Virus record (IMG/VR): IMGVR_UViG_3300032308_000833
Coordinates: 1 to 64,000 of that record
Reading direction: 5' to 3' (one strand)
DNA length: 64,000 bases
Source: a virus
Shown: positions 1-64,000 of the stretch, piece after piece
Numbering within the stretch: position 1 is the stretch's first letter
How the letters are laid out: the number at the start of each line of letters is the position of its first letter
Translations under genes and position numbers: made by a program
The notes under the pieces: generated by a model
Seen by the model: the letters and a program-made list of their open reading frames with translations, nothing else
Database searches by the model: none
Told to the model about the DNA's origin: nothing

Positions 1-287
1 GGAGGTTCTGGAGTTGTCTTACCCTCTAGTGCTTCCTGCATAGCCTCTAATGTATTTTTATTAGGACTAGTTCTCAATATATTTGAGTACTGTTCTAAAG
101 TCAAATCCATACCCTCTAAATCTACAGGTATCCAATGACTGTCTACTTCACCCTCTACTACCTTACAGCCCTCTGGCATAGGTTCTTCACCTGAACTCCA
201 ATAAGCGTCATAGGCTTTCTCTGCTGTTTCTAAATCAGGTGCAACGATATGGTACCAAGTACCTGATAATACATCAAACGTTGGCAT
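1..287 (-). CDS. Hypothetical early protein, truncated by window edge
   Basis: Manual translation from ATG 287 (MPTFDVLSGTWYHIVAPDLETAEKAY...) stays open to position 1; its start overlaps the upstream stop. Confidence 0.6.
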   Translation of the reverse strand, partial: MPTFDVLSGTWYHIVAPDLETAEKAYDAYWSSGEEPMPEGCKVVEGEVDSHWIPVDLEGMDLTLEQYSNILRTSPNKNTLEAMQEALEGKTTPEP

Positions 288-373
288 TAGTAACCTGCCT
301 TACATTCTGAGTTATGACCAACAGTGAAGTTGCAACCACATACCCAATGATGACAATTACATTTATTTAACAT
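287..373 (-). CDS. 28-aa Cys/His-rich microprotein
   Basis: Manual translation MLNKCNCHHWVCGCNFTVGHNSECKAGY; coupled to both neighbours; GAAGGA SD-like motif upstream. Confidence 0.45.
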   Translation of the reverse strand: MLNKCNCHHWVCGCNFTVGHNSECKAGY

Positions 374-518
374 TTTCTTCCTTTTCCATAATCATGTATG
401 CTAGTACTTCTAGGCTCATACAATGCTTACAACTACAGTTTACTATGTGACCCTCTACCTTGTCAAGCATATCTGTAAGTATTTTTTCCAAGGGTACATC
501 AAGATCAAAATCAAGCAT
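363..518 (-). CDS. Hypothetical microprotein with CxCxxC motif
   Basis: ORF track 363..557; start at 518 (MLDFDL) preferred because GAGGG precedes it and it overlaps the upstream stop. Confidence 0.55.
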   Translation of the reverse strand: MLDFDLDVPLEKILTDMLDKVEGHIVNCSCKHCMSLEVLAYMIMEKEENVK

Positions 519-651
519 AGTAACCCTCTCTAACATAATAAGAATAAGCCTGGGCAAATCTATTCCATTGTCTTACGCTATCACAGTTAGTACAATAAAA
601 CAAACCTGGAACATCTGAACATTCCCAATTACATTCTTGACATTTTGTCAT
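511..651 (-). CDS. 46-aa CxxC...CxxC zinc-finger-like microprotein
   Basis: Manual translation MTKCQECNWECSDVPGLFYCTNCDSVRQW...; AGGAG SD; lies directly downstream of a promoter. Confidence 0.6.
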   Translation of the reverse strand: MTKCQECNWECSDVPGLFYCTNCDSVRQWNRFAQAYSYYVREGYYA

Positions 652-671
652 CTTACTCCTTTTCCTATACC

Positions 672-700
672 AGTCTAACATTCTGGGAGGGGTTTGTCAA
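672..700 (-). promoter_or_regulatory. Sigma70-type early promoter TTGACA-N17-TAGACT
   Basis: Near-consensus hexamers, 17-nt spacer, TG extended -10. Confidence 0.7.
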
Positions 701-798
701 CGCTACGTAATAAATAATTAAAATGATATTTTCTAGCCGAGGGGGTTCTTTAACTGTTACGTAATGATCTTTTAAAATGATATTTTTATGCTCGGGCG
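685..798 (+). repeat. Degenerate tandem pair of the tripartite element (G-run / ACGTAA / GCYCGRGC)
   Basis: Two ~54-bp units sharing GGGG..TACGTAAT..AAAATGATATTTT; the second ends in GCTCGGGCG. Confidence 0.6.
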
Positions 799-808
799 TT
801 TTTCTTTG

Positions 809-882
809 CGATCCTGAACGGACTTGAACCGTCGACCTCTACCGTGACAGGGTAGCGTTCTAACCAACTGAACTACAGGACC
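809..882 (-). tRNA. tRNA-Asp (GTC)
   Basis: Reverse complement GGTCCTGTAGTTCAGTTGGTTAGAACGCTACCCTGTCACGGTAGAGGTCGACGGTTCAAGTCCGTTCAGGATCG folds as a cloverleaf; anticodon GTC; G73 discriminator; CCA not encoded. Confidence 0.95.
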
Positions 883-886
883 AGGT

Positions 887-914
887 GGACAGTTTCCTCA
901 GACATGTCCAGGTC
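887..914 (-). ncRNA. Small H-type pseudoknot motif, copy 1 of 3
   Basis: GAC-CU-GGAC-AU-GUC-ugagg-AAACU-GUCC; both stems covary across the three copies. Confidence 0.65.
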
Positions 915-939
915 AGTTGCCTTTTATTGGCAATTCTAA

Positions 940-1956
940 TTATGCAATCTGCATTACATCTTGCACAACTTTTAGCAAACGATTCTTTTCTGCGTTGATA
1001 GCAGGGTCAAATCCACTTGCACCAATTAGCATGTTCTCTGTGTTTTCACCACGAGCAGAACGATACCAATCTAGTCTTTCTGTCAGGGCATTGAAAGCAC
1101 CCCAAGCAGTACCAGCAATCATGTTATTGAACTCGCCAGTGTAAATGTCATTGAGTGAATCTATTTTATTAGTCCACTTAGTAACACTTGCCTTTTTATC
1201 CAATTCTGGTTTTGGATAAGCAGTTAGCAAAATATCGTTAAATTGTTTTGCTGTAACTTCTTGAGCAATCATAGCATGAGCCATTGTATCAAATGCGTCC
1301 ATGTATTTATTTGCAAGACCTAGAGTCTCTCTTGCAATTTGCACTTTACCATTAGCAGTTTGAGTGTGACGAATCTTGAATGATTGTTTGATACCATTCT
1401 TTTTACGAATACCACCTAGTGCAAGGTTTAGAGTATTAGCACACACAACACGAACAGGTGTTATGCTTGCTTGAATCGCTACTGAACCATCATGGCTTGT
1501 GTTGATTAGTAAGTAAGTCTTTACTTTATCAGCAACGCCATTAGGGTCTAAGATAGTTTCACGCTCTAATGCTAATGAGCCAAATACTACACGACCACCA
1601 CGAATTGAACCAGCAGTTTCCCAACGTCCACCACCGTCAAGAATGTTATCACCAAATGAGAATAATTCCTCATTCTGTAATGGAACATATCTTTCACCAA
1701 CTACGCCTAGCACGTCTGTCTGGGTTTGGTTAGTAGGGTTTGTTCTAACCACATAAGAATAATTCTTATCACAACTTAAGTGATTAGGGATATTCATTTC
1801 TTCTAGTCTAACATTCCAGTTATCTAGGTTTGCTGCTTGCAACATTTCTGTTGTGTTTTTTTCTTCTGTGAATACAGTGCCTAGTCCATGCCATGCTGGT
1901 TCACGGAATGAAGCGAATGACGCTGTACCATTTTGTTCTTCTAGTTCATGTGCCAT
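940..1956 (-). CDS. DUF932 / TIGR03299 phage-plasmid-like protein
   Basis: PAWHGLG, YVPLQNEELF, WETAGSIRGG, NTSHDGS, TPVRVVCANTL and IRHT motifs. Confidence 0.9.
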   Translation of the reverse strand: MAHELEEQNGTASFASFREPAWHGLGTVFTEEKNTTEMLQAANLDNWNVRLEEMNIPNHLSCDKNYSYVVRTNPTNQTQTDVLGVVGERYVPLQNEELFSFGDNILDGGGRWETAGSIRGGRVVFGSLALERETILDPNGVADKVKTYLLINTSHDGSVAIQASITPVRVVCANTLNLALGGIRKKNGIKQSFKIRHTQTANGKVQIARETLGLANKYMDAFDTMAHAMIAQEVTAKQFNDILLTAYPKPELDKKASVTKWTNKIDSLNDIYTGEFNNMIAGTAWGAFNALTERLDWYRSARGENTENMLIGASGFDPAINAEKNRLLKVVQDVMQIA

Positions 1957-1987
1957 TTATATCTCCTTATTTTGTTTGATTAACTTA

Positions 1988-2016
1988 ACTATACCATTTT
2001 GCTCTGACAATGTCAA
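1988..2016 (-). promoter_or_regulatory. Early promoter TTGACA-N17-TATAGT with TGTCAG in the spacer
   Basis: Consensus hexamers; TGTCAG-N10-TATAGT. Confidence 0.8.
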
Positions 2017-2020
2017 TTAA

Positions 2021-2075
2021 GGGGGGGTCTGGTGTTTCATCGTAACTAACAGGTTATCCACAGGCTGCTCGGGCG
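2021..2075 (+). repeat. Tripartite element containing a perfect DnaA box (TTATCCACA 2054-2062)
   Basis: G7 at 2021, CGTAA at 2041, GCTCGGGC at 2067. Confidence 0.7.
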
Positions 2076-2079
2076 TGAG

Positions 2080-2107
2080 GGCCAGTTTTAAAACGTAGCC
2101 AGGTTTT
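2080..2107 (-). ncRNA. Small pseudoknot motif, copy 2
   Basis: AAAAC-CU-GGCU-AC-GUUUU-a-AAACU-GGCC. Confidence 0.65.
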
Positions 2108-2208
2108 TTGATATCCCCTATCAAAATGATCGACGGTACCGCTGAATTCTAAGATCCACGCCATGGGCACTGGGCCACACATATACGTGCAGCCCATCCC
2201 CTTATTAA

Positions 2209-2391
2209 CTAAGCAGTAACTTTTACTGTTAGCAGTCTGTATTCGTTGAATGGTGTACGAATAGCAACACGAGTTAGGTCAGGACGAAGAGGTGTGATTT
2301 TTTCAATCTGTCCAACTACGCCTGCTTTGTTACTAGTGTACCAATCGCCTATCTTGTACATTCTTGCTTTTGGCTTTGTTGCTTTTTTCAT
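2209..2391 (-). CDS. Small basic beta-rich (SH3-like) hypothetical protein; paralog of 3547-3714
   Basis: YKIGDWYTSNKAGVVGQIEKI aligns with FKVGDKFVTQKSKAEGIITEL; start moved to ATG 2391 after AAAGGAAA. Confidence 0.65.
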   Translation of the reverse strand: MKKATKPKARMYKIGDWYTSNKAGVVGQIEKITPLRPDLTRVAIRTPFNEYRLLTVKVTA

Positions 2392-2420
2392 TCTTTTCCT
2401 TTTGTTGTAGGGGTATTGCA

Positions 2421-2861
2421 TTACCAACTAGAATGGTATCTAAGTTCCCATTCTGCTGGTACATCTTTTAGTATTGACTCAAGTTGGTCAATAGTGTCTT
2501 GAATATCGCTAAAGTAGTATTCGTTGTATTCATAGTTACCAAAGAAGAATCCCTCTTGAACAGGCAACAGGTTGGGTGCCTCTTCTTTATTCATTAAAAC
2601 TATCTTGCAATTATCTAACAATAACTGTAGTTGGTCTCGTGACACATAGTACTCTTCGCAGTCGTCTACTCCACCTTGAACATGCTTTACGAACCATGCG
2701 TGAATATGATTTGCTTTTCTCCAATAGGCTACCTGCACTTCTAGCGTTGCAAAATCTTTAACGGCAAAAGGTGCTTCTTGAATTAGTTTGTTAAATAGTT
2801 CAGGTTTGGCAAATTGTCTAGCAGTAAATTGTCTGGCATTCAGATACATATCTAAGCCCAT
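2421..2861 (-). CDS. Conserved phage hypothetical protein (MGLDMY...YWRKANHIH...YHSSW type)
   Basis: Motif set recalled from widespread phage hypothetical proteins; AAGGA SD. Confidence 0.8.
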   Translation of the reverse strand: MGLDMYLNARQFTARQFAKPELFNKLIQEAPFAVKDFATLEVQVAYWRKANHIHAWFVKHVQGGVDDCEEYYVSRDQLQLLLDNCKIVLMNKEEAPNLLPVQEGFFFGNYEYNEYYFSDIQDTIDQLESILKDVPAEWELRYHSSW

Positions 2862-2888
2862 TTATTTTCCTTAAGTAGTAGGGTGTGT

Positions 2889-2917
2889 GAGCAGTTTATA
2901 ACACATACTCAGGTGTT
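2889..2917 (-). ncRNA. Small pseudoknot motif, copy 3
   Basis: AACAC-CU-GAGU-AU-GUGUU-au-AAACU-GCUC. Confidence 0.65.
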
Positions 2918-3015
2918 GTCAAGTGTGACATGCTACTCATTTCGCAGAGGTCACACCTAACCTTTGGCTACCATGTATATGGAACTAATATCCATGTGTA
3001 TGGTTCTTGCCAAAT

Positions 3016-3474
3016 CTATAAGTATCGACTCACAGATTGGTATGTAGAGGTTGAAACTACTTCCTCATCTGACATACTTAGAACACGAATTGCATTTTGG
3101 ATTTCTGCAAGTCTGTCCTCGAAGCCACCAATATAGTTGCGACCATATCCACTCGTTTGGAAAGGATTTTTTGGTGACTCTGGTTCTGCTGGTATTTTAT
3201 CTTTTGGAACTTCTACTTCAACATCAACTCTGATATTGTCGTCATTGTGCCAAGCATTTCTAACAGAAATAGTCTTTTGCTTATCTTTTACTGAGTCAAG
3301 ATGAGCATAAGCAATCTGGGCTACTTTACTTTTCCACTCAGCGTAGTCTGACTCAAACTTAGCGTATGCTAAATCGAAGTTCATTTGTTGGTTTTTCATT
3401 TCTTCTACTTTTACTTCTAATGCTTTGATAACCTTAGTTCTGGCTACCTTAACATTTATCGCTTTACCTGCCAT
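3016..3474 (-). CDS. Hypothetical early protein, helical/coiled-coil
   Basis: 152-aa ORF with AAAGGAAA SD. Confidence 0.75.
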   Translation of the reverse strand: MAGKAINVKVARTKVIKALEVKVEEMKNQQMNFDLAYAKFESDYAEWKSKVAQIAYAHLDSVKDKQKTISVRNAWHNDDNIRVDVEVEVPKDKIPAEPESPKNPFQTSGYGRNYIGGFEDRLAEIQNAIRVLSMSDEEVVSTSTYQSVSRYL

Positions 3475-3546
3475 TTGTCTTTTCCTTTGTTTTGTAGGGG
3501 GATACTGCTAATGAAAGGGGACAGGGTTGCCCCCTCTCAATCTTAT

Positions 3547-3714
3547 TTATTTCTTTGCTGTCCAAGTAGTATATCGTGTTTGACCATTAACATCAAGTTT
3601 TACACGGATATTGCCATTTGGTTGTGGAATTAACTCTGTAATAATTCCTTCTGCTTTTGACTTTTGTGTAACGAACTTGTCGCCCACCTTAAAATCTGCA
3701 ACTGCTACTGACAT
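3547..3714 (-). CDS. 55-aa SH3-like hypothetical protein, missed by the ORF track
   Basis: MSVAVADFKVGDKFVTQKSKAEGIITELIPQPNGNIRVKLDVNGQTRYTTWTAKK; AAGGAG SD and its own promoter. Confidence 0.75.
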   Translation of the reverse strand: MSVAVADFKVGDKFVTQKSKAEGIITELIPQPNGNIRVKLDVNGQTRYTTWTAKK

Positions 3715-3742
3715 ATTTGCTCCTTAATTGTTGTTGTATCTA

Positions 3743-3771
3743 ATACTAACATTTTTATCTGACATTTGCAA
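3743..3771 (-). promoter_or_regulatory. Early promoter TTGCAA-N17-TAGTAT with TGTCAG
   Basis: TGTCAG-N10-TAGTAT, TG extended -10. Confidence 0.7.
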
Positions 3772-3792
3772 GTGATATTATGATATTTTTTT

Positions 3793-3808
3793 TGTGATAC
3801 ATCTCACA
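3793..3808. promoter_or_regulatory. CRP/GlxR-type box TGTGA-N6-TCACA
   Basis: TGTGATACATCTCACA, exact core match, upstream of an early promoter. Confidence 0.6.
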
Positions 3809-3810
3809 CA

Positions 3811-3867
3811 GGGGGGGGTTGACAAGCACCTTAATAATGTGATAGGATACGCCTTTGCTGCTCGGGC
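3811..3867 (+). repeat. Tripartite element variant carrying a promoter-like TTGACA-N18-TAGGAT
   Basis: G8 at 3811, GCTCGGGC at 3860; central motif degenerate (ACCTTAA). Confidence 0.6.
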
Positions 3868-3934
3868 AGCCCTTTAGCAGATCACTGAACCAGGAATAAA
3901 CAAAATAAACACCAAGCAACAAAATAAACTAATT

Positions 3935-4657
3935 TCATTTTTTAGTTGCACTGAACAAAATATTATTCCTTCCAACTACACATTGACTACATTTTACACA
4001 TGCAGAGCCACCTTTGTCAATAAGAGGAATTTTCTTATTATTTTCAGGACATGGAACACCCTTTGCATTAACTAAGTTAAGTAGTTGTTCCTTACCCATT
4101 GCGAATGTATCTGCAAGATATGCTAATTTAATTCCATGCTCAACGGATAATACTTTAGCATTATCTGTATTTTCACTATCTGTAGAATAATATAAACTTA
4201 GATTAGGTAAGTCTTTTAGAATTAAAGCAGCAGACTTTACTCTTGTATATACCCAAAATTTTATGTCAGGTTGTTCCTCAATAACTGAACGCCATGCGTG
4301 TGTGTATTCCTCATTAAAAAAATCGCCATCCCAGTGAATACGAAATAACATTTCAGCATTACGCTTAACACAATCTTTTTTGAAATCTGCTACCATGTCT
4401 GACAATAAATCGAACATAGTTATTCTATCAGCGTCTTTAAGTAATTCCCAATTATGCAATAGATTAGCCTTGACAGCCTTGTATAATTTTTCTAGTTTTC
4501 CTGCATAACATACTTTCTCACATATGGATGTAGCACTAGGGCATGAATAATTTTTTCCTGCAGGTAGACCAAATGTATTTTGAATTAAACTACCATTGCC
4601 TGCATTATTAACTAGGTTAGTAACTTTTCTATCGTGTGAGCGTTTTAACTTATTCAT
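3935..4657 (-). CDS. Gp88-like Cys-rich protein (possible Fe-S / radical-SAM-like fold)
   Basis: NTFGLPAG..SCPSATSICEKVCYAGK, FRIHWDGDF, FWVYTR and C-terminal CPE..CxxCxxC; start MNKLKRS after AAGGA. Confidence 0.75.
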   Translation of the reverse strand: MNKLKRSHDRKVTNLVNNAGNGSLIQNTFGLPAGKNYSCPSATSICEKVCYAGKLEKLYKAVKANLLHNWELLKDADRITMFDLLSDMVADFKKDCVKRNAEMLFRIHWDGDFFNEEYTHAWRSVIEEQPDIKFWVYTRVKSAALILKDLPNLSLYYSTDSENTDNAKVLSVEHGIKLAYLADTFAMGKEQLLNLVNAKGVPCPENNKKIPLIDKGGSACVKCSQCVVGRNNILFSATKK

Positions 4658-4793
4658 TTTCTTTTCCTTTGTGTTTATTTTTTCTTGAATACTTTTTTTT
4701 ATTAGGCATAGGGGTACTAGCACCAGACCTACGCAATTCTTGGATACGCCTAATCTGCTCTTTAGGTTTTTGGAAATAATTGAACATAGAATA

Positions 4794-4822
4794 AATATAT
4801 CATATTAGACTGACAGGGTCAA
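4794..4822 (-). promoter_or_regulatory. Early promoter TTGACC-N17-TATATT with TGTCAG
   Basis: TGTCAG-N10-TATATT. Confidence 0.7.
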
Positions 4823-4825
4823 GCA

Positions 4826-4882
4826 GGGGGGATCCAGTGTGTCGTACGTAAACCTGTGGATAAGTTGTGGATGGCTCGGGCG
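4826..4882 (+). repeat. Tripartite element with DnaA box (TGTGGATAA 4855-4863)
   Basis: G6 at 4826, GTCGTACGTAA at 4841, GCTCGGGC at 4874. Confidence 0.7.
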
Positions 4883-4889
4883 TGGATCC

Positions 4890-5141
4890 TCAGTCGTTGC
4901 CAACAAAAACAAATAAATTAAATCTGGTTTCGTTATCTGTTTCAATAAAATCTTCTTCACCAAATTCATTTAGTGTTGTTATCTTGTAACCTGTTTCAGT
5001 ATCTTCTACTGACACAATCGTTAGCAAATCATTTTCTATTTTGATTATGTCATTAGGCATAAGTTGGTCAGGGTATAAAATATCAGCGTGTACTAGTTCC
5101 ATGCTTTTTATTTTAGCAGACATTTTACAATTCCTTATCAT
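4890..5141 (-). CDS. Hypothetical protein
   Basis: ORF track; start uncertain. Confidence 0.6.
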   Translation of the reverse strand: MIRNCKMSAKIKSMELVHADILYPDQLMPNDIIKIENDLLTIVSVEDTETGYKITTLNEFGEEDFIETDNETRFNLFVFVGND

Positions 5142-5201
5142 ATCTATTTAAGTAGATTACCAGCATATACAAAACTATACCAATGAGGGTTATTTTTAGC
5201 A

Positions 5202-5468
5202 TTAGTCGTTCCCCCATTTGGTAGTTGCTAGTTCAATTAGTGTCTGGTTTTCTATATCGTTTAAGAATAGCATTTGCAGGTTGATTAGGAAATTATGTCT
5301 GGCTTCCCTGTTATCTGCTAGTTGTGCCCACATTTCATCAGACTCAACAAACTTTCTCAATGTATTAACTATAAAGGTTTTTTCCTCTGCTAGTTCATCT
5401 ATTAAGTCTTGTGTTATATCTTTATCAAATACTTCATCAACCATTTTATGTATTGGTTTTTTAGGCAT
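5202..5468 (-). CDS. Hypothetical protein
   Basis: ORF track; AAAGG SD; coupled to the upstream ORF. Confidence 0.65.
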   Translation of the reverse strand: MPKKPIHKMVDEVFDKDITQDLIDELAEEKTFIVNTLRKFVESDEMWAQLADNREARHNFLINLQMLFLNDIENQTLIELATTKWGND

Positions 5469-5892
5469 ATCTAACCTTTCTGTTTCCGTGTCCTACGTTG
5501 GGTATCCAACTATGTCTCCTAGCATATGCTATCCTATCTCTAATTGTCAAGGGCTTTGCATTATGTATTAAGCCTAATAAACTTTGATAGTCTAATATCC
5601 CTAGATTCTTTATATTTATATAATCAAGGGTAGTGGTTCTGTTTTTACCTATGCCCTCAAAAAATTCGGGGTGGTTATTGGAAATATAATTTTTATAGTA
5701 TACGAATACACTAATTAAATCATCTTGAGTTATATTTATATCCAATAAGCCACTATAATTTTGTACACCTACTAATTTTATATTAAAAGACTTTTGCCAA
5801 TCTTCAGACATTTCATTAGTAGCAAAGGTAATTATATCTCCATTATCCTTTTCCAATATAACTAAATCATATTCCATAGATATATTAGGCAT
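5461..5892 (-). CDS. Hypothetical protein, very AT-rich
   Basis: ORF track; overlaps both neighbours by 8 nt. Confidence 0.6.
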   Translation of the reverse strand: MPNISMEYDLVILEKDNGDIITFATNEMSEDWQKSFNIKLVGVQNYSGLLDINITQDDLISVFVYYKNYISNNHPEFFEGIGKNRTTTLDYINIKNLGILDYQSLLGLIHNAKPLTIRDRIAYARRHSWIPNVGHGNRKVRYA

Positions 5893-7156
5893 TTGTCACC
5901 AACTCTTGATACTTGAAACATAGTTCTATTGCTTCTTCTGGTGAATTAACTTTATTTATTTCTTCGCTAAAGGCGTCTTCTAGTTTAGAATTTCCTTTTA
6001 GTATTGTATAAGTCTCTGCCATTAAAAATCTTGGGTCAGACATTAGCGTTCTCCTTTTCATATTTTAGTATTACATTTATTGTTTTACTCATCTTAGTAC
6101 AATGCTCTGACAAACGCAATAGTTGTTCTTCTGTGCCGTCAGTAATAGTTGAGTATCGTGCTATCTCATCTATATAAGTCTGTGCAGATAGTATTTTATC
6201 TTTTGCTGTTTTTAAGTAATCGTGCCAATGTGGTTCCATTATTGCTCCTCTTCGCAAGGTGGACACAATACGCTGTTGTCAGGATAAATATGTCCTCCGT
6301 CTTCGTCATAGTTTATATTAGTTTTACAAATATCGCAAGTAGCCATTAGTTAGTAACCCAACCCTCTTGTTCTAGTTGTTCTCTTTTAAGTAAGTGAGAC
6401 TCTGCTAATTTTCTAGCCAAGTCCCATGCACCATCACAACGCCAACTTTTTATCATTTCGCCGTCAAGGATTACACTAGCATATTTTCCATCCTTACTTT
6501 CCATAGTCCACAAATTGACATCATAGAATTTTTGCATGTCACCAAATTGTGTTGTCTCTCCTGCCCACCATAGTTGTGTTGAATTATGCATGTAACGCCT
6601 CCCAATCATTTCTTTCCATTATTTTTTTTATCTTAGCATAGTATGCAGGGTGGTCTTTCCTTGAGTAGCAAGTGTCGCACACATGTTGTTGTGGATACTT
6701 TTCATTTTCGCATAGTTCGCAATTAGACATTTGTTACCCCTAACCATATTTCGCTTATTTTGTTATCTTTTAATTCATAGTCTATACCACATGACAGACA
6801 TAGAAACCAATCTTTATCTATATCTTTTGTTGTGCCATAGTCGTCACAGAATAAACATTTGATACCTTTCACTTATTCCAACCTTTCATTTTAATTAACT
6901 TATCTAATTGTTCAATAGTCACTATTGCTTTTAGTGTACCAAGTAATGCATAGTCAGCCATTATGCTGTCATTGTATTCTGCATTTAATTCGCTATGAAT
7001 TAAATCTATCTTATCCATTTTATTCATTTATTTATTTCCTTTCATTTCTGAAATCATTGCTAATGTAATTTCTAATCTTACAATATCAGAAGCCTCTGAC
7101 ATTTCTGTAACGGACACGCCGTCATTATCTATATCTACTATTTCTATAAAACCCAT
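5885..7156 (-). other. Operon of about eight translationally coupled microprotein genes (5885-6022, 6036-6239, 6239-6346, 6346-6591, 6584-6730, 6723-6872, 6869-7027, 7028-7156)
   Basis: Manual translation; stop/start overlaps and SD motifs; three products have paired CxxC motifs. Confidence 0.65.
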
Positions 7157-7187
7157 TTTTATATCCTAACTTTTATCTTATGCTTTC

Positions 7188-7209
7188 AGCCTACCACAGG
7201 GGTCTGACA
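7188..7209 (-). promoter_or_regulatory. Early promoter TGTCAG-N10-TAGGCT (leftward)
   Basis: Same geometry as the other early promoters; heads the microprotein operon. Confidence 0.65.
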
Positions 7210-7213
7210 AATT

Positions 7214-7273
7214 GGGGGAGGGGGGGTCGGCGTGTCGTACGTAAATAAACAAAATGTCCGATTTTGCCCGAGC
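7214..7273 (+). repeat. Tripartite element between the divergent promoters; terminal 8-mer inverted (GCCCGAGC)
   Basis: G-run ending 7226, GTCGTACGTAA, GCCCGAGC at 7266. Confidence 0.7.
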
Positions 7274-7289
7274 GTGTCGAGTGGCTTTT

Positions 7290-7311
7290 TGTCAGGGGTA
7301 TATGATAAGGT
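7290..7311 (+). promoter_or_regulatory. Early promoter TGTCAG-N10-TAAGGT (rightward)
   Basis: Same geometry; TG extended -10. Confidence 0.6.
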
Positions 7312-7341
7312 AAAAATAACTACAAACAAAGGAAATAAAAA

Positions 7342-7536
7342 ATGATGACTAGACAACACTTCGAAAAAGTTGCTTCTTTACTAAAAGAATTTAAGGATGA
7401 AATTCCTCAAACTACTTTTGAAGAAATCGTTATGGAATTTGGTGATTTGTTTTTGGCTGAAAATGAAAGATTCAATGATGCTAAATTTCAAGAGGCTTGT
7501 GGAATTACCTGGCCTACTTTCGTTAGATTAAATTAA
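7342..7536 (+). CDS. Small phage hypothetical protein (MTRQHF...N.RFN..KF..ACG type)
   Basis: ORF track; AAAGGAAA SD; own promoter. Confidence 0.75.
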   Translation: MMTRQHFEKVASLLKEFKDEIPQTTFEEIVMEFGDLFLAENERFNDAKFQEACGITWPTFVRLN

Positions 7537-7555
7537 TCTGCCTTGCCCCCTGAGA

Positions 7556-7612
7556 GGGGGGTACTCACTGTCGTACGTAAAGGGTAGGCTATGATCAGCG
7601 AGGGCTCGGGCG
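7556..7612 (+). repeat. Tripartite element
   Basis: G6 at 7556, GTCGTACGTAA at 7570, GCTCGGGC at 7604. Confidence 0.7.
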
Positions 7613-7677
7613 AATCCACAGGATATCCACAGGTGTGGATAACTTTATTCACATTACGGCGTGTTGCCTGTTGATAA
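7612..7677. promoter_or_regulatory. Cluster of five DnaA-box-like 9-mers
   Basis: GAATCCACA 7612, ATATCCACA 7623, TGTGGATAA 7634, TTATTCACA 7645, TGTTGATAA 7669. Confidence 0.7.
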
Positions 7678-7731
7678 CCCTAAATTAGTTCATCTACAAT
7701 TAACCTTACGTTCATCTAAAAGGGTCGAAAA

Positions 7732-7753
7732 TGTCAGACCCCCCCTATATAGT
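7732..7753 (+). promoter_or_regulatory. Early promoter TGTCAG-N10-TATAGT
   Basis: CGAAAATGTCAGACCCCCCCTATAT is repeated exactly ahead of the 8179 promoter. Confidence 0.7.
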
Positions 7754-7789
7754 TATATATATAAGATAAAAGATTTACTAGAAAGGTAA

Positions 7790-8049
7790 ATGAAAATGAA
7801 GATATACGGAATATCACAAGATTACGAAGGTACTTTTGACGAATTGTTTTTTGATAAAGTAAATGCTGAAAAGTTTTTAGCAGATTATATTAAAGAAGGT
7901 CAATATGACCTAAACGATTTTAGAGTTATAGAATTAGAGGTGAAATAATGAGAGGATATGTTGAAGCCTACGAGGTATACGAGGCTAGTCTTCCAGAGGG
8001 TGTTGAACCTGATGAAGATTACTTCTACAAAATCTTTAGAGGCGAATAG
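7790..8049 (+). other. Two acidic microprotein genes (7790-7948, 52 aa; 7948-8049, 33 aa)
   Basis: Manual translation; GAAAGG and GAGGTG SDs; TAATG overlap. Confidence 0.65.
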
Positions 8050-8057
8050 CCCCTATA

Positions 8058-8121
8058 GTCTCTAGGTGAGCCTAGGCAAATAAGGTCGAAAGACATGAGC
8101 CCTAGCAAATAAACTAGAGAC
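8058..8121 (+). ncRNA. Twin-motif hairpin, copy 1
   Basis: Outer stem GTCTCTAG/CTAGAGAC encloses TGAGCCTAGGCAAATAA, a GTC-GAAA-GAC hairpin and TGAGCCCTAGCAAATAA. Confidence 0.6.
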
Positions 8122-8123
8122 AA

Positions 8124-8139
8124 TGTGACTAAGGTCACA
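8124..8139. promoter_or_regulatory. CRP/GlxR-type box TGTGA-N6-TCACA
   Basis: TGTGACTAAGGTCACA upstream of the 8179 promoter. Confidence 0.6.
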
Positions 8140-8178
8140 AAAACTCAATAGGATAAAACGGACATTAGATAGCGAAAA

Positions 8179-8200
8179 TGTCAGACCCCCCCTATATGAT
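8179..8200 (+). promoter_or_regulatory. Early promoter TGTCAG-N10-TATGAT
   Basis: Duplicate of the 7732 promoter. Confidence 0.7.
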
Positions 8201-8225
8201 AGAGATATAACTAAATAGAGTGCAA

Positions 8226-8282
8226 GGGTATGAGCCTAGCAAATAAACCTCTTCAAGAGGGTGAGCCTAGCAAATAAGACCC
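8226..8282 (+). ncRNA. Twin-motif hairpin, copy 2 (in a 5' leader)
   Basis: GGGT/ACCC stem, TGAGCCTAGCAAATAA twice, apical CCTCT-TCA-AGAGG hairpin. Confidence 0.6.
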
Positions 8283-8322
8283 CCAAGAATTAAAATAAAC
8301 AAAATCTTGAAAGGATTAAAAT

Positions 8323-8753
8323 ATGAATAAAATAAATACTCAAATTGTAGATGTGATATGTGTTTGCATGATATGCGAAACACCTATTAGAACCTTAGTG
8401 CTTAGCACTAGGTTAAAAGATGTAGCACTATTGTGTTACGATTGCCAATTAACTAAGTTAGTTGATAAAAAAAAGGTAGGTATATAAATGATATCCTCAA
8501 TATCCATTACTAGCGTACTAGGTGACGGCTTAGATGTGCCGTTCATCTACGAAACACACTCTATTCAACACGCATTAGAGATTATACAAAATACTATTGC
8601 ACTAGGTGCAGAAATAAGCGAGGTAGTGATTAAATGAGTAACTTAGTAGAGGCAACATGTTGTAAATGCCAAATAAAATTCGATATATTGGCTAAGTATT
8701 ATTCTGCACCAGCATTGTGTTATCATTGTGCTATGGCTACGGCAGGATACTAA
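8323..8753 (+). other. Three coupled microprotein genes (8323-8487, 8488-8637, 8634-8753); two have CxxC pairs
   Basis: Manual translation; SD motifs; abutting or overlapping stops and starts. Confidence 0.6.
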
Positions 8754-9032
8754 ATGAAACTAACACAACGAGGCAAGAACCTACAATTAGTGTTATACAC
8801 AATAGTGTTCACGATACTAGCGATAGGTATTTGGCATAAGTATTTCAATAACAATAATTGCACAGACAAATACACAGCAGAAGTATTATCCAATGTATTC
8901 CTATACGGCGAGGGTATCGAAGTAGACAGAGCCATTACTGCTATCTATAACAATGGTGGGTGGGAAGAATACAACGCAACAGGTGAGGTGTCTGTAGTGT
9001 TCCCATGTTTAACCAATGAGGGTTTGGTTTAG
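8754..9032 (+). CDS. Small membrane-anchored protein
   Basis: MKLTQRGK followed by a hydrophobic helix; two Cys in the predicted extracytoplasmic part. Confidence 0.7.
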   Translation: MKLTQRGKNLQLVLYTIVFTILAIGIWHKYFNNNNCTDKYTAEVLSNVFLYGEGIEVDRAITAIYNNGGWEEYNATGEVSVVFPCLTNEGLV

Positions 9033-9287
9033 TTTTTGGTGTGTGTAGTGAAGTTGTTTTGATAGTGTGTAGTGAGTGCTCTAAAAAAGTGCTCACTATA
9101 TTTTGTTAAATTATTTTTTTAGATCGTGCATCATACATCTGAACAAAATATTCAGATTTTAGTAAAAATGGTTTTATAATATATATACACGGCTCTATCA
9201 AGGGACATGATCTCTGAGAATCGTAAGCCCCCATCATCTGCTTAAAGCGTGGTGGGGGTTCTAAAATATAGGTGGTATACTTTACTT

Positions 9288-9851
9288 ATGATTAATTTTG
9301 ACGAGACGGTAGCCAAGGCTGTCAAGGATGTTCAGACTACAGTTAAAGATGGTACTAGAACCGAAGGATCTATTGATGGGGTTCTTACCAATAAGCCAGT
9401 AAATCACGTAGATCATAGAGGAAGACTTTTTGAAATTTGGAACGGTACTGAAGACTTTTGGAAAGATCCAGTTGTATACGCATACATGTTTTCTATTGCA
9501 CACAACACATCAAAGGGTTGGGGACTTCATTTAGAGAAAAAAGATAGATACACTTTAATTAGTGGTGAGTGCATAACAATTTTATATGATCCAAGATTAG
9601 ATTCTCCAACATACGGAATGATTCAGAAAGTTACATTAACTCCTCAAGGTATAAGACAATTAGTAATTCCAACTGGCGTGTGGCATATGAATGTCAATAT
9701 TTCTACAGATGAAACATTTTTAATTAATCATCCAACACAGGTTTATCATCATGAGGCACCAGATAGATATTTGTTAAATTGGAATACTAAAGATATTCCT
9801 TTTGATGTTTCTAGTGTGTTTCCTAAAAACTATGCATCCTCTTGTCAATAA
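9288..9851 (+). CDS. RmlC-like cupin (dTDP-4-dehydrorhamnose 3,5-epimerase family)
   Basis: DHRGRLFE, KGWGLH, YDPRLDSPTYG, IPTGVWH; leaderless start 6 nt after TGGTATACT. Confidence 0.8.
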   Translation: MINFDETVAKAVKDVQTTVKDGTRTEGSIDGVLTNKPVNHVDHRGRLFEIWNGTEDFWKDPVVYAYMFSIAHNTSKGWGLHLEKKDRYTLISGECITILYDPRLDSPTYGMIQKVTLTPQGIRQLVIPTGVWHMNVNISTDETFLINHPTQVYHHEAPDRYLLNWNTKDIPFDVSSVFPKNYASSCQ

Positions 9852-10644
9852 AGATGTTCTGGTTATAGTACCAACTCATTCTAGAGATCATACTTTTAGT
9901 TATACTATAGATAGCATATTAAATCAGTCATATAAAAATTTTAACTTAGCAATTATTGGCGATGGTGTTAGTGAAGATTATAAAAAAATTATTCAGAAAA
10001 TAGTTGATTCAGATGATAGGGTTTTTTTCTATGATAATAAGAAGACTAAACTTACTGGTAAAACTGGCGAGGTACATAGAAATAAACCAATAGAAGATTT
10101 TAACCCTAAGTATATAACGTATTGTGGGGATGATGATTTGTTAATTCCTAATCATATAGAAAAGATGCTTGAGGAGATACAGGGTTATGATTTTGTTAAT
10201 CCTGTTCCATATATGGTTAAGCAAAAAGATACTAAAGCAGAGTATCTTGGTAGATTTTTAGATAATAAGGTTGATGCAATTTATTTTAAGGCTTATAATT
10301 TTGTATCACTTACTGGAGTTATGCATACTAAAAAAATATTTGATAGGGTGGGTGGTTGGACTGCTGCTCCTAATGCGTTGGGTACTGATCATAATATGTG
10401 GCTTAAGTTTGTGAAGGTAAAAGATTTTAAGGCAAAGGGTTCAAGGTTTTCTACTACTATTAAGATTAATCGTTCTGGTATTAAGAGACAACATAAGATA
10501 ACGTTAGATGATGAGTTAGAGTTTATTAAGGAATGGTCTGAGGCTATTAAAGATAAAAGTTTTGTAGAAAAATGGAACGCGTATATGGATCAGGTTATAG
10601 TTAACAAAAAGGCTAACCCAACAGTTTACGACATAAAGCAATAA
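9832..10644 (+). CDS. Glycosyltransferase family 2
   Basis: VIVPTHSR, SILNQSYKNF, IIGDG, YCGDDD. Confidence 0.85.
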   Translation: MHPLVNKDVLVIVPTHSRDHTFSYTIDSILNQSYKNFNLAIIGDGVSEDYKKIIQKIVDSDDRVFFYDNKKTKLTGKTGEVHRNKPIEDFNPKYITYCGDDDLLIPNHIEKMLEEIQGYDFVNPVPYMVKQKDTKAEYLGRFLDNKVDAIYFKAYNFVSLTGVMHTKKIFDRVGGWTAAPNALGTDHNMWLKFVKVKDFKAKGSRFSTTIKINRSGIKRQHKITLDDELEFIKEWSEAIKDKSFVEKWNAYMDQVIVNKKANPTVYDIKQ

Positions 10645-10661
10645 AGGTGTATACTATAGGC

Positions 10662-10781
10662 ATGGCTGATTATTTATATAATGAGTTTTTTGAGGTAGTT
10701 AGTTGTGATTGCTGTGTGTACGATACTGACTGTGTTGGTCAACTTAAATTATGGGAAGATAATCAAGAAAAACCTAATTAA
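10662..10781 (+). CDS. 39-aa Cys-rich leaderless microprotein
   Basis: MADYLYNEFFEVVSCDCCVYDTDCVGQLKLWEDNQEKPN; ATG 6 nt after TATACT. Confidence 0.5.
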   Translation: MADYLYNEFFEVVSCDCCVYDTDCVGQLKLWEDNQEKPN

Positions 10782-10787
10782 TATTTT

Positions 10788-11534
10788 TTATTGACAGCCG
10801 TGTACTTCGTATATTTTTTGTTTTGTTTTTTCAAAAAGATGTTTGTATCTTACGTTAGCAAAATATCCACATAAGTCTTCTTGTGTGTCGAACCAAGCCT
10901 TGTCTAGAGGATTCTTTTCATCAGCGAGTCTTTGAGAAGACATTAAGAATATGTCGTAGTAATCTTCTTCTGTAAAGTTTGAGTCTGGTCTGAAGTGTAC
11001 GTGATGTGATCCTGAGAACCATACTGCGTCGTTAGTTTTGGTTTCGTATAGTGTGTCTTCTACGTAAAAGTCCCAATCAACTGTTTTATTTAATTGAATT
11101 GTATTAGTTACGTGCATTCTGTCATGGTGTTTGTCACAGTGTGGCATTAAACTAGGTAGTCCAGCCTCTTTGGTGTATCTTGCAAAGAAAAGTCCTGGTT
11201 CTTGTACTTCTTCGCCAACTAGTGATTCTATTTTCTTTTTAAATTTTTGTTTTACAGAATCAGGGTACATGATTCCGTTTTCTTTTTGTTCGTTTAGTAT
11301 ATAGAATCCGTTGTTAGAAATTTTTAGAAAGTAAGCCCATTGGTCTTCTTTTTCGTCTATTCCTCTTTGCATTGTTTTTACAACAACGTCATATATTGCA
11401 CCGTATTCTTCGGCAGTGAAAAAGTTTTCTTCTACAAAGTGATCTGGTTTAGCAGGCTCAACGTGATGTGCCTTCCACTTGGGATCTAATTGCTCTAATG
11501 TGTTTTCCATATTTATCCTATTCGTTGTTTCCAT
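10788..11534 (-). CDS. 2OG-Fe(II) oxygenase-like protein (paralog 3 of tandem trio)
   Basis: ARY..LMPHCD...DW...FSGSHHVHFRP: HxD...H triad plus Arg. Confidence 0.75.
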   Translation of the reverse strand: METTNRINMENTLEQLDPKWKAHHVEPAKPDHFVEENFFTAEEYGAIYDVVVKTMQRGIDEKEDQWAYFLKISNNGFYILNEQKENGIMYPDSVKQKFKKKIESLVGEEVQEPGLFFARYTKEAGLPSLMPHCDKHHDRMHVTNTIQLNKTVDWDFYVEDTLYETKTNDAVWFSGSHHVHFRPDSNFTEEDYYDIFLMSSQRLADEKNPLDKAWFDTQEDLCGYFANVRYKHLFEKTKQKIYEVHGCQ

Positions 11535-12165
11535 TATAGTTCATTTTTTTATTGTATGTTTCAACATCGTATAGTCTTTCCCATTCGAGGCACCATAGTC
11601 CGTTTCTTTCATCCATAGTCTTTTTGTGTTCTTCGCTTAGGGATCTGTCTTCGTCGGTTAGTTCGTCAATTTGGCATACAATTATGTCGTAGTAGTCGTC
11701 TTCTTTAAATTCTACGTCTGGTCTCCAGTGAACATGGTGGGATCCTGAGAATAACACTCCATCATTTTTGCGGGGTATAAACTTTTCGCCTTCAACATAT
11801 ATATCCCAATTAAAGGTAGTATCTAACACTACGGCAACAGAAAAGGTTGCTTTCTTTAAAGCCCTATCGTAATGTGGCATAAGTAAAGGTTTGTGACCTG
11901 ATTGTAATGAATATCTAGCATAGTGAACTGATATTCTTTCTATGCTGATTCCTAGTTCTGTTCCTATCTTTTTCCACAAAACACTAGAAATGTTGTTATT
12001 TAAATAAATCCCTGTTGACGTGTATCCTAGGTCTTCAACAACTCTCACATATTCTGCAACTTTACTGTTCTTATCTATTTCTCTGTAAAGGTTTGCGTAA
12101 TCTTCGTCGTTAAAAATGTTTTTTATTAATTTTGGTTTAAGGTTGGAGTAAGCCGTTAGACTCAT
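11518..12165 (-). CDS. 2OG-Fe(II) oxygenase-like protein (paralog 2)
   Basis: ARY..LMPHYD...FSGSHHVHWRP. Confidence 0.75.
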   Translation of the reverse strand: MSLTAYSNLKPKLIKNIFNDEDYANLYREIDKNSKVAEYVRVVEDLGYTSTGIYLNNNISSVLWKKIGTELGISIERISVHYARYSLQSGHKPLLMPHYDRALKKATFSVAVVLDTTFNWDIYVEGEKFIPRKNDGVLFSGSHHVHWRPDVEFKEDDYYDIIVCQIDELTDEDRSLSEEHKKTMDERNGLWCLEWERLYDVETYNKKMNYNGNNE

Positions 12166-12769
12166 ATTTTTTCCACCAATCTGTGCTTGCTTCTGATCTG
12201 TTCTTAATCATGTCGTCCCAATATTTGTTATCAAGTCTTACTGGATTCTTGTCTATAAATTGAACTAAGAAAAAATCATAGTAATCATCTGGACCAAATT
12301 CTATTTTTGGTCTCCAATGTAAATGGTGTGTTCCTGAAAACAAGAATGCTTGGTTTGATTTAATTTCAAACTCTTCATCTTCAGCAATGATATTCCAATC
12401 AAGTGTTGTGTCTAAAACAATTGTTAAAGTAATGGATCCACAGTCAATCATTGTGTCGAAGTGTGGTTTTAAAACTGGCGGGTATCCAGTTTTCCATGTG
12501 TATCTATTATAAATAAACATGTGCTTATCTGGATCACTATCCAACGGATACACTTCGTTAATCTTATCCAACATGATTTGGTTATAAGGTTCTTTGATGT
12601 AAACGTTTCTAGCAAAATATCCCATTGGTTCATTTAACTGATCTTCATCAAAATCATGTTCCGATATAAGATCATACAAACCTTTGTATTCCGATTCTGT
12701 AAAAAAATCGGGTATAACAGTTGGCTTCAAATCAAAATAAGGTTTATCTTTATCTGGCCACTTAATCAT
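12137..12769 (-). CDS. 2OG-Fe(II) oxygenase-like protein (paralog 1)
   Basis: NRY..LKPHFD...FSGTHHLHWRP. Confidence 0.75.
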   Translation of the reverse strand: MIKWPDKDKPYFDLKPTVIPDFFTESEYKGLYDLISEHDFDEDQLNEPMGYFARNVYIKEPYNQIMLDKINEVYPLDSDPDKHMFIYNRYTWKTGYPPVLKPHFDTMIDCGSITLTIVLDTTLDWNIIAEDEEFEIKSNQAFLFSGTHHLHWRPKIEFGPDDYYDFFLVQFIDKNPVRLDNKYWDDMIKNRSEASTDWWKKYESNGLLQP

Positions 12770-12955
12770 TTAACTAATAACACCATTGTCTTTTAACGTG
12801 TCATATAACAAACCATTCATATACTTCAACTGTTCTGCCCCTTGTTCAATAAATTGTTCCATTTCTTGGCCAGTTATAGCACCAGCATCAACAAGGCTTC
12901 TGTTAAAAGTATTAACAGTGTCACACATTAACTGTACTGCTTCATCTCTGTACAT
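12770..12955 (-). CDS. Small hypothetical protein
   Basis: ORF track; GAAAGGG SD; TATAAT upstream. Confidence 0.7.
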   Translation of the reverse strand: MYRDEAVQLMCDTVNTFNRSLVDAGAITGQEMEQFIEQGAEQLKYMNGLLYDTLKDNGVIS

Positions 12956-13134
12956 ACATATACCCTTTCTCGGTTATCATACTATTATAGCCTATACTAT
13001 AGAAAATAACCACAGGTTGACATGAGGGCATGTGTCATGCAGGGTTTGTCAATGTTAGGGTTTGTTACTTCTATTTGTCGGGCGATCGAACTACCGTTCA
13101 AAAAAATGTAAAACTCTGTTATAATTTTACTACA

Positions 13135-13356
13135 ATGGAACTGAAAATGGCTGCCGAAGTTATCGTGAGTGTCTTATCCATAATCGGATCTATCGCCCTA
13201 GGTGTTAGATGGATGGTAAAACATTATTTAAGCGAACTTCGTCCGAATTCAGGATCCTCTCTCAAAGATCAAGTAAATCGCTTAGAACAAAAGGTAGAAA
13301 TAATATATGACATCATATTGTCGAACTCTAAAAAACCTTCTAAGCGTCAAAAATAA
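13135..13356 (+). CDS. Single-TM membrane protein, DUF2746-like (holin-associated type)
   Basis: TM helix followed by ELRPNSGSSLKDQVNRLE, a motif typical of actinophage membrane proteins; start after TGTTATAAT. Confidence 0.65.
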   Translation: MELKMAAEVIVSVLSIIGSIALGVRWMVKHYLSELRPNSGSSLKDQVNRLEQKVEIIYDIILSNSKKPSKRQK

Positions 13357-13359
13357 TTT

Positions 13360-13540
13360 CGCTCTATATATATAATATATATCTTATATAAGGTATCTTA
13401 AGGTATTAGGATATCTTTTTTTTCTTTATATATATTAATTATACACATTGTTTTCCTGGTGTAATATAAATTCCCTCACAAACCTTAAAAACCAATTATA
13501 ACGATTTGGTGAATTCTTTATTAACAACTTATCCACAAAC
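13360..13540. other. Candidate replication origin: AT-rich palindromic tract plus DnaA boxes
   Basis: (TA)n-rich 13364-13445; TTATTAACA 13518 and TTATCCACA 13529. Confidence 0.45.
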
Positions 13541-13571
13541 CTTCTGTATACCTGGCATGATATAATTTTAT

Positions 13572-13630
13572 GTCTGACACCTGAGTAAATCTCGATACCC
13601 ACCGTTTCTTGGGTGTTGGACTTTTAATTT
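13572..13630 (+). ncRNA. Promoter-driven small hairpin RNA
   Basis: TGATATAAT 13558-13566; 14-bp stem with four G-U pairs; 22-nt loop; U tract. Confidence 0.6.
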
Positions 13631-13653
13631 TAATAAAATGATATAATGCTAAT

Positions 13654-14028
13654 ATGTGTACAACCGTAGAAAAATTTGGATCTGACCCCGCCACCCTTAA
13701 ATGGCAAATAATTCGTGGAGACTCTTCTCTGATAAGAATTGACTTTTTACAAAACGACGAAACAACACATTACGACACAACAGGATGGACTTACCTTGCC
13801 TCCGCATATGACCCTAAAACCGATATAATCGACCCTCTAACGGTCGTTTCAGGCTCAGGGTATGTCCAGGTAAAGGTAGACCCAAGTTTGAGTGCATTTT
13901 GGGGCTCTACGTACCGTTCTAGCGTTGCAGAACTTATGTTTGATTTAGAAGTAACTATCGACGACACAGTTTGGACACCAGTTATAGGAACCATCACAGT
14001 TCTTGGTGACATCAGTGGTACCTTATAA
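13654..14028 (+). CDS. BppU-N-like virion structural protein
   Basis: IRGDS...FDLEV...TPVIGTITV.GD; paralog of 14894 and 19231. Confidence 0.65.
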   Translation: MCTTVEKFGSDPATLKWQIIRGDSSLIRIDFLQNDETTHYDTTGWTYLASAYDPKTDIIDPLTVVSGSGYVQVKVDPSLSAFWGSTYRSSVAELMFDLEVTIDDTVWTPVIGTITVLGDISGTL

Positions 14029-14129
14029 TGCCAGTCATAAAAATTTCAAATGTTAAAAATGATTTACCGTCCGTTATAAAAATAACAGACTCAACAGGCT
14101 CAGAAAAAATCGTAAAGATAACAAAATAA
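14028..14129 (+). CDS. 33-aa hypothetical protein
   Basis: MPVIKISNVKNDLPSVIKITDSTGSEKIVKITK; TAATG overlap. Confidence 0.5.
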   Translation: MPVIKISNVKNDLPSVIKITDSTGSEKIVKITK

Positions 14130-14138
14130 GGAGACGCT

Positions 14139-14867
14139 ATGGCAATATCACGCAGCATGGGTTTTCCTATACAAGAAAAACAAAAAATTAATGCAGTTGA
14201 TCAGGAAACCCCACAACTACAATTTTTACCAGTCCCAGGACCACAAGGTGCACCAGGACCTCAAGGTGCAATGGGGCCACAAGGAATACAAGGTCCTAAA
14301 GGTGAAAAAGGTGACAAAGGTGATGCTGGTGCAGATGGAAAAAATGGCAAGAATGGTATAAACGGTAAAAATGGAGAAAGTTATTTTCCAGTTTACAAAC
14401 AACAACCAGGTTGGGCCAGTTACGAAGACACATCTTCTAAAATTTTTAGCATAGACCCATCCAGAGGTGAAAACGGATGGCACGATTTATACATTGACAA
14501 AAAAGGCATATCAAAAAACCAATCATTCCTACCATTAAACTGCAACACCCTTTACAACGAACAATCCAGAGTACTAACATTTAGAAGTTTAGAAATAGGA
14601 TCAACTGTTAGACTTACCTATAACTTTTCACTTGAAACCTTTATTAACAATACTGAATTTTGGTTTGCTACCGTATACCCCGAAATTGACAAATCAGTTC
14701 TAACAATGGTTGGATCATTTAAATACCAAGGAATCTTTGACCTAACAGTTGACCAAACCATACACATAGAAAATAAAGAAATGTGGTTTAACTTCTGCAG
14801 ACCATATGCAAAATCAGATCATTTAACAAACCTAATACTAAAAAAAATATATGTATCAGTTTCATAG
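14139..14867 (+). CDS. Collagen-like (Gly-X-Y) fibre protein
   Basis: About 16 G-X-Y triplets (GPQGAPGPQG...GKNGE) followed by a beta-rich domain. Confidence 0.8.
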   Translation: MAISRSMGFPIQEKQKINAVDQETPQLQFLPVPGPQGAPGPQGAMGPQGIQGPKGEKGDKGDAGADGKNGKNGINGKNGESYFPVYKQQPGWASYEDTSSKIFSIDPSRGENGWHDLYIDKKGISKNQSFLPLNCNTLYNEQSRVLTFRSLEIGSTVRLTYNFSLETFINNTEFWFATVYPEIDKSVLTMVGSFKYQGIFDLTVDQTIHIENKEMWFNFCRPYAKSDHLTNLILKKIYVSVS

Positions 14868-14893
14868 CATGATATAATGAACTAGGAGGGTTT

Positions 14894-15247
14894 ATGGCAT
14901 TTCCAGGCACATACAACATTAATTATTACAAGGGTGACCGTTATGAATTCGTTATATACCCCAAAGACGCTGCAGGCAACACTTTTGACTTAACAGGATA
15001 TACCTCTGCCTTTTCCATCGCTGGCTCAACTGGACCAGATCCAGAAGAAGGCCCATTTGCAGCAAGTGCAGTTATTAGCAACGCTAAAGATAAAATTACT
15101 TGTGTAATATTACCAGAATTAGGTGCAGATAATCTAGATGCAGGAACCACATACTATTACGATGTTCAAGTATCAAACGGAGTAGAAGTTGTTTACACAC
15201 TTCTAAAAGGAACAATCACTGTAACAGCAGATGTAACTGGTGCATAA
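14894..15247 (+). CDS. BppU-N-like virion structural protein
   Basis: YKGDRYEF...DLTGYT...YYYDVQV...LLKGTITV.AD. Confidence 0.7.
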   Translation: MAFPGTYNINYYKGDRYEFVIYPKDAAGNTFDLTGYTSAFSIAGSTGPDPEEGPFAASAVISNAKDKITCVILPELGADNLDAGTTYYYDVQVSNGVEVVYTLLKGTITVTADVTGA

Positions 15248-15831
15248 TGGCTGACGTAGTATTAACCACGGACGAACTATTAGTATTAAGCGGACCAAGT
15301 AGCGTAAACGTAGAAGTTGACTTTGGACCTGAAGGTGAACGTGGAAGTTTATTTTATGTTTCAGTAGGAAACCCAAATACAGCACTTATTGGCCAAACCC
15401 CAAAAGCAAAAGACCTATGTGTTAATGTTTTAAAAACAGATAACGAATACTCATATGTTTATCAATACAATTCTGATGGTGCTAACGGATTTCAATGGTA
15501 CCCAATAATTAAACTAAGCCCACTTCAATATAATAAGATTTTAACTGGAACATTTGTTGATGGATCTAAAGTATTTAATATTCCTGTAAATTATATTGTT
15601 GATGAAGAAACTTCTCAAACCTTAACTAGTGCAAATTTTAATATCACTTACAGTATTCCAAACGAAAACCCAATAGCGTCTTCTATAGAAATAGGTTCTT
15701 TTACAAACGACCCAGTAAGTGGATTACAGGTAATTCCAGTAACGGTAAACGCTGTTGAATATGCTAGTGCTACCTGGCAAAATTTAGACGGTGTAAAAAC
15801 GGTTCATTTTGTAATATCTATCGTGGTATAA
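15247..15831 (+). CDS. Putative minor tail/virion protein
   Basis: GPEGERGS motif; beta-rich; context. Confidence 0.6.
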   Translation: MADVVLTTDELLVLSGPSSVNVEVDFGPEGERGSLFYVSVGNPNTALIGQTPKAKDLCVNVLKTDNEYSYVYQYNSDGANGFQWYPIIKLSPLQYNKILTGTFVDGSKVFNIPVNYIVDEETSQTLTSANFNITYSIPNENPIASSIEIGSFTNDPVSGLQVIPVTVNAVEYASATWQNLDGVKTVHFVISIVV

Positions 15832-15849
15832 TGATGAAGGTGATGAACA

Positions 15850-16290
15850 ATGGCTGATGTTAGCATAGGAAATATATATTCCACTAAAGTTCCAGGCTAT
15901 GAAGATGCCGCAGATATTCAGACTGCTCTGAGAGCATACCATTACGGCTCAAGCACATATGATGAAACAAACAGTAATACTGCTGCACTAGTAAATCCAT
16001 CAATTGCATACCATTTAAAAAATATTCAAGACTCAATTGATGCATTAGAAGCATTAGGAACAGGTTCCGTTGTTTCAAATACACAACCAACAACAGTTAC
16101 AGAAGGATTATTATGGTTGGACATAGATTCAACACCAGGAAACACACCAGTAAACCCAACAGCAATTTACACAGCAATAGAACCAGCAACACCAACAGAT
16201 GGAACTCTTTGGGTTGTAAAAGGATCTAGTCCACTTGAAATGAAAATTTATAATTCAGCAACTTCTGATTGGGATACCATAGGTGCATAA
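15850..16290 (+). CDS. Putative tail-fibre component
   Basis: Repeated P...G.LW motifs typical of fibre proteins. Confidence 0.6.
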   Translation: MADVSIGNIYSTKVPGYEDAADIQTALRAYHYGSSTYDETNSNTAALVNPSIAYHLKNIQDSIDALEALGTGSVVSNTQPTTVTEGLLWLDIDSTPGNTPVNPTAIYTAIEPATPTDGTLWVVKGSSPLEMKIYNSATSDWDTIGA

Positions 16291-16388
16291 TGGCCGATAA
16301 CATAATTTTAAAAGAAATTGCAATTGCAAAACTAGTTGCACTAGGTTTAACAGAAGAAGAACTTAAAGCAATAGGAATCGGTGAATAA
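16290..16388 (+). CDS. 32-aa protein with AKLxALGLTEEE motif
   Basis: Manual translation; TAATG overlaps on both sides. Confidence 0.55.
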   Translation: MADNIILKEIAIAKLVALGLTEEELKAIGIGE

Positions 16389-17038
16389 TGCCATCATTAA
16401 ATACTACTGGTAAAACAGCATACGTTTACGATCAAGAAACAGACACGTTCTACGCACTTGGTGCAAACACAAACACTGCTGCAAATTATATTTGGTCTGG
16501 AACACAAGAATTTCAAAACAATGTTACATTTTCAGATACTAATGCAGTAATTACTGCTAAGGCTGGAATAAACAACTTTTTAAATCCTGCAGCAAGAGAT
16601 GCAGCATTAGCCTCACCAGTAAGAGGAACAGTTTGTTTTGTTAGACAAACCGCAGGTGCTGTAGCAATTAATGATTTACAATTTTACAACGGAACTAATT
16701 GGATATCTTATGGTGGTTTGGTTACTTTTAATAAGCAGGCTGGTAGCGGATCACAAAATTATGATTTAACATTAAGTGATATTGGTCAAAGTATAACTTT
16801 TGATTCTACAGGAGCATGGACAGTAACTATTCCACCTAATTCAAGTATTGCTTTTCCAATAGGATCAGAAATAGATGTTTTTAGAATGAATACTGGATCT
16901 GTTACATTTGTTCCAGGTGCAGGAGTTACTTTAAATAGTAAAAATACAAATAGATCAATTGCAGCAAGGTATTCAGGTGCATCCTTGTTTAAGTTTGATA
17001 CAAACACTTGGCTTCTAGTCGGCGACTTGATCGCATAA
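16388..17038 (+). CDS. Tail-fibre protein with C-terminal adaptor-like domain (paralog of the 23176 C-terminus)
   Basis: TIPPNSSIAFPIGSEI...GVTLN...NTWLLVGDLIA. Confidence 0.7.
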   Translation: MPSLNTTGKTAYVYDQETDTFYALGANTNTAANYIWSGTQEFQNNVTFSDTNAVITAKAGINNFLNPAARDAALASPVRGTVCFVRQTAGAVAINDLQFYNGTNWISYGGLVTFNKQAGSGSQNYDLTLSDIGQSITFDSTGAWTVTIPPNSSIAFPIGSEIDVFRMNTGSVTFVPGAGVTLNSKNTNRSIAARYSGASLFKFDTNTWLLVGDLIA

Positions 17039-17047
17039 GGGTTTGCT

Positions 17048-17962
17048 ATGGCATTATTTGGAAAACTAGTTAAATACGTTGTAAAAAAAGGAATGAAACT
17101 GGTTCCTAATTTTATTGGAAGAACAAGTGCACAGGCTCAAGCAGATGTTGTATCTGAAGGTTTTGTTTTAGGTAATGTAACCACTACAGTTTCTGGAGAA
17201 CCTGCTGAATTAGCAAACGATGGATTAATTGTTGAGCAGATTCCCGCAGTTACAACACCAGCAGATTATGAAGCACCTGTTGATTTAACCGTAAGACAGT
17301 TTAGTTTTACACCATTTGGTGTATTTGGATTTTCACCTTTCAACGTTTTTGGATTCTCACCTTTCAACGTTTTTGGATTCTCACCTTTTAACGTTTTTGG
17401 ATTTTCACCTTTTAGAGTTTTTGGATTCTCACCAACTACCTATACTTTTTCATTTTCACCAGTTCCATATTGCATAGATGAAAATACACCAGTATTAACT
17501 AAAGAAGGATATAAGTTAGCAAAAGATATAGTTGTTAACGATATATTAATGACTAAAACTTTTGATGGTTTACCTATAACAAACCATGAAGGTTTAAAAT
17601 CTTGGTCAGATACTATAGATAAAGAATATCATTCTGTAGAGTCTAAAGTAACAAACATTAAAAAAACTAATGTTCTTGAAACTATTATAATTAATGATGA
17701 TAAGTATAAAAGATTTTCTACTCAAGAAGATATTTTAATAATAAGAGAAGAAAAATTAATGTTTTGTGTTGCTTCTGAATTAAAAATAAATGATCAAATA
17801 GTAAAAAGTCCAACCGAAATGATTGGCGATCAAATAGCATGTATTGTTTATAAAATAGAAACAGTAAAAGAAGATAGAAATGTTTATGATTTTATGAGAG
17901 AACCATTTGGCTTGATTGTGGCAGATTCTTTACTTGTATATAATGCTTATCCAGTAGATTAA
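17048..17962 (+). CDS. PASTA domain + FGFSPFxV repeats + C-terminal Hint domain protein
   Basis: VPNFIGRT..QA...G.IVEQ.P (PASTA); YCIDENTPVLT..G.KLAKDI...VYDF...LLVYN (Hint). Confidence 0.8.
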   Translation: MALFGKLVKYVVKKGMKLVPNFIGRTSAQAQADVVSEGFVLGNVTTTVSGEPAELANDGLIVEQIPAVTTPADYEAPVDLTVRQFSFTPFGVFGFSPFNVFGFSPFNVFGFSPFNVFGFSPFRVFGFSPTTYTFSFSPVPYCIDENTPVLTKEGYKLAKDIVVNDILMTKTFDGLPITNHEGLKSWSDTIDKEYHSVESKVTNIKKTNVLETIIINDDKYKRFSTQEDILIIREEKLMFCVASELKINDQIVKSPTEMIGDQIACIVYKIETVKEDRNVYDFMREPFGLIVADSLLVYNAYPVD

Positions 17963-18534
17963 TCTTTAGGAAACTGATACATAAATTCTCTAGTTTTTGA
18001 AGTTATGCCTTTCCAAGGTCCCCAATTTTTTCCACCATCACTCATTATGTAAGCAACTTGACAGTTAATTGATGGGTTTAAAAGTTGACTTGTGTAGTCT
18101 AGATTATATTTTTCTTTTCTATCAGCATTAAGGTCACCAATCATATTTATTTGAAATAATCCGTATGATTTGTCTCCAGTGCTTTTATTGCCATTAAAGG
18201 CCAATGAGTTCCCCATTGATTCTTTTTTAACAATAGCCCAAGCCTCTACCAAATGCTTATTTTCAAAACCACAAGCAGATAACAAAGTTTTTAGTTCAAT
18301 GTCAGTAAGTTGTCCTTTATCCTGATATTCAGCAAGGGTTCTTACATTATCTCTAGATGGTTTATTTAAATGATCTGGTCTAGAAAGCAAAAAAACCGCC
18401 TCAGCGGTAAATGTTGCATATTTATCGTTTTTCAGGTTAGTTTCAACACCTTGAGCATTAGAAATGTTCAAAAATACTGAAGATAATCCAAGACTTGCGA
18501 GCAATCCTATTAAAAATTTTTTATCTTTTTTCAT
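17959..18534 (-). CDS. Secreted SLT / lysozyme-fold transglycosylase
   Basis: Signal peptide; AIVKKES catalytic Glu; SYGLFQIN; NWGPW. Confidence 0.85.
   Translation of the reverse strand: MKKDKKFLIGLLASLGLSSVFLNISNAQGVETNLKNDKYATFTAEAVFLLSRPDHLNKPSRDNVRTLAEYQDKGQLTDIELKTLLSACGFENKHLVEAWAIVKKESMGNSLAFNGNKSTGDKSYGLFQINMIGDLNADRKEKYNLDYTSQLLNPSINCQVAYIMSDGGKNWGPWKGITSKTREFMYQFPKD
18389..18408 (-). terminator. Intragenic intrinsic-terminator-like hairpin in the SLT gene
   Basis: Sense strand ACCGC-TGAG-GCGGT-TTTTTT. Confidence 0.55.
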
Positions 18535-18672
18535 AGTTCTCTCCTAAGAAAACATGACACCCTTGGTAGGTGTCATATATCAAGTATAACATCTATTTGC
18601 CAGTAAGTCAAATCAAAAATGTCATATTAGTAAGATAATACAAAAAATTATTTAAAATGATATAATATTTGT

Positions 18673-19200
18673 ATGGCAACAGGTCAATCAAGCATATATA
18701 ATTTACCATACCCACAAGTTGATGATAGTGTAAACGTACATGGAGATATTGCTTCTTTAGCAACTTCATTAGATAATACACTTGCTGGACTTGGCTTATC
18801 TTACATGAAATTAGATGTAATTAATACATCTGGAGCATCAATTGCAGCAGGATCTCCTGTATTTATTAATGGTCATAATTCAGGACAAGATTTAACAACA
18901 GTAGGAAAAGCAATTCCTACAACAACATCACCAATATTAGGATTATTAAAATCTACAACAGCAAATAATGCACAAGGAATATGTGTAGTCTCTGGAGTAT
19001 TACCAGATGTTAATACATCTGAATTTGTTGCAGGTGATATTTTGTATGTAAAGACTGGTGGAGGTTTAACAAATGTTAGACCATCAGGTGGTGCAGGTGC
19101 AGTAGCAGTTTGTGCCTATGCAGATGCATCTAATGGAGTTCTTGTAGTTACCGCCAAAGGTAACGGTACTTGGGGAGCATTAAAGAACGGTCTTTCATAA
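18673..19200 (+). CDS. Virion structural protein (cement/fibre-like)
   Basis: YNLPYP N-terminus; GSPVFI...G.C.VSG...AGDILYV; leaderless. Confidence 0.6.
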   Translation: MATGQSSIYNLPYPQVDDSVNVHGDIASLATSLDNTLAGLGLSYMKLDVINTSGASIAAGSPVFINGHNSGQDLTTVGKAIPTTTSPILGLLKSTTANNAQGICVVSGVLPDVNTSEFVAGDILYVKTGGGLTNVRPSGGAGAVAVCAYADASNGVLVVTAKGNGTWGALKNGLS

Positions 19201-19230
19201 TTATTTATCCAAACATGATATAATTACAAT

Positions 19231-19638
19231 ATGGCCATTCTCAGAAACTCATCTCAAGATTTATACAACGTAGGTGCTAAACCCCCAACCGTTAAATGGA
19301 CAGTAGTTCGTGGTGACACCTCAGCATTTAAAGTTTACGTAACAGACGACGCCCAAGCCCCTTTAGTTATAGCAGATTGGGATATTGCTATGAAAATTAA
19401 AAGACCAAACCTTGCTAAAGATCTTGGAGTAATAACGGATAATGCAAATACAATTATGCTTTTGACTCCTGCAGCAGATGCAGATGATTTGGCTGGAGAA
19501 TTTACAGTTAGACTTGCAGCAGAAGAATCACACAATCTTCAAACAGGAGATATTTTTGATATCGAGTTATCTACAGCAGAAATTGTTTGGACAGTTGCAC
19601 AAGGTAGCATGATTATACTTGAAGATGTAACTGACTAA
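19231..19638 (+). CDS. BppU-N-like virion structural protein
   Basis: VRGDT...FDIEL...WTVAQG...EDVT. Confidence 0.65.
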   Translation: MAILRNSSQDLYNVGAKPPTVKWTVVRGDTSAFKVYVTDDAQAPLVIADWDIAMKIKRPNLAKDLGVITDNANTIMLLTPAADADDLAGEFTVRLAAEESHNLQTGDIFDIELSTAEIVWTVAQGSMIILEDVTD

Positions 19639-19862
19639 TGGCAACAGCAATTATTGTTGATGACAATAAACAAAAATTAAGACGTATTGAAACCTCAGAC
19701 TATTACCAAACCAAAATATCCTACAAGCCTAGCACGGTAGAGATAAATTACACTTTACCTTTTAGAATAAGATTTACAACAATAACAGTAGAAGGGTATG
19801 GTCCAGGTAATGTGCCCCCAATTCCTTTACAGGTTATTGGCTATAGCAACTATATACTGTAG
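19638..19862 (+). CDS. Hypothetical protein
   Basis: ORF track; TAATG overlap. Confidence 0.6.
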   Translation: MATAIIVDDNKQKLRRIETSDYYQTKISYKPSTVEINYTLPFRIRFTTITVEGYGPGNVPPIPLQVIGYSNYIL

Positions 19863-19871
19863 AATAGACAT

Positions 19872-20603
19872 ATGGCTAAAAAAGAAAAACCTAGCATATT
19901 TATAGCAACCCCAATGTACGGTGGGGTTTGTCATGGATACTTTATGAAAAGTGTCATGGGACTAGTAATGAAACTAACCTACAAAGGATACAAAGTAACC
20001 TTTAACGACTTGTACAACGAATCTTTAATTAACAGGGCCAGAAACACCCTTACAGAACTATTCTTAAGATCTGATGCTGACTACCTATTGTTTATTGATG
20101 GTGACGAAGGTTTTAACGCTGATGGTGTTATAGATATGATTGATACAGATTTAGATATTATTGGGGCTGCCGTGCCAATGAAAGCAATTAACTGGGCTAA
20201 CGTAGAAAAAGCAGCAGAATTAAAAAAACCTGATTTGAAAAGGTTTGGATCTTATGTAAACATAAACTTTGTTGATAGACAAGACTTACATAAGGTAGCA
20301 GATAATCCTAAAAAACCATTAGAGGTAAAAAACATAGGAACTGGTTTGCTGTTAATTAAACGTAATGTTTTTGAAACAATGAAAGAGCATGTTGGAAAAT
20401 ATAAAAGTGATCAACTAGATTTGGGTGGTATTAAAAAAGGTGAATACATTTATGATTTTTGGAAAACACAGGTAGACCCAGAAGAAGAAAGACTTTTGTC
20501 AGAAGACTACTATTTCTGTACACTATGGCGTAAACTTGGCGGTTCTGTGTATGTAGCACCACACGTTAAGGTAGTGCACGTAGGAACCTATATATTTGTT
20601 TAA
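19872..20603 (+). CDS. GT-A fold glycosyltransferase-like protein
   Basis: FIATPMYGG, ESLINRARN, LFIDGD, GTGLLLIKR, LSEDYYFC, HVG. Confidence 0.8.
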   Translation: MAKKEKPSIFIATPMYGGVCHGYFMKSVMGLVMKLTYKGYKVTFNDLYNESLINRARNTLTELFLRSDADYLLFIDGDEGFNADGVIDMIDTDLDIIGAAVPMKAINWANVEKAAELKKPDLKRFGSYVNINFVDRQDLHKVADNPKKPLEVKNIGTGLLLIKRNVFETMKEHVGKYKSDQLDLGGIKKGEYIYDFWKTQVDPEEERLLSEDYYFCTLWRKLGGSVYVAPHVKVVHVGTYIFV

Positions 20604-20642
20604 TTTGCAATAATTTTGTAAAAATAATGTTATAATTTAGTC

Positions 20643-21089
20643 ATGGCACAACAATCAATTGCAACAGTAAAATCACGTTATGAGACTGGCGATAGGCCAT
20701 CTCAGCAAGACTATGAAGATTTAATTGACACTACCGCGTCCCAAGCAACACGCCTTGGTACTTTTGGTAATAACGACAATACAATATCAGAAATTCAGAA
20801 CACAACAATTGTTGATAGTTTTGATGCAACAGAGTGGAGAATGGTTAAGTACCTTGTTTCAATTTCTAAAACAACACAAGGCGATAACTATTTTTACGCA
20901 ACAGAATTGACCATATTGGTTGACGGAGCAGATGTTTCCGTAAGCGAATATGGGACAATAGACAACGATGGGAATATTGGAACCATAAGCGTCTCAAGGG
21001 CTGGAAATACAGTGGCTTTAACAATCACTCCAGACTCAGTAATAAAGCCAGTCACCTTGCGTTACGCACGCATGGGACTTAAGGCATAA
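20643..21089 (+). CDS. Virion structural protein; domain shared with the 21101 C-terminus
   Basis: DSFDATEWRMVKYLV...SEYG aligns with DWALAEYRSAEFLV...TEYA. Confidence 0.65.
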   Translation: MAQQSIATVKSRYETGDRPSQQDYEDLIDTTASQATRLGTFGNNDNTISEIQNTTIVDSFDATEWRMVKYLVSISKTTQGDNYFYATELTILVDGADVSVSEYGTIDNDGNIGTISVSRAGNTVALTITPDSVIKPVTLRYARMGLKA

Positions 21090-21100
21090 GGAGATAAAAT

Positions 21101-22633
21101 ATGGCAACATTAAATAAAAATTTCAAGATTAAACATGGTTTAATCGTTGAAGGAACAACAGGTACAATTAACAACTTTGACATCTTGACAAAAAGTACAG
21201 ATGATCAAAACTACATTATAGACCTGGTTGGTGGAGACGCTTCATCAAACGCAGTAGCAAACACACTAGTACTTCGTGATGCAAATGCAAACTTTTTTGC
21301 AAATACAATCACAGCAGACTTAGTTGGAGATGTAACTGGTCAAGTATCAGACATTTCTAATCATGATTCTGATGATGTAGCAGAAGGTACAACAAACCTT
21401 TACTTTACAAACGAAAGAGCAGCAAATGCAACTGCAGCATCCTATGATGCTATAGGCTCAGCAGCAAATGCTTATTCAAATGCAACTGCTTACACAGATC
21501 TAGAAGTAGGTAATGCAATTGCTGACTTAGAAGACTATGCAGATTTTGCAGCAGGAAATGCTTTAGCAAATGCAAACTCATACACTGACAACGCAATTTC
21601 TAATGCAGTCTCTGACTTAGAAGAATACACTGACTTTGCAGTAGGCAATGCAGTGGCTGACTTAGAAGATTATGCAGACTTTGCAGTAGGTAATGCAATT
21701 GCTGATTTAACAAACAATGCACCAGCGTTATTAGATACACTTAACGAAATCGCAGAAGCAATTGGTGACGATGCAAACTTTGTTGGAACAATAACCAACT
21801 TAGTTGCAGAAAAACAAAATGCTTTGATTGCAGGAACTGACATTGATATCGTAGGAAACACAATTTCCTTTACTGGAAGTTACGATCCTTCAGGCTCAGC
21901 AGCAAATGCTTATTCAAATGCAACTGCTTACACAGATCTAGAAATAGGAAATGCATATGCAGATTTAGAACTGTTTGCTAACAACGCAGCAGGTAATGCT
22001 TTAGCAAATGCAAATTCTTACACAGATAATGCAATTGGTCTTTTGTCAACAACTGATATCGAAGAAGGAACAAACGAATACTTCACAGATACAAGGGCTA
22101 AAGAGTCAGCAGCAAGTTTGTTAACAATGGCAACTCTAACAAATATCTCAATCACAGGTAACTCTGAAGGATTGGTAATTACAGCAGAAAATGGTGTAGG
22201 AGACTCTAACACAGATGCGTTGGCTGAAGGTTCAACAAACCTTTATTTCACAGATCAACGTGCAGTAGATGCTCTTGAAGCAATAATACCTAATTTCACT
22301 GAAATTGATATTAACACAGTTGCTAGACAAGTTGCAGCAACAGTAAATGCTCCAACAGCAAGCACAGTTACAGCAATTGACTGGGCATTAGCAGAATATC
22401 GCTCAGCCGAATTCTTGGTAAAAGTTGCTTACGGTGCACACACAGAAGTTTCAAAAGTTATCTTAACTCTTGATACTTCAAACAACATCGCAATCACAGA
22501 ATACGCAATTGTAGGAACAAATGGATCCGCATCCACAATTTCTGCAGACGTAAACGGAACAGATGTAAGACTAAGAGTAGCAACAGCCAATAACAACTCA
22601 GATGTAACAGTTGTTGGAACATTGTTAGTCTAG
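21101..22633 (+). CDS. Long tail fibre / coiled-coil shaft protein with internal repeats
   Basis: EG.TNLYFT repeats, AN.YTD repeats, APALLDTLNEIA. Confidence 0.75.
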   Translation: MATLNKNFKIKHGLIVEGTTGTINNFDILTKSTDDQNYIIDLVGGDASSNAVANTLVLRDANANFFANTITADLVGDVTGQVSDISNHDSDDVAEGTTNLYFTNERAANATAASYDAIGSAANAYSNATAYTDLEVGNAIADLEDYADFAAGNALANANSYTDNAISNAVSDLEEYTDFAVGNAVADLEDYADFAVGNAIADLTNNAPALLDTLNEIAEAIGDDANFVGTITNLVAEKQNALIAGTDIDIVGNTISFTGSYDPSGSAANAYSNATAYTDLEIGNAYADLELFANNAAGNALANANSYTDNAIGLLSTTDIEEGTNEYFTDTRAKESAASLLTMATLTNISITGNSEGLVITAENGVGDSNTDALAEGSTNLYFTDQRAVDALEAIIPNFTEIDINTVARQVAATVNAPTASTVTAIDWALAEYRSAEFLVKVAYGAHTEVSKVILTLDTSNNIAITEYAIVGTNGSASTISADVNGTDVRLRVATANNNSDVTVVGTLLV

Positions 22634-22654
22634 TAAAAAATTAGGGGGCAGTAA

Positions 22655-23107
22655 ATGACCACAAATCTAAAAGATTTTAAAGTCAAGAATGGATTAGTCG
22701 TAACTAACGGCGGTTCATTTGGAAACGCGGTAGCAGTAGGAGAACCTACATTAGGAACTCACGCTACTACTAAAGATTACGTAGATTCTGTAACTGGTAC
22801 ACCAGTATCAAATACTGCCCCTCTTTCCCCAGACAATGGGGATATGTGGTTTGATACCACGGTAGAAAGATTAAAAGTTTATTATGAAACTGATTGGTTT
22901 ACAATTGCAACAAGCAATGATGTACAAAATATTCCAGATCACATTCATGATACAGCAATTGATGGTAACGGAAGAATTGTTACAGTATTCTGGGATGCTG
23001 AACAATATGACGATCCACAAATTTCTACATTAAGTGGTGGAACACCGTTTTCAAATTCATGGGCAGCAGTATTTGATGGTGGAAATCCAGACAGTGAATT
23101 TAATTAA
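22655..23107 (+). CDS. Putative tail-fibre component
   Basis: DFKVKNGL N-terminus shared with 21101; ATTKDYVD; GDMWFD. Confidence 0.65.
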   Translation: MTTNLKDFKVKNGLVVTNGGSFGNAVAVGEPTLGTHATTKDYVDSVTGTPVSNTAPLSPDNGDMWFDTTVERLKVYYETDWFTIATSNDVQNIPDHIHDTAIDGNGRIVTVFWDAEQYDDPQISTLSGGTPFSNSWAAVFDGGNPDSEFN

Positions 23108-23175
23108 AACATTTTAAAAAACTGTTATAATTAAAACAAAATCAAAAGTAGGTAAGACCTACACAGGGAGATAAA

Positions 23176-24900
23176 ATGGCAACAAGGATGCTACAACGTA
23201 GAGGAACTGCTACACAGTGGGCTAATGCTAACCCTACTCTGGGTTCTGGAGAAATTGGTTTTGAAACCGACACAGGACAATTTAAAATAGGTGACAACTC
23301 TACAGCATGGGATGATTTGCCATACTTTAAAAATATAGAAGATTTAGGCGGAAACCTAGACGATTACATTTTATTAGAACAAAAAGGTGCAGCAAACGGT
23401 GTTGCCACATTAGATGGAAGCAATTTAATCCCTGTAGCACAAATTCCAAATACTATTGCTAGAATTACAGATGTAGGAAACGCAATTTCTAACGCTATAT
23501 CAGATTTAACAAATAACGCACCAGCAATACTAGATACCCTTGCAGAACTAGCAAATGCCATCAATGATGATGGAGATTTTTTCTTAACTATTTCAAACAG
23601 CATTAATAACAGTTTAGATGCCGCTAATGAATACACAGATAATAACATAAATACTTTAGCAAACAACGTTGCAGAAGAAGCAGAATTATTAGCAAACACT
23701 GTTGCAAATAATCTTTCTTGTGCTGTTGCAAGTTTACAAGAAGAAATTGGAAATGCTGTAACTGAATCAGAAGCATATACCGATAACGTTGCTGCTCATA
23801 CTTTAGGAAATGCACAATTTTATACTGATGGTGAAGTAGACATACTTGCAAACTCTATAACAGATGCACTATCAAATGCACATTCATACACAGATACTGA
23901 AGTTTCAGATCATAACCTAGAAACATTAAATGTGCACGGTATATCAAATACAGCAGTACTTGTAACATTAACAGATTTGAGCAATCACGAAACTGACACA
24001 TCAAACGTACATGGTATCACAAATACACTAGCAATAGTGTTTACAGATGATGCAAGACTTTCTGATGCAAGAACACCACTTGCTAACTCTGTTACAAATA
24101 ACTCTATATCAGGAACAATTGATCAAAATAAGATCACAAACCTTGCAACAACACTAGGAAATCTAGCATCCCTTTCAGGTGCAGCGTTTACTGGTAACGT
24201 TTCAACAACTGGTAATTTGACAGTAGACGGAGATTTCACTGTAAGTGGATCTAATGTTCTTGTATCTGCAACACAAATTCAAATAGAGGACACCTTACTA
24301 CAACTTGGTCACACAAATGCTAACAACGTAGCAGATCTAGGTTTAGTAGTTTCTTATAACGATGGAACACAAAAACATGCTGGTATCGTCAAAGACGTTA
24401 CAGATAGCAAATGGAAATTGTTTGATGGTGTTACATCAGAACCTGGAACAACAGTTAACTTTGGACAAGGTTCACTAGATGTTTTGGCACTTTTGACACT
24501 TGAGGCAAACTCAATCACTGCAACATCAGATATCACTGCAAACGGAATCGTATTTGCAGACGGTACACAAAGATTAGAAGGTGTACCTTCACGGACACCT
24601 ATTATTCAAAAGACAGCAAGTTATACTTTGTCAGCATTGACTGAAAGAGATGATTTAATAGAAATGGATAGCGTTAGTGCAACAACGCTGACTATTCCTC
24701 TTAACTCAGCAGTAGCGTTTCCAGTTGGAACATCTATTGATATTCTTCAAACAAATACTGGTCAAGTAACAATCGCAGGAGACGCAGGAGTAACAGTAAA
24801 TGCTACACCAGGTCTTAAACTACGCACACGGTGGTCATCTTGCACTCTATTTAAGAGAGCAACTAACACCTGGGTTGTATACGGCGACTTAACTGCATAA
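23176..24900 (+). CDS. Tail-fibre protein (Mtd-N-like QRRGT..W..ANP.L..GEIG.ETDT N-terminus; adaptor-like C-terminus)
   Basis: Recognisable fibre-attachment N-terminal motif; C-terminus paralogous to 16388. Confidence 0.8.
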   Translation: MATRMLQRRGTATQWANANPTLGSGEIGFETDTGQFKIGDNSTAWDDLPYFKNIEDLGGNLDDYILLEQKGAANGVATLDGSNLIPVAQIPNTIARITDVGNAISNAISDLTNNAPAILDTLAELANAINDDGDFFLTISNSINNSLDAANEYTDNNINTLANNVAEEAELLANTVANNLSCAVASLQEEIGNAVTESEAYTDNVAAHTLGNAQFYTDGEVDILANSITDALSNAHSYTDTEVSDHNLETLNVHGISNTAVLVTLTDLSNHETDTSNVHGITNTLAIVFTDDARLSDARTPLANSVTNNSISGTIDQNKITNLATTLGNLASLSGAAFTGNVSTTGNLTVDGDFTVSGSNVLVSATQIQIEDTLLQLGHTNANNVADLGLVVSYNDGTQKHAGIVKDVTDSKWKLFDGVTSEPGTTVNFGQGSLDVLALLTLEANSITATSDITANGIVFADGTQRLEGVPSRTPIIQKTASYTLSALTERDDLIEMDSVSATTLTIPLNSAVAFPVGTSIDILQTNTGQVTIAGDAGVTVNATPGLKLRTRWSSCTLFKRATNTWVVYGDLTA

Positions 24901-24930
24901 CATTTGATATAATAAGACTAAGGAGATAAC

Positions 24931-26190
24931 ATGGCAATAGGTAAAAAAGTAGGTAAGAAGTCTCAAGGTTCTAATGACTTTTTAATGCCAAGAACACCAA
25001 CTATTGGAACAGCAACAAACGTTGGAACAGGGCGGGCATTTAACAATGGTGCAGCCACAGTAACATTTACAGCAGATCCTACCTATGCAGCAGACTCTTT
25101 TACAGTTACATCAACTCCAGGTAGTTTTACAGCAACAGGAGCATCATCTCCAATTACAGTTACAGGATTACAATCAGATACAGCATATACTTTTAAAGTA
25201 ACTGCAACAAATACTTATGGAACATCAGGTGAATCAGAGGCATCTAACTCTATTACAGCAACAACTGTTCCAGCAACACCAGCAGCACCAAGTGCATCAT
25301 CACCAAACGCTGATCAAGATGTAATTTCATGGGATGCACCAGCAAACGGTGGATCAGTAATAACAAATTATCATTGGCAATCAAATGAAGCCCCTGTTAA
25401 AGAAGGAGATACTGCGACTACGCTTAACGCAACAGTAGGGCAAGAAGCAGGAACAGCACAACGGTACAAAGTTTATGCAACTAACGCTAACGGAAACTCA
25501 GAATATTCTGCATTATCAGCAGAAGTAACAACAACATTTTCTTTCGTACCTTTTGGTGTGTTTGGTTTTTCACCATTTACAGTGTTTGGTTTCTCTCCGT
25601 TTAACGTGTTTGGTTTTTCACCATTTAACGTATTTGGTTTCTCACCATTCAGAGTATTTGGTTTCTCACCATTCAGAGTATTTGGTTTCTCACCAACTAC
25701 ATACTGTGTAGATGAAGATGCACCAGTTCTTACAACAACTGGAAATAAAAAAGCAAAAGACATTGAACTTGGAGATAAATTAATTGTAAAAGCATTTGAA
25801 GAAATGCCAGTTGGAGATCTTTACAAAATTGTACTTTGGAAAAAAAGAGGTAACCTAACAAATTACAGAGAATTAGAAGCAGATGTAACTAAGATTACAC
25901 CAACAGTAGTACATGAAACAGTTATGTTTAATAATGATCCAAACATGAGATTTTCATTACTAGAAGATATGTTTGTAATTAAAAATGGTTTATATGGTTT
26001 TGTTTCTTCAAGAGAAATTAAACCTGGAGATAAAATTATTACAAGAGATTCTTTGATGGTAGTAGAAACTGTTGAAATAGTTAACGAAACAAGAACTGTT
26101 TACAGTTTTGGAAGATATCCAATTGGATTAGTTATAGCAGGAGGATTAGTTCATTATAACGACTACTCTCCTTCAGAAATACCAGATTAA
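24931..26190 (+). CDS. Two FN3 domains + FGFSPFxV repeats + C-terminal Hint domain protein
   Basis: TVTGLQSDTAYTFKVTATN and W.AP.NGGS.IT.Y (FN3); YCVDEDAPVLT..G.KKAKDI...VYSF...VHYN (Hint). Confidence 0.85.
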   Translation: MAIGKKVGKKSQGSNDFLMPRTPTIGTATNVGTGRAFNNGAATVTFTADPTYAADSFTVTSTPGSFTATGASSPITVTGLQSDTAYTFKVTATNTYGTSGESEASNSITATTVPATPAAPSASSPNADQDVISWDAPANGGSVITNYHWQSNEAPVKEGDTATTLNATVGQEAGTAQRYKVYATNANGNSEYSALSAEVTTTFSFVPFGVFGFSPFTVFGFSPFNVFGFSPFNVFGFSPFRVFGFSPFRVFGFSPTTYCVDEDAPVLTTTGNKKAKDIELGDKLIVKAFEEMPVGDLYKIVLWKKRGNLTNYRELEADVTKITPTVVHETVMFNNDPNMRFSLLEDMFVIKNGLYGFVSSREIKPGDKIITRDSLMVVETVEIVNETRTVYSFGRYPIGLVIAGGLVHYNDYSPSEIPD

Positions 26191-26242
26191 TAACAATCTA
26201 ATAACCTATATGCTACAATAGTTGTAAGTAGATAGGGAAATA

Positions 26243-26908
26243 ATGAGACAAGGGCCACCACCAGAATTACGTGGTATTCAGCAATCAATTAAACCACATA
26301 AGTTTTTTGAAAGACATCTAAACAATGATTTAGATTTATTAGCAAATGAATTAACTGACAGATATCAAAGTATTGAAAAAGTAGAACTAGATGGTATTAC
26401 TCCAGTTAACAGTAAAGATTATTGGCAAGAATCTGGTAGCGTTTCTACAGTTAAATGGAGAGAGTATAACGTATTTCAGTTTCACATTGATGGTATATAT
26501 GAGTTATATAAAAATATTCAAGACATGACTAAAGAGGCTTGTGAATATTACGAGATAGATTTTGAAAAACAAAGATTTATGTTGCAAGGATGGTTTAATA
26601 TTAATCATAAGAAAAAAGGAAAACTAGACTGGCATGATCATGGTCATACTGGTGCTCCAAATAATTTTCATGGATATTACTGTGTAAAAGCAGAACCATC
26701 ATCAACTTATTATAGAGTTTTTGGTAAAGATATGGAAAATAAAAATATTGATAATCGTGCTATTTTTTCAGAAATGGGACATCCTCATGCACAAGGTGAT
26801 TGGGATTGGGAAGGACCAAGAATTACAGTTGCATATGATGTTGTAACTTTGGAAGAGTTAAAACATGCTGGTAAAGATCATGAGCAACACTGGATACCTT
26901 TGATATGA
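26243..26908 (+). CDS. Putative 2OG-Fe(II) oxygenase (HxH type)
   Basis: GWFN..WHDH..FHGYY..GHPH..RITVAYD. Confidence 0.75.
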   Translation: MRQGPPPELRGIQQSIKPHKFFERHLNNDLDLLANELTDRYQSIEKVELDGITPVNSKDYWQESGSVSTVKWREYNVFQFHIDGIYELYKNIQDMTKEACEYYEIDFEKQRFMLQGWFNINHKKKGKLDWHDHGHTGAPNNFHGYYCVKAEPSSTYYRVFGKDMENKNIDNRAIFSEMGHPHAQGDWDWEGPRITVAYDVVTLEELKHAGKDHEQHWIPLI

Positions 26909-27534
26909 TAAAGGAAAAACCAACACATAAATTTTTTGAAAGATATGTTGACAATGACCTAACGCAACTTTCAAGATATTTGTTAAAACTTGAAAAAGAT
27001 TTATTTGAAGGGGTCTATCCAAAAGTTTCTAAAGAGTTTGCTAATAATATTGGTGGTGTTCATAATTTAGGAACAAAGTTTAATATTTTTCAGTGCTATA
27101 GTCCACAAATTCACAAATTGTTTTCTGCACTTAGAGAATTAACTATAGATGCTTGTGAGTATTACGATATTGATTATAAAAAACAATCTTACATGGTTCA
27201 GGGTTGGTTTAACACAGACGGAATAGCAGAACCACCAGTTAATGAATCAACTCATTATCACGATCATCTAGGTGGTACTGGTGCACCAAACTTTCATGGT
27301 TATTACTGTGTAGATGCTGAGCCATCTTTTACTTATTATAAAATTGGTGGTCAAGATAAAGAATCAATTCAAAATATTAACAAGAACAATAGAGCCATAT
27401 TGTCAGAAACTGGTCACCCACATGGAATAGGTCCTTGGCCTTTTGATAAACCAAGAATTACTATTGCTTATGATATATCTCCAGTTACTCATATGAGTGG
27501 AAGTGAATTACAACATTGGGTTCCTTTACCTTAA
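26905..27534 (+). CDS. Putative 2OG-Fe(II) oxygenase, tandem paralog
   Basis: GWFN..YHDH..FHGYY..GHPH..RITIAYD. Confidence 0.75.
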   Translation: MIKEKPTHKFFERYVDNDLTQLSRYLLKLEKDLFEGVYPKVSKEFANNIGGVHNLGTKFNIFQCYSPQIHKLFSALRELTIDACEYYDIDYKKQSYMVQGWFNTDGIAEPPVNESTHYHDHLGGTGAPNFHGYYCVDAEPSFTYYKIGGQDKESIQNINKNNRAILSETGHPHGIGPWPFDKPRITIAYDISPVTHMSGSELQHWVPLP

Positions 27535-27659
27535 ACAAGATTGTTTGTTTTATTGTTGGTCATAAAATAAAAAGTACTACTTGTCCATATACTAAAAATA
27601 CATACACGTTGTGTGAACGTTGTAGTCCAAAACAACATACAGCAATGTCGTTTCACTAA
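27516..27659 (+). CDS. Small zinc-binding protein (C-x3-GH...C...CxRC, DUF1660-like)
   Basis: Manual translation from TTG; start uncertain. Confidence 0.45.
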   Translation: MGSFTLNKIVCFIVGHKIKSTTCPYTKNTYTLCERCSPKQHTAMSFH

Positions 27660-27749
27660 CGCACAAATCAAACACATGCAGTGTTTTTAGTTTTAATAAA
27701 CTCTGCTATACTTAGTACTTATTCAATTTCATTTAATTAGGAGAAATCA

Positions 27750-29780
27750 ATGTCAGACTTTTTTAGTTTTAAACTTCCAGAGGATTTTATTACAAAATAT
27801 GTAACTATGGATAGCCCATTTGGGTTTAGCGATGCTGGAAACAACTCTTTAGGTGAAATTACTTTTATTAGAACTTATTCTCGTGTTAAAGAAGATGGAA
27901 CCAAAGAAAGATGGTACGAGGTTTGTAAGCGTGTAATCGAGGGTATGTATTCAGTACAAAAGAATCATGCAAAAGAAAACAGATTACCATGGAATGACTA
28001 CAAGGCTCAAAAGTCTGCTCAAGAAGCATTTGATCGTATGTTTAATCTTAAATGGACACCACCAGGTCGTGGGATGTGGGCATTTGGAACCCCCATGACA
28101 ATGGAAAAAAGGAACTCTGCAGCCCTTCAAAATTGTGCCATGGTATCTACTAAGGATCTAGATAGAAACGACCCAGGAGCACTGTTTGCGTGGGTTATGG
28201 ATGCCCTTATGCTAGGCATTGGAGTTGGTTTTGATACCGTTGGACAAGATAAAGAATTTTCTATATATTCACCATTAGAAACTGAATCAGTTTATGAAAT
28301 TCCAGATACTAGAGAAGGTTGGGTTGAGTCTGTTAGATTATTATTAAATTCATATTTAAGACAAGGCCAAGCAAAACAAAAATTTAACTATGATTTAGTA
28401 AGACCATTTGGTGCCCCAATTAAAGGTTTTGGCGGTACAGCATCAGGACCAGAACCATTAATAAAATTACATAATCAAATTGATACTGTTATTGGAGGCA
28501 GAGCAGGAGAAAAACTTGACTCTAGAGCCATAGTAGATGTTGTTAACTTAATTGGAACTTGTGTTGTTGCAGGAAATGTTCGTAGATCAGCAACACTAGC
28601 ATTGGGTTCTGCTGAAGATAAAGATTTTATTAATTTAAAAAATCCAGATATATTTCCAGAAAGAAATTCATTTGATTCAAAGAATCCAGGTTGGGCTTGG
28701 ATGTCAAACAATTCTATTTCAGCAACAGTGGGCACTAAGTATGAAGATTATGTAGATTTAATAGTTAATAATGGAGAGCCAGGCTTTATATGGTTAGATG
28801 TTGCTAGAAATTATGGTAGATTAAAAGATCCAGCAGATTATAAAGATTATAGAGTTATGGGTTTTAATCCATGTGCAGAACAACCATTAGAATCTTATGA
28901 ACTATGTACATTGGTTGAAGTTCATTTAAATAGACATAAAGATAAAGAAGATTTTTTAAGAACATTAAAGTTTGCATACCTATATGGAAAAACAGTTACT
29001 TTGGTTCCAACTCATTGGCAACAAACAAATGGTATTATGCAACGTAATAGAAGAATTGGAACTTCTTTAACAGGCATTGCTTCTTTTTCAGATAAACATG
29101 GTTTGCCAATAGTTCGTGAATGGATGGATGAAGGATATTTAAATATTAAAAAATATGATCATCAATATTCAGAATGGTTATGTGTTCGTGAATCAATAAG
29201 AGTTACAACAGTTAAGCCATCTGGTAGCGTAAGTATTCTTTCTGGAGCAACTCCAGGAGTTCATTGGGGTCCAGGTGGAAAGTTCTTTATGAGAGCAATT
29301 AGATTTGGTGAATCTGATCCTATGGTTTATTTATTTAAGGCTGCTGGATATAAAATAGAAGATGATGTTGTTTCTGCAAATACAAAGGTTGTCTATTTTC
29401 CAATTGCTTCAGAACATGAAAGAGCAGAAAAAGATGTTAGTCTTTTTGAAAAAATTGCTCTTGCAGCAACTGCTCAAAAATATTGGTCAGACAATGGTGT
29501 GTCAGTAACTTTATCTTTTGATAAAGAAACAGAGGCTAAGTATGTTGCTCCAGCATTACACATGTACGAAGGACAATTAAAGGCGGTATCATTCTTACCC
29601 ATGGGAAACACGGTATATCCACAACAACCTTATACAGAAATTACTGAAGAAGAGTATAATAGTTATGTAGGAAAGATTGCTAAAATCAACTGGGATGCTA
29701 TCTACGATGGAGTAGAAAATCTAGAAGCACAGGGTGAAGCATACTGTACTACAGATGTTTGTGAAATAAAGATAGGTTAA
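27750..29780 (+). CDS. nrdJ: Class II (adenosylcobalamin-dependent) ribonucleotide reductase
   Basis: RTYSR, PPGRG, NPCAEQ.L, TTVKPSG, C-terminal C...C; no small subunit nearby. Confidence 0.92.
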   Translation: MSDFFSFKLPEDFITKYVTMDSPFGFSDAGNNSLGEITFIRTYSRVKEDGTKERWYEVCKRVIEGMYSVQKNHAKENRLPWNDYKAQKSAQEAFDRMFNLKWTPPGRGMWAFGTPMTMEKRNSAALQNCAMVSTKDLDRNDPGALFAWVMDALMLGIGVGFDTVGQDKEFSIYSPLETESVYEIPDTREGWVESVRLLLNSYLRQGQAKQKFNYDLVRPFGAPIKGFGGTASGPEPLIKLHNQIDTVIGGRAGEKLDSRAIVDVVNLIGTCVVAGNVRRSATLALGSAEDKDFINLKNPDIFPERNSFDSKNPGWAWMSNNSISATVGTKYEDYVDLIVNNGEPGFIWLDVARNYGRLKDPADYKDYRVMGFNPCAEQPLESYELCTLVEVHLNRHKDKEDFLRTLKFAYLYGKTVTLVPTHWQQTNGIMQRNRRIGTSLTGIASFSDKHGLPIVREWMDEGYLNIKKYDHQYSEWLCVRESIRVTTVKPSGSVSILSGATPGVHWGPGGKFFMRAIRFGESDPMVYLFKAAGYKIEDDVVSANTKVVYFPIASEHERAEKDVSLFEKIALAATAQKYWSDNGVSVTLSFDKETEAKYVAPALHMYEGQLKAVSFLPMGNTVYPQQPYTEITEEEYNSYVGKIAKINWDAIYDGVENLEAQGEAYCTTDVCEIKIG

Positions 29781-29782
29781 AT

Positions 29783-30313
29783 ATGGAAGATTTTAAGTCT
29801 CAAATCAAGTATGTTAAGGGTTTTATGAACCCTCAAGAAGCAGGTTTGGTAACGGAATATGCAAAAAAACATCAAGAACTATTTTCTAATTATGGAAATA
29901 GTGAACAAGAGTTTACGGTTCATACCTATCATGAAATAAATGATCTAGATCCTGCTATTCTTAATATAATTCAAAATGTTGCATTGAAAGTTTATGATTT
30001 TGTTTTAAATAACTATGATTCTGAATTTGAAAATTTTATTGATGAAAAAACACATATTGCAAAATTTGTTGAAGGAAGAGGAATGCATGAACATTTTGAT
30101 GCTTCTAGGCCAAAAGATATAGCAACTTTAGTTTATTTAAATGATGAATATCAAGGTGGAGACATATACTTTCCAAAATATGAAATGTCTTTTAAGCCAG
30201 AACCTGGAGATCTATTATGTTTTCCAGACAATACAAACTTTATTCACGGTGTTAAGCCAATAGTTAAGGGAACAAGGTTTACATTACCTCGTTGGTTTAC
30301 ACGCATTGTGTGA
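29783..30313 (+). CDS. Prolyl-4-hydroxylase-like 2OG-Fe(II) oxygenase
   Basis: HFD..LVYLNDEYQGG..F..HGVKP..G.R. Confidence 0.85.
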   Translation: MEDFKSQIKYVKGFMNPQEAGLVTEYAKKHQELFSNYGNSEQEFTVHTYHEINDLDPAILNIIQNVALKVYDFVLNNYDSEFENFIDEKTHIAKFVEGRGMHEHFDASRPKDIATLVYLNDEYQGGDIYFPKYEMSFKPEPGDLLCFPDNTNFIHGVKPIVKGTRFTLPRWFTRIV

Positions 30314-30334
30314 TAAAATAGACTAGGAGAACCT

Positions 30335-33300
30335 ATGTCTAACCCATCCAATCTTTATGCAGAAAAAATTTTTTCAGAGCATCCAATAGCACTCTGGGCA
30401 TTAGACGATAAATCTGATTATGTAATGTTGTTAGATGCAGGACAAAAGGATATAAGTTCTTGGACAATATCTGATTGTACGATTTCAGAAGAAACCAGCA
30501 TATCTACTCAACCATTTCTTACAGAGTCTTTATATAAAGTAACTGGTATACCCTCTACAACTATAAACAAAGTTGCAGTTTTAACTAGTGGTACTTTATT
30601 TAATTTTCAAGATCTTAGTTCAGAGTTAGACACTTTTGCCATATCTTGTTATTTTTATTCAAACAGTTTGCATCTTAATTCAGTAGCAATAGGATATAAG
30701 TATACTGATGTTGTTACAGGTAACCCAGTTGAGATTTTAAAAAATGTTCCAATATCTGTAAATAATAAATGGTTTTTGTTGTCAGAAACATTTAAAGTTG
30801 TTAATCAAAATACAACAGTTCAAGCAATAGTAAAAATAGGATATTCTGCTAGTGTCAACGGAAGCGAAGCCTATGAGTTTTTTTTAAATGGTTTGTCAAT
30901 AGGTCAATGGTCAGAAGAATTTCAAAACTATTCTATTGGGTCAGATGTTGTAAATGTTCCATCTGATATATCGATAGAAACTTCTGAAGGAATTATAGCA
31001 AGATCATATGGATCAGATACAAACTATGGGTATTATCTTGTTAATAACAATAAGATATATGCACAAAACTTTGGTGTTCCTTTAGTTTACGGTGCTTCAA
31101 ACGTTACAAAACTATTTCCAAATATTAACGAAGATGAGACGGCAAAACCATCTATAATATTTCCAGGTTTTGGATTTTTAAATGATTCTGGAAGATACAA
31201 TAATTATACTGTAGAAATGTGGATAAGGGTTGGGGTTGACACTTTAGAAAGCAAAAGAATATTTGGTCCAATAAATTCTAATGACGGTTTATATGTAGAT
31301 GATTGTTTTATTACTTTAGTTGTAGATAATAACTTTAAGTCTGTTTATGTTGGAGAGTGGTTTAGACCAATGTTAATTCAGATAGTGTATTTAGAAAATA
31401 AAGTGTTGTTATTTTTAAATGGTGAAAAAGTTGCAGATTTAAATATTGATAATTCTACATTAAATCTTTTATCAAAACTAGATGAAGCAGATAAAGATCA
31501 AGATTGGCTTGGATTTTATTCTTATGAAAATGTTTATCCATTTGAACTAGATTGTTTTGCTATATATCCTTATGTTATACCAGAAATAATTTCAAAAAAG
31601 AGATGGGTGTATGGTCAAGCAGTACAAAGTCTTGAATCAGTAGACTCTTCTTATAGTGGTAAATCTGCACATATAGATTATTCTTTTGCAGATTATGGTA
31701 CAAATTATCACTATCCAAATATTGGAAAGTGGGAACAAGGAAAAGTAGACAATCTAAGTTATAGTAATAGTTACTTGAGTACTCAGGATTATGAACTTCC
31801 TAACATAACAATAGGTAATAGTGTTGCAATTAATGATTGGTATACTGATTTATCAGAACTTCAAGATGAAGATAATCTTTGGGCTAGTTTTTTAACTTAC
31901 ACTGGTTCGTATACTTTTAATAATTTTAATATTTTAAATGAAGAAATTGCTTCTTTGCATGGTGTTTTTAAAACAACGTCATTATTAAATTCAACAATTG
32001 TGTTGATTAAAAATAAAAACAACTCAGATTTCTTTTCAATAGAAACAACAGGGGTTGGAGATTTAGTATATAGGATTAACGTATCAGGAACAGAGACAAT
32101 ACTTTATGAAACTACATATCAGCAAAACGCATATCTTGAAATCGGTATATATTTAGAAGATTTAATTTCTACATTTGGAAATGATGTTGCAACGTTTTTT
32201 GGTAACAAAGATTCTTTAAAACTTACATTATTAAATAATGAAGATGGAGATTCTTGTTTTGATCAAAAAATGTATAGATTTGGCTTATCAACAAAAAATA
32301 ATCACAAACTTTTTTCTTCACAATTTCAAGCAAATGGAATAATTAAAGATGACAGCAATATAAATGTGCACCTTGCTCACGATTTGGCAAGTTATACTCT
32401 TCACCCAACAGTAAAATATAATAAATATTATCTTGACATAGGTATTGCTGGATATTGGGAAGACTATGTTCCATTAAAATATTTTGCAAAATATACAACA
32501 AATTCATCTGGTAAAAAAGAATATAGTTTGGATTATATTCAGTATAATATCAACTTTCCGTCACCATCTATTTTTAAAGTTGTTGAAGATGCAGGTGGGT
32601 GGACATATGGTCAGTTAGATGAAAAATTTGCAGTACCAGTACAGCAGTCTTATGAAGTTTTAGATAATTCTTTGTTTAGCGGGTATAATAATTATGAAGA
32701 TTTACAGTATAATAGATCAGATCTAAGTTATGAGTATGATTCAGTTAACTCACTAGTTCAGTCTTATGTATCTTTTCAGTTTACAAAAACAGGCATAAAT
32801 AAATCTTTTGAATCATTTACAACAATTGCTCCAGCCTTAAAAAGCGGTATATTAAACCTAGACAATTACCCAGATTGGCAAAATACTATATTTTTAGTTG
32901 AAAACGATACAATCATTTATCCGCCTTCATCTGTTAGTTTTGAAAGTTTATCAATGTCTACATACCTAAAGTTTAATGTAAGGTCAACTATCAACAGAAA
33001 AATAAAGATTAGATCGTTAGAGTTTTCATCTAGATCACTAGAAGAAAATGCGTCTACCCCAATTAGTACAAAAACTGGAACTAAATTATATCCATATATA
33101 AAGAATGGAATTTATAATGACTATAGAGGAAAAAATCCAATAAGTATTTACAAACATTCTAATCCATACCTATACCTAACTAGATACTCTGGAGTAAAAT
33201 TAAAAGGTGATTTTAATTATTATCAGAACAAGGGTTTAAGTATGCCAATTAATGAAAACAAGGATACACTTTTTTCCGTATCAACTATACAGTTAGCAAT

Positions 33301-33943
33301 TAAAAATGATAATTTTGAGTTTACTTATACTCCAGTTCAAATATTTCAAATAAATACGGTTGAGTCAACGGTTAATTTTTACGTAGTTTCAAATGGAGAC
33401 TCTGGGCAAAGAGGCAAGATTTATGCTATTGATTCAAAGACTGGTCAGTTACAAAATGGAATATCTTACTACTTAAATGGAGTGTTAGTTGCAAATCCAG
33501 TAATAGATTCTAAAAACTGGTATTTTTTGAGCGTATCGTTTGCAACACCACTTAAATTTAACTCATATACTGGATCTATAAACCTTAATGGCCCATTAAT
33601 ATATAATCACATATCTTACTATAAGTTAACTGGATTACAACAAAGACAGAGTTCTATAACTAGAATTTGGGATGAGGTAAAGCAGCAATATGTGCTTGGA
33701 GCAGAGGAACCATTTGATTTTGATTGGGAGTTTTGGAATGAAGGATATTTATGGTTTGGAGTATTAATTAAGACATCTTCTTCAGATTTTGGTAATATTC
33801 CATCTAATATTTATAAAACTTATATGGGTACAAACAAAATTATAGTAGGAAATGATGGAGAAAAGCAATTAGTGGCAAAGAGTTATGAAAATCCTATCTA
33901 TATTGGTTCCTCATGGCAACAGTATGTCCTCAATCCAACATAA
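30335..33943 (+). CDS. Large minor tail protein with LamG/ConA-like domain
   Basis: EHPIALWALDD N-terminus; YTVEMWI...LFLNGE; size and context. Confidence 0.65.
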   Translation: MSNPSNLYAEKIFSEHPIALWALDDKSDYVMLLDAGQKDISSWTISDCTISEETSISTQPFLTESLYKVTGIPSTTINKVAVLTSGTLFNFQDLSSELDTFAISCYFYSNSLHLNSVAIGYKYTDVVTGNPVEILKNVPISVNNKWFLLSETFKVVNQNTTVQAIVKIGYSASVNGSEAYEFFLNGLSIGQWSEEFQNYSIGSDVVNVPSDISIETSEGIIARSYGSDTNYGYYLVNNNKIYAQNFGVPLVYGASNVTKLFPNINEDETAKPSIIFPGFGFLNDSGRYNNYTVEMWIRVGVDTLESKRIFGPINSNDGLYVDDCFITLVVDNNFKSVYVGEWFRPMLIQIVYLENKVLLFLNGEKVADLNIDNSTLNLLSKLDEADKDQDWLGFYSYENVYPFELDCFAIYPYVIPEIISKKRWVYGQAVQSLESVDSSYSGKSAHIDYSFADYGTNYHYPNIGKWEQGKVDNLSYSNSYLSTQDYELPNITIGNSVAINDWYTDLSELQDEDNLWASFLTYTGSYTFNNFNILNEEIASLHGVFKTTSLLNSTIVLIKNKNNSDFFSIETTGVGDLVYRINVSGTETILYETTYQQNAYLEIGIYLEDLISTFGNDVATFFGNKDSLKLTLLNNEDGDSCFDQKMYRFGLSTKNNHKLFSSQFQANGIIKDDSNINVHLAHDLASYTLHPTVKYNKYYLDIGIAGYWEDYVPLKYFAKYTTNSSGKKEYSLDYIQYNINFPSPSIFKVVEDAGGWTYGQLDEKFAVPVQQSYEVLDNSLFSGYNNYEDLQYNRSDLSYEYDSVNSLVQSYVSFQFTKTGINKSFESFTTIAPALKSGILNLDNYPDWQNTIFLVENDTIIYPPSSVSFESLSMSTYLKFNVRSTINRKIKIRSLEFSSRSLEENASTPISTKTGTKLYPYIKNGIYNDYRGKNPISIYKHSNPYLYLTRYSGVKLKGDFNYYQNKGLSMPINENKDTLFSVSTIQLAIKNDNFEFTYTPVQIFQINTVESTVNFYVVSNGDSGQRGKIYAIDSKTGQLQNGISYYLNGVLVANPVIDSKNWYFLSVSFATPLKFNSYTGSINLNGPLIYNHISYYKLTGLQQRQSSITRIWDEVKQQYVLGAEEPFDFDWEFWNEGYLWFGVLIKTSSSDFGNIPSNIYKTYMGTNKIIVGNDGEKQLVAKSYENPIYIGSSWQQYVLNPT

Positions 33944-33961
33944 TATGGTATACTAATGGTT

Positions 33962-34357
33962 ATGAATAACCAAAATCCAAACAAAAAAAGAAAACCTCGT
34001 ATGAAAGGCCAAATTGGCGACTCTAAAATAACCTTTATTGAAAAGAACTATGATTGGGGCGTTTATGTTTGGAAAAGAGCCAATGGTAAGTGGTTCACTG
34101 ATGGAGAGGGTAATATTTTAAATATACCAGCCGTAAAACACGATATTGCCGCTTTAGCCGAAATAAAAAAGACAGCAGCATATTATGGAGAACCAGATGG
34201 AGAGGCTGTATTTTTTCCAGGTATGGGAAGAGTGTCAGACGAAGAGTATTCTGAACAAGTAGATAGAATGAAAGCGGGATTAATCCCTAACCTTAATGAT
34301 CTTGGTGCAGTAGCAGCAGCCAAAGCAACAATTGCAAAATATGGCGATGAAGAATAA
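33962..34357 (+). CDS. Hypothetical protein coupled to the portal gene
   Basis: ORF track; likely leaderless start after TGGTATACT. Confidence 0.7.
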   Translation: MNNQNPNKKRKPRMKGQIGDSKITFIEKNYDWGVYVWKRANGKWFTDGEGNILNIPAVKHDIAALAEIKKTAAYYGEPDGEAVFFPGMGRVSDEEYSEQVDRMKAGLIPNLNDLGAVAAAKATIAKYGDEE

Positions 34358-35952
34358 TGAGTGAAGAATTTAATTATGTTATTGGTGCTAGGATAGACGA
34401 AAACGAACAAGCAGTTAATGCATTTGCTAGTTCAGACCCATTTAGCAAAAACTGGGAAGAGTTAAAAAACTATTCTGGTTTGGATAATAACTTTAAACGT
34501 CGTGCAGCAAGAATGTCCAAGGCTCTAGTAGATACAACCCAACAATCTTATATTGACAGATCAATTGCAGTTCCACAAGGTATTGATGGTGCTCGCTCTA
34601 ATCAGATAAATCCTGGTAACGTATTTAGAAATGGTTATGGACTATTTGACGTAATCACACCACCATGGAATGTTTATGAACTTGCCAACTACTATGACAC
34701 ATCTTTTGCAAACCACGCTGCTATTGATGCTAAGGTTGAAAATATTGTAGGTTTGGGATATGATTTTGATATATCAAAAAGAACAATGCTCAAATTAGAG
34801 AATTCCTCAAATGACGAATCAGTAAGTCGTGCAAGAAACAGAATTGAAAGAGCAAAAGTAGAGTTACGTGATTGGCTAGAAAGTTTAAACGCAGATGACT
34901 CTTTTACCACAACAATGGAAAAGATATACACAGATGTTCAAGCAATTGGTAATGGATATATGGAAATTGGTAGAACCACTCGTGGTGAAATTGGATACGT
35001 TGGTCATATTCCAGCAACCACAATGCGTTGTCGCAGATTAAGAGATGGATACGTACAGGTTATTGCAAACAAGGTAGTTTACTTTAGAAACTTTGGTGCT
35101 ACAAATTCAAACCCAGTAACTGAAGATCGTAGACCAAACGAAATTATTCATTTTAAACAATACTCACCATTAAACACATTCTATGGTGTTCCAGACATTA
35201 TTTCAGCAATATCATCTCTACATGGTGATCAACTGGCTTCACAATACAACATTGACTACTTTGGTAACAAAGCAGTTCCAAGATACGTAGTAACCATGAA
35301 AGGTGCCAAACTATCTGCAGACGCAGAAGACAAGATGTTTAGATTTTTACAAACTGGATTAAAGGGTCAAAACCATAGAACTTTGTACATACCTCTTCCT
35401 GGAGATACAGAAAATAACAAGGTAGAGTTTAAGATGGAGCCTATTGAATCTGGAGTACAAGAGGGGTCATTTAAGGAATATAGAAAACAAAACCGTGATG
35501 ACATCTTGGTAGCACATCAAGTACCGCTTTCAAAACTAGGTGGATCAGACTCAGGAGCAATTGCAGCAGCATTGGCTCAAGATAGAACATTTAAAGAGCA
35601 GGTAGCCAGACCAGCACAGGCTCAACTAGAAAAACAAATTAATAAGATCATACGCGAGAAACAAGACGTACTAGAGTTTAAGTTTAATGAACTTACTTTG
35701 ACAGATGAAATAGCACAATCACAAATTCTTGAGAGATATGTAAAAACACAGATTATGATGCCTAATGAGGCAAGAGTGGCACTGGGTCTTCCACAAAGAG
35801 ACGGTGGAGATGAACCATTTGTAGCCAAACCAGAGACTATGAATAATGATGCCAATCGTGCAAGAGATGGCGAAAGACTTAACAATCAGTCAGATGGATC
35901 TGCAACTGTAAGTGGTAGAAATCCAAAGGGCGAGGGTAGATCTTCAACCTAG
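34357..35952 (+). CDS. Portal protein
   Basis: GNGYMEI.R, EIIHF...YGVP, F.N.A.P, HQVP, PNEAR..LGLP. Confidence 0.9.
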   Translation: MSEEFNYVIGARIDENEQAVNAFASSDPFSKNWEELKNYSGLDNNFKRRAARMSKALVDTTQQSYIDRSIAVPQGIDGARSNQINPGNVFRNGYGLFDVITPPWNVYELANYYDTSFANHAAIDAKVENIVGLGYDFDISKRTMLKLENSSNDESVSRARNRIERAKVELRDWLESLNADDSFTTTMEKIYTDVQAIGNGYMEIGRTTRGEIGYVGHIPATTMRCRRLRDGYVQVIANKVVYFRNFGATNSNPVTEDRRPNEIIHFKQYSPLNTFYGVPDIISAISSLHGDQLASQYNIDYFGNKAVPRYVVTMKGAKLSADAEDKMFRFLQTGLKGQNHRTLYIPLPGDTENNKVEFKMEPIESGVQEGSFKEYRKQNRDDILVAHQVPLSKLGGSDSGAIAAALAQDRTFKEQVARPAQAQLEKQINKIIREKQDVLEFKFNELTLTDEIAQSQILERYVKTQIMMPNEARVALGLPQRDGGDEPFVAKPETMNNDANRARDGERLNNQSDGSATVSGRNPKGEGRSST

Positions 35953-35958
35953 TTACAC

Positions 35959-35989
35959 TGTTTATAACATGTTTATAACTTGTGTATAA
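35959..35989. promoter_or_regulatory. Three DnaA-box-like 9-mers at 11-bp spacing upstream of the protease/capsid promoter
   Basis: TGTTTATAA 35959 and 35970; TGTGTATAA 35981; TATAAT 35998. Confidence 0.5.
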
Positions 35990-36013
35990 AAGGGCTCTAT
36001 AATGTATAGTACG

Positions 36014-37330
36014 ATGTCTATATTAAAAGCCCAATGGAATACTGAAGGCGAGAATGTTCGCCTATCTATGCCTTTTAGTAAGGTAGATAAAGAACGCCGC
36101 ATTGTTTCAGGCTTTGCCTCATTAGATAACTTAGATCGTCAAATGGACATTGTAACTACAGAAGCCAGCATGAAGGCATTTGAAAACTTTCGAGGTAACA
36201 TAAGAGAAATGCATCAACCATTAGCAGTAGGCAAAATGGTTTCATTTAAGCAAGACAAGTATTTTGATTCAGAGTCAAAGAAATTTTATAACGGTGTTTT
36301 TGTTTCCGCTTATGTTTCTAAAGGTGCTCAAAGCACATGGGAAAAGGTTTTGGATGGTACACTAACAGGTTTTTCTATTGGTGGCAGAATGAACAAATGG
36401 GACGACGCTTTTGATGAGAAGTTAGATTCTCAAATTAGAATTATTAAAGATTACGATCTTGTTGAATTAAGTCTTGTAGACTCTCCAGCAAATGAATTTG
36501 CAAACATTATGTCTGTTGAAAAAGTAGACGGAGTTTCAGTAATTAAAGGTGATAATACAGCCTTAGAAAATGTTTTTTGGGATTCAGAAACTGGAATTGT
36601 TATGGTTTCAGAAAATGAAAAAGAGATCAGTCCAACAACTGGTAATGAAATGAAAAATATAGGATTCGTTGAAAAAACGGATAATGAAAAAATCAATATG
36701 ATAAAGTTCTTAGTCGATAGTGCTAAAGGCATTACCACTTCTAAGATTACCAAGGAGGTAAGTCCTATGACAGAAACAACAGAAGTAGTAGCAGAGATTG
36801 TTGAAAAATCTGATATTGCAGTTGAAAATGTTGAGGTTGCTCCAGAGGCAGATGCCGTAGTTGATGCTCCTGTTACAGAAGTTGTTGCAGAAGATGCACC
36901 AGCAGCGGAAACAGTTGTGGAAGCAGAAAAAGCAGACACAGTTGAAGCAGTAGCAGAAGTTATTGAAGAAGTTGCTACAGAAGTATCTAAAGCAGACGAT
37001 GTTATTGTTGAGGCAGTAACAGAAGTTAAGAATACTCTTACATCAGCCTTTAGCGATCTACTTGCAACAGTAAAGTCTTTACAGACAGAAGTTGCAGATT
37101 TAAACAAACAAGTTGCTGACACAAAGTCACAAATTGTTAATACACAAAATGCACTAGTTGAAACAAACGGTGCAGTTAACGAGTTTGGAAAGAGAATGGA
37201 ATCAGTAGAATCTGATACCGCTTTCCGAAAGTCTGGCGATCTCGGCGAGGTCGTACAGTTACAACCAGTAATGGTTGAGAAATCCCTATGGGGCGGACGT
37301 TTCCTCAAAACAGCCGATCTATTCAGATAG
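36014..37330 (+). CDS. HK97-type prohead protease fused to an acidic scaffold-like region
   Basis: VSGFAS, REMHQ, GFSIGG, ELSLVDSPAN; Glu/Ala/Val-rich coiled-coil tail. Confidence 0.9.
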   Translation: MSILKAQWNTEGENVRLSMPFSKVDKERRIVSGFASLDNLDRQMDIVTTEASMKAFENFRGNIREMHQPLAVGKMVSFKQDKYFDSESKKFYNGVFVSAYVSKGAQSTWEKVLDGTLTGFSIGGRMNKWDDAFDEKLDSQIRIIKDYDLVELSLVDSPANEFANIMSVEKVDGVSVIKGDNTALENVFWDSETGIVMVSENEKEISPTTGNEMKNIGFVEKTDNEKINMIKFLVDSAKGITTSKITKEVSPMTETTEVVAEIVEKSDIAVENVEVAPEADAVVDAPVTEVVAEDAPAAETVVEAEKADTVEAVAEVIEEVATEVSKADDVIVEAVTEVKNTLTSAFSDLLATVKSLQTEVADLNKQVADTKSQIVNTQNALVETNGAVNEFGKRMESVESDTAFRKSGDLGEVVQLQPVMVEKSLWGGRFLKTADLFR

Positions 37331-37354
37331 AAAAATCACGTGGAGGTGAAATAT

Positions 37355-38503
37355 ATGTCGGAAGAAATAATTAAAAATCAGCCAGGAACATCAGGCGATC
37401 TAGGTGGAACACAACCTGGAACGTTTCAAGCACAAGGTGCATTCGCATCTGGTTCTGATGCTGGTGAAAACGTAGCAGGCAACTATGCAAACGGTGGTGT
37501 TATAGGTAACATCGCAGAAGCATCATTTGGCTCTACATCAGGAGTTAACGCAGTAAATCCTTCAGGTGATACTGGAAGCGGTATCTTACGCCCTGAACAA
37601 GCACGTCGTTTTATAGACTATGTGTGGGACGCAACTGTATTGGCCAAAGATGGTCGCAGAGTGACCATGAAAGCAAACACAATGGAACTTGAAAAAGTTA
37701 ACGTTGGAGAACGTGTAATCCGTGCAGCCTCACAAGGCTTAGGCGAATACACAAACGCTGGTGCAACATTCTCAAAAGTTGAATTAACTACAAAGAAAAT
37801 TCGCTTAGACTGGGAAGTATCATCAGAAGCACTTGAAGACAATATTGAAGGTGCAGCATTGGAAGATCATATCGTAAGATTGATGACCAACGCATTCGGT
37901 AATGATATCGAAGACCTTGCAATTAACGGAACAGGTACAGGTTCAAATGCTTTCACTAGCATCATGAACGGTTTCGTAAATCAAGTAACAGCGAACAACT
38001 CAGCATCTCACGAAGCAGTTGCCAACGTTGTATCAAATGCTTGGACAACAAACGTATTGCAAGACATAATTCTTGCAATGCCACGTAAGTACCGTGCACT
38101 TAAGAATAATCTTAAGTTCTACGCAGGTACAGACGTTTTCCAAGGTATTGTTAAAAACAATGGTACTCTTGCCGATGCTATTGCCGAAGCCTTTGTAAAT
38201 AAAGGTCCAGGTACAGAAGCAAATCGTCAAGCATACCTTGATGGTAACGCACAAACATTCGGAGGAGCACGTACAACACGTGTACTCGGAATTGATGTTC
38301 AAGAAGTTCCTTACTACCCTGCAGGATATGTCGATTTGACATTCCCTGCTAACCGTGTATGGGGTTTCCAACGAGACATCACAGTTAACCGTGAATACAA
38401 ACCTAAGAAAGATACTGTAGAATATACAGTTTTCGTTCGTTTTGGTATTCAATGGGAAGAACTAGACGCAGTCGCATTTGCGGATGCAGCAGCAGAAGCA
38501 TAA
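37355..38503 (+). CDS. Major capsid protein (HK97 fold)
   Basis: GILRPEQARRFID, EALEDNIEG, DLAINGTG; GGAGGTG SD; terminator follows. Confidence 0.9.
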   Translation: MSEEIIKNQPGTSGDLGGTQPGTFQAQGAFASGSDAGENVAGNYANGGVIGNIAEASFGSTSGVNAVNPSGDTGSGILRPEQARRFIDYVWDATVLAKDGRRVTMKANTMELEKVNVGERVIRAASQGLGEYTNAGATFSKVELTTKKIRLDWEVSSEALEDNIEGAALEDHIVRLMTNAFGNDIEDLAINGTGTGSNAFTSIMNGFVNQVTANNSASHEAVANVVSNAWTTNVLQDIILAMPRKYRALKNNLKFYAGTDVFQGIVKNNGTLADAIAEAFVNKGPGTEANRQAYLDGNAQTFGGARTTRVLGIDVQEVPYYPAGYVDLTFPANRVWGFQRDITVNREYKPKKDTVEYTVFVRFGIQWEELDAVAFADAAAEA

Positions 38504-38520
38504 TCTGTAGCACAATTTTA

Positions 38521-38551
38521 AGGGGAGTAGGATTAATTTCTTACTCCCTTT
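38521..38551 (+). terminator. Intrinsic terminator after the capsid gene
   Basis: GGGAGTAGGA/TCTTACTCCC stem plus T run. Confidence 0.75.
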
Positions 38552-38591
38552 AATATTTAATTAAATGATATAATAATACGAGGAGGAATAT

Positions 38592-39032
38592 ATGTCAGAA
38601 TTAGACAACGATTTAAATTTACAAACACCAGAAACAGTTGAAGAAAATGTTATTCAAGACGCAATTGTTGAAGATGTTGTAGAAGAAGTTATAGAAGAAA
38701 TCCAACCAGCATTGTTAGCCCCAGGCGAAGCATTAATTCCAGAAGACAAAAAAGAAGCAGTTGAAGACCTTGTTGAGGGACTTGCTCCATTATCAACTGG
38801 TGCTATTGGTGTTGGAAAGCAACCAAGAACTAAAAAAGAAAAACCTGCTGAACCTAAACAAGGTAAAGAAAAAGTTGCCATTAAGTCAACTAAGAACGTA
38901 TCCTGGATGGGTGTAGGCCAAGTAAAAGTTGGTATCAACTACGTATCTGCAGAGCAAGCAAAAGAATGGTCAAAACGTAATCATATTACAATTTTGAAAC
39001 CAGAAGACGTTGCAAAGGAATACGGCTTATAA
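38592..39032 (+). CDS. Hypothetical head-associated protein
   Basis: Acidic N-terminus; own promoter and GGAGG SD. Confidence 0.65.
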   Translation: MSELDNDLNLQTPETVEENVIQDAIVEDVVEEVIEEIQPALLAPGEALIPEDKKEAVEDLVEGLAPLSTGAIGVGKQPRTKKEKPAEPKQGKEKVAIKSTKNVSWMGVGQVKVGINYVSAEQAKEWSKRNHITILKPEDVAKEYGL

Positions 39033-39035
39033 ACA

Positions 39036-39947
39036 ATGGAAGCATTAAGGGTTCCACCATACCCACTAACACTAAAGTTTGATGTCCCAACAAGTGGAGA
39101 TATCTACACTCTTAGATTACAGGATTTGGTGGAACACTTTGTTGAAGAATCAAATATAACTTCAGCAAACTTACAAATAACATATGTAATACCATTATCA
39201 AAAATAGAATTTGACAGAAAATATGAAGTTAAGATTTTAAATTCAGATGAAGAAGTAGTGTTTGAAGATAATTTAGACATAGTAAGACCATATACTGACC
39301 CTAATAAACTTGGAACTACCGCTTCAGAAATAACAGAAGCAAAATATAACGAACTTATTGCAAGATCAATTATTGACTCATTCGTTGTTGATGGTTTTTA
39401 TAATCAAAAAGTTATTGTTCAAACAGTTGGAGAAGGATTAGATTATATACCTTTGTGGGTAAATGCTTACAAGGTATTGAGAGTTTATGAAAACGATGTT
39501 TTAATTTTTGATGTTGATGAAGAAACAAACGATAGATATTTTAAATTATCATTAGATAACTCTGCTGTACAAGAATATATTCCCAATTCAACAGAATCAT
39601 TAAATAGATTAGAAAAAACGCTACCAAATCTTCCAGTATCGTACGGTGATTTAGGTTATTATGGTTGGGACACTGTTACTTTTCCTACAGGATATGACTA
39701 TACATTAGTTCTAGATGCTGGATATAAAACAGTTCCATCAGATATTCAAGCAGCAACAGAAATGTTAATTAATGATATTAAATGTGGAAGACTTGATCAA
39801 TATAAAAGATATGTTGAAGAATATCAAACAGACCAGTACAAGGTTAAGTTTAATGCTAGTAAATTATTTAGCGGTACAGGTAATATTATAGTTGATCAAA
39901 TACTATCAAAATATACTAAGAACATTACTAGACTAGGAATACTATGA
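39036..39947 (+). CDS. Head-to-tail adaptor
   Basis: ARSIID, GY.TVPSDI..A, TGN..VD.IL.KY; position. Confidence 0.7.
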   Translation: MEALRVPPYPLTLKFDVPTSGDIYTLRLQDLVEHFVEESNITSANLQITYVIPLSKIEFDRKYEVKILNSDEEVVFEDNLDIVRPYTDPNKLGTTASEITEAKYNELIARSIIDSFVVDGFYNQKVIVQTVGEGLDYIPLWVNAYKVLRVYENDVLIFDVDEETNDRYFKLSLDNSAVQEYIPNSTESLNRLEKTLPNLPVSYGDLGYYGWDTVTFPTGYDYTLVLDAGYKTVPSDIQAATEMLINDIKCGRLDQYKRYVEEYQTDQYKVKFNASKLFSGTGNIIVDQILSKYTKNITRLGIL

Positions 39948-40393
39948 CATGTTTAGACGACAACTTTTTATATCCTATGACAGCAGAAGTGTATTATTCA
40001 TCAGTTGAGCAAGGTCAGTACGGTAATATTAAAAAGCAATGGTCAAAATTTAAAGATATAAAATGTTACTTTGCATCTGGCAACCTTAGAAATAAAGAAG
40101 AGCAACAAGTACAAAATGTAGCAATTGTTTTTGACACAGTTTTGAGCGGTAGAGTTCCAACAGATATTAGATTTGATGATATGAATGGTGGAATTGCATT
40201 AACTAATCTTATTATAACAAATATATCAGATGGAGAAGGTAACCCTATATATGTTGAAACAGGTGGGGTTCGTGCTGGTAAATCAAGTCTTTTTGAAATT
40301 GCGACACTAAGCCCATACTCTGGTTTGTTTGGAAAAACAGAATACTATAAAATTGTAATTAAAAGGTCTGATAGTCAGGCGATAGATTTATGA
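39944..40393 (+). CDS. Head closure / stopper protein
   Basis: Position, size, YG...K.W motif. Confidence 0.6.
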   Translation: MTCLDDNFLYPMTAEVYYSSVEQGQYGNIKKQWSKFKDIKCYFASGNLRNKEEQQVQNVAIVFDTVLSGRVPTDIRFDDMNGGIALTNLIITNISDGEGNPIYVETGGVRAGKSSLFEIATLSPYSGLFGKTEYYKIVIKRSDSQAIDL

Positions 40394-41058
40394 TAAGATT
40401 TGATACAAGACAGTTTAAAAAAGATATGGACAATATTGTAAAATACTCTATGGGATTTTTAGAAGGAGTTGAGGGTGGCAAAAAGTTATTTTTAAATAAT
40501 CTTGGAAAACAAACTATAGAGGTTTTAAAACAATTTGTTGACACAAACGCTAGGATAGATCCAGCAGCATTGCAACATGTTTATGAGTGGTATAAATCTG
40601 GAAGTCCAGAATCAAGATTATTTGATATACAATATACTGTTAGTGGATTAGGATTATCAGTAATGTCAACATTTACACAATCATCTCAAGTAAGAAATGG
40701 ATCCACAGAACCTTTTTATAACAAAGCAAGAATAATGGAAAAGGGTGTGCCAGTTGTAATCAAACCTAAAAAATCACCTGTGCTGGTTTTTGAACAAGAT
40801 GGAGAAACAGTGTTTACTAGAAATGCAGTTACCGTAAACAGTCCTGGTGGAGAAGATGCACAAGGTAGTTTTGAGTCAATCATAGATATGTTTTTTCTAC
40901 AATATTTTAAACAATCATTTTTAAAAGCATCTGGTCTATATGATTATATAAAAAGACCACAAGTATTTAAAACTAATATGGCAGCAGGAAAACGTAGTGG
41001 TAAAGGTGTCGGATATTCAACTGGATATAAATGGATTTCTAATGCGGTGATTGCATAA
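40390..41058 (+). CDS. Neck / tail-completion protein
   Basis: Position; ARIMEKG motif. Confidence 0.55.
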   Translation: MIRFDTRQFKKDMDNIVKYSMGFLEGVEGGKKLFLNNLGKQTIEVLKQFVDTNARIDPAALQHVYEWYKSGSPESRLFDIQYTVSGLGLSVMSTFTQSSQVRNGSTEPFYNKARIMEKGVPVVIKPKKSPVLVFEQDGETVFTRNAVTVNSPGGEDAQGSFESIIDMFFLQYFKQSFLKASGLYDYIKRPQVFKTNMAAGKRSGKGVGYSTGYKWISNAVIA

Positions 41059-41591
41059 TGGCTGCCACAATACATCATCCACCTTCACTAATTAATGCTT
41101 ATTTACAAAATAAGATTAGTGAGTTTTTTGGTCAAGATTTTACTATACCGTTTTTTCCTACTAGCCCAACAGACATTGCTGCTCTGACTGAATCATTTCC
41201 AAACTCTGAAGGAACATTTGCAGTATATGACAGAATGTTTAGAATGAATAGAAAGACATTTCCTCACATATATTGTGAACAAATAATGTACTATTTTTAT
41301 AACTTTGGTGACGACGCAGTTGAAAGAACAATCATTATAAGTCAAAAAATTCAAGATCTCTTAAACGCACTGGATGAGTCTGCAGTTGATATAAATAAAT
41401 GGATAAGGGATAACCAAGAAACAGAAATCCCTGGCCCAAACATAGCACTTAAGGATATGTCCCTTCCTCTATATTTTCACACCTTTAAAACCTACCAACT
41501 TCAAGAGACTAGAGACATCATAGACTTTGGAACAGCCAGAACCTTTGCGGGAAACAAGATTATCTTAGATTATGACTGGCACAAGGGTTAA
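41058..41591 (+). CDS. Putative tail terminator
   Basis: Position immediately before the tail tube gene. Confidence 0.5.
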   Translation: MAATIHHPPSLINAYLQNKISEFFGQDFTIPFFPTSPTDIAALTESFPNSEGTFAVYDRMFRMNRKTFPHIYCEQIMYYFYNFGDDAVERTIIISQKIQDLLNALDESAVDINKWIRDNQETEIPGPNIALKDMSLPLYFHTFKTYQLQETRDIIDFGTARTFAGNKIILDYDWHKG

Positions 41592-41673
41592 CAAAATGGT
41601 GTTATACTTGACCTTGAGGAAACATCGCTTTACAACTAAATAAGAAAACCCTTTACAAGGAGAGGTGAAATAA

Positions 41674-42324
41674 ATGGCATATTCTCGTGGATCGTCCAAC
41701 AACATTATCGTTGGTGCAGCCGCACTGTTTACATATAATGACGGTGCTTTAGCACAAGCAATCGGTACTGCAGGTGGACCACTACCAGCATTTGAAGCAG
41801 CAACATCATACAAAGATACTTTGGCTGATGACGTTGACTTCACAAACGTAGGTTATACCAGCAATGGTATCGAACTTACATTCCAACCGTCTTTCGGTGA
41901 AGTTCAAGTTGATCAAGTTCTTGACGTTGCTCGTCTTTTCAAAGACGGCATGCAAGTATCTTTGGCAACATCATTTGCAGAAGCAACACTAGAAAACCTT
42001 CTAGTGGCAGTAGCAGCAAACGTAAATGATTTGGACGACTTAGCAACATCAACAGGTATTGGATCAGGAAGCCAAAGTTTCGACATCAACTCAGGTGAAT
42101 TAGGCGACGTTCCTCTAGAACGTGGTATAGTAGCCGTTGGTCCAGGAACTGGTGACCCATCAGTAGATAAGGAACGTATCTATATTGGATACCGTGCTTT
42201 GTCAATCGAAAACGTAGTAGCATCAGCAAAACGTGATGCAGCATCTATGTTTGACGTAACTTTCCGTATGTTGCCGTTAGATGACGGTATGTATGGTAAG
42301 ATTGTTGATCGTACAATTGCTTAG
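41674..42324 (+). CDS. Major tail (tube) protein
   Basis: NIIVGAA, VGYTSNG, VDQ, FAEATLENL; strong SD; terminator follows. Confidence 0.85.
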   Translation: MAYSRGSSNNIIVGAAALFTYNDGALAQAIGTAGGPLPAFEAATSYKDTLADDVDFTNVGYTSNGIELTFQPSFGEVQVDQVLDVARLFKDGMQVSLATSFAEATLENLLVAVAANVNDLDDLATSTGIGSGSQSFDINSGELGDVPLERGIVAVGPGTGDPSVDKERIYIGYRALSIENVVASAKRDAASMFDVTFRMLPLDDGMYGKIVDRTIA

Positions 42325-42343
42325 TAAGTAATTTTACAAGATT

Positions 42344-42370
42344 AGCCCACCCATAAAACGGTGGGCTTTT
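42344..42370 (+). terminator. Intrinsic terminator after the tail tube gene
   Basis: AGCCCACC/GGTGGGCT stem plus TTT. Confidence 0.75.
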
Positions 42371-42390
42371 CTATTTGATATAATGGTTTA

Positions 42391-43074
42391 ATGGCCACAA
42401 AAGTTTATGAAGAAAATGTTATAGAATTAATCGACGGTACAGAAATAACAGTTGGCCCATCAAAAATAAAATATCTAAGAGGTATATTAGACAGTTTTAA
42501 TAAAATAAATAAAGATAGCACAGAAGATGAAGCCATAGAGATGATGGTTGAGTCTGTTAGAATTGCAATGCAAGAGTTTTATCCATCTATTTCTGATTCA
42601 GTAGAACTGATAGAAGATAACTTAGATATAAAAACAGTATATAAGGTTTTGGAATATTGTGCTGGAATAAAGATAAATATCGACCAAGAAGAGACTGTTG
42701 AGAATCAAGCAAAGTCTCAAAGCGATGGATCAAACTGGCAAGACCTAGATCTTGTAAAGTTAGAGTCTGAGGCTTTTTTAATAGGTGCTTGGAAGAACTT
42801 TGACGATTTAGAAAACTCTATATCAATGCCAGAATTAATATCTTTATTAGAAGTAAAAAGAGAATTAGATTATGGTGATAAAAAATTTGCGGCGGCAATG
42901 CAAGGAGTAGATCTTGATAAAGACAAAAATGATAATGCCTGGGAAGATATGAAAAAAAGAGTATTATATAAAGGAAAAGATGCAAATGATATAACAAACC
43001 TTCGTGGAGCAAGAGCCCAGAAAGCAGGGTTTGGCATTGGAAATGGTTTGGGGTATGAAGAGGTTGTTGGTTAA
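42391..43074 (+). CDS. Tail assembly chaperone, long (GT-like) form
   Basis: N-terminal ~95 aa homologous to the whole 43125 product; C-terminal extension; lies between tube and TMP genes. Confidence 0.7.
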   Translation: MATKVYEENVIELIDGTEITVGPSKIKYLRGILDSFNKINKDSTEDEAIEMMVESVRIAMQEFYPSISDSVELIEDNLDIKTVYKVLEYCAGIKINIDQEETVENQAKSQSDGSNWQDLDLVKLESEAFLIGAWKNFDDLENSISMPELISLLEVKRELDYGDKKFAAAMQGVDLDKDKNDNAWEDMKKRVLYKGKDANDITNLRGARAQKAGFGIGNGLGYEEVVG

Positions 43075-43124
43075 AATATAGGTCCTCTGTGATATAATTA
43101 AGGTTAACCTTATAAGGAGGAAAA

Positions 43125-43445
43125 ATGGCAACTACTGTTAACGAAGAAAAAACAGTTACGCTTATTGACGGCACAAAAATCAAAGTAAGACCACTGAAAA
43201 TTTCTCTCCTACGTCCTTTCATGAAGAAATTCGAAGGTGTAGCAGCGGTCGCAGAAGATAACGAAAAATCAATGAACATATTAATGGAATGTATTCAAAT
43301 TGCAATGAAACAATACAAACCAGAACTTGCAGAAGACTTAGCAGCGTTAGAAGAAAATATGGATCTTCCAACGGTATATCAGATTATAGAAGAAGCATCT
43401 GGAGTTAAATTAGCAGATGCAGCACTTCTTAATAATCTACCATAA
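43125..43445 (+). CDS. Tail assembly chaperone, short (G-like) form
   Basis: Position; paralogy with 42391; TAAGGAGG SD. Confidence 0.75.
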   Translation: MATTVNEEKTVTLIDGTKIKVRPLKISLLRPFMKKFEGVAAVAEDNEKSMNILMECIQIAMKQYKPELAEDLAALEENMDLPTVYQIIEEASGVKLADAALLNNLP

Positions 43446-43470
43446 AAACTAAATAAAGAGGTACTAATGA

Positions 43471-46400
43471 ATGGCTGATGTAGAGTCCAATATAAAAATT
43501 GGTATTGACACTGGTGAAGCGTTAACGCAATTAAAAGCGTTACAACGCCAGATATCAGCCTTTCACACCTCAATGGCAAAAACAGGTGCTGCAGGTGTTG
43601 CAGTATCTAATAACCTTTCTCAAAACCTAGCAAATCAAATAAACGCTGGCGGCAAATTCTATGCCGAAATGAAAAAGATTAGAACAACAACTGACGCATT
43701 TAATGCAGCACTAGAAAAAAATCAACTCTCAATGAGAGAGTATTTTAGGTATACTGGTGCTTCTACAAGAACTTTTGGAAAGTTATTTAAATCTGAATTT
43801 GATACTATTAATAAAGTTGCAAGAGAAAATGTAAAAACATTACAAACTCAATATATTAAAATGGGTAGAGATGCAAGTGGTGCTCTTAGAGCAATGTCAG
43901 TTCGTCCATTAACTTTGGATATGAATGATTATGGTACTAAGGTGGCGATGGCTGCTCAAAGACAGGCATTGTTAAATCAACTACTTAGACAGGGTTCTAC
44001 AAACTTATTAAATTTTGGTAAGAATACACAATGGGCTGGTCGTCAACTTATGGTTGGTTTTACAATTCCATTATTGTCTTTTGGCACAATTGCATCAAAA
44101 ACATTTATGGATTTAGAAGAGCAAGCAATTAGATTTAGACGTGTTTATGGTGATCTTTTTACAACAAATACAGAAACAACAAAAGCATTAAAAGATGTTC
44201 AAGCACTTGCTAATGAGTTTACTAAATATGGTGTAGCAGTAGCAGATACCATGAAGATGGCTGCAGATGTTGCAGCAACAGGTAAAATGGGAACAGACTT
44301 GCTAGAACAAATAAGTCAAGCAAACAAATTGGCTGTACTTGGTGGAATTGATCAACAAAAATCTCTTGACACTATTATTTCTTTAACGTCTGCATTTGGA
44401 AAAGAAACTAAAGCATTATCAGAAGATATTAACTTCCTAAACGCAGTAGAAAACCAAACTATTCTTAACATTGATGATTTAACAACTGCAATTCCTAAAG
44501 CAGCACCAGTAATTAAACAACTTGGTGGAGATGTTCAAGACTTAGCATTCTTTATGACTGCGATGCGTGAAGGTGGTATTCAGGCTGGAGAAGGTGCTAA
44601 CGCATTAAAGTCTGGTCTTGCATCTATGATTAACCCAACTGATAAGGCAGCAAAAGCACTTGGTGCAATGGGTATAAATATTAAAGGTATTGTTGAAGCA
44701 AACCAAGGTGATGTAAGAAATCTTGTTATTGGTATGGCTAAAGCATTTGATCAACTAGATCCATTAAATCGTGCTAGAGCAATTGAACAGTTATTTGGTA
44801 AGTTTCAGTTTGCTCGTATTTCTACATTGTTTCAAAATGTTATTAAAGAGGGTAGTCAGGCTCAAACAGTCGCTAAATTAACACAAGCAACTACAGAAGA
44901 GTTGGCTATTTTATCTGAAAGAGAATTAAAAAAGGTAGAAGAGTCTCCTTTATACAAATTTAAAAAAGAAGTTCAAGATCTTAAAACAGCAATTGCTCCT
45001 GTTGGTGCAGAATTCTTAAAAGCCTTAACTCCAATTGTTAAATTTTTTGGTAACGTATTTGAAAACTTTAATAATTTTGGAGACGGTACAAAGAAAGTAA
45101 TGGTCTTATTAACAGCAGTGTTAGCAGGTATAGGTCCATTAGCATTGATGTCATTTGGTTTGTTGGCTAACGGTATTGCAAATATAATTAAAGGCTTTAC
45201 TGCAGTAAAATCATTATTTAATAAAACTGGAAGTTCTACCCAACATTTGGGCGAGCAAACCAATTATTTAACACAAGAACAATTAAGAGCAGCATCTGTT
45301 GCCGCATCATTAGATCAAGCACATATGAGATTAACACAAAGGTTTACATCTGAAGCAGCGGCAGTTAGAAATCTATCAACAGCATATCAACAAGCAATAG
45401 CAACACAAAGCATGTTTGGTTTGGGTGCTGTTAGAGGTAAAGGTGGTACTGCTCAACAACCAAAGGGTTATGCAAAAGGTGTGGTAAGTGTTCCAGGAAG
45501 TGGCACTGGAGATAAAGTTCCAGCAATGCTTTCTCCAGGAGAAGCAATTATTCCTGCAGCAAATGCAAAAGAAAATCCAGCATTAGTTAGTGCTTTGGTT
45601 AGTGGAAAGATAAAAGGTTATGAAGATGGACTAGACCCAGTTGGAAAAGGATACAAAAATGCTACCTTGTTTATGCCTCATCCTATGAATAAAGCACTAG
45701 ATTCAGGTCAGGGTGTTTTAACTAAAGATTTGGTTAGATATTTTAAAGATGCAGGTAGTGCTGCAGCAGCACCATTGATAACAGTAATGGCTAAATCAAT
45801 GGGTCTAGAAATAAACAATCCTAAAGTTAGAAGTGAATTTTCTGAAATTGGTAAAAAATTAATTACAAGTGCAACAACTGCATTAGAAAAATCTGGTATG
45901 CAGTTTGTTAAAGATGAAGATTTAGAAAGAATAGTTGTTCCAGCAATGAAAAAAACTGCACAAGGACTTAATGTTGCAGGTCAAGAAGTTGCTACTGCTT
46001 TTAATAAGTCAGTTACAGAAATTCAAACTGTTGGAAGAATGGGTGATCCAGGAGGTACGGCAGGAGAAAAAACTAAAACCTCATATTCAGGACGAAGTGC
46101 TCTTTCACCTTTGTCATATATACGACGAAGAACAGAAGCACAAAATCTTGCAATTGAAGAAAACCCAAATATGTTTAGAAGAGTAAAAAGGTTTAGTAAA
46201 AGTTTTGGTAAAGAACGTAATCAATTTCAAACATTTGATCCAAAAACACAAGCATGGGAGACAGGTTCGGCATCACATATTACTAAGTCTCTTACTGCTA
46301 GTGCTTCAAAAATATCAAAAATGGTTGAACCTTATCTTGGAAATGTTTTAGGAAAAATTGAAAAAGGATTTCTTACTGGGCTAAGAAAAACACTAAAAAT

Positions 46401-49400
46401 TAATTCACCAGCAAAGGAACCACAAATTGCTGGAACTCAAAGTGGAAAAGGTTATCTAATAGGATTAAATGAATCTGTTGACGACGCAGCAATGGCAGGA
46501 AGAAAAACAGGAAATGCTTATACAAGTAATTTAACAACATCACAATCAGCAAATGCTTTGTATGGAAAATCGACTGGTATTACAGCAACAGATAAGTCAA
46601 TTAGAAGACAACAAGAAAAATTAGCCAAACAAAATCAAATGATTATTGGTGGTGGTGGCGGCAATGGTGGTAAAGGTAAGGTTGCAGGTGATGCGAAAGG
46701 TCCACGTGCTGGAATGATTGGTATGGCAGCATCTACAGCAGTTATGGGAGCATCAATGATGGGCGGTAAAGTTGGAGATACAGCACAACAACTAATGGGA
46801 CCAATAATGATGATTTCTATGTTGTTCGGATTGATGTCTGCACCACTTGCAGCAGTTGTATCCTTAATAGGTTTGCTTGCTTTTGGTATATTTAAATTAA
46901 ATAAAGCAAAGAAAGATGAAATGAAGGCTACCTTAAAACTTATTGATTCAATGGGTACAGGTATAAAGCCTATGCAAGAATTTTCTAAGTTCGCTGGTAC
47001 TGTAACAGCAACAGAAATTATGAACAGAAGACGTGCTAACTTTGCATCTCCTTTTGCAATAAAAACAGGTAAAACAACGTTTGGTGAAAGTTTTGTTGCA
47101 TCAGATGAAGGAAAAGCAAGGGTTGAGTCTATTCAAAAAACAATTTCTAAATCTGGTAAAGAGGGTGCTATTTCAGATCTGTCTAATCAACTTATTGGAT
47201 CAGTTGTATCTGGAGCATTAGATTACAACCAAGCACGTAGCATAGCAGCAAACATTGGAGATGCGATACAGGATTATGATTTCTCTATTGCTGTTAACAC
47301 AAAACTTATTAGTATGTTGGGTCCAAATGGAGAAAATGTATTAAAAGATGGAATAACAATTCAAACTAAACTTATTGAAGAACAAAGAAATAGACTTGTT
47401 GGTGCAATTGGATCTGTTTCAAAAACTTATGATGCAAGAGGATACAAGAGTACATCTAGTGAAAGTGGTGCTGCTGTTTTTGCAAGAATGAAAGTTTTAT
47501 TAGAAACACAACAACAAATGTTAGATGTAACAGAAGTAGAATATAGCAAAAAAATAGAGGCTGCAAAAATTGCTGGAGATCTTAATAAAGTTAATGAATT
47601 GATATTAGAAAGAGAAGAAAAGAAAGCAGCATTATTAAATGAAAGCAAGCAAAGTTATGATGTTATACAAAGTAGATTAGAAGGTGCAGATCCTTCAACT
47701 ATTAAAGCAATGAGGACTGCTGCACAAGAATCAATCAAACAAGTTTATATGGACAGTCCAGAATTAGCAACATTTGCTGCTGAAACAGGTTCAAAATTAA
47801 ATAAAGCAAAGGTAAGCGAAGCAACAAAATTAAACATAGAATTGGGTATGGCTACTCAAGATTTAAATCCAGTAACGGTAGCCAATATTTTAACTAAATT
47901 TACAGATGGAAAAGATATAGATAAGATTTTAAACATTATGCCAAAAGTTGGTGGCAAAGATGCAAACTTAATTTATGATTTAGCGGATAATTTTGCTAGT
48001 TCAGATAAGGCATTAGAGTTTATATATAGTTTTGAAACAAAGACTCCAGAAGAATCAAGAAAAGAGTTAGAGGCTTTTAATGCTATAAGACAACTGTCTA
48101 TGGTTGGTGAAGGAGTAGAAGTTTCAGTATTGTTAGACTATGCACAAACTTCTGGTGCTTCTGCAAAAATTTCTACAATGTTAGAAGAAATAAATAACAC
48201 TAGTGCTAAAGATTTAACATTAGAATTTGCAGTAAAAACAGTTGGACAGGAAGCACTTGACGAACTTGTAGCCAGGGGTCAAGATTGGAAAATGATGCCA
48301 GAAGATCAAAGAAGAAACTTCTTGGCTGCCTCAACAGCAATGTTAAATCTTAAAGGAGATCCTACATTTGTTAAGGCTTATAAAAATTGGTCATTGCAAG
48401 CAGGTAACATAGGAAAATCAATTGAAGATTTTATTGGTTATGGTGGATATAAAGTAACAGAACAAAAGTTAGCAGACACATCCGTGGGAGCAGGTGCAGA
48501 ACAAGAATCAGAAGGCGGCGGGGGACCAACAGGGTCACCATTAGACGACATAGTAAAGAAACTAAGAGATGTAAGAAAAGCCACACAAGAAATGACAATA
48601 GGCTGGAACGACTCAGGAAACGCCTTAAAGAAACTTGCTAAAGAAACACTAGGGTTTGGTGGCTTAGCACAAAAACTTAGAGGAGAAGGTGCTGGACAAA
48701 ATACTATTGACTTCATAACTGGACTATCCCCAGAAGACTATGATAAATACAAATCAATGTTTAAAGATATAAAGGTTTTGCAACAGTCTCTTAACAGTAT
48801 TGCAATTGGTGATTATGTAGAAAATCAAAGAAAAATTGCTACAGATAGTAAAAATCAAGCAATTGCATTTAATATATTAACTAAGTCTGGGATGTCTCTT
48901 GCAGGTGCCTATGATGCAATAAAAGATAGTTCGTTTGCAGCAACAGTGGCACAAGCAAAGGGAGCAGATGTTCTTAAATTAGTTAAAGAACAACAACTAA
49001 GCCTTAAAGCAATATTTGATTCAGGAATGGCAAGTAAACAATATTCTAGTCTTTTTGATCCTGGATTCGATGCTGCTATGAAACTTTTTGATATACAAGA
49101 AAAAATAATTCAACAAAAAAGAAAAGGCGAACTTAATGCACAACAGTTAATTATTGATAATAGTAATAAACAAATTAAGTTAGCAAGAAACATTCAAGAT
49201 ACTAATAATTATCAAATTTCTAAATATGAAGATGGATTAAAGAGTATTAGTGATCAAGCAGAAGTAATTACAGAAAAGTATGATAAACAATTTGCAGCAC
49301 TTGATAAAATTTCTAAAATTAATGAAGTAATATCTAGACAAGAAAAAAGTAGAATATCACTTGCCGAAGCCTTGTCTCAAGGAGATATATACGCTGCAGC

Positions 49401-50448
49401 AAGAGCAGCACAAGAACTTCGTGCTCAAAATGCTCAAGATGCAATAGATCAACAAAGAACTGGAATGGAAGCATCTAGGGATGCACAAATAGGTAGACTA
49501 AGTGCTAATGGTTTAACTAGAGACCAACTAGAAGAAAAGGTAAAACTATTAAAGGAACAAAATTATAGAATTGATCAAGACACTATTGCACCTTTGCAAG
49601 AACAGGCAAGATTAGCACAAGTTAAAGTTGATCTTATTAATGAAGAAATTAAAGCAGTAACTGAAGTATTTAGAGTTGCTAATATGACTAAGTCTGAATG
49701 GGAAGAGCAAAAACTTAGAATTGAAGGTGCCGAAGCAGCAACAGGTAAATATACAAATGCATTAAACACATCTCTTGGTGTAGTTCAGGGGATAAGAGAT
49801 ACCTATGATGAAATTCTTAGAACAATGCAAGACATGTCTAAAATGACATTTACTCCATTTGTTGATCCAGGACCACCGCCACCACCAGTAGTAGATCCAA
49901 AAAAAGATCCAAAAAAAGATCCAAAAAAAGATCCAAAACCAACTGTGAGTATTGCAAAACCATCAAATGTAATCAATTCAAAATTTCCAACAGTAACCTA
50001 TTCAAATATTATGGGAAGCGGTAGTGGTGTTAATATTGGAACTTCAAGTAAAGCGGTTATGGGTGGAGGAAAAACTCTTGCACCACAAACATGGCAACAG
50101 GCTGTTGCAAAAGCAAATAATATAAATGTATTACCAAGCACTAAAAAGAAATATATGGGTGGCATGATTTCTAAGTTTGCTGCTGGTGGTTTTGCGGTTG
50201 GTACTGATACCGTGCCAGCAATGCTAACTCCTGGTGAATTTATTGTAAGTAAATATGGTGTTGATAAATTCGGGGTAGATAACTTAAAGGCAATTAACAA
50301 AGGTGATAACCCTTCATCATCTTCAGTGTATAATTATAACTTGAGTGTTAATGTTAAGTCTGATGCAAACCCTAACGAGATTGCTAGAACGGTAATGATG
50401 CAGATTAAGCAAATAGATTCTCAAAGAATTAAGGGGAATAGAATATAA
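43471..50448 (+). CDS. Tape measure protein
   Basis: 2325-aa Ala/Lys-rich helical ORF; TP901-type core; hydrophobic segments; D.VPAML.PGE motif twice. Confidence 0.93.
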   Translation: MADVESNIKIGIDTGEALTQLKALQRQISAFHTSMAKTGAAGVAVSNNLSQNLANQINAGGKFYAEMKKIRTTTDAFNAALEKNQLSMREYFRYTGASTRTFGKLFKSEFDTINKVARENVKTLQTQYIKMGRDASGALRAMSVRPLTLDMNDYGTKVAMAAQRQALLNQLLRQGSTNLLNFGKNTQWAGRQLMVGFTIPLLSFGTIASKTFMDLEEQAIRFRRVYGDLFTTNTETTKALKDVQALANEFTKYGVAVADTMKMAADVAATGKMGTDLLEQISQANKLAVLGGIDQQKSLDTIISLTSAFGKETKALSEDINFLNAVENQTILNIDDLTTAIPKAAPVIKQLGGDVQDLAFFMTAMREGGIQAGEGANALKSGLASMINPTDKAAKALGAMGINIKGIVEANQGDVRNLVIGMAKAFDQLDPLNRARAIEQLFGKFQFARISTLFQNVIKEGSQAQTVAKLTQATTEELAILSERELKKVEESPLYKFKKEVQDLKTAIAPVGAEFLKALTPIVKFFGNVFENFNNFGDGTKKVMVLLTAVLAGIGPLALMSFGLLANGIANIIKGFTAVKSLFNKTGSSTQHLGEQTNYLTQEQLRAASVAASLDQAHMRLTQRFTSEAAAVRNLSTAYQQAIATQSMFGLGAVRGKGGTAQQPKGYAKGVVSVPGSGTGDKVPAMLSPGEAIIPAANAKENPALVSALVSGKIKGYEDGLDPVGKGYKNATLFMPHPMNKALDSGQGVLTKDLVRYFKDAGSAAAAPLITVMAKSMGLEINNPKVRSEFSEIGKKLITSATTALEKSGMQFVKDEDLERIVVPAMKKTAQGLNVAGQEVATAFNKSVTEIQTVGRMGDPGGTAGEKTKTSYSGRSALSPLSYIRRRTEAQNLAIEENPNMFRRVKRFSKSFGKERNQFQTFDPKTQAWETGSASHITKSLTASASKISKMVEPYLGNVLGKIEKGFLTGLRKTLKINSPAKEPQIAGTQSGKGYLIGLNESVDDAAMAGRKTGNAYTSNLTTSQSANALYGKSTGITATDKSIRRQQEKLAKQNQMIIGGGGGNGGKGKVAGDAKGPRAGMIGMAASTAVMGASMMGGKVGDTAQQLMGPIMMISMLFGLMSAPLAAVVSLIGLLAFGIFKLNKAKKDEMKATLKLIDSMGTGIKPMQEFSKFAGTVTATEIMNRRRANFASPFAIKTGKTTFGESFVASDEGKARVESIQKTISKSGKEGAISDLSNQLIGSVVSGALDYNQARSIAANIGDAIQDYDFSIAVNTKLISMLGPNGENVLKDGITIQTKLIEEQRNRLVGAIGSVSKTYDARGYKSTSSESGAAVFARMKVLLETQQQMLDVTEVEYSKKIEAAKIAGDLNKVNELILEREEKKAALLNESKQSYDVIQSRLEGADPSTIKAMRTAAQESIKQVYMDSPELATFAAETGSKLNKAKVSEATKLNIELGMATQDLNPVTVANILTKFTDGKDIDKILNIMPKVGGKDANLIYDLADNFASSDKALEFIYSFETKTPEESRKELEAFNAIRQLSMVGEGVEVSVLLDYAQTSGASAKISTMLEEINNTSAKDLTLEFAVKTVGQEALDELVARGQDWKMMPEDQRRNFLAASTAMLNLKGDPTFVKAYKNWSLQAGNIGKSIEDFIGYGGYKVTEQKLADTSVGAGAEQESEGGGGPTGSPLDDIVKKLRDVRKATQEMTIGWNDSGNALKKLAKETLGFGGLAQKLRGEGAGQNTIDFITGLSPEDYDKYKSMFKDIKVLQQSLNSIAIGDYVENQRKIATDSKNQAIAFNILTKSGMSLAGAYDAIKDSSFAATVAQAKGADVLKLVKEQQLSLKAIFDSGMASKQYSSLFDPGFDAAMKLFDIQEKIIQQKRKGELNAQQLIIDNSNKQIKLARNIQDTNNYQISKYEDGLKSISDQAEVITEKYDKQFAALDKISKINEVISRQEKSRISLAEALSQGDIYAAARAAQELRAQNAQDAIDQQRTGMEASRDAQIGRLSANGLTRDQLEEKVKLLKEQNYRIDQDTIAPLQEQARLAQVKVDLINEEIKAVTEVFRVANMTKSEWEEQKLRIEGAEAATGKYTNALNTSLGVVQGIRDTYDEILRTMQDMSKMTFTPFVDPGPPPPPVVDPKKDPKKDPKKDPKPTVSIAKPSNVINSKFPTVTYSNIMGSGSGVNIGTSSKAVMGGGKTLAPQTWQQAVAKANNINVLPSTKKKYMGGMISKFAAGGFAVGTDTVPAMLTPGEFIVSKYGVDKFGVDNLKAINKGDNPSSSSVYNYNLSVNVKSDANPNEIARTVMMQIKQIDSQRIKGNRI

Positions 50449-51092
50449 TGGCAACTTTAAATTACCTTGCTGGTAGAAAAAAATACGGTAGACCCCAAGC
50501 ACTCTTGTTTGCAGATACCCCTGGAACCCTTATACAGAGTGCAAATGGAATGACTCACGTTCCAGATGGTTTTGAAATAAACGCAGACATAGATATTTCT
50601 GAACTTCAAAATAATTCATCTAGATTTATGATACTTTCAGATCACAACCGTGGTCCAATAGATGTTAAAAATAATAGACTTGAGCAAAAAGAAAGAACTA
50701 TTAATGGTAAAATGAGATCATTTTATATTGCAGATAAAAACACTTTTTCTGTAAGTTGGCAAAACTTACCATCTAGATCTTTTTCTAATTTATCAAATTT
50801 TAATACTAGTACTGGAAAAGAAGAGGTTGGTTTAGATAAATATACGGTAGATGGTGGAGCAGGAGGAAATGAGTTATTGGATTGGTACTTAAATCACAAA
50901 GGTTCTTTTTATCTATTTATTGCGTACGATAACTATATTAAATTAAAAGATCAAAATAATACATACAATAGACTTAGTGAGTATCAAGAAGTTGTAGAAG
51001 TATTATTTTCAGATTTTTCATACAGTGTAAATAAAAGAGGATATAGCAAACATGATTTGTGGGATATAAGTTTATCTTTGGAAGAAGTATAA
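50448..51092 (+). CDS. Distal tail (Dit-like) protein
   Basis: Follows TMP; RTINGKMR..Y, WDISLSLEEV. Confidence 0.65.
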   Translation: MATLNYLAGRKKYGRPQALLFADTPGTLIQSANGMTHVPDGFEINADIDISELQNNSSRFMILSDHNRGPIDVKNNRLEQKERTINGKMRSFYIADKNTFSVSWQNLPSRSFSNLSNFNTSTGKEEVGLDKYTVDGGAGGNELLDWYLNHKGSFYLFIAYDNYIKLKDQNNTYNRLSEYQEVVEVLFSDFSYSVNKRGYSKHDLWDISLSLEEV

Positions 51093-54000
51093 TGTTTGTA
51101 AAAGAAAACATAAAAGAAGTTTTTGAAACTTCAAATACTGTAGGTGTAAAAGGTTTAGTTTTAGCAGAATGGAATTTAAATAGTTCAGAAAATTTATTAA
51201 AAATAGGCAACTATAGATATAGACCATTAGAAAACTTATCTAAATATAAACAAATTTTTGATTCATATGATTATAAGGATACTGGAAACTTTTATACTAA
51301 TGCAACGGATGCAGATATTATTGTAGATGGTGGTGTTGATGATGATAACGAACCACAACTATTTGTTTCAAATAGAGAAAAAGAATCTCAACTATTTTCA
51401 TTAGAAGATTGTTTTGGTAAATTTAGACCACGATCTGGAATTAATAAAATAAGATATTTTAATAACAAATATTTTCATAATCCTAATTCATATTTATCAG
51501 ATAGACCAAGATATTATATGTCAGACAAAAGAGATTATTTTAAATATTGGAGTTCTTATAGAACTGAAGATGGAATTGAAAGAGGTATAGCAAAAAATAT
51601 ATCAAATGGTAAAAATTATATAGATGATGTTGCACCATTTGTAGTATATAAAAATAGTATACCAACTAACAGAATAGTTATCAAAATGCAAACTAACGTA
51701 GGAAGCACTGATCTTGGATCGTTTTCTACAGTTTCAGGAACTATAAGTGATCCCTTTTATGGATATGAAAATCAAACAACACCTTTAGTATGGAAAGTAC
51801 AAAAACTAAGAAATAACATTTGGACAGATTTAATTAGTTTTGATCAAAATTCTACAAGAAGTGATGGAAGTAAAGTAATCAAATCTGATGGACATGTTGA
51901 ATTAAAGTATGGAGTTGTTACTCCATTAAAATATAAAGACAGTTTTAATTTTATAACAATTTTATTATCTAGTTCACAATTACCATTAACAGGAAATTAT
52001 GGAGATGCATTTTTAGTAAGAGATAATTTTAGTGGAGAAGTAGGAACTTTGTATGTATACAATGGACTAGGGTATGACGAATTTGCAGCAAATTATGGTT
52101 GGTCTTTATTAGAAAAAGAAGTAGATAAATCATCTTTAGTTACAGAGTTATCTTCACCTTTTTCTTATTTTGATAACAATGAAAAAAATATTAAATATAA
52201 CCAATTTGAATATATAGATGGTTTAAGAGTTATTGTAACAACCATGAATAAATTTGATAGTGTTTTTGAGTTAATAGAGTTATCTCCTAGACTAGTAGCA
52301 GACATTACTGATAATGTTATTAACTACACATTAAATAAGTCTATATCTGATTTAAATTTAAACGGCTTACCAGTTGGCCAATTATTGGCTTCTGGTGGAA
52401 ACTTAGAAATTATTGATCCATCTTTAGCATTCAATAAAAATAATAACTTAAGCATAATTTCTCAATATTTAAATAATAATGTTAAGTTTAGTTTTTATGA
52501 AGAGGTATTCACTGGATCTAACGATAATAATTACATACCATTAAAAAAGTTTTATTCAGATAACATACCACAAACAGACATAAAAAATGGAAAAACTTCT
52601 GTAGAGTTAAGAGATTTATATTTTTACTTAGAACAAATAAATGCCCCTAACCTATTTTTAACTAACGTTTCTGTTAATTTTGCAATTTCTCTTTTATTAG
52701 ATTATGCTGGATTTTCTAATTATAAATTTAAAAAAATTGACAATGAAAAAGAATTAGTAATTCCTTTCTTTTTTTGTAATGACGAAAAAAACATTGCACA
52801 AGTTTTAAATGATTTAGCAGTATCTTCTCAGTCTTCAATGTTCTTTAATGAGGAAAATGATTTAGTCGTAATGAGTAAAAACTATACTGTTCCAAAAATA
52901 AATGATAGATCAGTAGATATGGTTCTTTACGGTTCAAACAATGTCCTTGTTAATAAAAAAGAAAATATAATTAATGCATCTCTTGTAGATACAAAAGTTT
53001 TAAATTCAGGAAACATTAACTATACAACTAGATACATTCAAAAAACTTTGGGATCAATAAAGCAAGCAACTCTTTTAGATAAAGAAAAAACTTGGGTATA
53101 CAAGCCAACACTTTTGTGGGAAGTGTCTGGAAAAAATAATACTAAAACTGTTAATGAATCAGCAAGCACCATGTCTTCTTATATTCTTTCAGCAATACCA
53201 CTTGCGTCTTCATTAAATGATATTGCTCCAGTAATTGAAAACAATACTTTAATTAATAATACAATAGATCTTGGAGAAAATGTATATTGGTTAGGAAACT
53301 ATAATGGTTATTTTTATTCAAACGGAGAAGTTATAAGATACGATGCTGTTGAATATAATGTTTCAGGATTTGGTAATCTATGGATAACAAACGTTCAAGA
53401 TTATGAAAATTATTTTTCACAACTTCCATTTAATGGAAAGATGTATCCAACTGGATTAATAAGAATTTACACAGAACTGGACTATGTAGAAAAAAATGGA
53501 ATCAAGATTTTAAAAAATGGCAATGTTATTAAAAATGGAAGAGCACAGTTTGGTACAGAAATTACCAATCATTATGCAGGACTAGATCCGTATTGGGTTA
53601 ATAACGATAACGTTAGAGGATGCAATATGTATTCTGAGTACTTGTTTTCAGATAAAGTTTTAGATAAAACTGTTGTTGTTGGCCCTGCTGGAATAAGTAA
53701 CAATATAGCAAAACAAACTACAAGAACAAGTAAGATTAAAAACTTTTTGTCAAGTTCTTATGTTTCAGAATATGATAATAAGAATTCAATAAATAACAAG
53801 TCTGGCAGTGTTCAGTCTTCTGCTTTAGTTATGACTGGCCCTTCATTTACTTTTGAACAGAAACCTATTGATTACATTAACTATGTGTATAAGCCATTAA
53901 ACAACAAGTTTAAACATTTTGGAACTAGACTAAGAATAATCGGTAATATTGAAAACAATGAAGTTAGAGGTCAATCACCTGTAGGAAGTATGACATATTA

Positions 54001-55351
54001 CGTATCTCCAGGAAGTGAGCCATCTCAAAATATCAGTATTGGTGGTGGTTCTGGCGGGTTAGGAATTATGGTTAATCCATCAACCAACGTTGGATATTAT
54101 TTTGAAATTGTTGCACTAACAGAAAACAATATAGAAAAGTATAGTAATGGATCTAACATTGCTAATTTATTGTTTTATAAAGTAGGAAAAGATAGCGAAG
54201 GAAACCTTGGAGTGCCAGTAAAACTTTGGTCTGGTTCAACAAATGTTTTAGTTGACGACGGTAACTTTACTGGTCAATATAGATTAACAGGTGAAGAAAA
54301 TCCAACAGTATACGATATAGCAGTTGAATATCTAGATATAAACCAAACAAGAAAATTTTATTTGTATATAAATAATAACATAGTTGCCATTGTAGATGAC
54401 GCAAGTCCACTTCCAATCTATAACAATATGTGTATTTTTACTAGAGGAACATCAAAGGTTATGTTCGAAAACATATTTGCACTTGGCAGTAACTATGCAA
54501 AAAATATGGAAGAAAGTTTAGATGTCCCTTTTAATAAAATATTTGACAATCAAGAGTTAACCTCTAATGAAGCATTTAGAAAACATGCTCTTAGTTCAGT
54601 AGTTCAGTCTACACATCTATCTGGAATTAGTCCAGCAGAGCCACCATCTTACAATTTTTATTTTGATGAATTTGGATCAATAATGAGAGAGTGTGCATAT
54701 TTTAATGTTAAGTTTGACAAAGCATATCCAGCATTATATTCAAAAATATCTCCAACCTTTAATCAAATTAAGGGATATACTGTTTCAGGATTTGTACCAG
54801 ATGCTTATGGAGCAGAGTTTTTAATTTTTAATGCTACGGATACGGCTTTGTCCTTGGATGAAACATCTGGAAACTATTTAAGAATTCAGGGAGTTGCTTT
54901 TACTCAATCAACTAACAACACATTAACTGTGGATGACTATTATAAAGAAAATTCAAATAATATTAAAACACAATACTTAGATGATGCAACTATACAATCA
55001 AATGTAATCTCAAAAAATAAATATGACAAATTAAAAAATAGTAAATCAAAGTATGGAACAAAAGAATTTACTATTGATGTTCCCTATGTACAATCACGTG
55101 ATGAGGCAGAGTCCTTGCTTGGTTGGATTGTTGACAAAACAATAGACCCTAAGAGTGCAATTAGTCTAGACATTTTTGCTACACCAATAATTCAATTGGG
55201 AGATTTGATAAGTATATATTATAAAGATTTAAATGAAGAAAGTGTTATAGCAGCAGAAGATAAAAGATTTGTTGTATATAACATTACATATTCAAGATCT
55301 TCAATTGGACCAACAATGAAGATATTCTGTTATGAGGTTTCAGATGAGTGA
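51092..55351 (+). CDS. Large tail tip / hub protein
   Basis: Position; SKYG..E..ID.PYVQ and P.IQLGD motifs; start at TAATG overlap. Confidence 0.7.
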   Translation: MFVKENIKEVFETSNTVGVKGLVLAEWNLNSSENLLKIGNYRYRPLENLSKYKQIFDSYDYKDTGNFYTNATDADIIVDGGVDDDNEPQLFVSNREKESQLFSLEDCFGKFRPRSGINKIRYFNNKYFHNPNSYLSDRPRYYMSDKRDYFKYWSSYRTEDGIERGIAKNISNGKNYIDDVAPFVVYKNSIPTNRIVIKMQTNVGSTDLGSFSTVSGTISDPFYGYENQTTPLVWKVQKLRNNIWTDLISFDQNSTRSDGSKVIKSDGHVELKYGVVTPLKYKDSFNFITILLSSSQLPLTGNYGDAFLVRDNFSGEVGTLYVYNGLGYDEFAANYGWSLLEKEVDKSSLVTELSSPFSYFDNNEKNIKYNQFEYIDGLRVIVTTMNKFDSVFELIELSPRLVADITDNVINYTLNKSISDLNLNGLPVGQLLASGGNLEIIDPSLAFNKNNNLSIISQYLNNNVKFSFYEEVFTGSNDNNYIPLKKFYSDNIPQTDIKNGKTSVELRDLYFYLEQINAPNLFLTNVSVNFAISLLLDYAGFSNYKFKKIDNEKELVIPFFFCNDEKNIAQVLNDLAVSSQSSMFFNEENDLVVMSKNYTVPKINDRSVDMVLYGSNNVLVNKKENIINASLVDTKVLNSGNINYTTRYIQKTLGSIKQATLLDKEKTWVYKPTLLWEVSGKNNTKTVNESASTMSSYILSAIPLASSLNDIAPVIENNTLINNTIDLGENVYWLGNYNGYFYSNGEVIRYDAVEYNVSGFGNLWITNVQDYENYFSQLPFNGKMYPTGLIRIYTELDYVEKNGIKILKNGNVIKNGRAQFGTEITNHYAGLDPYWVNNDNVRGCNMYSEYLFSDKVLDKTVVVGPAGISNNIAKQTTRTSKIKNFLSSSYVSEYDNKNSINNKSGSVQSSALVMTGPSFTFEQKPIDYINYVYKPLNNKFKHFGTRLRIIGNIENNEVRGQSPVGSMTYYVSPGSEPSQNISIGGGSGGLGIMVNPSTNVGYYFEIVALTENNIEKYSNGSNIANLLFYKVGKDSEGNLGVPVKLWSGSTNVLVDDGNFTGQYRLTGEENPTVYDIAVEYLDINQTRKFYLYINNNIVAIVDDASPLPIYNNMCIFTRGTSKVMFENIFALGSNYAKNMEESLDVPFNKIFDNQELTSNEAFRKHALSSVVQSTHLSGISPAEPPSYNFYFDEFGSIMRECAYFNVKFDKAYPALYSKISPTFNQIKGYTVSGFVPDAYGAEFLIFNATDTALSLDETSGNYLRIQGVAFTQSTNNTLTVDDYYKENSNNIKTQYLDDATIQSNVISKNKYDKLKNSKSKYGTKEFTIDVPYVQSRDEAESLLGWIVDKTIDPKSAISLDIFATPIIQLGDLISIYYKDLNEESVIAAEDKRFVVYNITYSRSSIGPTMKIFCYEVSDE

Positions 55352-55826
55352 CGCAACCCCCAATACACCACAGGTAATTTATGATTCTAAAAATAATAAT
55401 TCATTAGTTAAGGTTGCAGATCCACAATATATAATTGTTGGAGATCAAGAAGTATCAATAGACATAATGTCTAATATTATATTTGAAGAAATCGGTAGTC
55501 AAGAAATTATTAATATTGATAGAAATGATACTGTTTTTGGATCTACTCTTTTGCATGAAGGAATTCAAAATAATAACAAAATATTACAAAACTATAACTC
55601 ATATACTATGGCTCCTGTATCTGGAACCTCTTATGAGTATTTTAAAAACTTTACAATTGATCTAGGTAAAAAAGTACCTAATGTTGGTAATGGACCAAAT
55701 GGAGAAAACATATATATAGATGCTTCTAATGAAAGTTTAGTTATAGAATTAGTAAACATAGAAAGTGATGAACAGGTAGAGATTAATATCTTAATTTCAG
55801 GAACTGGGTATTATGATACAATATAA
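55344..55826 (+). CDS. Minor tail protein
   Basis: Context; GAGG SD before MSDATP. Confidence 0.6.
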   Translation: MSDATPNTPQVIYDSKNNNSLVKVADPQYIIVGDQEVSIDIMSNIIFEEIGSQEIINIDRNDTVFGSTLLHEGIQNNNKILQNYNSYTMAPVSGTSYEYFKNFTIDLGKKVPNVGNGPNGENIYIDASNESLVIELVNIESDEQVEINILISGTGYYDTI

Positions 55827-55840
55827 CTTAGGAGATTTTA

Positions 55841-57004
55841 ATGATTACCGATAAAGGCAAAAGCATAATATCTAAATATTTGCTTGGACAAATTCCCTCT
55901 TATGGCTCTTACATAGCAGTTGGATGTGGAGCACGACCATTGGAACCATACGTAAGTGGTACATTACCAGATTATTCATCTAAGACTGAACTAGATTTTG
56001 AGATGTTGAGAGTTCCAGTTTCATCAAAGGGCATAGTAAATGAAGACGGTATATCAAAAATTGTTCTTACTGCAGAATTACCAACAGAAGAAAGATATGA
56101 AATAACAGAGGTTGGCCTTTACTCTGCAGGCTTTAATCCTATAACTGGATCATCAAATAGCAAATCGTTGCTATCTTTTACTCAATTTGAAAATTGGAAA
56201 GTTAATGGGTCTACTACACTAAACTTTGTTGCAGAGCCATTAGACGATCCTTTGATTTTAAATATAATAAAAGATTTTTTTACTATAAATAGCCAATCCC
56301 TAGAATTAGATATTTTTCAAACAAACGCTGACAACCCTATATTTTTAAATGACTCTAGATATCTTAGAAATGAAAGATCAAGATTTTTAAACAACATGGT
56401 TGTTATGAGAGGGGACTCTTCAACTTTTACTGGGTCAGCAGGATCTCTTGTTGGAGCGGGTAACTTTATTCAATTGTCTGGTACATCAATAGACTTATCT
56501 AAATATTCTACATCTGATGAACTTAGATTGGCGTTCAGTGTATTAAATAAAGATGGAACTGATGCAGATATTGATACTTCAAAAATTGCAGTAAGGATTT
56601 TAGTAGAGTTTTTAGCGTCAACTGTTCCTAGTGCTTATGCAAAAATGGAAGCAAGGGTTGATCATGTTAACGATGACTCTGCTTTTGACTTTGATGTAAA
56701 CAGATATTTTGTTGTAAATAAAGAACTTAAAGATATAAACATAACTCAGGGTTTTCCTTGGAAATCTGTTGATACAATTAAAGTTTATGCTCAAGTTCTC
56801 ACTGGTGCATCAACTGCTAATACTGTAGATGATTCTTATTATGTAGCAATAGATGCTTTAAGAATAGAAAGCAAAAACAATTTAAATCCAGCGTACGGAC
56901 TAACTGGATATTCAGTAATAAGAAATGCTGATTCTTTACCTATAATTAAAAGTCCCAATACTAGCAACTACATAGAGTTTAGATTTAGTGTGGATGTTGA
57001 GTAA
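55841..57004 (+). CDS. Baseplate / minor tail protein
   Basis: MITDKGK, YIAVGCG, L.FE..R, ITEVGLYS. Confidence 0.7.
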   Translation: MITDKGKSIISKYLLGQIPSYGSYIAVGCGARPLEPYVSGTLPDYSSKTELDFEMLRVPVSSKGIVNEDGISKIVLTAELPTEERYEITEVGLYSAGFNPITGSSNSKSLLSFTQFENWKVNGSTTLNFVAEPLDDPLILNIIKDFFTINSQSLELDIFQTNADNPIFLNDSRYLRNERSRFLNNMVVMRGDSSTFTGSAGSLVGAGNFIQLSGTSIDLSKYSTSDELRLAFSVLNKDGTDADIDTSKIAVRILVEFLASTVPSAYAKMEARVDHVNDDSAFDFDVNRYFVVNKELKDINITQGFPWKSVDTIKVYAQVLTGASTANTVDDSYYVAIDALRIESKNNLNPAYGLTGYSVIRNADSLPIIKSPNTSNYIEFRFSVDVE

Positions 57005-57549
57005 TGGTTGATAGTAATATTAAAAAAATAACAATTCTTAAAAAAGATCTTCCTGATTATATAGGAGATAACGATAGTTTGTCTTATCAAATAAGATACA
57101 GGGTTGTGTCAGAAGATAAAAACAGAACCTCACACTGGTCACCAATTTATAAAGTTGGAGAAACTAGTACCTTTGAAGAAGTTGGTTTTGACATTGAAGA
57201 TATTGCAGGAACGAGTATTCCTCATAATGTTATTATAAATGATGTAGCACATCTTGCAGGAATTTCTTGGACTATGCCAGCACTTTTAATAACTAATCCA
57301 ACTAATGAAGAAAAAATATTACAAGAAAAGCAAGCGTCAATAAAAAACTTTGATATTTATGTTCAATGGAAAACAGGTGGAACATATGGAAATTGGACAT
57401 GGGTTGGAGTTTCGCAGGGTACTCAATACTCTATGACATATCCATCTACAGGGCCAACACATATGAAGTTTAGAGTACAAAAGATTACACAAGTTAAACA
57501 GGCTTTTGATGCTGCTACATATCTAATTAGTAGTGAACAAACCCTTTAA
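57004..57549 (+). CDS. Minor tail protein
   Basis: RYRVVSEDKNRTSHWSP; context. Confidence 0.6.
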   Translation: MVDSNIKKITILKKDLPDYIGDNDSLSYQIRYRVVSEDKNRTSHWSPIYKVGETSTFEEVGFDIEDIAGTSIPHNVIINDVAHLAGISWTMPALLITNPTNEEKILQEKQASIKNFDIYVQWKTGGTYGNWTWVGVSQGTQYSMTYPSTGPTHMKFRVQKITQVKQAFDAATYLISSEQTL

Positions 57550-57567
57550 TGGTATAATGGAATAACT

Positions 57568-58008
57568 ATGGCTAGAATACCTCTCCCAAATCGTGGTCAA
57601 CCACTTGATGTTGCCTATATGTATCAAATAGCAGATACTTTAAATACATTGTCTACTCAAGTTTCCCCTTCACTTAATAAATATTTAACAATAGATACTA
57701 TATCTTCTGGAAAACAAGATGTGAAATCATCTGAAATGAGAATGGTTGGTGGATATGTAGAGGTTGCAAATAATAGTACAGTTAGTGCTGGAAACGAACT
57801 TCCATTTTCTTTAAGTTATTCTGGATTTAAGTATGCTCCAATTGTTACTGCTACCCCAATAAATATTGATGGTACTTCTGCTGGATCTGACATTTCTGTA
57901 GTGTTAAAAAATGTTACAGTGTCAAAAGTGGATGGAGTTGTAAAGTTTAAAACAAGTGGCAATGTTTCTATTGGTATCAATATAATTGCACTTGGAATTC
58001 CTAATTAA
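57568..58008 (+). CDS. Minor tail protein (H-type-lectin-like C-terminus)
   Basis: F...F...PIV.AT...IIALG. Confidence 0.55.
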   Translation: MARIPLPNRGQPLDVAYMYQIADTLNTLSTQVSPSLNKYLTIDTISSGKQDVKSSEMRMVGGYVEVANNSTVSAGNELPFSLSYSGFKYAPIVTATPINIDGTSAGSDISVVLKNVTVSKVDGVVKFKTSGNVSIGINIIALGIPN

Positions 58009-58199
58009 TGTTACAGTGTAAAAAATGTAAGGGAAGAATGTTTCTTGACAGACTTTATAGTTCACGTCTTCATCTAGAATTATATTGCATGTCTTGTGGG
58101 ACAAGAGAGTTTATGAACCCACCACAGAGCGTCATAGGAGGATCATGGCTGTTAGAAAAGGAAATCTTGAGAGCGAAGCATACAATCTCGCCCCTGTAA
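58008..58199 (+). CDS. Small zinc-ribbon protein
   Basis: CKKCKGRM...YCMSCG. Confidence 0.7.
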   Translation: MLQCKKCKGRMFLDRLYSSRLHLELYCMSCGTREFMNPPQSVIGGSWLLEKEILRAKHTISPL

Positions 58200-58690
58200 T
58201 ACCTGGCAATAAAAAGGTTTGGTTTTTAAACGGTGAGTTAGTAAGGATTCATCATTTTAATAAATCTAATGGAATCATGTCTGTATATAATATTAATAAA
58301 GATAGAATTGAAAGTTGTTTAATTTCTGATTTTAAAAATAAAAGAGAACGTGCATATACAGTTAGAGAAACGGCTGAACTAGTAAATAGACATAAAAAAT
58401 ATATGCCATCTTTAATGAGACGAGGGATTATACCATTCCCTACTGGATCACAAAAAGGCGGGGCACGAGGATGGCAAGTAAGATCATATTATTCAGAATC
58501 ACAAGTAAAAGACATACGTGATATACTTGCTTCGTACCATATAGGTAGACCAAGGAAAGATAATTTAATTACAAATGATATTACTCCTAGTACGCAAGAG
58601 TTGACTAGAAGAATGGGTGATGGTATACTTAAATATACGAAGACAGAAGACGGTAGATTTATTCCAATTTGGAACGAATCGATTAACTAG
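58145..58690 (+). CDS. HTH (MerR/excisionase-like) DNA-binding protein
   Basis: YTVRETAELVNR...RRGIIP.P...YYSESQV; GGAGG SD before ATG 58145. Confidence 0.65.
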   Translation: MAVRKGNLESEAYNLAPVIPGNKKVWFLNGELVRIHHFNKSNGIMSVYNINKDRIESCLISDFKNKRERAYTVRETAELVNRHKKYMPSLMRRGIIPFPTGSQKGGARGWQVRSYYSESQVKDIRDILASYHIGRPRKDNLITNDITPSTQELTRRMGDGILKYTKTEDGRFIPIWNESIN

Positions 58691-58699
58691 CAATAAGGA

Positions 58700-58915
58700 G
58701 TGGGTATGCAAGAAAACGATAATACCAAGGTTTCTATTACTCTTGGTTATACATTAAATCTAGGTAATTTTCAATCACTAAGATTAGATCTTGGTGTGGT
58801 AGATTCTAAGAAAGATGGAGAAACTACTAGCGAAGCATTTGAAAGAGTTTATGGTTTTGTTGAAAGTAAACTTACTGAAAAAATTAACGAAGCAAAAGCA
58901 GAAATAATCGATTAG
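58700..58915 (+). CDS. Small phage protein (TLNLGNFQSLR motif)
   Basis: Motif; ORF track. Confidence 0.7.
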   Translation: MGMQENDNTKVSITLGYTLNLGNFQSLRLDLGVVDSKKDGETTSEAFERVYGFVESKLTEKINEAKAEIID

Positions 58916-59223
58916 TGGCTGAACGCAAAGACCGAATGGCTTTGCTAGGAACATACGCTAAACACCATAAGGTTAAGTATGGGCAACAGCCATCAATAAA
59001 TAAATGGACAGAGCAGTGGTCTGCTGATGCTCTTATAGAATCATACGGTTTAGGTACATGCTATGATTTGCTTGAATATTATTTCAAGGTAGCACAAAGT
59101 CCTAGTTGGAACTATTTTTCATACAATGCTGAAAAAATTTGGAATGCTAAAATAGATAAAGAAAAAGATAACTTTGAAAGATTAGAAAGACGAAAAAAAG
59201 CAAAGGAGTGGTTAAGTGAATAA
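58915..59223 (+). CDS. Hypothetical protein upstream of the helicase (possible loader/initiator)
   Basis: ORF track; coupled to dnaB; function inferred from position only. Confidence 0.6.
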   Translation: MAERKDRMALLGTYAKHHKVKYGQQPSINKWTEQWSADALIESYGLGTCYDLLEYYFKVAQSPSWNYFSYNAEKIWNAKIDKEKDNFERLERRKKAKEWLSE

Positions 59224-60442
59224 TGTTGAAGCAAAAGTAATTTCTGCAGTATTACAAGACAAGCAATTACATGTTCTGCTTCAAAACAATGTTGACAATC
59301 TATTAAAAACCCATAATGATATTTGGAACTTTATTAGAATATACTTTGAACAAAACTCCTCAGTTCCACCAGTATCCCTTGTCGTAGAAAAATTTAGAGA
59401 CTTTAAGCCAGTAGAAAATGTAGGATCAACAAAACATCATTTAGAAGAATTACAAATTGAATATTTAAACGATAGTCTTAAAGATATATTAAGATCTGCT
59501 GCATCTGATGTTTCAGATAACAAAGGTACAGAAGCCTTAAATAATCTTATTACAAAAACTTCAGAATTAAAAAAGAACACTTCTGCAATACGTGATATTG
59601 ATGTCACTGACTTACAGTCTGCTATTGCATATTTTGAAAATCTTAAAAAACAACAAGAACTTGGTTTGGTAGGAATTACCACTGGGCTTCCAGGGTTTGA
59701 TAACTACTTACCGTCAGGAATCATGCCAGGGCAACTGGGAGTGTTTCTTGCATACCCAGGTATAGGTAAGTCTTGGTTAGCCCTTTATTTTGCCGTACAG
59801 GCCTGGAAACAAGGCAAATCTCCACTGATCATATCTTTAGAAATGGGTGAAGCAGAAGTCAGAAATCGTGTCTACACGATCATGGGAGAAGGACTTTGGT
59901 CACACAGAAAATTAAGCAAGGGTGAGATTGAACTTGACATGTTTAACAAGTGGCATGCAAATAAAATTTCAGGGAAACCAGAATTTCATATTATCTCAAA
60001 TGACAATGGTGGAGAGATTAATCCATCAGTACTTCGTGGAAAAATAGATCAGTATAAACCAGACTTTGTTATTGTTGATTATTTACAACTTATGAGTCCA
60101 AACCAAAGGTCTGACAACGAAACGGTACGAATGAAAAACCTTTCAAGAGAACTTAAACTTATGGCTATTGGTGAAGAGATTCCTATTATTGCAATATCTT
60201 CTGCAACTCCAGACGATGTAAACGATTTGAGCAGTGTCCCAACATTGGGTCAAACTGCATGGTCTAGACAGATTGCATATGATGCTGATTGGGTAATGGC
60301 ACTTGGTCGTGCATCCAATAGTGACATTATCGAATGTGCTTTCAGAAAGAACAGAAATGGATTTATGGGTGAGTTCCTTGTTCAGGTAGACTTTGATAAA
60401 GGGTATTACAGATACAAAGATTATGAAGATAAGCAGTTATAA
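59216..60442 (+). CDS. dnaB: Replicative DnaB-like helicase
   Basis: AYPGIGKS Walker A, SLEM, IVDYLQLM, KNRNG. Confidence 0.92.
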   Translation: MNNVEAKVISAVLQDKQLHVLLQNNVDNLLKTHNDIWNFIRIYFEQNSSVPPVSLVVEKFRDFKPVENVGSTKHHLEELQIEYLNDSLKDILRSAASDVSDNKGTEALNNLITKTSELKKNTSAIRDIDVTDLQSAIAYFENLKKQQELGLVGITTGLPGFDNYLPSGIMPGQLGVFLAYPGIGKSWLALYFAVQAWKQGKSPLIISLEMGEAEVRNRVYTIMGEGLWSHRKLSKGEIELDMFNKWHANKISGKPEFHIISNDNGGEINPSVLRGKIDQYKPDFVIVDYLQLMSPNQRSDNETVRMKNLSRELKLMAIGEEIPIIAISSATPDDVNDLSSVPTLGQTAWSRQIAYDADWVMALGRASNSDIIECAFRKNRNGFMGEFLVQVDFDKGYYRYKDYEDKQL

Positions 60443-60448
60443 TAGTAT

Positions 60449-60775
60449 GTGGACAATTATCATCATAAACCTATCAAGAACTTTAACCTCAGTGGAACCA
60501 TACACGATGATTCAGCCATTGAAAGGCTTAAATCTGAATATGTAAAACTGCTAGTATCAGAGATGAGGCTATCTGGTTATGTGCCAAAATTTGACATAGA
60601 ACCTGACTTTACGATAGACTATAATCTAAAGACAAAAAGTTTTGAGTTTGAAATAACAATATACGGAATATATGTAGGAAAGAGAAAGAGTGAATGGATA
60701 GACGGAATAAGTCAGGCAACACCAATATATACACTAAAGAACAAATCGAAAGAGTCATTGAAGGATCAGGTTTAA
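60449..60775 (+). CDS. Hypothetical protein
   Basis: ORF track; GTG 5 nt after TATAAT. Confidence 0.65.
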   Translation: MDNYHHKPIKNFNLSGTIHDDSAIERLKSEYVKLLVSEMRLSGYVPKFDIEPDFTIDYNLKTKSFEFEITIYGIYVGKRKSEWIDGISQATPIYTLKNKSKESLKDQV

Positions 60776-61638
60776 ACATTGAGTCACAAGTAGGCTCTGA
60801 ATTTATTGTATTTTGTCCGTTTCATAATAATCATAGAACTCCAGCAGGCGAAGTTAACATGAACACTGGAATGTTTTTTTGTTTCTCTTGTAATAAAATA
60901 GCAGATTTAATTGAGTTTGTAATGCATATTACAGGTAGAACATATTTTGAATCCGTGAGATTTATTAAAGACAAAGAACAGAATATAGATATTGAAAAAC
61001 AGATTAATAAAAAGTTATCTGTTAAACCAGATTTTGTTCAGTTTGACGAGTTAATAATTAAAAGATTAAATAATCAGGCTTTAGAGTCTTCAAGGGCAAT
61101 AGAATATTATGCTAAAAGAAAAGTAACTAAAGAATCAATAGTTAAGTTTGGTTTAGGTTATTCTGAAAAACAAGATATGGTAACAATACCAGTTCACTCA
61201 CCAGACGGAATGATGATAGGTTTTGTTGGAAGATCTATCGATGGAAAAGAATTTAAAAATACTCCAGGTATGCCAAAATCTAAAACATTGTTTAATCTTA
61301 ATAGAGTTAAGGCTGCTAATAAAGTTTATGTGGTAGAATCTTCTTTTGATGTTATAAGATTAGATCAAGTTGGATTTCCAGCAGTTGCAACACTTGGGGC
61401 AACAATATCTAGTCAACAGGTAGAGTTGCTTAAAAAATATTTTAATGATATTATTGTTATTGCAGACAATGATGAAGCAGGAAGTAACATGAAAGACAGG
61501 CTTATGGAAAAACTTGGCTCTCGTGTTGGTGTAATAAAGTTAGAAAAGCAGTACAAAGATATTGGCGACATGGATGACGAATCTATAAAGAAACTTGAAT
61601 TTAGATTTGACAACTCTATAATCGCTATGCTAAAATAG
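60694..61638 (+). CDS. dnaG: DNA primase (CHC2 zinc finger + TOPRIM)
   Basis: CPFH...CFSC, GFVGR, VVES.FD, DND.AG, KDIGD. Confidence 0.9.
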   Translation: MDRRNKSGNTNIYTKEQIERVIEGSGLNIESQVGSEFIVFCPFHNNHRTPAGEVNMNTGMFFCFSCNKIADLIEFVMHITGRTYFESVRFIKDKEQNIDIEKQINKKLSVKPDFVQFDELIIKRLNNQALESSRAIEYYAKRKVTKESIVKFGLGYSEKQDMVTIPVHSPDGMMIGFVGRSIDGKEFKNTPGMPKSKTLFNLNRVKAANKVYVVESSFDVIRLDQVGFPAVATLGATISSQQVELLKKYFNDIIVIADNDEAGSNMKDRLMEKLGSRVGVIKLEKQYKDIGDMDDESIKKLEFRFDNSIIAMLK

Positions 61639-61662
61639 AATAGAACAAACAAAGGAGAACGA

Positions 61663-62319
61663 ATGAGCGTAGTAAAGGGATTAAAAAATATCAACGCCCT
61701 GCTCGACAAACCAAAATATGAAGGTACAGGATCAAAAGTAAAGTGGTTAAAACTTGCAGATGGTCAATCAGCAAAAATCAGATTCATTGAAGAACTTGAT
61801 GAAGATTCTGCTAACTATAATGAAAAACGTGGACTAGCACTAGTTGTTAGAGAACACGTAAATCCAAAAGACTACAAGCGTCGTGCTGTAGATACAATGG
61901 AAACAGAAGGCCGCGATTGGGCTGAAGAAATGCATCGTAAAGATCCAAAGGCTGGCTGGAGAGGCCGTCTTCGTTTCTACTGCAACGTTCTTGTAGACGA
62001 TGGCATTGAAGCACCATATGTTGCAATTTGGTCTATGGGACTAAGCAAGCAATCATCCTTCAATACAATTCGTGAATATGCTTTAGAAACAGGAAGCATT
62101 TCAAATATTACATGGAAGTTAAAGCGTAACGGTCAGGGAACTGAAACTAGTTACACTCTTATTCCATCTGCTCCAGATACAGAACCGTTTAATTGGGAAG
62201 GTATTGAACCTCATCCATTAGAATTGGCTCTTAAGAAAGTTCCTTATGCAGAACAAGAGGCTTTCTACTTGGGGTTTGATTCTCCATCTACTACTTCGTC
62301 AACAAACACTGACTGGTAA
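61663..62319 (+). CDS. Single-stranded DNA-binding protein (gp32-like)
   Basis: WLKL.DG, IRF, KRNGQGTETSY; tail ending DW; context. Confidence 0.7.
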   Translation: MSVVKGLKNINALLDKPKYEGTGSKVKWLKLADGQSAKIRFIEELDEDSANYNEKRGLALVVREHVNPKDYKRRAVDTMETEGRDWAEEMHRKDPKAGWRGRLRFYCNVLVDDGIEAPYVAIWSMGLSKQSSFNTIREYALETGSISNITWKLKRNGQGTETSYTLIPSAPDTEPFNWEGIEPHPLELALKKVPYAEQEAFYLGFDSPSTTSSTNTDW

Positions 62320-62322
62320 TAG

Positions 62323-64000
62323 ATGAGTTATGTAGGCTTACACGTTCACACACACTATTCATTATTTGATGGTGTTGCTACTCCAGAAGAATATATAGAC
62401 CGTGCAGTTGATTTGGGTATGCAAGCAATTGCAATCACAGATCACGGAACCTTATCTGGGCATAGAGAACTGTATCGAGGTGCAAAAGCAAAGAACGTTA
62501 AGCCTATTCTTGGCGTAGAGGGCTATATGTGTCAAGATAGATTTGATACAAGAGACAAGTCTGAGAGAGACGGTCAACTTGATTTAGTCTATAACCATAT
62601 AGTCCTTCTCGCTAAAAATAAGGTTGGTTTAGAAAACTTAAATAAAATAAATGAAATCGCTTGGACTGAAGGATATTTTAAAAAACCAAGATTTGATTTT
62701 GAAATATTAAAACAATATTCAGAAGGTATTATAGTTACATCTGCTTGTCCAAGTAGTGTGCTTGTTAAAGCCTTGGAAGAAAATGCATTTGCAGTAGCAA
62801 AAAAATACATTGAATGGTTTAAAGATACTTTTAGAGATGATTATTATATTGAAGTAATGCCACATAATGCTGCTGAGATAAACAAACAACTTATTGCTCT
62901 TGCTGACGAATTTGGTGTAAAAGTAGTTGTTACCCCAGACTGTCACCATAGTTGCAAAGAACAAAGAGAAGTGCAAGAATTTAAACTGCTGTTAAACACA
63001 CATGCTAAAGTAGAAAAAGATCATACATACGATAAGTCTAAAAAGCATAAAGATATGATGGAGCGTTTAGATTATCTGTACGGTAAGGATAGACAGATAA
63101 CATTTAATAAATTTGACATACATTTGTTAAGTTACGAAGAAATTAAATCTGCCATGGAAAAGCAGGGCATATTCAGAGAAGACATATACTCTAATACTAT
63201 AGAGATTGCTAATAAGGTAGAAGAATATGACCTACAAGAGGGCTTAGATTTATTGCCAGTTCAATACAGAAACCCAGATAAAGAACTTAAAGACATTGCA
63301 ATGCAAGGTTTGAAAGATAAAGGTTTGTTAGATGACCCTGTATATGTAGAAAGACTTAATGAAGAGTTGGAAATAATTAAAGACAAAAAGTTTGGTCCAT
63401 ACTTTCTAGTTGTACAGAGCATGATTAACTGGGCTAAAAAAGAAGGAATTATGGTTGGTCCAGGTCGAGGATCTTCTGCTGGATCACTTTTGTGCTACGC
63501 TTTAAATATTACAGACATTGATCCAATTAAACATGGTTTGCTTTTCTTTAGATTTATTAATCCAGAACGTAATGACTTTCCAGATATTGATACAGATATT
63601 CAAGATTCACGTCGTGATGAAGTAAAAGATTATCTAGTTAGACAATATAGACACGTTGCATCTATTGCTACATTTTTACAATTTAAAGACAAAGGTGTTG
63701 TTAGAGACGTATCGAGAGTTTTAAATATTCCTTTGTCAGATGTTAACAAAGTTTTAAAGTTAGTAGATACTTGGGAAGAGTACTGCAGTTCAAGATCAAC
63801 AGATTGGTTTAGAGAAAAATATCCAGAAGTAGAGATTTATGGAGAACAACTGCGTGGAAGAATTCGTGGTACTGGTATTCATGCTGCTGGTGTTGTAACA
63901 AGCAAAAATCCAATCTTTAGATACGCACCATTAGAAACAAGATCATCACCTGGAAGTGACGAAAGAATTCCAGTAGTTGGTATTGATATGGAAGAAGCAG
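62323..64000 (+). CDS. dnaE: DNA polymerase III alpha subunit, truncated by window edge
   Basis: LHVHTHYSLFDG, AITDHG, GPGRGSSAGS, FPDIDTD, GIHAAG. Confidence 0.95.
   Translation, partial: MSYVGLHVHTHYSLFDGVATPEEYIDRAVDLGMQAIAITDHGTLSGHRELYRGAKAKNVKPILGVEGYMCQDRFDTRDKSERDGQLDLVYNHIVLLAKNKVGLENLNKINEIAWTEGYFKKPRFDFEILKQYSEGIIVTSACPSSVLVKALEENAFAVAKKYIEWFKDTFRDDYYIEVMPHNAAEINKQLIALADEFGVKVVVTPDCHHSCKEQREVQEFKLLLNTHAKVEKDHTYDKSKKHKDMMERLDYLYGKDRQITFNKFDIHLLSYEEIKSAMEKQGIFREDIYSNTIEIANKVEEYDLQEGLDLLPVQYRNPDKELKDIAMQGLKDKGLLDDPVYVERLNEELEIIKDKKFGPYFLVVQSMINWAKKEGIMVGPGRGSSAGSLLCYALNITDIDPIKHGLLFFRFINPERNDFPDIDTDIQDSRRDEVKDYLVRQYRHVASIATFLQFKDKGVVRDVSRVLNIPLSDVNKVLKLVDTWEEYCSSRSTDWFREKYPEVEIYGEQLRGRIRGTGIHAAGVVTSKNPIFRYAPLETRSSPGSDERIPVVGIDMEEA

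Follow-up and report, generated by a model that had tools for sequence, protein, structure and literature searches.

A small H-type RNA pseudoknot of 27-29 bases occurs in three copies on the minus strand of the 64,000-nucleotide stretch of viral DNA analysed here (the window). Both stems are supported by covariation, and the copies prove to be no three-copy curiosity but members of a very widespread family carried by phages and mobile DNA of many bacterial groups, a scale that the first-pass annotation of this DNA underestimated. The motif is absent from the RNA catalogue Rfam 15. Judged from sequence and placement, it is a candidate mechanical roadblock at gene ends that would protect or insulate RNA ends, a reading that is preferred here but held tentatively.

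Three copies in the window

The minus-strand letters at 887-914, 2080-2107 and 2889-2917 read back as exactly the three strings that the first-pass annotation had described, at the same coordinates. Copy 1 (887..914, minus strand; 914 to 887, GAC-CU-GGAC-AU-GUC-UGAGG-AAACU-GUCC) has P1 GAC/GUC and P2 GGACA/UGUCC. It starts 25 nt past the stop of its upstream neighbour, a DUF932 gene of 338 aa (940..1956, minus strand). As had been noticed, it ends 4 nt (ACCU) before the 5' end of a tRNA-Asp (GUC) in the same orientation, since that tRNA lies at 808..882 on the minus strand. Copy 2 (2080..2107, minus strand; 2107 to 2080, AAAAC-CU-GGCU-AC-GUUUU-A-AAACU-GGCC) has P1 AAAAC/GUUUU and P2 GGCUA/UGGCC with one U-G pair. 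It lies 101 nt past the stop of a 72-aa ORF, with a GCCCGAGC motif 5 nt on and a sigma70-like promoter 64 nt on. Copy 3 (2889..2917, minus strand; 2917 to 2889, AACAC-CU-GAGU-AU-GUGUU-AU-AAACU-GCUC) has P1 AACAC/GUGUU and P2 GAGUA/UGCUC, again with one U-G pair. It is found 98 nt past the stop of a 152-aa ORF, and an ATG at 2861 follows 27 nt downstream. The U-G wobbles (GGCU/GGCC and GAGU/GCUC) do exist on the minus strand only. The copies are single and spaced 0.8-1.2 kb apart. Lake metatranscriptome contigs from a sister strain span copy 3 uncut; this cover consists of assembled contigs and leaves 535-801, 1967-2203 and 3739-4005 bare.

A pairing-aware scan of both strands of the 64 kb (P1 of at least 3 bp, CU, 4-bp P2, 2-nt linker, AAACU) recovers these three copies only, against a mean of 0.245 and a maximum of 2 in 200 dinucleotide-preserving shuffles, none of which reaches three; the scan pattern was drawn up after the copies had been seen. 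An independent check is provided by a covariance model with 86 seed rows, nearly all from other contigs. It ranks copies 3, 2 and 1 at the top of the window (33.0, 29.2 and 13.7 bits; E 1e-8, 2e-7 and 0.02), the score of copy 2 not being independent because that copy is one of the 86 rows, and finds nothing credible beyond them. The whole 80.8-kb record holds no fourth copy. A loose match at 66347 of the full record was rejected, as neither stem pairs and it lies antisense to coding sequence.

Structure and covariation

The refined fold consists of P1 (4-bp core with a closing C-G pair), the linker CU (L1), P2 (5 bp, GAGCA/UGCUC), a single junction nucleotide, P1', N2+AAAC and P2', where L3 is N0-6 + AAAC. 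The two crossing stems and the CU linker drawn by the first-pass annotation stand, but the A of its AY linker and the U of AAACU, both invariant, form a pair, which gives P2 5 bp and leaves a junction of one variable base (U>A>C). A sixth P2 pair is often possible between the U of CU and an A just after the motif. The closing pair of P1 is C-G in 86/86 aligned and 199/199 unique copies, the U before P2 is invariant, and the first base of P2, paired to C, is G in 90%; about 15 bases in all are invariant or nearly so across phyla. A T precedes AAACT in 38% of copies. In the 3' flank, A (67%) is followed by C/A and C/U; there is hardly any G and no U-tract.

Both sides change in 9 of the 11 pairs of the 86-sequence alignment, and double changes in P2 include AAGC/GCUU, GGCC/GGCC, GAAC/GUUC and AGGC/GCCU, among others. 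The covariation score of these sequences is 0.478 versus 0.159 in shuffles, with 0/500 shuffles reaching 0.478, and sliding the partners drops pairing to 27-41%. Together with the sense-strand bias in relatives, the double changes bear out the proposal of a strand-specific, covarying H-type RNA pseudoknot. At a loop length of 8, there are 232 sense versus 13 antisense matches; other loop lengths are at background level or traced to repeated coding sequence. The distance from CU to AAACU is at its minimum of 14 nt in 341 of 457 copies and shorter in only 7. This spacing is independent of the search, but the invariance of AAACU is not, because AAACU belonged to the search pattern.

Nested folds reach -6 to -9 kcal/mol, no better than shuffles, and each stem alone is weak, so any resistance of the motif would rest wholly on unproven tertiary contacts. 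By analogy, the invariant loop bases most likely form groove triples as in luteovirus and coremin-type knots; triples of the C+.G-C and A-minor kinds are proposed.

Distribution

The DUF932 gene served as the anchor for gathering related loci. Every one of the 273 copies in the 80 related freshwater phage contigs (656 kb) is on the sense strand; the antisense strand has none. Sites matched by sequence only number 326 sense versus 39 antisense in these relatives, and among the sense sites P2 is fully paired in 277 and P1 has at least 3 bp in 282. The copies are single and dispersed, with no tandem arrays, and in complete relatives they cluster within a 3-6 kb early region. Outside this set, one exact pattern matches at least 120 other viral contigs and, in prokaryotic genomes, at least 120 contigs from many phyla. 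In these matches P1, which lies outside the query pattern, is paired in 134/135 viral and 106/127 genomic cases. The range extends across bacterial phyla and to Methanobrevibacter MAG contigs, and some copies are in ordinary chromosomal contexts. The nearest cultured relatives are Streptomyces BE-cluster phages (DUF932 identity 55%, capsid identity 39%). Jay2Jay carries no copy (best model match 9.8 bits), and blastn of the region against cultured phages returns the tRNA and a short DUF932 stretch only.

Searches of Rfam 15 with the window, consensus copies and 18 genomic loci, at gathering thresholds and at E<=10, return tRNAs and one cobalamin riboswitch only. Full-text literature searches for motif strings yield primers only, and keyword searches found no description of the motif. 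Whatever its function, a motif so small, conserved and widespread that is missing from Rfam merits a family entry.

Genomic context

Only 8/213 and 13/167 copies fall inside ORFs of at least 50 codons; the rest are intergenic. The median motif start is 15-22 nt past the stop of the upstream ORF, and the next ORF is 43-123 nt away. The distance from stop to CU drops off sharply below 9 nt, which is both floor and mode and corresponds to a 5-nt spacer, in all three data sets (58, 35 and 15 copies at 9, 10 and 11 nt; 5 between 1 and 8 nt). A same-strand gene is present upstream only for 73 copies and downstream only for 21. A tRNA 5' end comes 3-13 nt (mode 4) after the end of the motif in 63 cases; the reverse order, motif after tRNA, occurs once. 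RNase P matures tRNA 5' ends, and the tRNA-linked knots must therefore end up at a 3' terminus.

The genes on either side belong to 117 upstream and 150 downstream unrelated clusters, and the motif is therefore not a gene-specific riboswitch. With its one-base variable junction and no match to a riboswitch model, the small ligand-binding RNA among the original suggestions is not borne out. An intrinsic terminator was also rejected: there is no U-tract, tRNAs follow within 3-13 nt, and terminator-like sites within 90 nt accompany only ~3% of copies.

The bases after the C of L1 are UGA, UAA or UAG in 464 of 484 unique copies, and in about 12 chromosomal mini-ORFs the stop codon is in frame inside the knot. 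Relative to upstream ORFs, no reading frame is preferred for this internal U-R-R, and a role as their general terminator was rejected. A 20-aa mini-ORF matches nothing in Pfam and NCBIfam.

Behind a 55-aa gene of the window, 11 nt past its stop, there is a strong stem-loop without a U-tract (3512..3539, minus strand; -19.7 kcal/mol, z -3.3). Most relatives carry a pseudoknot copy at the orthologous spot, and a copy stands behind 52 homologues of the 55-aa gene. Here a plain strong hairpin replaces the knot, an observation counted in favour of the roadblock reading.

Possible function at gene ends

As a roadblock, the motif would be a cis-acting RNA module on early, host-transcribed phage messages, located at the gene end, at the smallest distance from the stop codon that a terminating ribosome permits. 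RNA polymerase would pass through the knot, because tRNAs and further genes follow it, and the knot would mechanically block processive enzymes moving along the RNA. Downstream of the knot the transcript may then be cleaved, at tRNA-linked copies by RNase P and at others by another endonuclease. The upstream message would thereby end in the knot plus a few bases only, and the knot could shield that message from 3'-to-5' exonucleases. Equally possible is that it halts 5'-to-3' decay, scanning or ribosomes entering the next unit. Among the three functions originally suggested, a nuclease-blocking or processing signal fits best, because the motif hugs upstream stops, abuts tRNA 5' ends and in one half resembles coremin; the blocking itself is put forward as a candidate only.

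Several observations count against a roadblock. The window copies, at 25, 101 and 98 nt past stops, are not at the minimum spacing, and the chromosomal mini-genes with a stop inside the knot are unexplained by a pure end-cap. Loop bases conserved phylum-wide could mean a universal binding partner. Placement argues for 3'-end protection, whereas coremin blocks 5'-to-3' enzymes, and known frameshifting knots do not stall Xrn1 (PMC10321173). If the roadblock reading is nevertheless true, the motif would be a portable 27-base punctuation mark by which RNA ends are set without terminators or phage proteins. It could serve in synthetic biology as an insulator or stabiliser between cistrons, and would account for many of the 50-80 nt 'empty' gaps between genes of uncultured phages as well as for the fixed 4-nt leader before many phage tRNAs.

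The same placement could instead put the knot at the mRNA entrance of a ribosome on the stop codon and steer its next step, by preventing sliding or re-initiation, by slowing termination, or by keeping ribosomes off downstream tRNAs and structures. Frameshift and readthrough knots use just such a 5-nt spacing as the minimum spacer seen here, coremin both stalls scanning ribosomes and stimulates -1 frameshifting, and the stop triplets after the C of L1 and the mini-ORFs ending inside the knot are in line with a role in translation. However, the spacing is a floor and not fixed, with about a third of copies within 5-9 nt, the internal U-R-R ignores the upstream frame, and slippery sites or extended frames are not seen, making this rather unlikely. 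A processing signal for a universal enzyme, most plausibly RNase P, appears improbable. On this account P2 and P1 would mimic the tRNA acceptor/T-arm, with a cut at CU|G; the invariant U, the G-C start of P2 and the A-C-C-like flank resemble U(-1), G1-C72 and A73-C-C, the occurrence from bacterial phyla to Methanobrevibacter contigs is in keeping with it, and RNase P accepts the pseudoknotted tRNA-like ends of plant viruses as substrates. Yet ACC is merely a tendency, a T-loop equivalent is absent, it would be strange for tRNA-linked copies to have two RNase P sites ~30 nt apart, and the RNA contigs crossing copy 3 uncut are weak evidence in the same direction.

The near-invariance of ~15 bases across phyla and the clustering of several copies in the earliest-expressed region would suit a motif that binds a conserved protein or small molecule, such as an early-infection decoy or sponge, instead of a passive barrier. 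We give this little credence, since the neighbouring gene is not shared, the junction base varies and a pocket is not apparent, ordinary chromosomal contexts also contain copies, and groove triples would be expected to conserve just these bases. At the DNA level, nAAACT fits the -10-type pattern TANNNT in 38% of copies and a promoter scan calls TTGACA-18-TAAACT over copy 3. A promoter or single-stranded DNA hairpin site is nonetheless very improbable: a promoter does not explain why two crossing helices show compensatory changes and G-U pairs, the 5' flank has no -35 consensus, the 7 nt from CUGAGC to AAACU is the wrong spacing, and tRNAs 4 nt downstream require read-through transcription. The first-pass annotation had further proposed a mimic of the type III toxin-antitoxin RNAs ToxI/CptI, which are pseudoknots of similar size and topology with an A-rich single strand. 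That idea is not borne out and is very improbable, as copies are single and dispersed, unlike the tandem array that such antitoxins form next to a ToxN/CptN-type toxin gene, P1 is free to vary, Rfam gives no ToxI-type antitoxin match, and the motif spans many phyla, stands before tRNAs and occurs in chromosomal mini-genes. A self-cleaving ribozyme is likewise unlikely; the motif resembles hammerhead, twister, pistol, hatchet and HDV cores at CUGA/AAAC only, and RNA contigs span one copy.

Comparison with known RNAs

The preQ1-I riboswitch, too, is a tiny knot of the H type whose A-rich 3' tail includes AAACU, but its model (RF00522) gives no match even at E<=10. It has a C-containing loop (L2) where the phage motif has one variable junction base, its P2 differs, and the unrelated neighbours of the motif show no association with queuosine genes. 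Non-terminating 3' stabilisers include REP elements, T7 early RNase III sites and the MALAT1 triple helix with its RNase P-cut mascRNA. Like the roadblock proposed here, REP and T7 elements and MALAT1 combine an intercistronic position, passage of polymerase and a processed 3' end, and the order knot-then-tRNA parallels the triple helix followed by a tRNA-like structure. Their folds are different, and the phage motif, a candidate stabiliser, is conserved in sequence across phyla.

The -1 frameshifting knots of luteoviruses (BWYV, PLRV) resemble the motif in form: they are ~28 nt long, their junction is a single nucleotide, and an A-rich L3 occupies the minor groove of stem 1. They share with the motif a stem 1 of 4-5 bp and a 2-nt L1 starting with C. 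The phage motif differs in its longer P2 and its position outside ORFs. Whereas -1 frameshifting depends on a slippery heptamer 5-9 nt upstream, inside overlapping ORFs, slippery sites and any frame relation are not seen for the motif.

Coremin (xrRNA-C) and its Watson-Crick variant xrRNA-WCC occur in beny-, cucumo- and other RNA viruses, and A15-A17, C18 and U19 of coremin are essential for Xrn1 stalling, scanning-ribosome block and frameshifting stimulation (PMC6546385, PMC10520033, PMC10321173). Coremin requires a 5' hairpin whose stem has 3-5 bp and whose loop is closed by a Y-R pair, a loop of consensus YGAD (4 nt) or YGNNAD (6 nt), and, for Xrn1 resistance, a second hairpin directly downstream (PMC6546385). 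The phage motif has a comparable short 5' hairpin (P1 core 4 bp) with a C-G (pyrimidine-purine) closing pair and a U-A second pair. The loop starts with C and ends in A-D in both, although only the first Y and the terminal A-D agree. Past the stem, coremin has two tolerant bases and then AAAC-U, and every phage copy has N2+AAAC+U; insertions there are tolerated and deletions are not, which the 14-nt minimum matches. Some copies are intergenic and multicopy in both. Stem 2 of xrRNA-WCC, a Watson-Crick helix of the loop with the 3' part of the spacer, and its very short L1 also have counterparts in the motif, the former in the 5-bp P2.

The phage loop, in contrast, is 8 nt (CUGAGCAU), P2 is a regular 5-bp Watson-Crick helix, and the base after the U is G and not A20. 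A coremin-type second hairpin is not enriched downstream (within 4 nt in 19-34% of copies), and folding of the G-poor 3' flank is no stronger than in controls. Xrn1 is absent from the prokaryotic hosts, and resistance is only predicted here. To our knowledge, the structure of coremin is still unsolved; with its regular stem 2 and hundreds of natural variants, the phage version would be an easier target. A roadblock function would tie prokaryotic viruses to the xrRNA field. It is conceivable, if doubtful, that phage knot and plant-virus coremin represent one minimal, partner-independent fold for halting processive enzymes on RNA, from phages and methanogen viruses to eukaryotic RNA viruses. In that case the phage knots would be the first class of RNA resistant to exoribonucleases and ribosomes to be described from prokaryotic viruses, and would allow phages to control the fate of each cistron independently of the host.

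The three copies in the window

The knot, an H-type RNA pseudoknot of ~28 nt, occurs three times on the minus strand: copy 1 (914->887) reads GAC-CU-GGAC-AU-GUC-UGAGG-AAACU-GUCC, copy 2 (2107->2080) AAAAC-CU-GGCU-AC-GUUUU-A-AAACU-GGCC, and copy 3 (2917->2889) AACAC-CU-GAGU-AU-GUGUU-AU-AAACU-GCUC, matching exactly the strings in the first-pass annotation. A pairing-aware scan of both strands across the 64 kb returned these copies only; 200 dinucleotide-preserving shuffles gave a mean of 0.245 matches, and three were reached in none. A covariance model seeded with 86 rows, nearly all from other contigs (window copy 2 is one row), ranked the three copies at the top (33.0, 29.2 and 13.7 bits), with no other credible match in the window. 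The parent IMG/VR record is 80.8 kb long (completeness estimate 69%) and the window covers its first 64 kb; the rest of the record yielded no additional copy.

Placement of the window copies is looser than the family norm, at 25, 101 and 98 nt past the preceding stops, and the P2 variants of copies 1 and 2 are minority ones. Copy 1 directly adjoins a tRNA-Asp (808-882, minus strand; ARAGORN and Rfam), which puts its end 4 nt before the tRNA 5' end, as had been noted. Copy 2 is followed by a GCCCGAGC motif 5 nt downstream and a promoter 64 nt downstream, and the next start codon lies 27 nt downstream of copy 3. A promoter scan also returns TTGACA-18-TAAACT over copy 3 (2893-2922, minus strand), where AAACU doubles as a possible -10; across the family, 38% of copies have a T before AAACT (TANNNT).

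Other repeats lie nearby. Early-promoter modules recur on the minus strand at ~690-800, ~1985-2075, ~3770-3875, ~4800-4900, ~7200-7290 and ~7560-7615, each running from GCCCGAGC (once inverted) through a TTACGTACGACA-like box and a C-run to a -35/-10 pair whose spacer contains TGTCAG. Two of the three window knots (one via the tRNA) sit 5-13 nt upstream of the GCCCGAGC box. Direct repeats of the form AAAATATCATTTTAA...ATTACGTA[AG]C occur twice at 715-790 (minus strand), between tRNA-Asp and the next promoter, and a related AAAATATCAT lies near 3790.

Structure and covariation

The closing pair of the first stem (P1) is an invariant C-G. The second is U-A (67%) or A-U (28%), and the next two vary freely; fifth and sixth pairs do not exceed chance frequency, which leaves a P1 core of 4 bp. 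CU stands as the first loop (L1), and its U is often able to pair with an A (67%) 3' of the motif. The AY linker of the first-pass annotation does not stand, as its A pairs with the U of AAACU; the second stem (P2) therefore has 5 bp (GAGCA/UGCUC) and the junction is a single base (U>A>C). The last loop (L3) consists of two free bases and AAAC. Of 457 copies, 341 have a CU-to-AAACU spacing of 14 nt, 109 a longer one and 7 a shorter one.

In a gapless alignment of 86 sequences, both partners vary in 9 of 11 pairs. Covariation scores 0.478 versus 0.159 in shuffles (0/500 as high), and shifting the partners by 1-3 columns lowers pairing from 87% to 27-41%. P2 variation is by transitions only, and its full double changes include AAGC/GCUU, GGCC/GGCC, GAAC/GUUC, AGGC/GCCU and UAGC/GCUA. 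As these sequences were chosen for pairing, the weight rests on counts in which pairing was not demanded. With sites defined by sequence only (CU-N4-A-N-G ... AAACU), 80 viral contigs (656 kb), fetched at 80-100% protein identity via the DUF932 protein (940..1956, minus strand, 338 aa) that neighbours copy 1, contain 326 sense versus 39 antisense sites; in the sense sites P2 is fully paired in 277/326 and P1 has at least 3 contiguous pairs in 282/326. The exact pattern CCUGAGCAUG-N3-11-AAACUGCUC, which sets no condition on P1, has at least 120 matches in IMG/VR and at least 120 in a collection of species-representative genomes. Among the matches listed, 134/135 viral and 106/127 genomic cases form 3 or more P1 pairs, the chance expectation being ~14% with C and G fixed; genomic matches lacking them look like chance coding matches. 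The earlier claim that the stems covary with pairing kept is thus confirmed, as is the strand specificity of the wobbles: G-U pairs are present in both helices, which fits RNA of the knot strand only.

A second, rarer variant occurs in DUF932-family loci, e.g. AGAC-[A/C]UGUCGAAU-GUCU-uu-AAACU-AGGCA. It has a 9-nt loop ending in GAAU and unchanged P1 rules and AAACU, and its different stem 2 covaries (UGCC/GGCA, UGUC/GGUA, UAUC/GAUA).

Distribution and genomic context

The 80 DUF932 contigs hold 273 knot copies, all on the DUF932 sense strand and 0 opposite. Five near-complete relatives (111-120 kb) have three to six copies within 3-6 kb around the DUF932 gene, and one or two stragglers elsewhere; in the window this region has strong sigma70-type promoters. 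Titles among the genomic matches listed include many Saccharibacteria, Anaerolineae, Clostridia, Thermodesulfobacteriota, Actinobacteria and Bacteroidota, and two Methanobrevibacter MAGs. Two conserved Saccharibacteria loci recur across many assemblies (contigs L207, L234, L245, L297, L300, L309; and L206, L229, L236, L246, L254, L293); one type has the knot after a 113-aa protein, and in the other it overlaps the end of a small ORF (...GPEHD), followed by a Shine-Dalgarno sequence and start codon.

The knot is intergenic, only 8/213 and 13/167 viral copies lying inside ORFs of at least 50 codons. It starts a median of 15-22 nt past the upstream stop, and the next ORF a median of 43-123 nt after it. 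By crude gene calls, 73 copies have a same-strand gene upstream only and 21 downstream only. In each of three data sets, the distance between the stop and the L1 C drops off abruptly below 9 nt, which is also the mode; 9, 10 and 11 nt account for 58, 35 and 15 cases, and 1-8 nt together for 5. Subtracting the 4-nt P1 strand leaves a 5-nt spacer; judging by the geometry of frameshift sites, a ribosome positioned at the stop codon would just reach the knot at this distance but not unwind it.

Sixty-three copies end 3-13 nt (mode 4) ahead of a tRNA 5' end, and only one follows a tRNA. Since these tRNAs require read-through transcription, the knot is not an intrinsic terminator; terminator-like sites are rare on both sides of it. 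A set of copies is found in crAss-like gut phages, beside genes annotated tRNA-Val. In cr7_1 and cr124_1 (NC_055895.1, NC_055899.1) the knot is ahead of a tRNA (tRNA-Val in cr124_1) and beside a primase gene. The knot-before-tRNA sites noted include L167:2513-2542 and 3565-3598 and L249:2742-2765, among them two knot-4 nt-tRNA pairs on a single viral contig. Behind a 55-aa early gene the knot is present in 52 relatives, and the window has at that spot, 11 nt after the gene, a strong hairpin lacking a U-tract (3512-3539, minus strand; -19.7 kcal/mol, z -3.3); this shared position suggests that the two are interchangeable there.

Approximately 12 chromosomal loci in unrelated bacteria (L294:5301-5360, L260:1149-1208, L228:247-306(-), L213:6059-6136, L263:3991-4044 and ~8 more) hold a stand-alone mini-gene made up of a promoter, a Shine-Dalgarno sequence and a ~20-aa ORF, often with a terminator after it. 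The peptide is M-[KR]-[KR]-F-x-x-P-R-V-A-H-C-x-E-G-C-x3-S, and its stop either is the UGA inside the knot or sits in frame with that UGA, 2-4 codons ahead of it. Synonymous third-position changes show that this ORF is coding; it had no match in Pfam or NCBIfam. Neighbouring genes are of xanthine-dehydrogenase type, SerRS and ArsR.

Expression

Words of the early region are present at 42-97% in freshwater and lake-water metagenome DNA runs and at 11-19% in six lake metatranscriptome runs. Lake metatranscriptome contigs cover early genes, and in three runs a sister-strain contig spans the gene downstream of copy 3, a copy-3 variant and the upstream gene. This shows no more than that the knot can form part of an RNA-library contig; contigs as such do not reveal RNA ends.

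Possible function

The first-pass annotation had proposed a nuclease-blocking or processing signal. Blocking survives as the best-supported reading, a tentative one: gene-end placement and likeness to coremin (xrRNA-C, the Xrn1-stalling motif of plant viruses) suggest that the knot is a compact mechanical roadblock there. Polymerase would read through the knot. Cleavage downstream, with RNase P acting at tRNA-linked copies and other endonucleases at the rest, would then place the knot at the upstream message's 3' end, followed by just a very short tail, where it would shield that message; it may also bar 5'-to-3' enzymes from the next unit. Placement favours 3'-end protection, and the coremin analogy would favour a 5'-to-3' block.

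A pure end-cap model does not account for the mini-genes. A role directed at the ribosome seems rather unlikely. The processing half of the proposal, an RNase P-type signal, is improbable. The suggested small ligand-binding RNA fares poorly, as the proteins encoded on either side form 117 clusters upstream and 150 downstream and a gene-specific riboswitch is thereby excluded; some protein or ligand site has a small likelihood. A promoter acting at the DNA level is very improbable, and mimicry of a type III antitoxin, also suggested, is scarcely credible.

Comparison with known systems

Neither the window copies, consensus copies nor 18 genomic loci matched a described family in Rfam 15 at gathering thresholds or E<=10, and literature searches by motif string and keywords found no description of the knot; it is not a known family. 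Its overall geometry agrees with that of luteovirus frameshifting knots.

The closest likeness is to coremin and its Watson-Crick variant, xrRNA-WCC (PMC6546385, PMC10520033, PMC10321173). The coremin hairpin is 3-5 bp long; its closing pair is C-G (Y-R), its second pair U-A (PMC6546385) and its loop YGAD or YGNNAD. In its spacer (U13 U14 A15 A16 A17 C18 U19 A20 C21) U13 and U14 are replaceable and A15-A17, C18 and U19 essential; insertions after the stem are tolerated, deletion is not, and a second hairpin is required downstream. Coremin brings Xrn1 to a halt one base short of the hairpin; it also blocks ribosomes that are scanning, and it stimulates -1 frameshifting. Position for position, the knot agrees with coremin in the stem, in two unconstrained bases, in AAAC-U and in the rule on insertions and deletions, and its Watson-Crick stem 2 recalls the variant, in which the loop pairs with the spacer's 3' end. 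However, the knot loop is 8 nt and of other sequence, G replaces A20, and a coremin-type second hairpin is not enriched 3' of knot copies. Based on these differences the knot is not a member of coremin, although by analogy it plausibly works like one.

Follow-up and report, generated by a model that had tools for sequence, protein, structure and literature searches.

The window, that is, the whole stretch of 64,000 nucleotides analysed here (positions 1 to 64,000 of the IMG/VR virus record IMGVR_UViG_3300032308_000833), harbours a duplicated two-gene cassette. The ORF list contains the gene pairs starting at 16388 and 17048 (pair A) and at 23176 and 24931 (pair B), at the positions where the initial annotation had placed them (Table 1). 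In each pair, a fibre gene with a C-terminal knob is followed by a gene encoding a leader, a head, an octapeptide array (FGFSPFxV)n and a C-terminal domain of ~160 aa, predicted to be a Hint domain. Pairwise alignment of the second-gene products, named Hint proteins A and B, revealed 47% identity (E 1e-65) from the repeats through the C-terminus, while the heads differ, being PASTA-like in A and composed of two FN3 domains in B.

Table 1. Coordinates of the predicted genes, domains and repeat arrays of both gene pairs and of the adjacent paralogous ORFs.
Feature	Position	Strand	Length	Description
Fibre protein 1	16388-17038	+	216 aa	Knob at residues ~111-216 (nt ~16718-17035), ending ...NTWLLVGDLIA
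Hint protein A	17048-17962	+	304 aa	ORF
Leader and PASTA-like head of Hint protein A	17048-17299	+		Basic N-terminus MALFGKLVKYVVKKGMK...
Repeat array A	17300-17470	+		FSFTPFGV, FGFSPFNV x3, FGFSPFRV, FGFSPTTY, TFSFSPVPY
Hint domain A (predicted)	17471-17944	+		Residues 142-299; Cys1 in CIDENTPV; block B RFSTQE; end VYN
Tail AYPVD of Hint protein A	17945-17959	+	5 residues	After Hint domain
Fibre protein 2	23176-24900	+	574 aa	Mtd_N-type N-terminus; knob at residues ~479-574 (nt ~24610-24897)
Hint protein B	24931-26190	+	419 aa	ORF
Leader and two FN3 of Hint protein B	24931-25536	+		Basic N-terminus MAIGKKVGKKSQGSNDFLMP...
Repeat array B	25537-25704	+		FSFVPFGV, FGFSPFTV, FGFSPFNV x2, FGFSPFRV x2, FGFSPTTY
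Hint domain B (predicted)	25705-26160	+		Residues 259-410; Cys1 in CVDEDAPV; block B RFSLLE; end HYN
Tail DYSPSEIPD of Hint protein B	26161-26187	+	9 residues	After Hint domain
Two paralogous ORFs (26243, 26905)	26243-27534	+	221 and 209 aa	His clusters WHDHG ... HPH

The PASTA match of the Hint protein A head (E 1.8e-4, 21.8 bits) lies under the Pfam PF03793 cut-off of 23.2, and the AF2 confidence of this head is low. A precomputed PF03793 hit is carried by many relatives. The head of Hint protein B matches Pfam fn3 (E 4e-8), and the FN3 pairs of titin and fibronectin match the family profile at positions ~20-200. The first 20 residues of Hint protein A have a net charge of +5; over the same length, Hint proteins have a mean charge of +2.9, compared with +0.19 for other ORFs of the same loci.

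Fibre proteins 1 and 2 have only the last ~90 residues in common (45% identity, E 1e-20), belonging to a knob of ~100 aa at the C-terminus of both. The C-terminus of fibre protein 1 matches PHROG tail and minor-tail families, and fibre protein 2 matches Pfam PF18454 (E 8.6e-12) and many PHROG tail-fibre families. In the AF2 model of fibre protein 1, pLDDT rises from ~75 (residues 111-120) through ~88 (121-140) to >90 from 141 onwards. Structural matches of the knob found with VIA-align include the C-terminus of the Pa223 capsid spike (Z 14.2), a KP1 baseplate protein (Z ~10), CBA120 TSP4 residues 80-180 and T4 gp10 residues 46-149 (Z 8.8), with overall Z of 8.8-14.2, rmsd of 1.8-3.0 and 89-98 residues aligned. 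According to the models, the whole knob domain has the XD1-like fold of T4 gp9/gp10. The likeness to T4 gp9/gp10 and CBA120 TSP4 XD1 (PDB 5iv5, 7rej; PMC8825819) concerns the fold of the shared knob, over ~90-97 residues. The XD1-bearing proteins build branched fibre or spike assemblies (PMC8825819); in contrast to them, the domain is located here at the C-terminal end of the fibre. Because the known docking domains of the T4 gp9/gp10/CBA120 TSP4 system are XD2 and XD3, and not XD1 itself, we can at most infer a docking role for the knob, and the term fibre adaptor for the protein carrying it is a guess. The knob was also considered as an XD2- or XD3-type docking domain, which was rejected since the structural match is to XD1 and not to XD2 or XD3. 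A lysine of the knob, K202, is invariant.

TRF detected 24-nt arrays at 17324-17433 and 25561-25695. The first five units stand in the same order in arrays A and B and agree in the encoded residue at 38 of 40 codons, 22 of the 38 differing synonymously; glycine is always encoded by GGA in array A and by GGT in array B. Hint domains A and B share just 61 of 157 aligned residues. The repeat peptide is thus conserved far above its flanks, in agreement with the selection on the peptide that the initial annotation had proposed, and the synonymous differences together with the diverged Hint domains argue that recent gene conversion does not explain the likeness of the arrays. The arrays end with VPY (A) and TTY (B) directly before a Cys, and this Cys is residue 1 of the confidently predicted Hint fold, as expected from the Tyr-Cys junction noted earlier. 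The FGFSPFxV octapeptide is specific to the lineage of the window, and relatives possess other aromatic/Pro repeats at the same place. The low confidence of the repeat in the monomer AF2 model (pLDDT ~45-50) and a repeat period of 3 to 12 among relatives lend no support to a beta zipper or to membrane insertion, both suggested previously for this segment. The motif VFGFSPFx fits the VxGxxxxx pattern of the T4 gp5 triple beta-helix repeat (PMC4576200), although the range of periods among relatives speaks against such a structure; a gp5-like triple beta-helix may serve only as a lead.

In the AF2 model of Hint domain A, pLDDT exceeds 90 for most of residues 141-300 and drops to ~78-88 at 251-270. 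Every match that Foldseek listed from the PDB belongs to an intein, a BIL domain or Hedgehog (TMt up to 0.77; E of ~1e-7, down to 1.5e-7), including the BIL 2lwy (TMt 0.76), Hedgehog 1at0 (TMt 0.70) and, among the best matches, Tetrahymena BIL2 6y75 (BUBL). The family profile retrieved BIL 2lwy (E 2.6e-8) and the RadA intein (E 4e-8) from the PDB sequences. Twenty-four members, corresponding to 22 relatives and the two window copies, were scanned singly; Pfam Intein_splicing (PF14890) matched seventeen of them (best E 8e-8), and PT-HINT gave weak matches in seven, with nothing downstream of the domain. Copy A had no Intein_splicing match in these single scans, and the direct Pfam matches of domain B were weak (Hint 0.036, Hint_2 0.082). 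The Hint-domain profile A2, built with both window copies included, retrieved just these two domains from the whole 80.8-kb record (E 4e-54). Predicted structure, Foldseek matches and family signature all point to genuine Hint domains in which Cys1 is conserved, the identity initially given to the C-terminal domains.

Among 171 domains of the family, position 1 directly follows a hypervariable low-complexity stretch and is Cys in 166 and Ser in five. Block B contains Ser/Thr in all 171, and its His position is occupied by Glu (133), Gln (20) or His (18), with Glu in both window copies (S-T-Q-E and S-L-L-E). A terminal Asn occurs in 115 of the 171 domains (40 of 50 clusters formed at 50% identity). 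Of the five Ser1 members, four have Asp instead, and the fifth is gapped there. Several Cys1 subfamilies lack the terminal Asn, so C-terminal cleavage is not general. At the penultimate position, 41 of 50 clusters have His, and both window copies have Tyr, ending in Tyr-Asn. At +1, Ala is found in copy A and Asp in copy B; no conserved Cys/Ser/Thr was detected at this position across the 171 domains, and most clusters have Lys at +1 or +2. The tails past the Hint domain comprise at most ~20 aa in the 171 relatives and never form a domain. Apart from Cys1, no conserved Cys able to pair with it was found in the family. The block-B Thr-x-x-His, the +1 Cys/Ser/Thr and the real C-extein of canonical class 1 inteins are missing, and the window copies possess the features of type A BIL sequences, namely Cys1, a C-terminal Asn and no +1 nucleophile. 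Judging by the missing +1 nucleophile and the short tails, the domain is not an intein and resembles a type A BIL.

The gene pair is a conserved module. Of 57 distinct Hint genes whose upstream neighbour could be read, 54 directly follow a gene with a knob at its end, 6-34 nt separating the two, and the linkage to a fibre gene anticipated for other genomes is thereby confirmed. Locus searches with single proteins and a degenerate DNA pattern of the repeat gave two separate repeat-bearing loci on each of at least nine contigs, and loci L070 and L168 hold two Hint genes each. Protein cluster P0212 combines knob and Hint protein in one chain; the 22 longer knob proteins contained no Hint domain, and the fusion was found only in P0212. 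In both window pairs, the fibre and Hint genes are in the same frame, with one TAA in the spacer of pair A and four stops in that of pair B, and in relatives the two genes are out of frame in 25 of 53 pairs. Read-through fusion of fibre and Hint protein was rejected as a general mechanism because of the four stops in pair B and these out-of-frame pairs. The arrangement is common among uncultured aquatic phages, in which Hint/BIL-type domains occupy the C-terminal place of a fibre-module protein in hundreds of protein clusters. The search with tblastn for the 419-aa protein revealed no match in 50,697 records of cultured phages. In genomes of bacteria and archaea, the DNA pattern of the repeat was confined to three stretches of two MAGs, two on a single 74-kb contig, a size within the phage-contig range, and one on an 889-bp contig. 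The searchable literature yielded no published description of a fibre gene followed by a repeat-Hint gene.

The paralogous ORFs 26243 and 26905 share 41% identity; in their family, three His (131, 133 and 182) do not vary, and His 180 is at least 90% conserved. Pfam families were not matched in 38 members, nor did the profile match any PDB sequence. The Atlas feature (language-model) search pointed to viral clusters with PF13759 (score 0.96), which is a lead only, and the two ORFs are possibly 2OG-Fe(II)-oxygenase-like. Their homologues follow FN3-type Hint genes in many loci, and the PASTA-type cassette is without oxygenase-like neighbours. In relatives with a PFFPP-type repeat, 2-3 copies of two other ORF families follow, both retrieved with ORFs of locus L004; window ORF 29783-30313, with a match to Pfam 2OG-FeII_Oxy_3, belongs to one of these families, and no Pfam family matched the other. 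A collagen-like protein is encoded in the window as well. With such neighbours, the repeat array could be a multi-core RiPP-like substrate, or one hydroxylated or glycosylated by the oxygenases, and Hint cleavage would free the modified peptide. The genes behind FN3-type and PFFPP-type Hint genes and the PF13759 lead agree with this idea, but the contrast between enzyme types comes from two phage lineages only, in which gene order is conserved, and the PASTA-type cassette has no such genes. Moreover, ORFs 26243 and 26905 match no Pfam family, a prolyl hydroxylase could obviously act on the collagen-like protein instead, and a folded head of 200-260 aa is unlike a RiPP leader, so that we regard a RiPP-like role of the array as very improbable. 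Of the connection with oxygenases proposed in the initial annotation, the adjacency holds for the FN3-type copy and fails for the PASTA-type copy, and the link drawn from that adjacency is weak.

The Hint fold, the catalytic signature, the missing C-extein, the conserved pairing, the tail/baseplate context and the basic leader favour self-cleavage. Most likely, though with moderate confidence, the Hint domain would remove itself from an accessory protein attached to the knob fibre and produced along with it. This protein would consist of a short basic N-terminus, a small binding head, an aromatic/Pro stalk or tail and a C-terminal Hint domain of the type A BIL kind. The Hint domain would act once and in cis, Cys1 attacking the Tyr-Cys peptide bond in an N-S acyl shift; the thioester would be resolved mainly via hydrolysis, releasing the Hint domain and, in copies keeping the terminal Asn, possibly also the short tail. 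The mature protein would end with the Phe/Pro repeat, in a maturation comparable to that of phage fibres with a C-terminal chaperone domain that cleaves itself. Gene order and domain types predict a location of the Hint protein in the virion, where it may sit on the fibre knob and dock via its basic N-terminus. The PHROG tail families matched by the fibres, and the occurrence of the knob fold in phage baseplate and spike proteins, provide the virion context. The block-B His normally promotes the N-S shift. Since it is missing in the window copies and in most of the family, the reaction may proceed slowly, only under certain conditions or no longer at all. The Tyr found instead of the penultimate His in the window copies is a further observation that speaks against cleavage.

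The substitution of His by Glu in block B could have disabled the chemistry altogether, leaving an inactive Hint retained as a distal structural or binding domain. Consistent with this, the His is absent in ~90% of the family as well as in both window copies, Tyr replaces the penultimate His in these copies, and their direct Pfam scores are very weak. Nonetheless, all 171 domains, at 25-35% identity, retain a nucleophile at position 1, next to a hypervariable repeat, the sole replacement of Cys1 is Ser, paired with Asp at the other splice position, and Cys1 has no second conserved Cys as partner. The strict retention at a hypervariable edge and the occurrence of Ser only with Asp suggest that the Cys1 pattern is catalytic and not structural, and an inactive domain appears rather unlikely. 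If the domain is active, the thioester might be used for ligation, with the C-terminus of the repeat tail moved to a nucleophile and not simply released. Candidate acceptors are a Lys or the amino terminus of the knob or another virion protein, or a host cell-wall amine; in a variant, the tail AYPVD or DYSPSEIPD would be joined onto the repeat, as in type A BIL splicing. Hedgehog Hint domains ligate, type A BILs can splice by aminolysis (PMC4031507), and BUBL BIL2 is among the best structural matches; still, the studied BILs mostly cleave (PMC4031507), and no adduct-recognition region is present in the short tails after the Hint domain. The terminal Asn kept in most clusters and the Lys at +1/+2 are hard to explain with N-terminal cleavage alone, although the Asn is lost in several subfamilies. 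The tight pairing of fibre and Hint genes, the single chain of P0212 and K202 of the knob also fit ligation, but this Lys may be just structural. We consider ligation unlikely. Even less probable, in our opinion, is a Hint domain serving as a built-in single-use ligase, which would pass the latent thioester of the aromatic/Pro tail to an amine and form a covalent link; the acceptor could be the invariant knob Lys of the phage or the host cell wall, guided by the PASTA/FN3 head. By analogy, and with equally low probability, such a step would be sortase-like or thioester-adhesin-like, performed by a virion protein.

Type A BILs (Amitai 2003; Dassa 2004), among them the BIL of C. thermocellum (PDB 2lwy), are reviewed in PMC4031507. 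Similar to them, the phage domains have the predicted Hint fold (TMt 0.76 to 2lwy), Cys1, a (His/Tyr)-Asn end, no +1 nucleophile and a setting in variable surface-type proteins. In type A BIL domains, cleavage products dominate (PMC4031507). Unlike them, the phage domain is encoded in a tail-fibre module, lies at the extreme C-terminus with 0-20 residues after it, is always preceded by an aromatic/Pro repeat and has mostly Glu/Gln for the block-B His. With Hedgehog/Hog (PDB 1at0; TMt 0.70) it shares a C-terminal Hint domain predicted to remove itself from a functional N-terminal part via a Cys1 thioester; however, it lacks the sterol-recognition region, has an intein-like terminal Asn and shows no indication of a lipid acceptor. 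In contrast to PT-HINT of polymorphic toxins, no toxin domain lies downstream.

To our knowledge, the only C-terminal domains of phage fibres described as cleaving themselves are those of the S74 chaperone type. The Hint domain resembles Peptidase_S74 chaperones (PMC10579305, PMC8326128) in its C-terminal place in a fibre module, behind a repetitive fibrous segment, and in its proposed role as a domain removed after synthesis, whereas fold and chemistry are unrelated, with a Hint thioester instead of a Ser-Lys dyad. The Pfam scan of the window proteins revealed no S74 match. If active, the Hint domain would represent a second, chemically different way of maturation or covalent attachment of a host-recognition protein. 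The family would then provide intein chemistry with naturally occurring Hint domains that cleave themselves at the C-terminus of a protein and have an unusual active site (Glu/Gln for the block-B His), and cleavage would expose the strictly conserved aromatic/Pro tail. Minor tail proteins of Gordonia phages end in the knob as well, and the small protein encoded directly downstream again has a basic N-terminus but lacks a Hint domain.

All four ORFs of the two gene pairs reported in the initial annotation were found at the positions assigned to them. The products of the two first genes, the fibres, share their last ~90 residues only (45% identity, E 1e-20), a C-terminal domain here called the knob. 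The products of the second genes align over the repeat array and everything that follows it (47% identity, E 1e-65), and their heads differ, with a weak PASTA match (21.8 bits, under the Pfam cut-off) in protein A versus an fn3 match (Pfam, E 4e-8) in protein B. The window belongs to an 80,762-bp IMG/VR record, which is estimated to be 69% complete and possesses exactly two Hint genes. Within each pair of the window, fibre and Hint gene lie in the same reading frame, separated by one TAA and three codons in pair A (17036-17047); the spacer of pair B (24898-24930) contains four stops. Read-through of the fibre into the Hint gene was rejected as a conserved feature, since 25 out of 53 pairs in relatives are out of frame. 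A lysozyme-like/SLT protein (17959-18534, minus strand; SLT_3, E 2.7e-13) is encoded convergently with Hint gene A, and the ends of the two genes overlap by 4 nt.

Coordinates of the fibre/Hint gene pairs in the window and of the regions noted for knob-ending minor tail proteins in two Gordonia phage loci
Feature	Position	Strand	Description
Fibre 1	16388-17038	+	ORF, 216 aa
Hint protein A	17048-17962	+	ORF, 304 aa
Fibre 2	23176-24900	+	ORF, 574 aa
Hint protein B	24931-26190	+	ORF, 419 aa
Gordonia phage Fugax (locus L175)	3531-4466		Knob-ending minor tail protein
Gordonia phage Tolls (locus L176)	2628-4462		Knob-ending minor tail protein

The fibre/Hint pair is a conserved module. Among 175 related loci from IMG/VR, 57 distinct Hint genes had a readable upstream gene, which ends in the knob in 54 cases, with a gap of 6-34 nt and a fibre of ~100 to 905 aa; the linkage expected in other genomes is thus present. 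At least nine contigs carry two separate repeat-bearing loci each, two Hint genes being shown directly for two loci (L070 and L168), and the duplication of the pair is probably old. In 223 Gordonia phage records, minor tail proteins end in the same knob. In two of these phages the knob-ending gene is followed by one for a small beta-rich protein, which is basic at its N-terminus (MVLPAPRFRTTRKW..., MALPANRFRAARRA...) and has neither a Hint domain nor the repeat; this pair resembles a simpler form of the fibre/Hint module. Hint proteins are also basic at the start, with a mean charge of +2.9 over the first 20 residues compared with +0.19 in other ORFs, and a charge of +4 or more in 42% versus 1.6%. 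From these basic N-termini in both groups we infer that it is the N-terminus of the downstream protein that docks on the knob, in which case the repeat would lie distally, together with the Hint domain. In one metagenome protein of 916 aa (cluster P0212) a knob-bearing fibre and a Hint protein, composed of a Cys-rich head, PFFPP repeat and Hint domain, form a single chain; no other knob-Hint fusion was found.

According to the structural model, the knob is the XD1 domain of gp9/gp10-type proteins. The model of fibre 1 has a pLDDT of ~75 at residues 111-120, ~88 at 121-140 and >90 from 141. Its knob aligned (VIA-align) with the C-terminal domain of the Pa223 capsid spike (Z 14.2, rmsd 1.8), Klebsiella phage KP1 baseplate proteins (Z ~10), CBA120 TSP4 residues 80-180 and T4 gp10 residues 46-149 (both Z 8.8). 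Six positions are invariant in the knob alignment, namely P149, G159, K202, W208, G212 and D213. In proteins of the gp9/gp10 type, docking is the task of XD2 and XD3, with no clear role assigned to XD1 (PMC8825819). Residues ~60-110 of fibre 1, before the knob, gave weak structural matches to collagen XV/XVIII trimerisation domains (Z ~5, 45-53 residues aligned), a hint that fibre 1 may be a trimer. Another gp9/gp10-type piece of the fibre module may be encoded by the 148-aa ORF at 20643-21089 (plus strand), which matched T4_gp9_10_C weakly (E 0.003).

Tandem Repeats Finder detected 24-nt arrays in both Hint genes. Read codon by codon over the first five units, arrays A and B agree in the encoded residue at 38 of 40 codons, and 22 of those 38 differ synonymously; the Gly codon is GGA throughout array A and GGT throughout array B. 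The Hint domains of the two proteins are identical at just 61 of 157 residues. Therefore, each array has been homogenised internally, whereas the repeat peptide is constant between the paralogues, down to the order in which its variable position changes (G, N/T, N, N, R). Selection on the repeat peptide, as proposed in the initial annotation, is a fair reading of this pattern of synonymous variation beside far more diverged Hint domains. Across representatives of 50 clusters, the stretch of 64 residues preceding Cys1, the first Hint residue, is always low-complexity, aromatic and Pro-rich, with a mean composition over 172 domains of ~30% Phe/Tyr/Trp and ~13% Pro. Because lineages have different units (FGFSPFxV, GFSPF, YSFTP, PFFPPFFP, GFFAPP, IIATP, PPVAPP and others), with periods of 3 to 12, the octapeptide is a single lineage's form of a general "greasy proline stalk or tail". 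The sequence VFGFSPFx matches the VxGxxxxx pattern of the T4 gp5 triple beta-helix (PMC4576200), but the varying period among relatives argues against such a helix as the common repeat structure.

The C-terminal domain is predicted with confidence to be a Hint domain, in agreement with the initial annotation. In an AlphaFold2 model of protein A from a 70-sequence alignment, pLDDT is >90 over most of residues 141-300, with a dip to ~78-88 at 251-270, and ~45-50 in the head and repeat. The top Foldseek PDB matches are all Hint proteins, including the inteins PhoCDC21-1, TvoVMA and gp41-1, the Clostridium thermocellum bacterial intein-like (BIL) domain 2lwy (TMt 0.76), Hedgehog 1at0 (TMt 0.70) and Tetrahymena BUBL BIL2. 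The family profile matches 2lwy (E 2.6e-8) and the Pho RadA intein (E 4e-8). Taken alone, the window copies gave weak Pfam matches only (Hint 0.036, Hint_2 0.082). When 24 members (22 relatives and the two window copies) were scanned singly, 17 matched Intein_splicing and seven PT-HINT, with no match for copy A.

The family comprises 481 word-index matches, or 243 clusters at 50% identity, and the active site was surveyed in 171 full-length domains. Position 1 is Cys in 166 and Ser in five, and the block-B Ser/Thr is present in all; the block-B "His" position holds Glu in 133, Gln in 20 and His in 18. A terminal Asn occurs in 115 of the 171 domains (40 out of 50 clusters) and a penultimate His in 41 out of 50 clusters; among the five Ser1 members, Asp stands at the end in four and a gap in one. 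The branch of the window copies has block-B Glu and a Tyr-Asn ending. No conserved Cys, Ser or Thr was found at +1 among the 171 domains, Lys is common at +1 or +2, and the tail after the Hint domain never exceeds ~20 residues. Lacking both a C-extein and a +1 nucleophile, the domain is not a canonical intein. Its features agree with how type A BIL domains are defined; these form an N-terminal thioester, are able to cyclise the Asn, and mostly cleave, with occasional splicing by aminolysis (PMC4031507).

The fibre and Hint layout is real, conserved and built from known parts. We consider it somewhat probable that a type-A-BIL-like Hint domain cuts itself off a fibre-attached accessory protein, so that the aromatic/Pro tail would be exposed. 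Use of the thioester for ligation is an unlikely alternative, and an inactive Hint domain that is merely retained seems a little less likely again. The missing block-B His speaks for inactivity and is the main reason for caution about the chemistry; the main argument that it is still in use is the nucleophile that all members retain next to a hypervariable repeat.

A tailoring or RiPP-like role of the repeat, as substrate of the adjacent oxygenase-like genes, appears very improbable. The adjacency claimed for these genes held in part, since homologues of the paralogous ORFs 26243 and 26905 (41% identity) come after FN3-type Hint genes in many loci, but never after the PASTA-type copy in the loci surveyed. 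After PFFPP-type Hint genes there are instead 2-3 copies of two other ORF families, seeded from two ORFs of locus L004, a contrast consistent with tailoring but resting on two lineages with conserved gene order. In the 26243/26905 family, His 131, 133 and 182 are invariant and His 180 nearly so; none of 38 members matched a Pfam family, no PDB sequence match was found, and the sole pointer to a family is the language-model Atlas (viral clusters with PF13759). One L004-seeded family has no Pfam match; the other includes the window ORF 29783-30313 (plus strand), a clear 2OG-FeII_Oxy_3 protein of prolyl-hydroxylase type (E 1.4e-10) ~3.6 kb downstream of Hint gene B, with relatives directly after PFFPP-type Hint genes in L004 and other phages. 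A collagen-like protein (14139-14867, plus strand; Pfam Collagen PF01391, E 1.3e-9) is encoded at the start of the fibre module, and as a possible alternative substrate for the 2OG-Fe(II) oxygenase-like genes it weighs against tailoring of the repeat. Three tandem paralogous ORFs at 10788-12769 (minus strand; 248, 215 and 210 aa), without Pfam match, are related to the L004 ORF 11210-11770 that comes after a Hint gene.

The layout is apparently undescribed. Literature searches on Hint or intein-like domains in phages found no account of Hint domains on fibre-module proteins, and a few relatives carry the automatic UniProt name "Hint domain containing protein". No cultured-phage match to the 419-aa FN3-type Hint protein was found by tblastn in 50,697 phage records. 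The portal protein (34357-35952, plus strand) shares 47% identity, across 95% of its length, with those of the ~131-kb Streptomyces phages BoomerJR, Yaboi and Coruscant, and this similarity, together with the PASTA-like head and the Gordonia-type knob, suggests an actinobacterial host. The repeat pattern occurs in 185,579 species genomes in just three stretches, from two MAGs. One is a lake Flavobacterium MAG, in which the 74-kb contig JBIPOM010000254.1 carries two FGFSPF-repeat loci (L179 and L181); phage contigs recovered in this analysis are of comparable length, and it may belong to a phage and have been binned with a bacterium.
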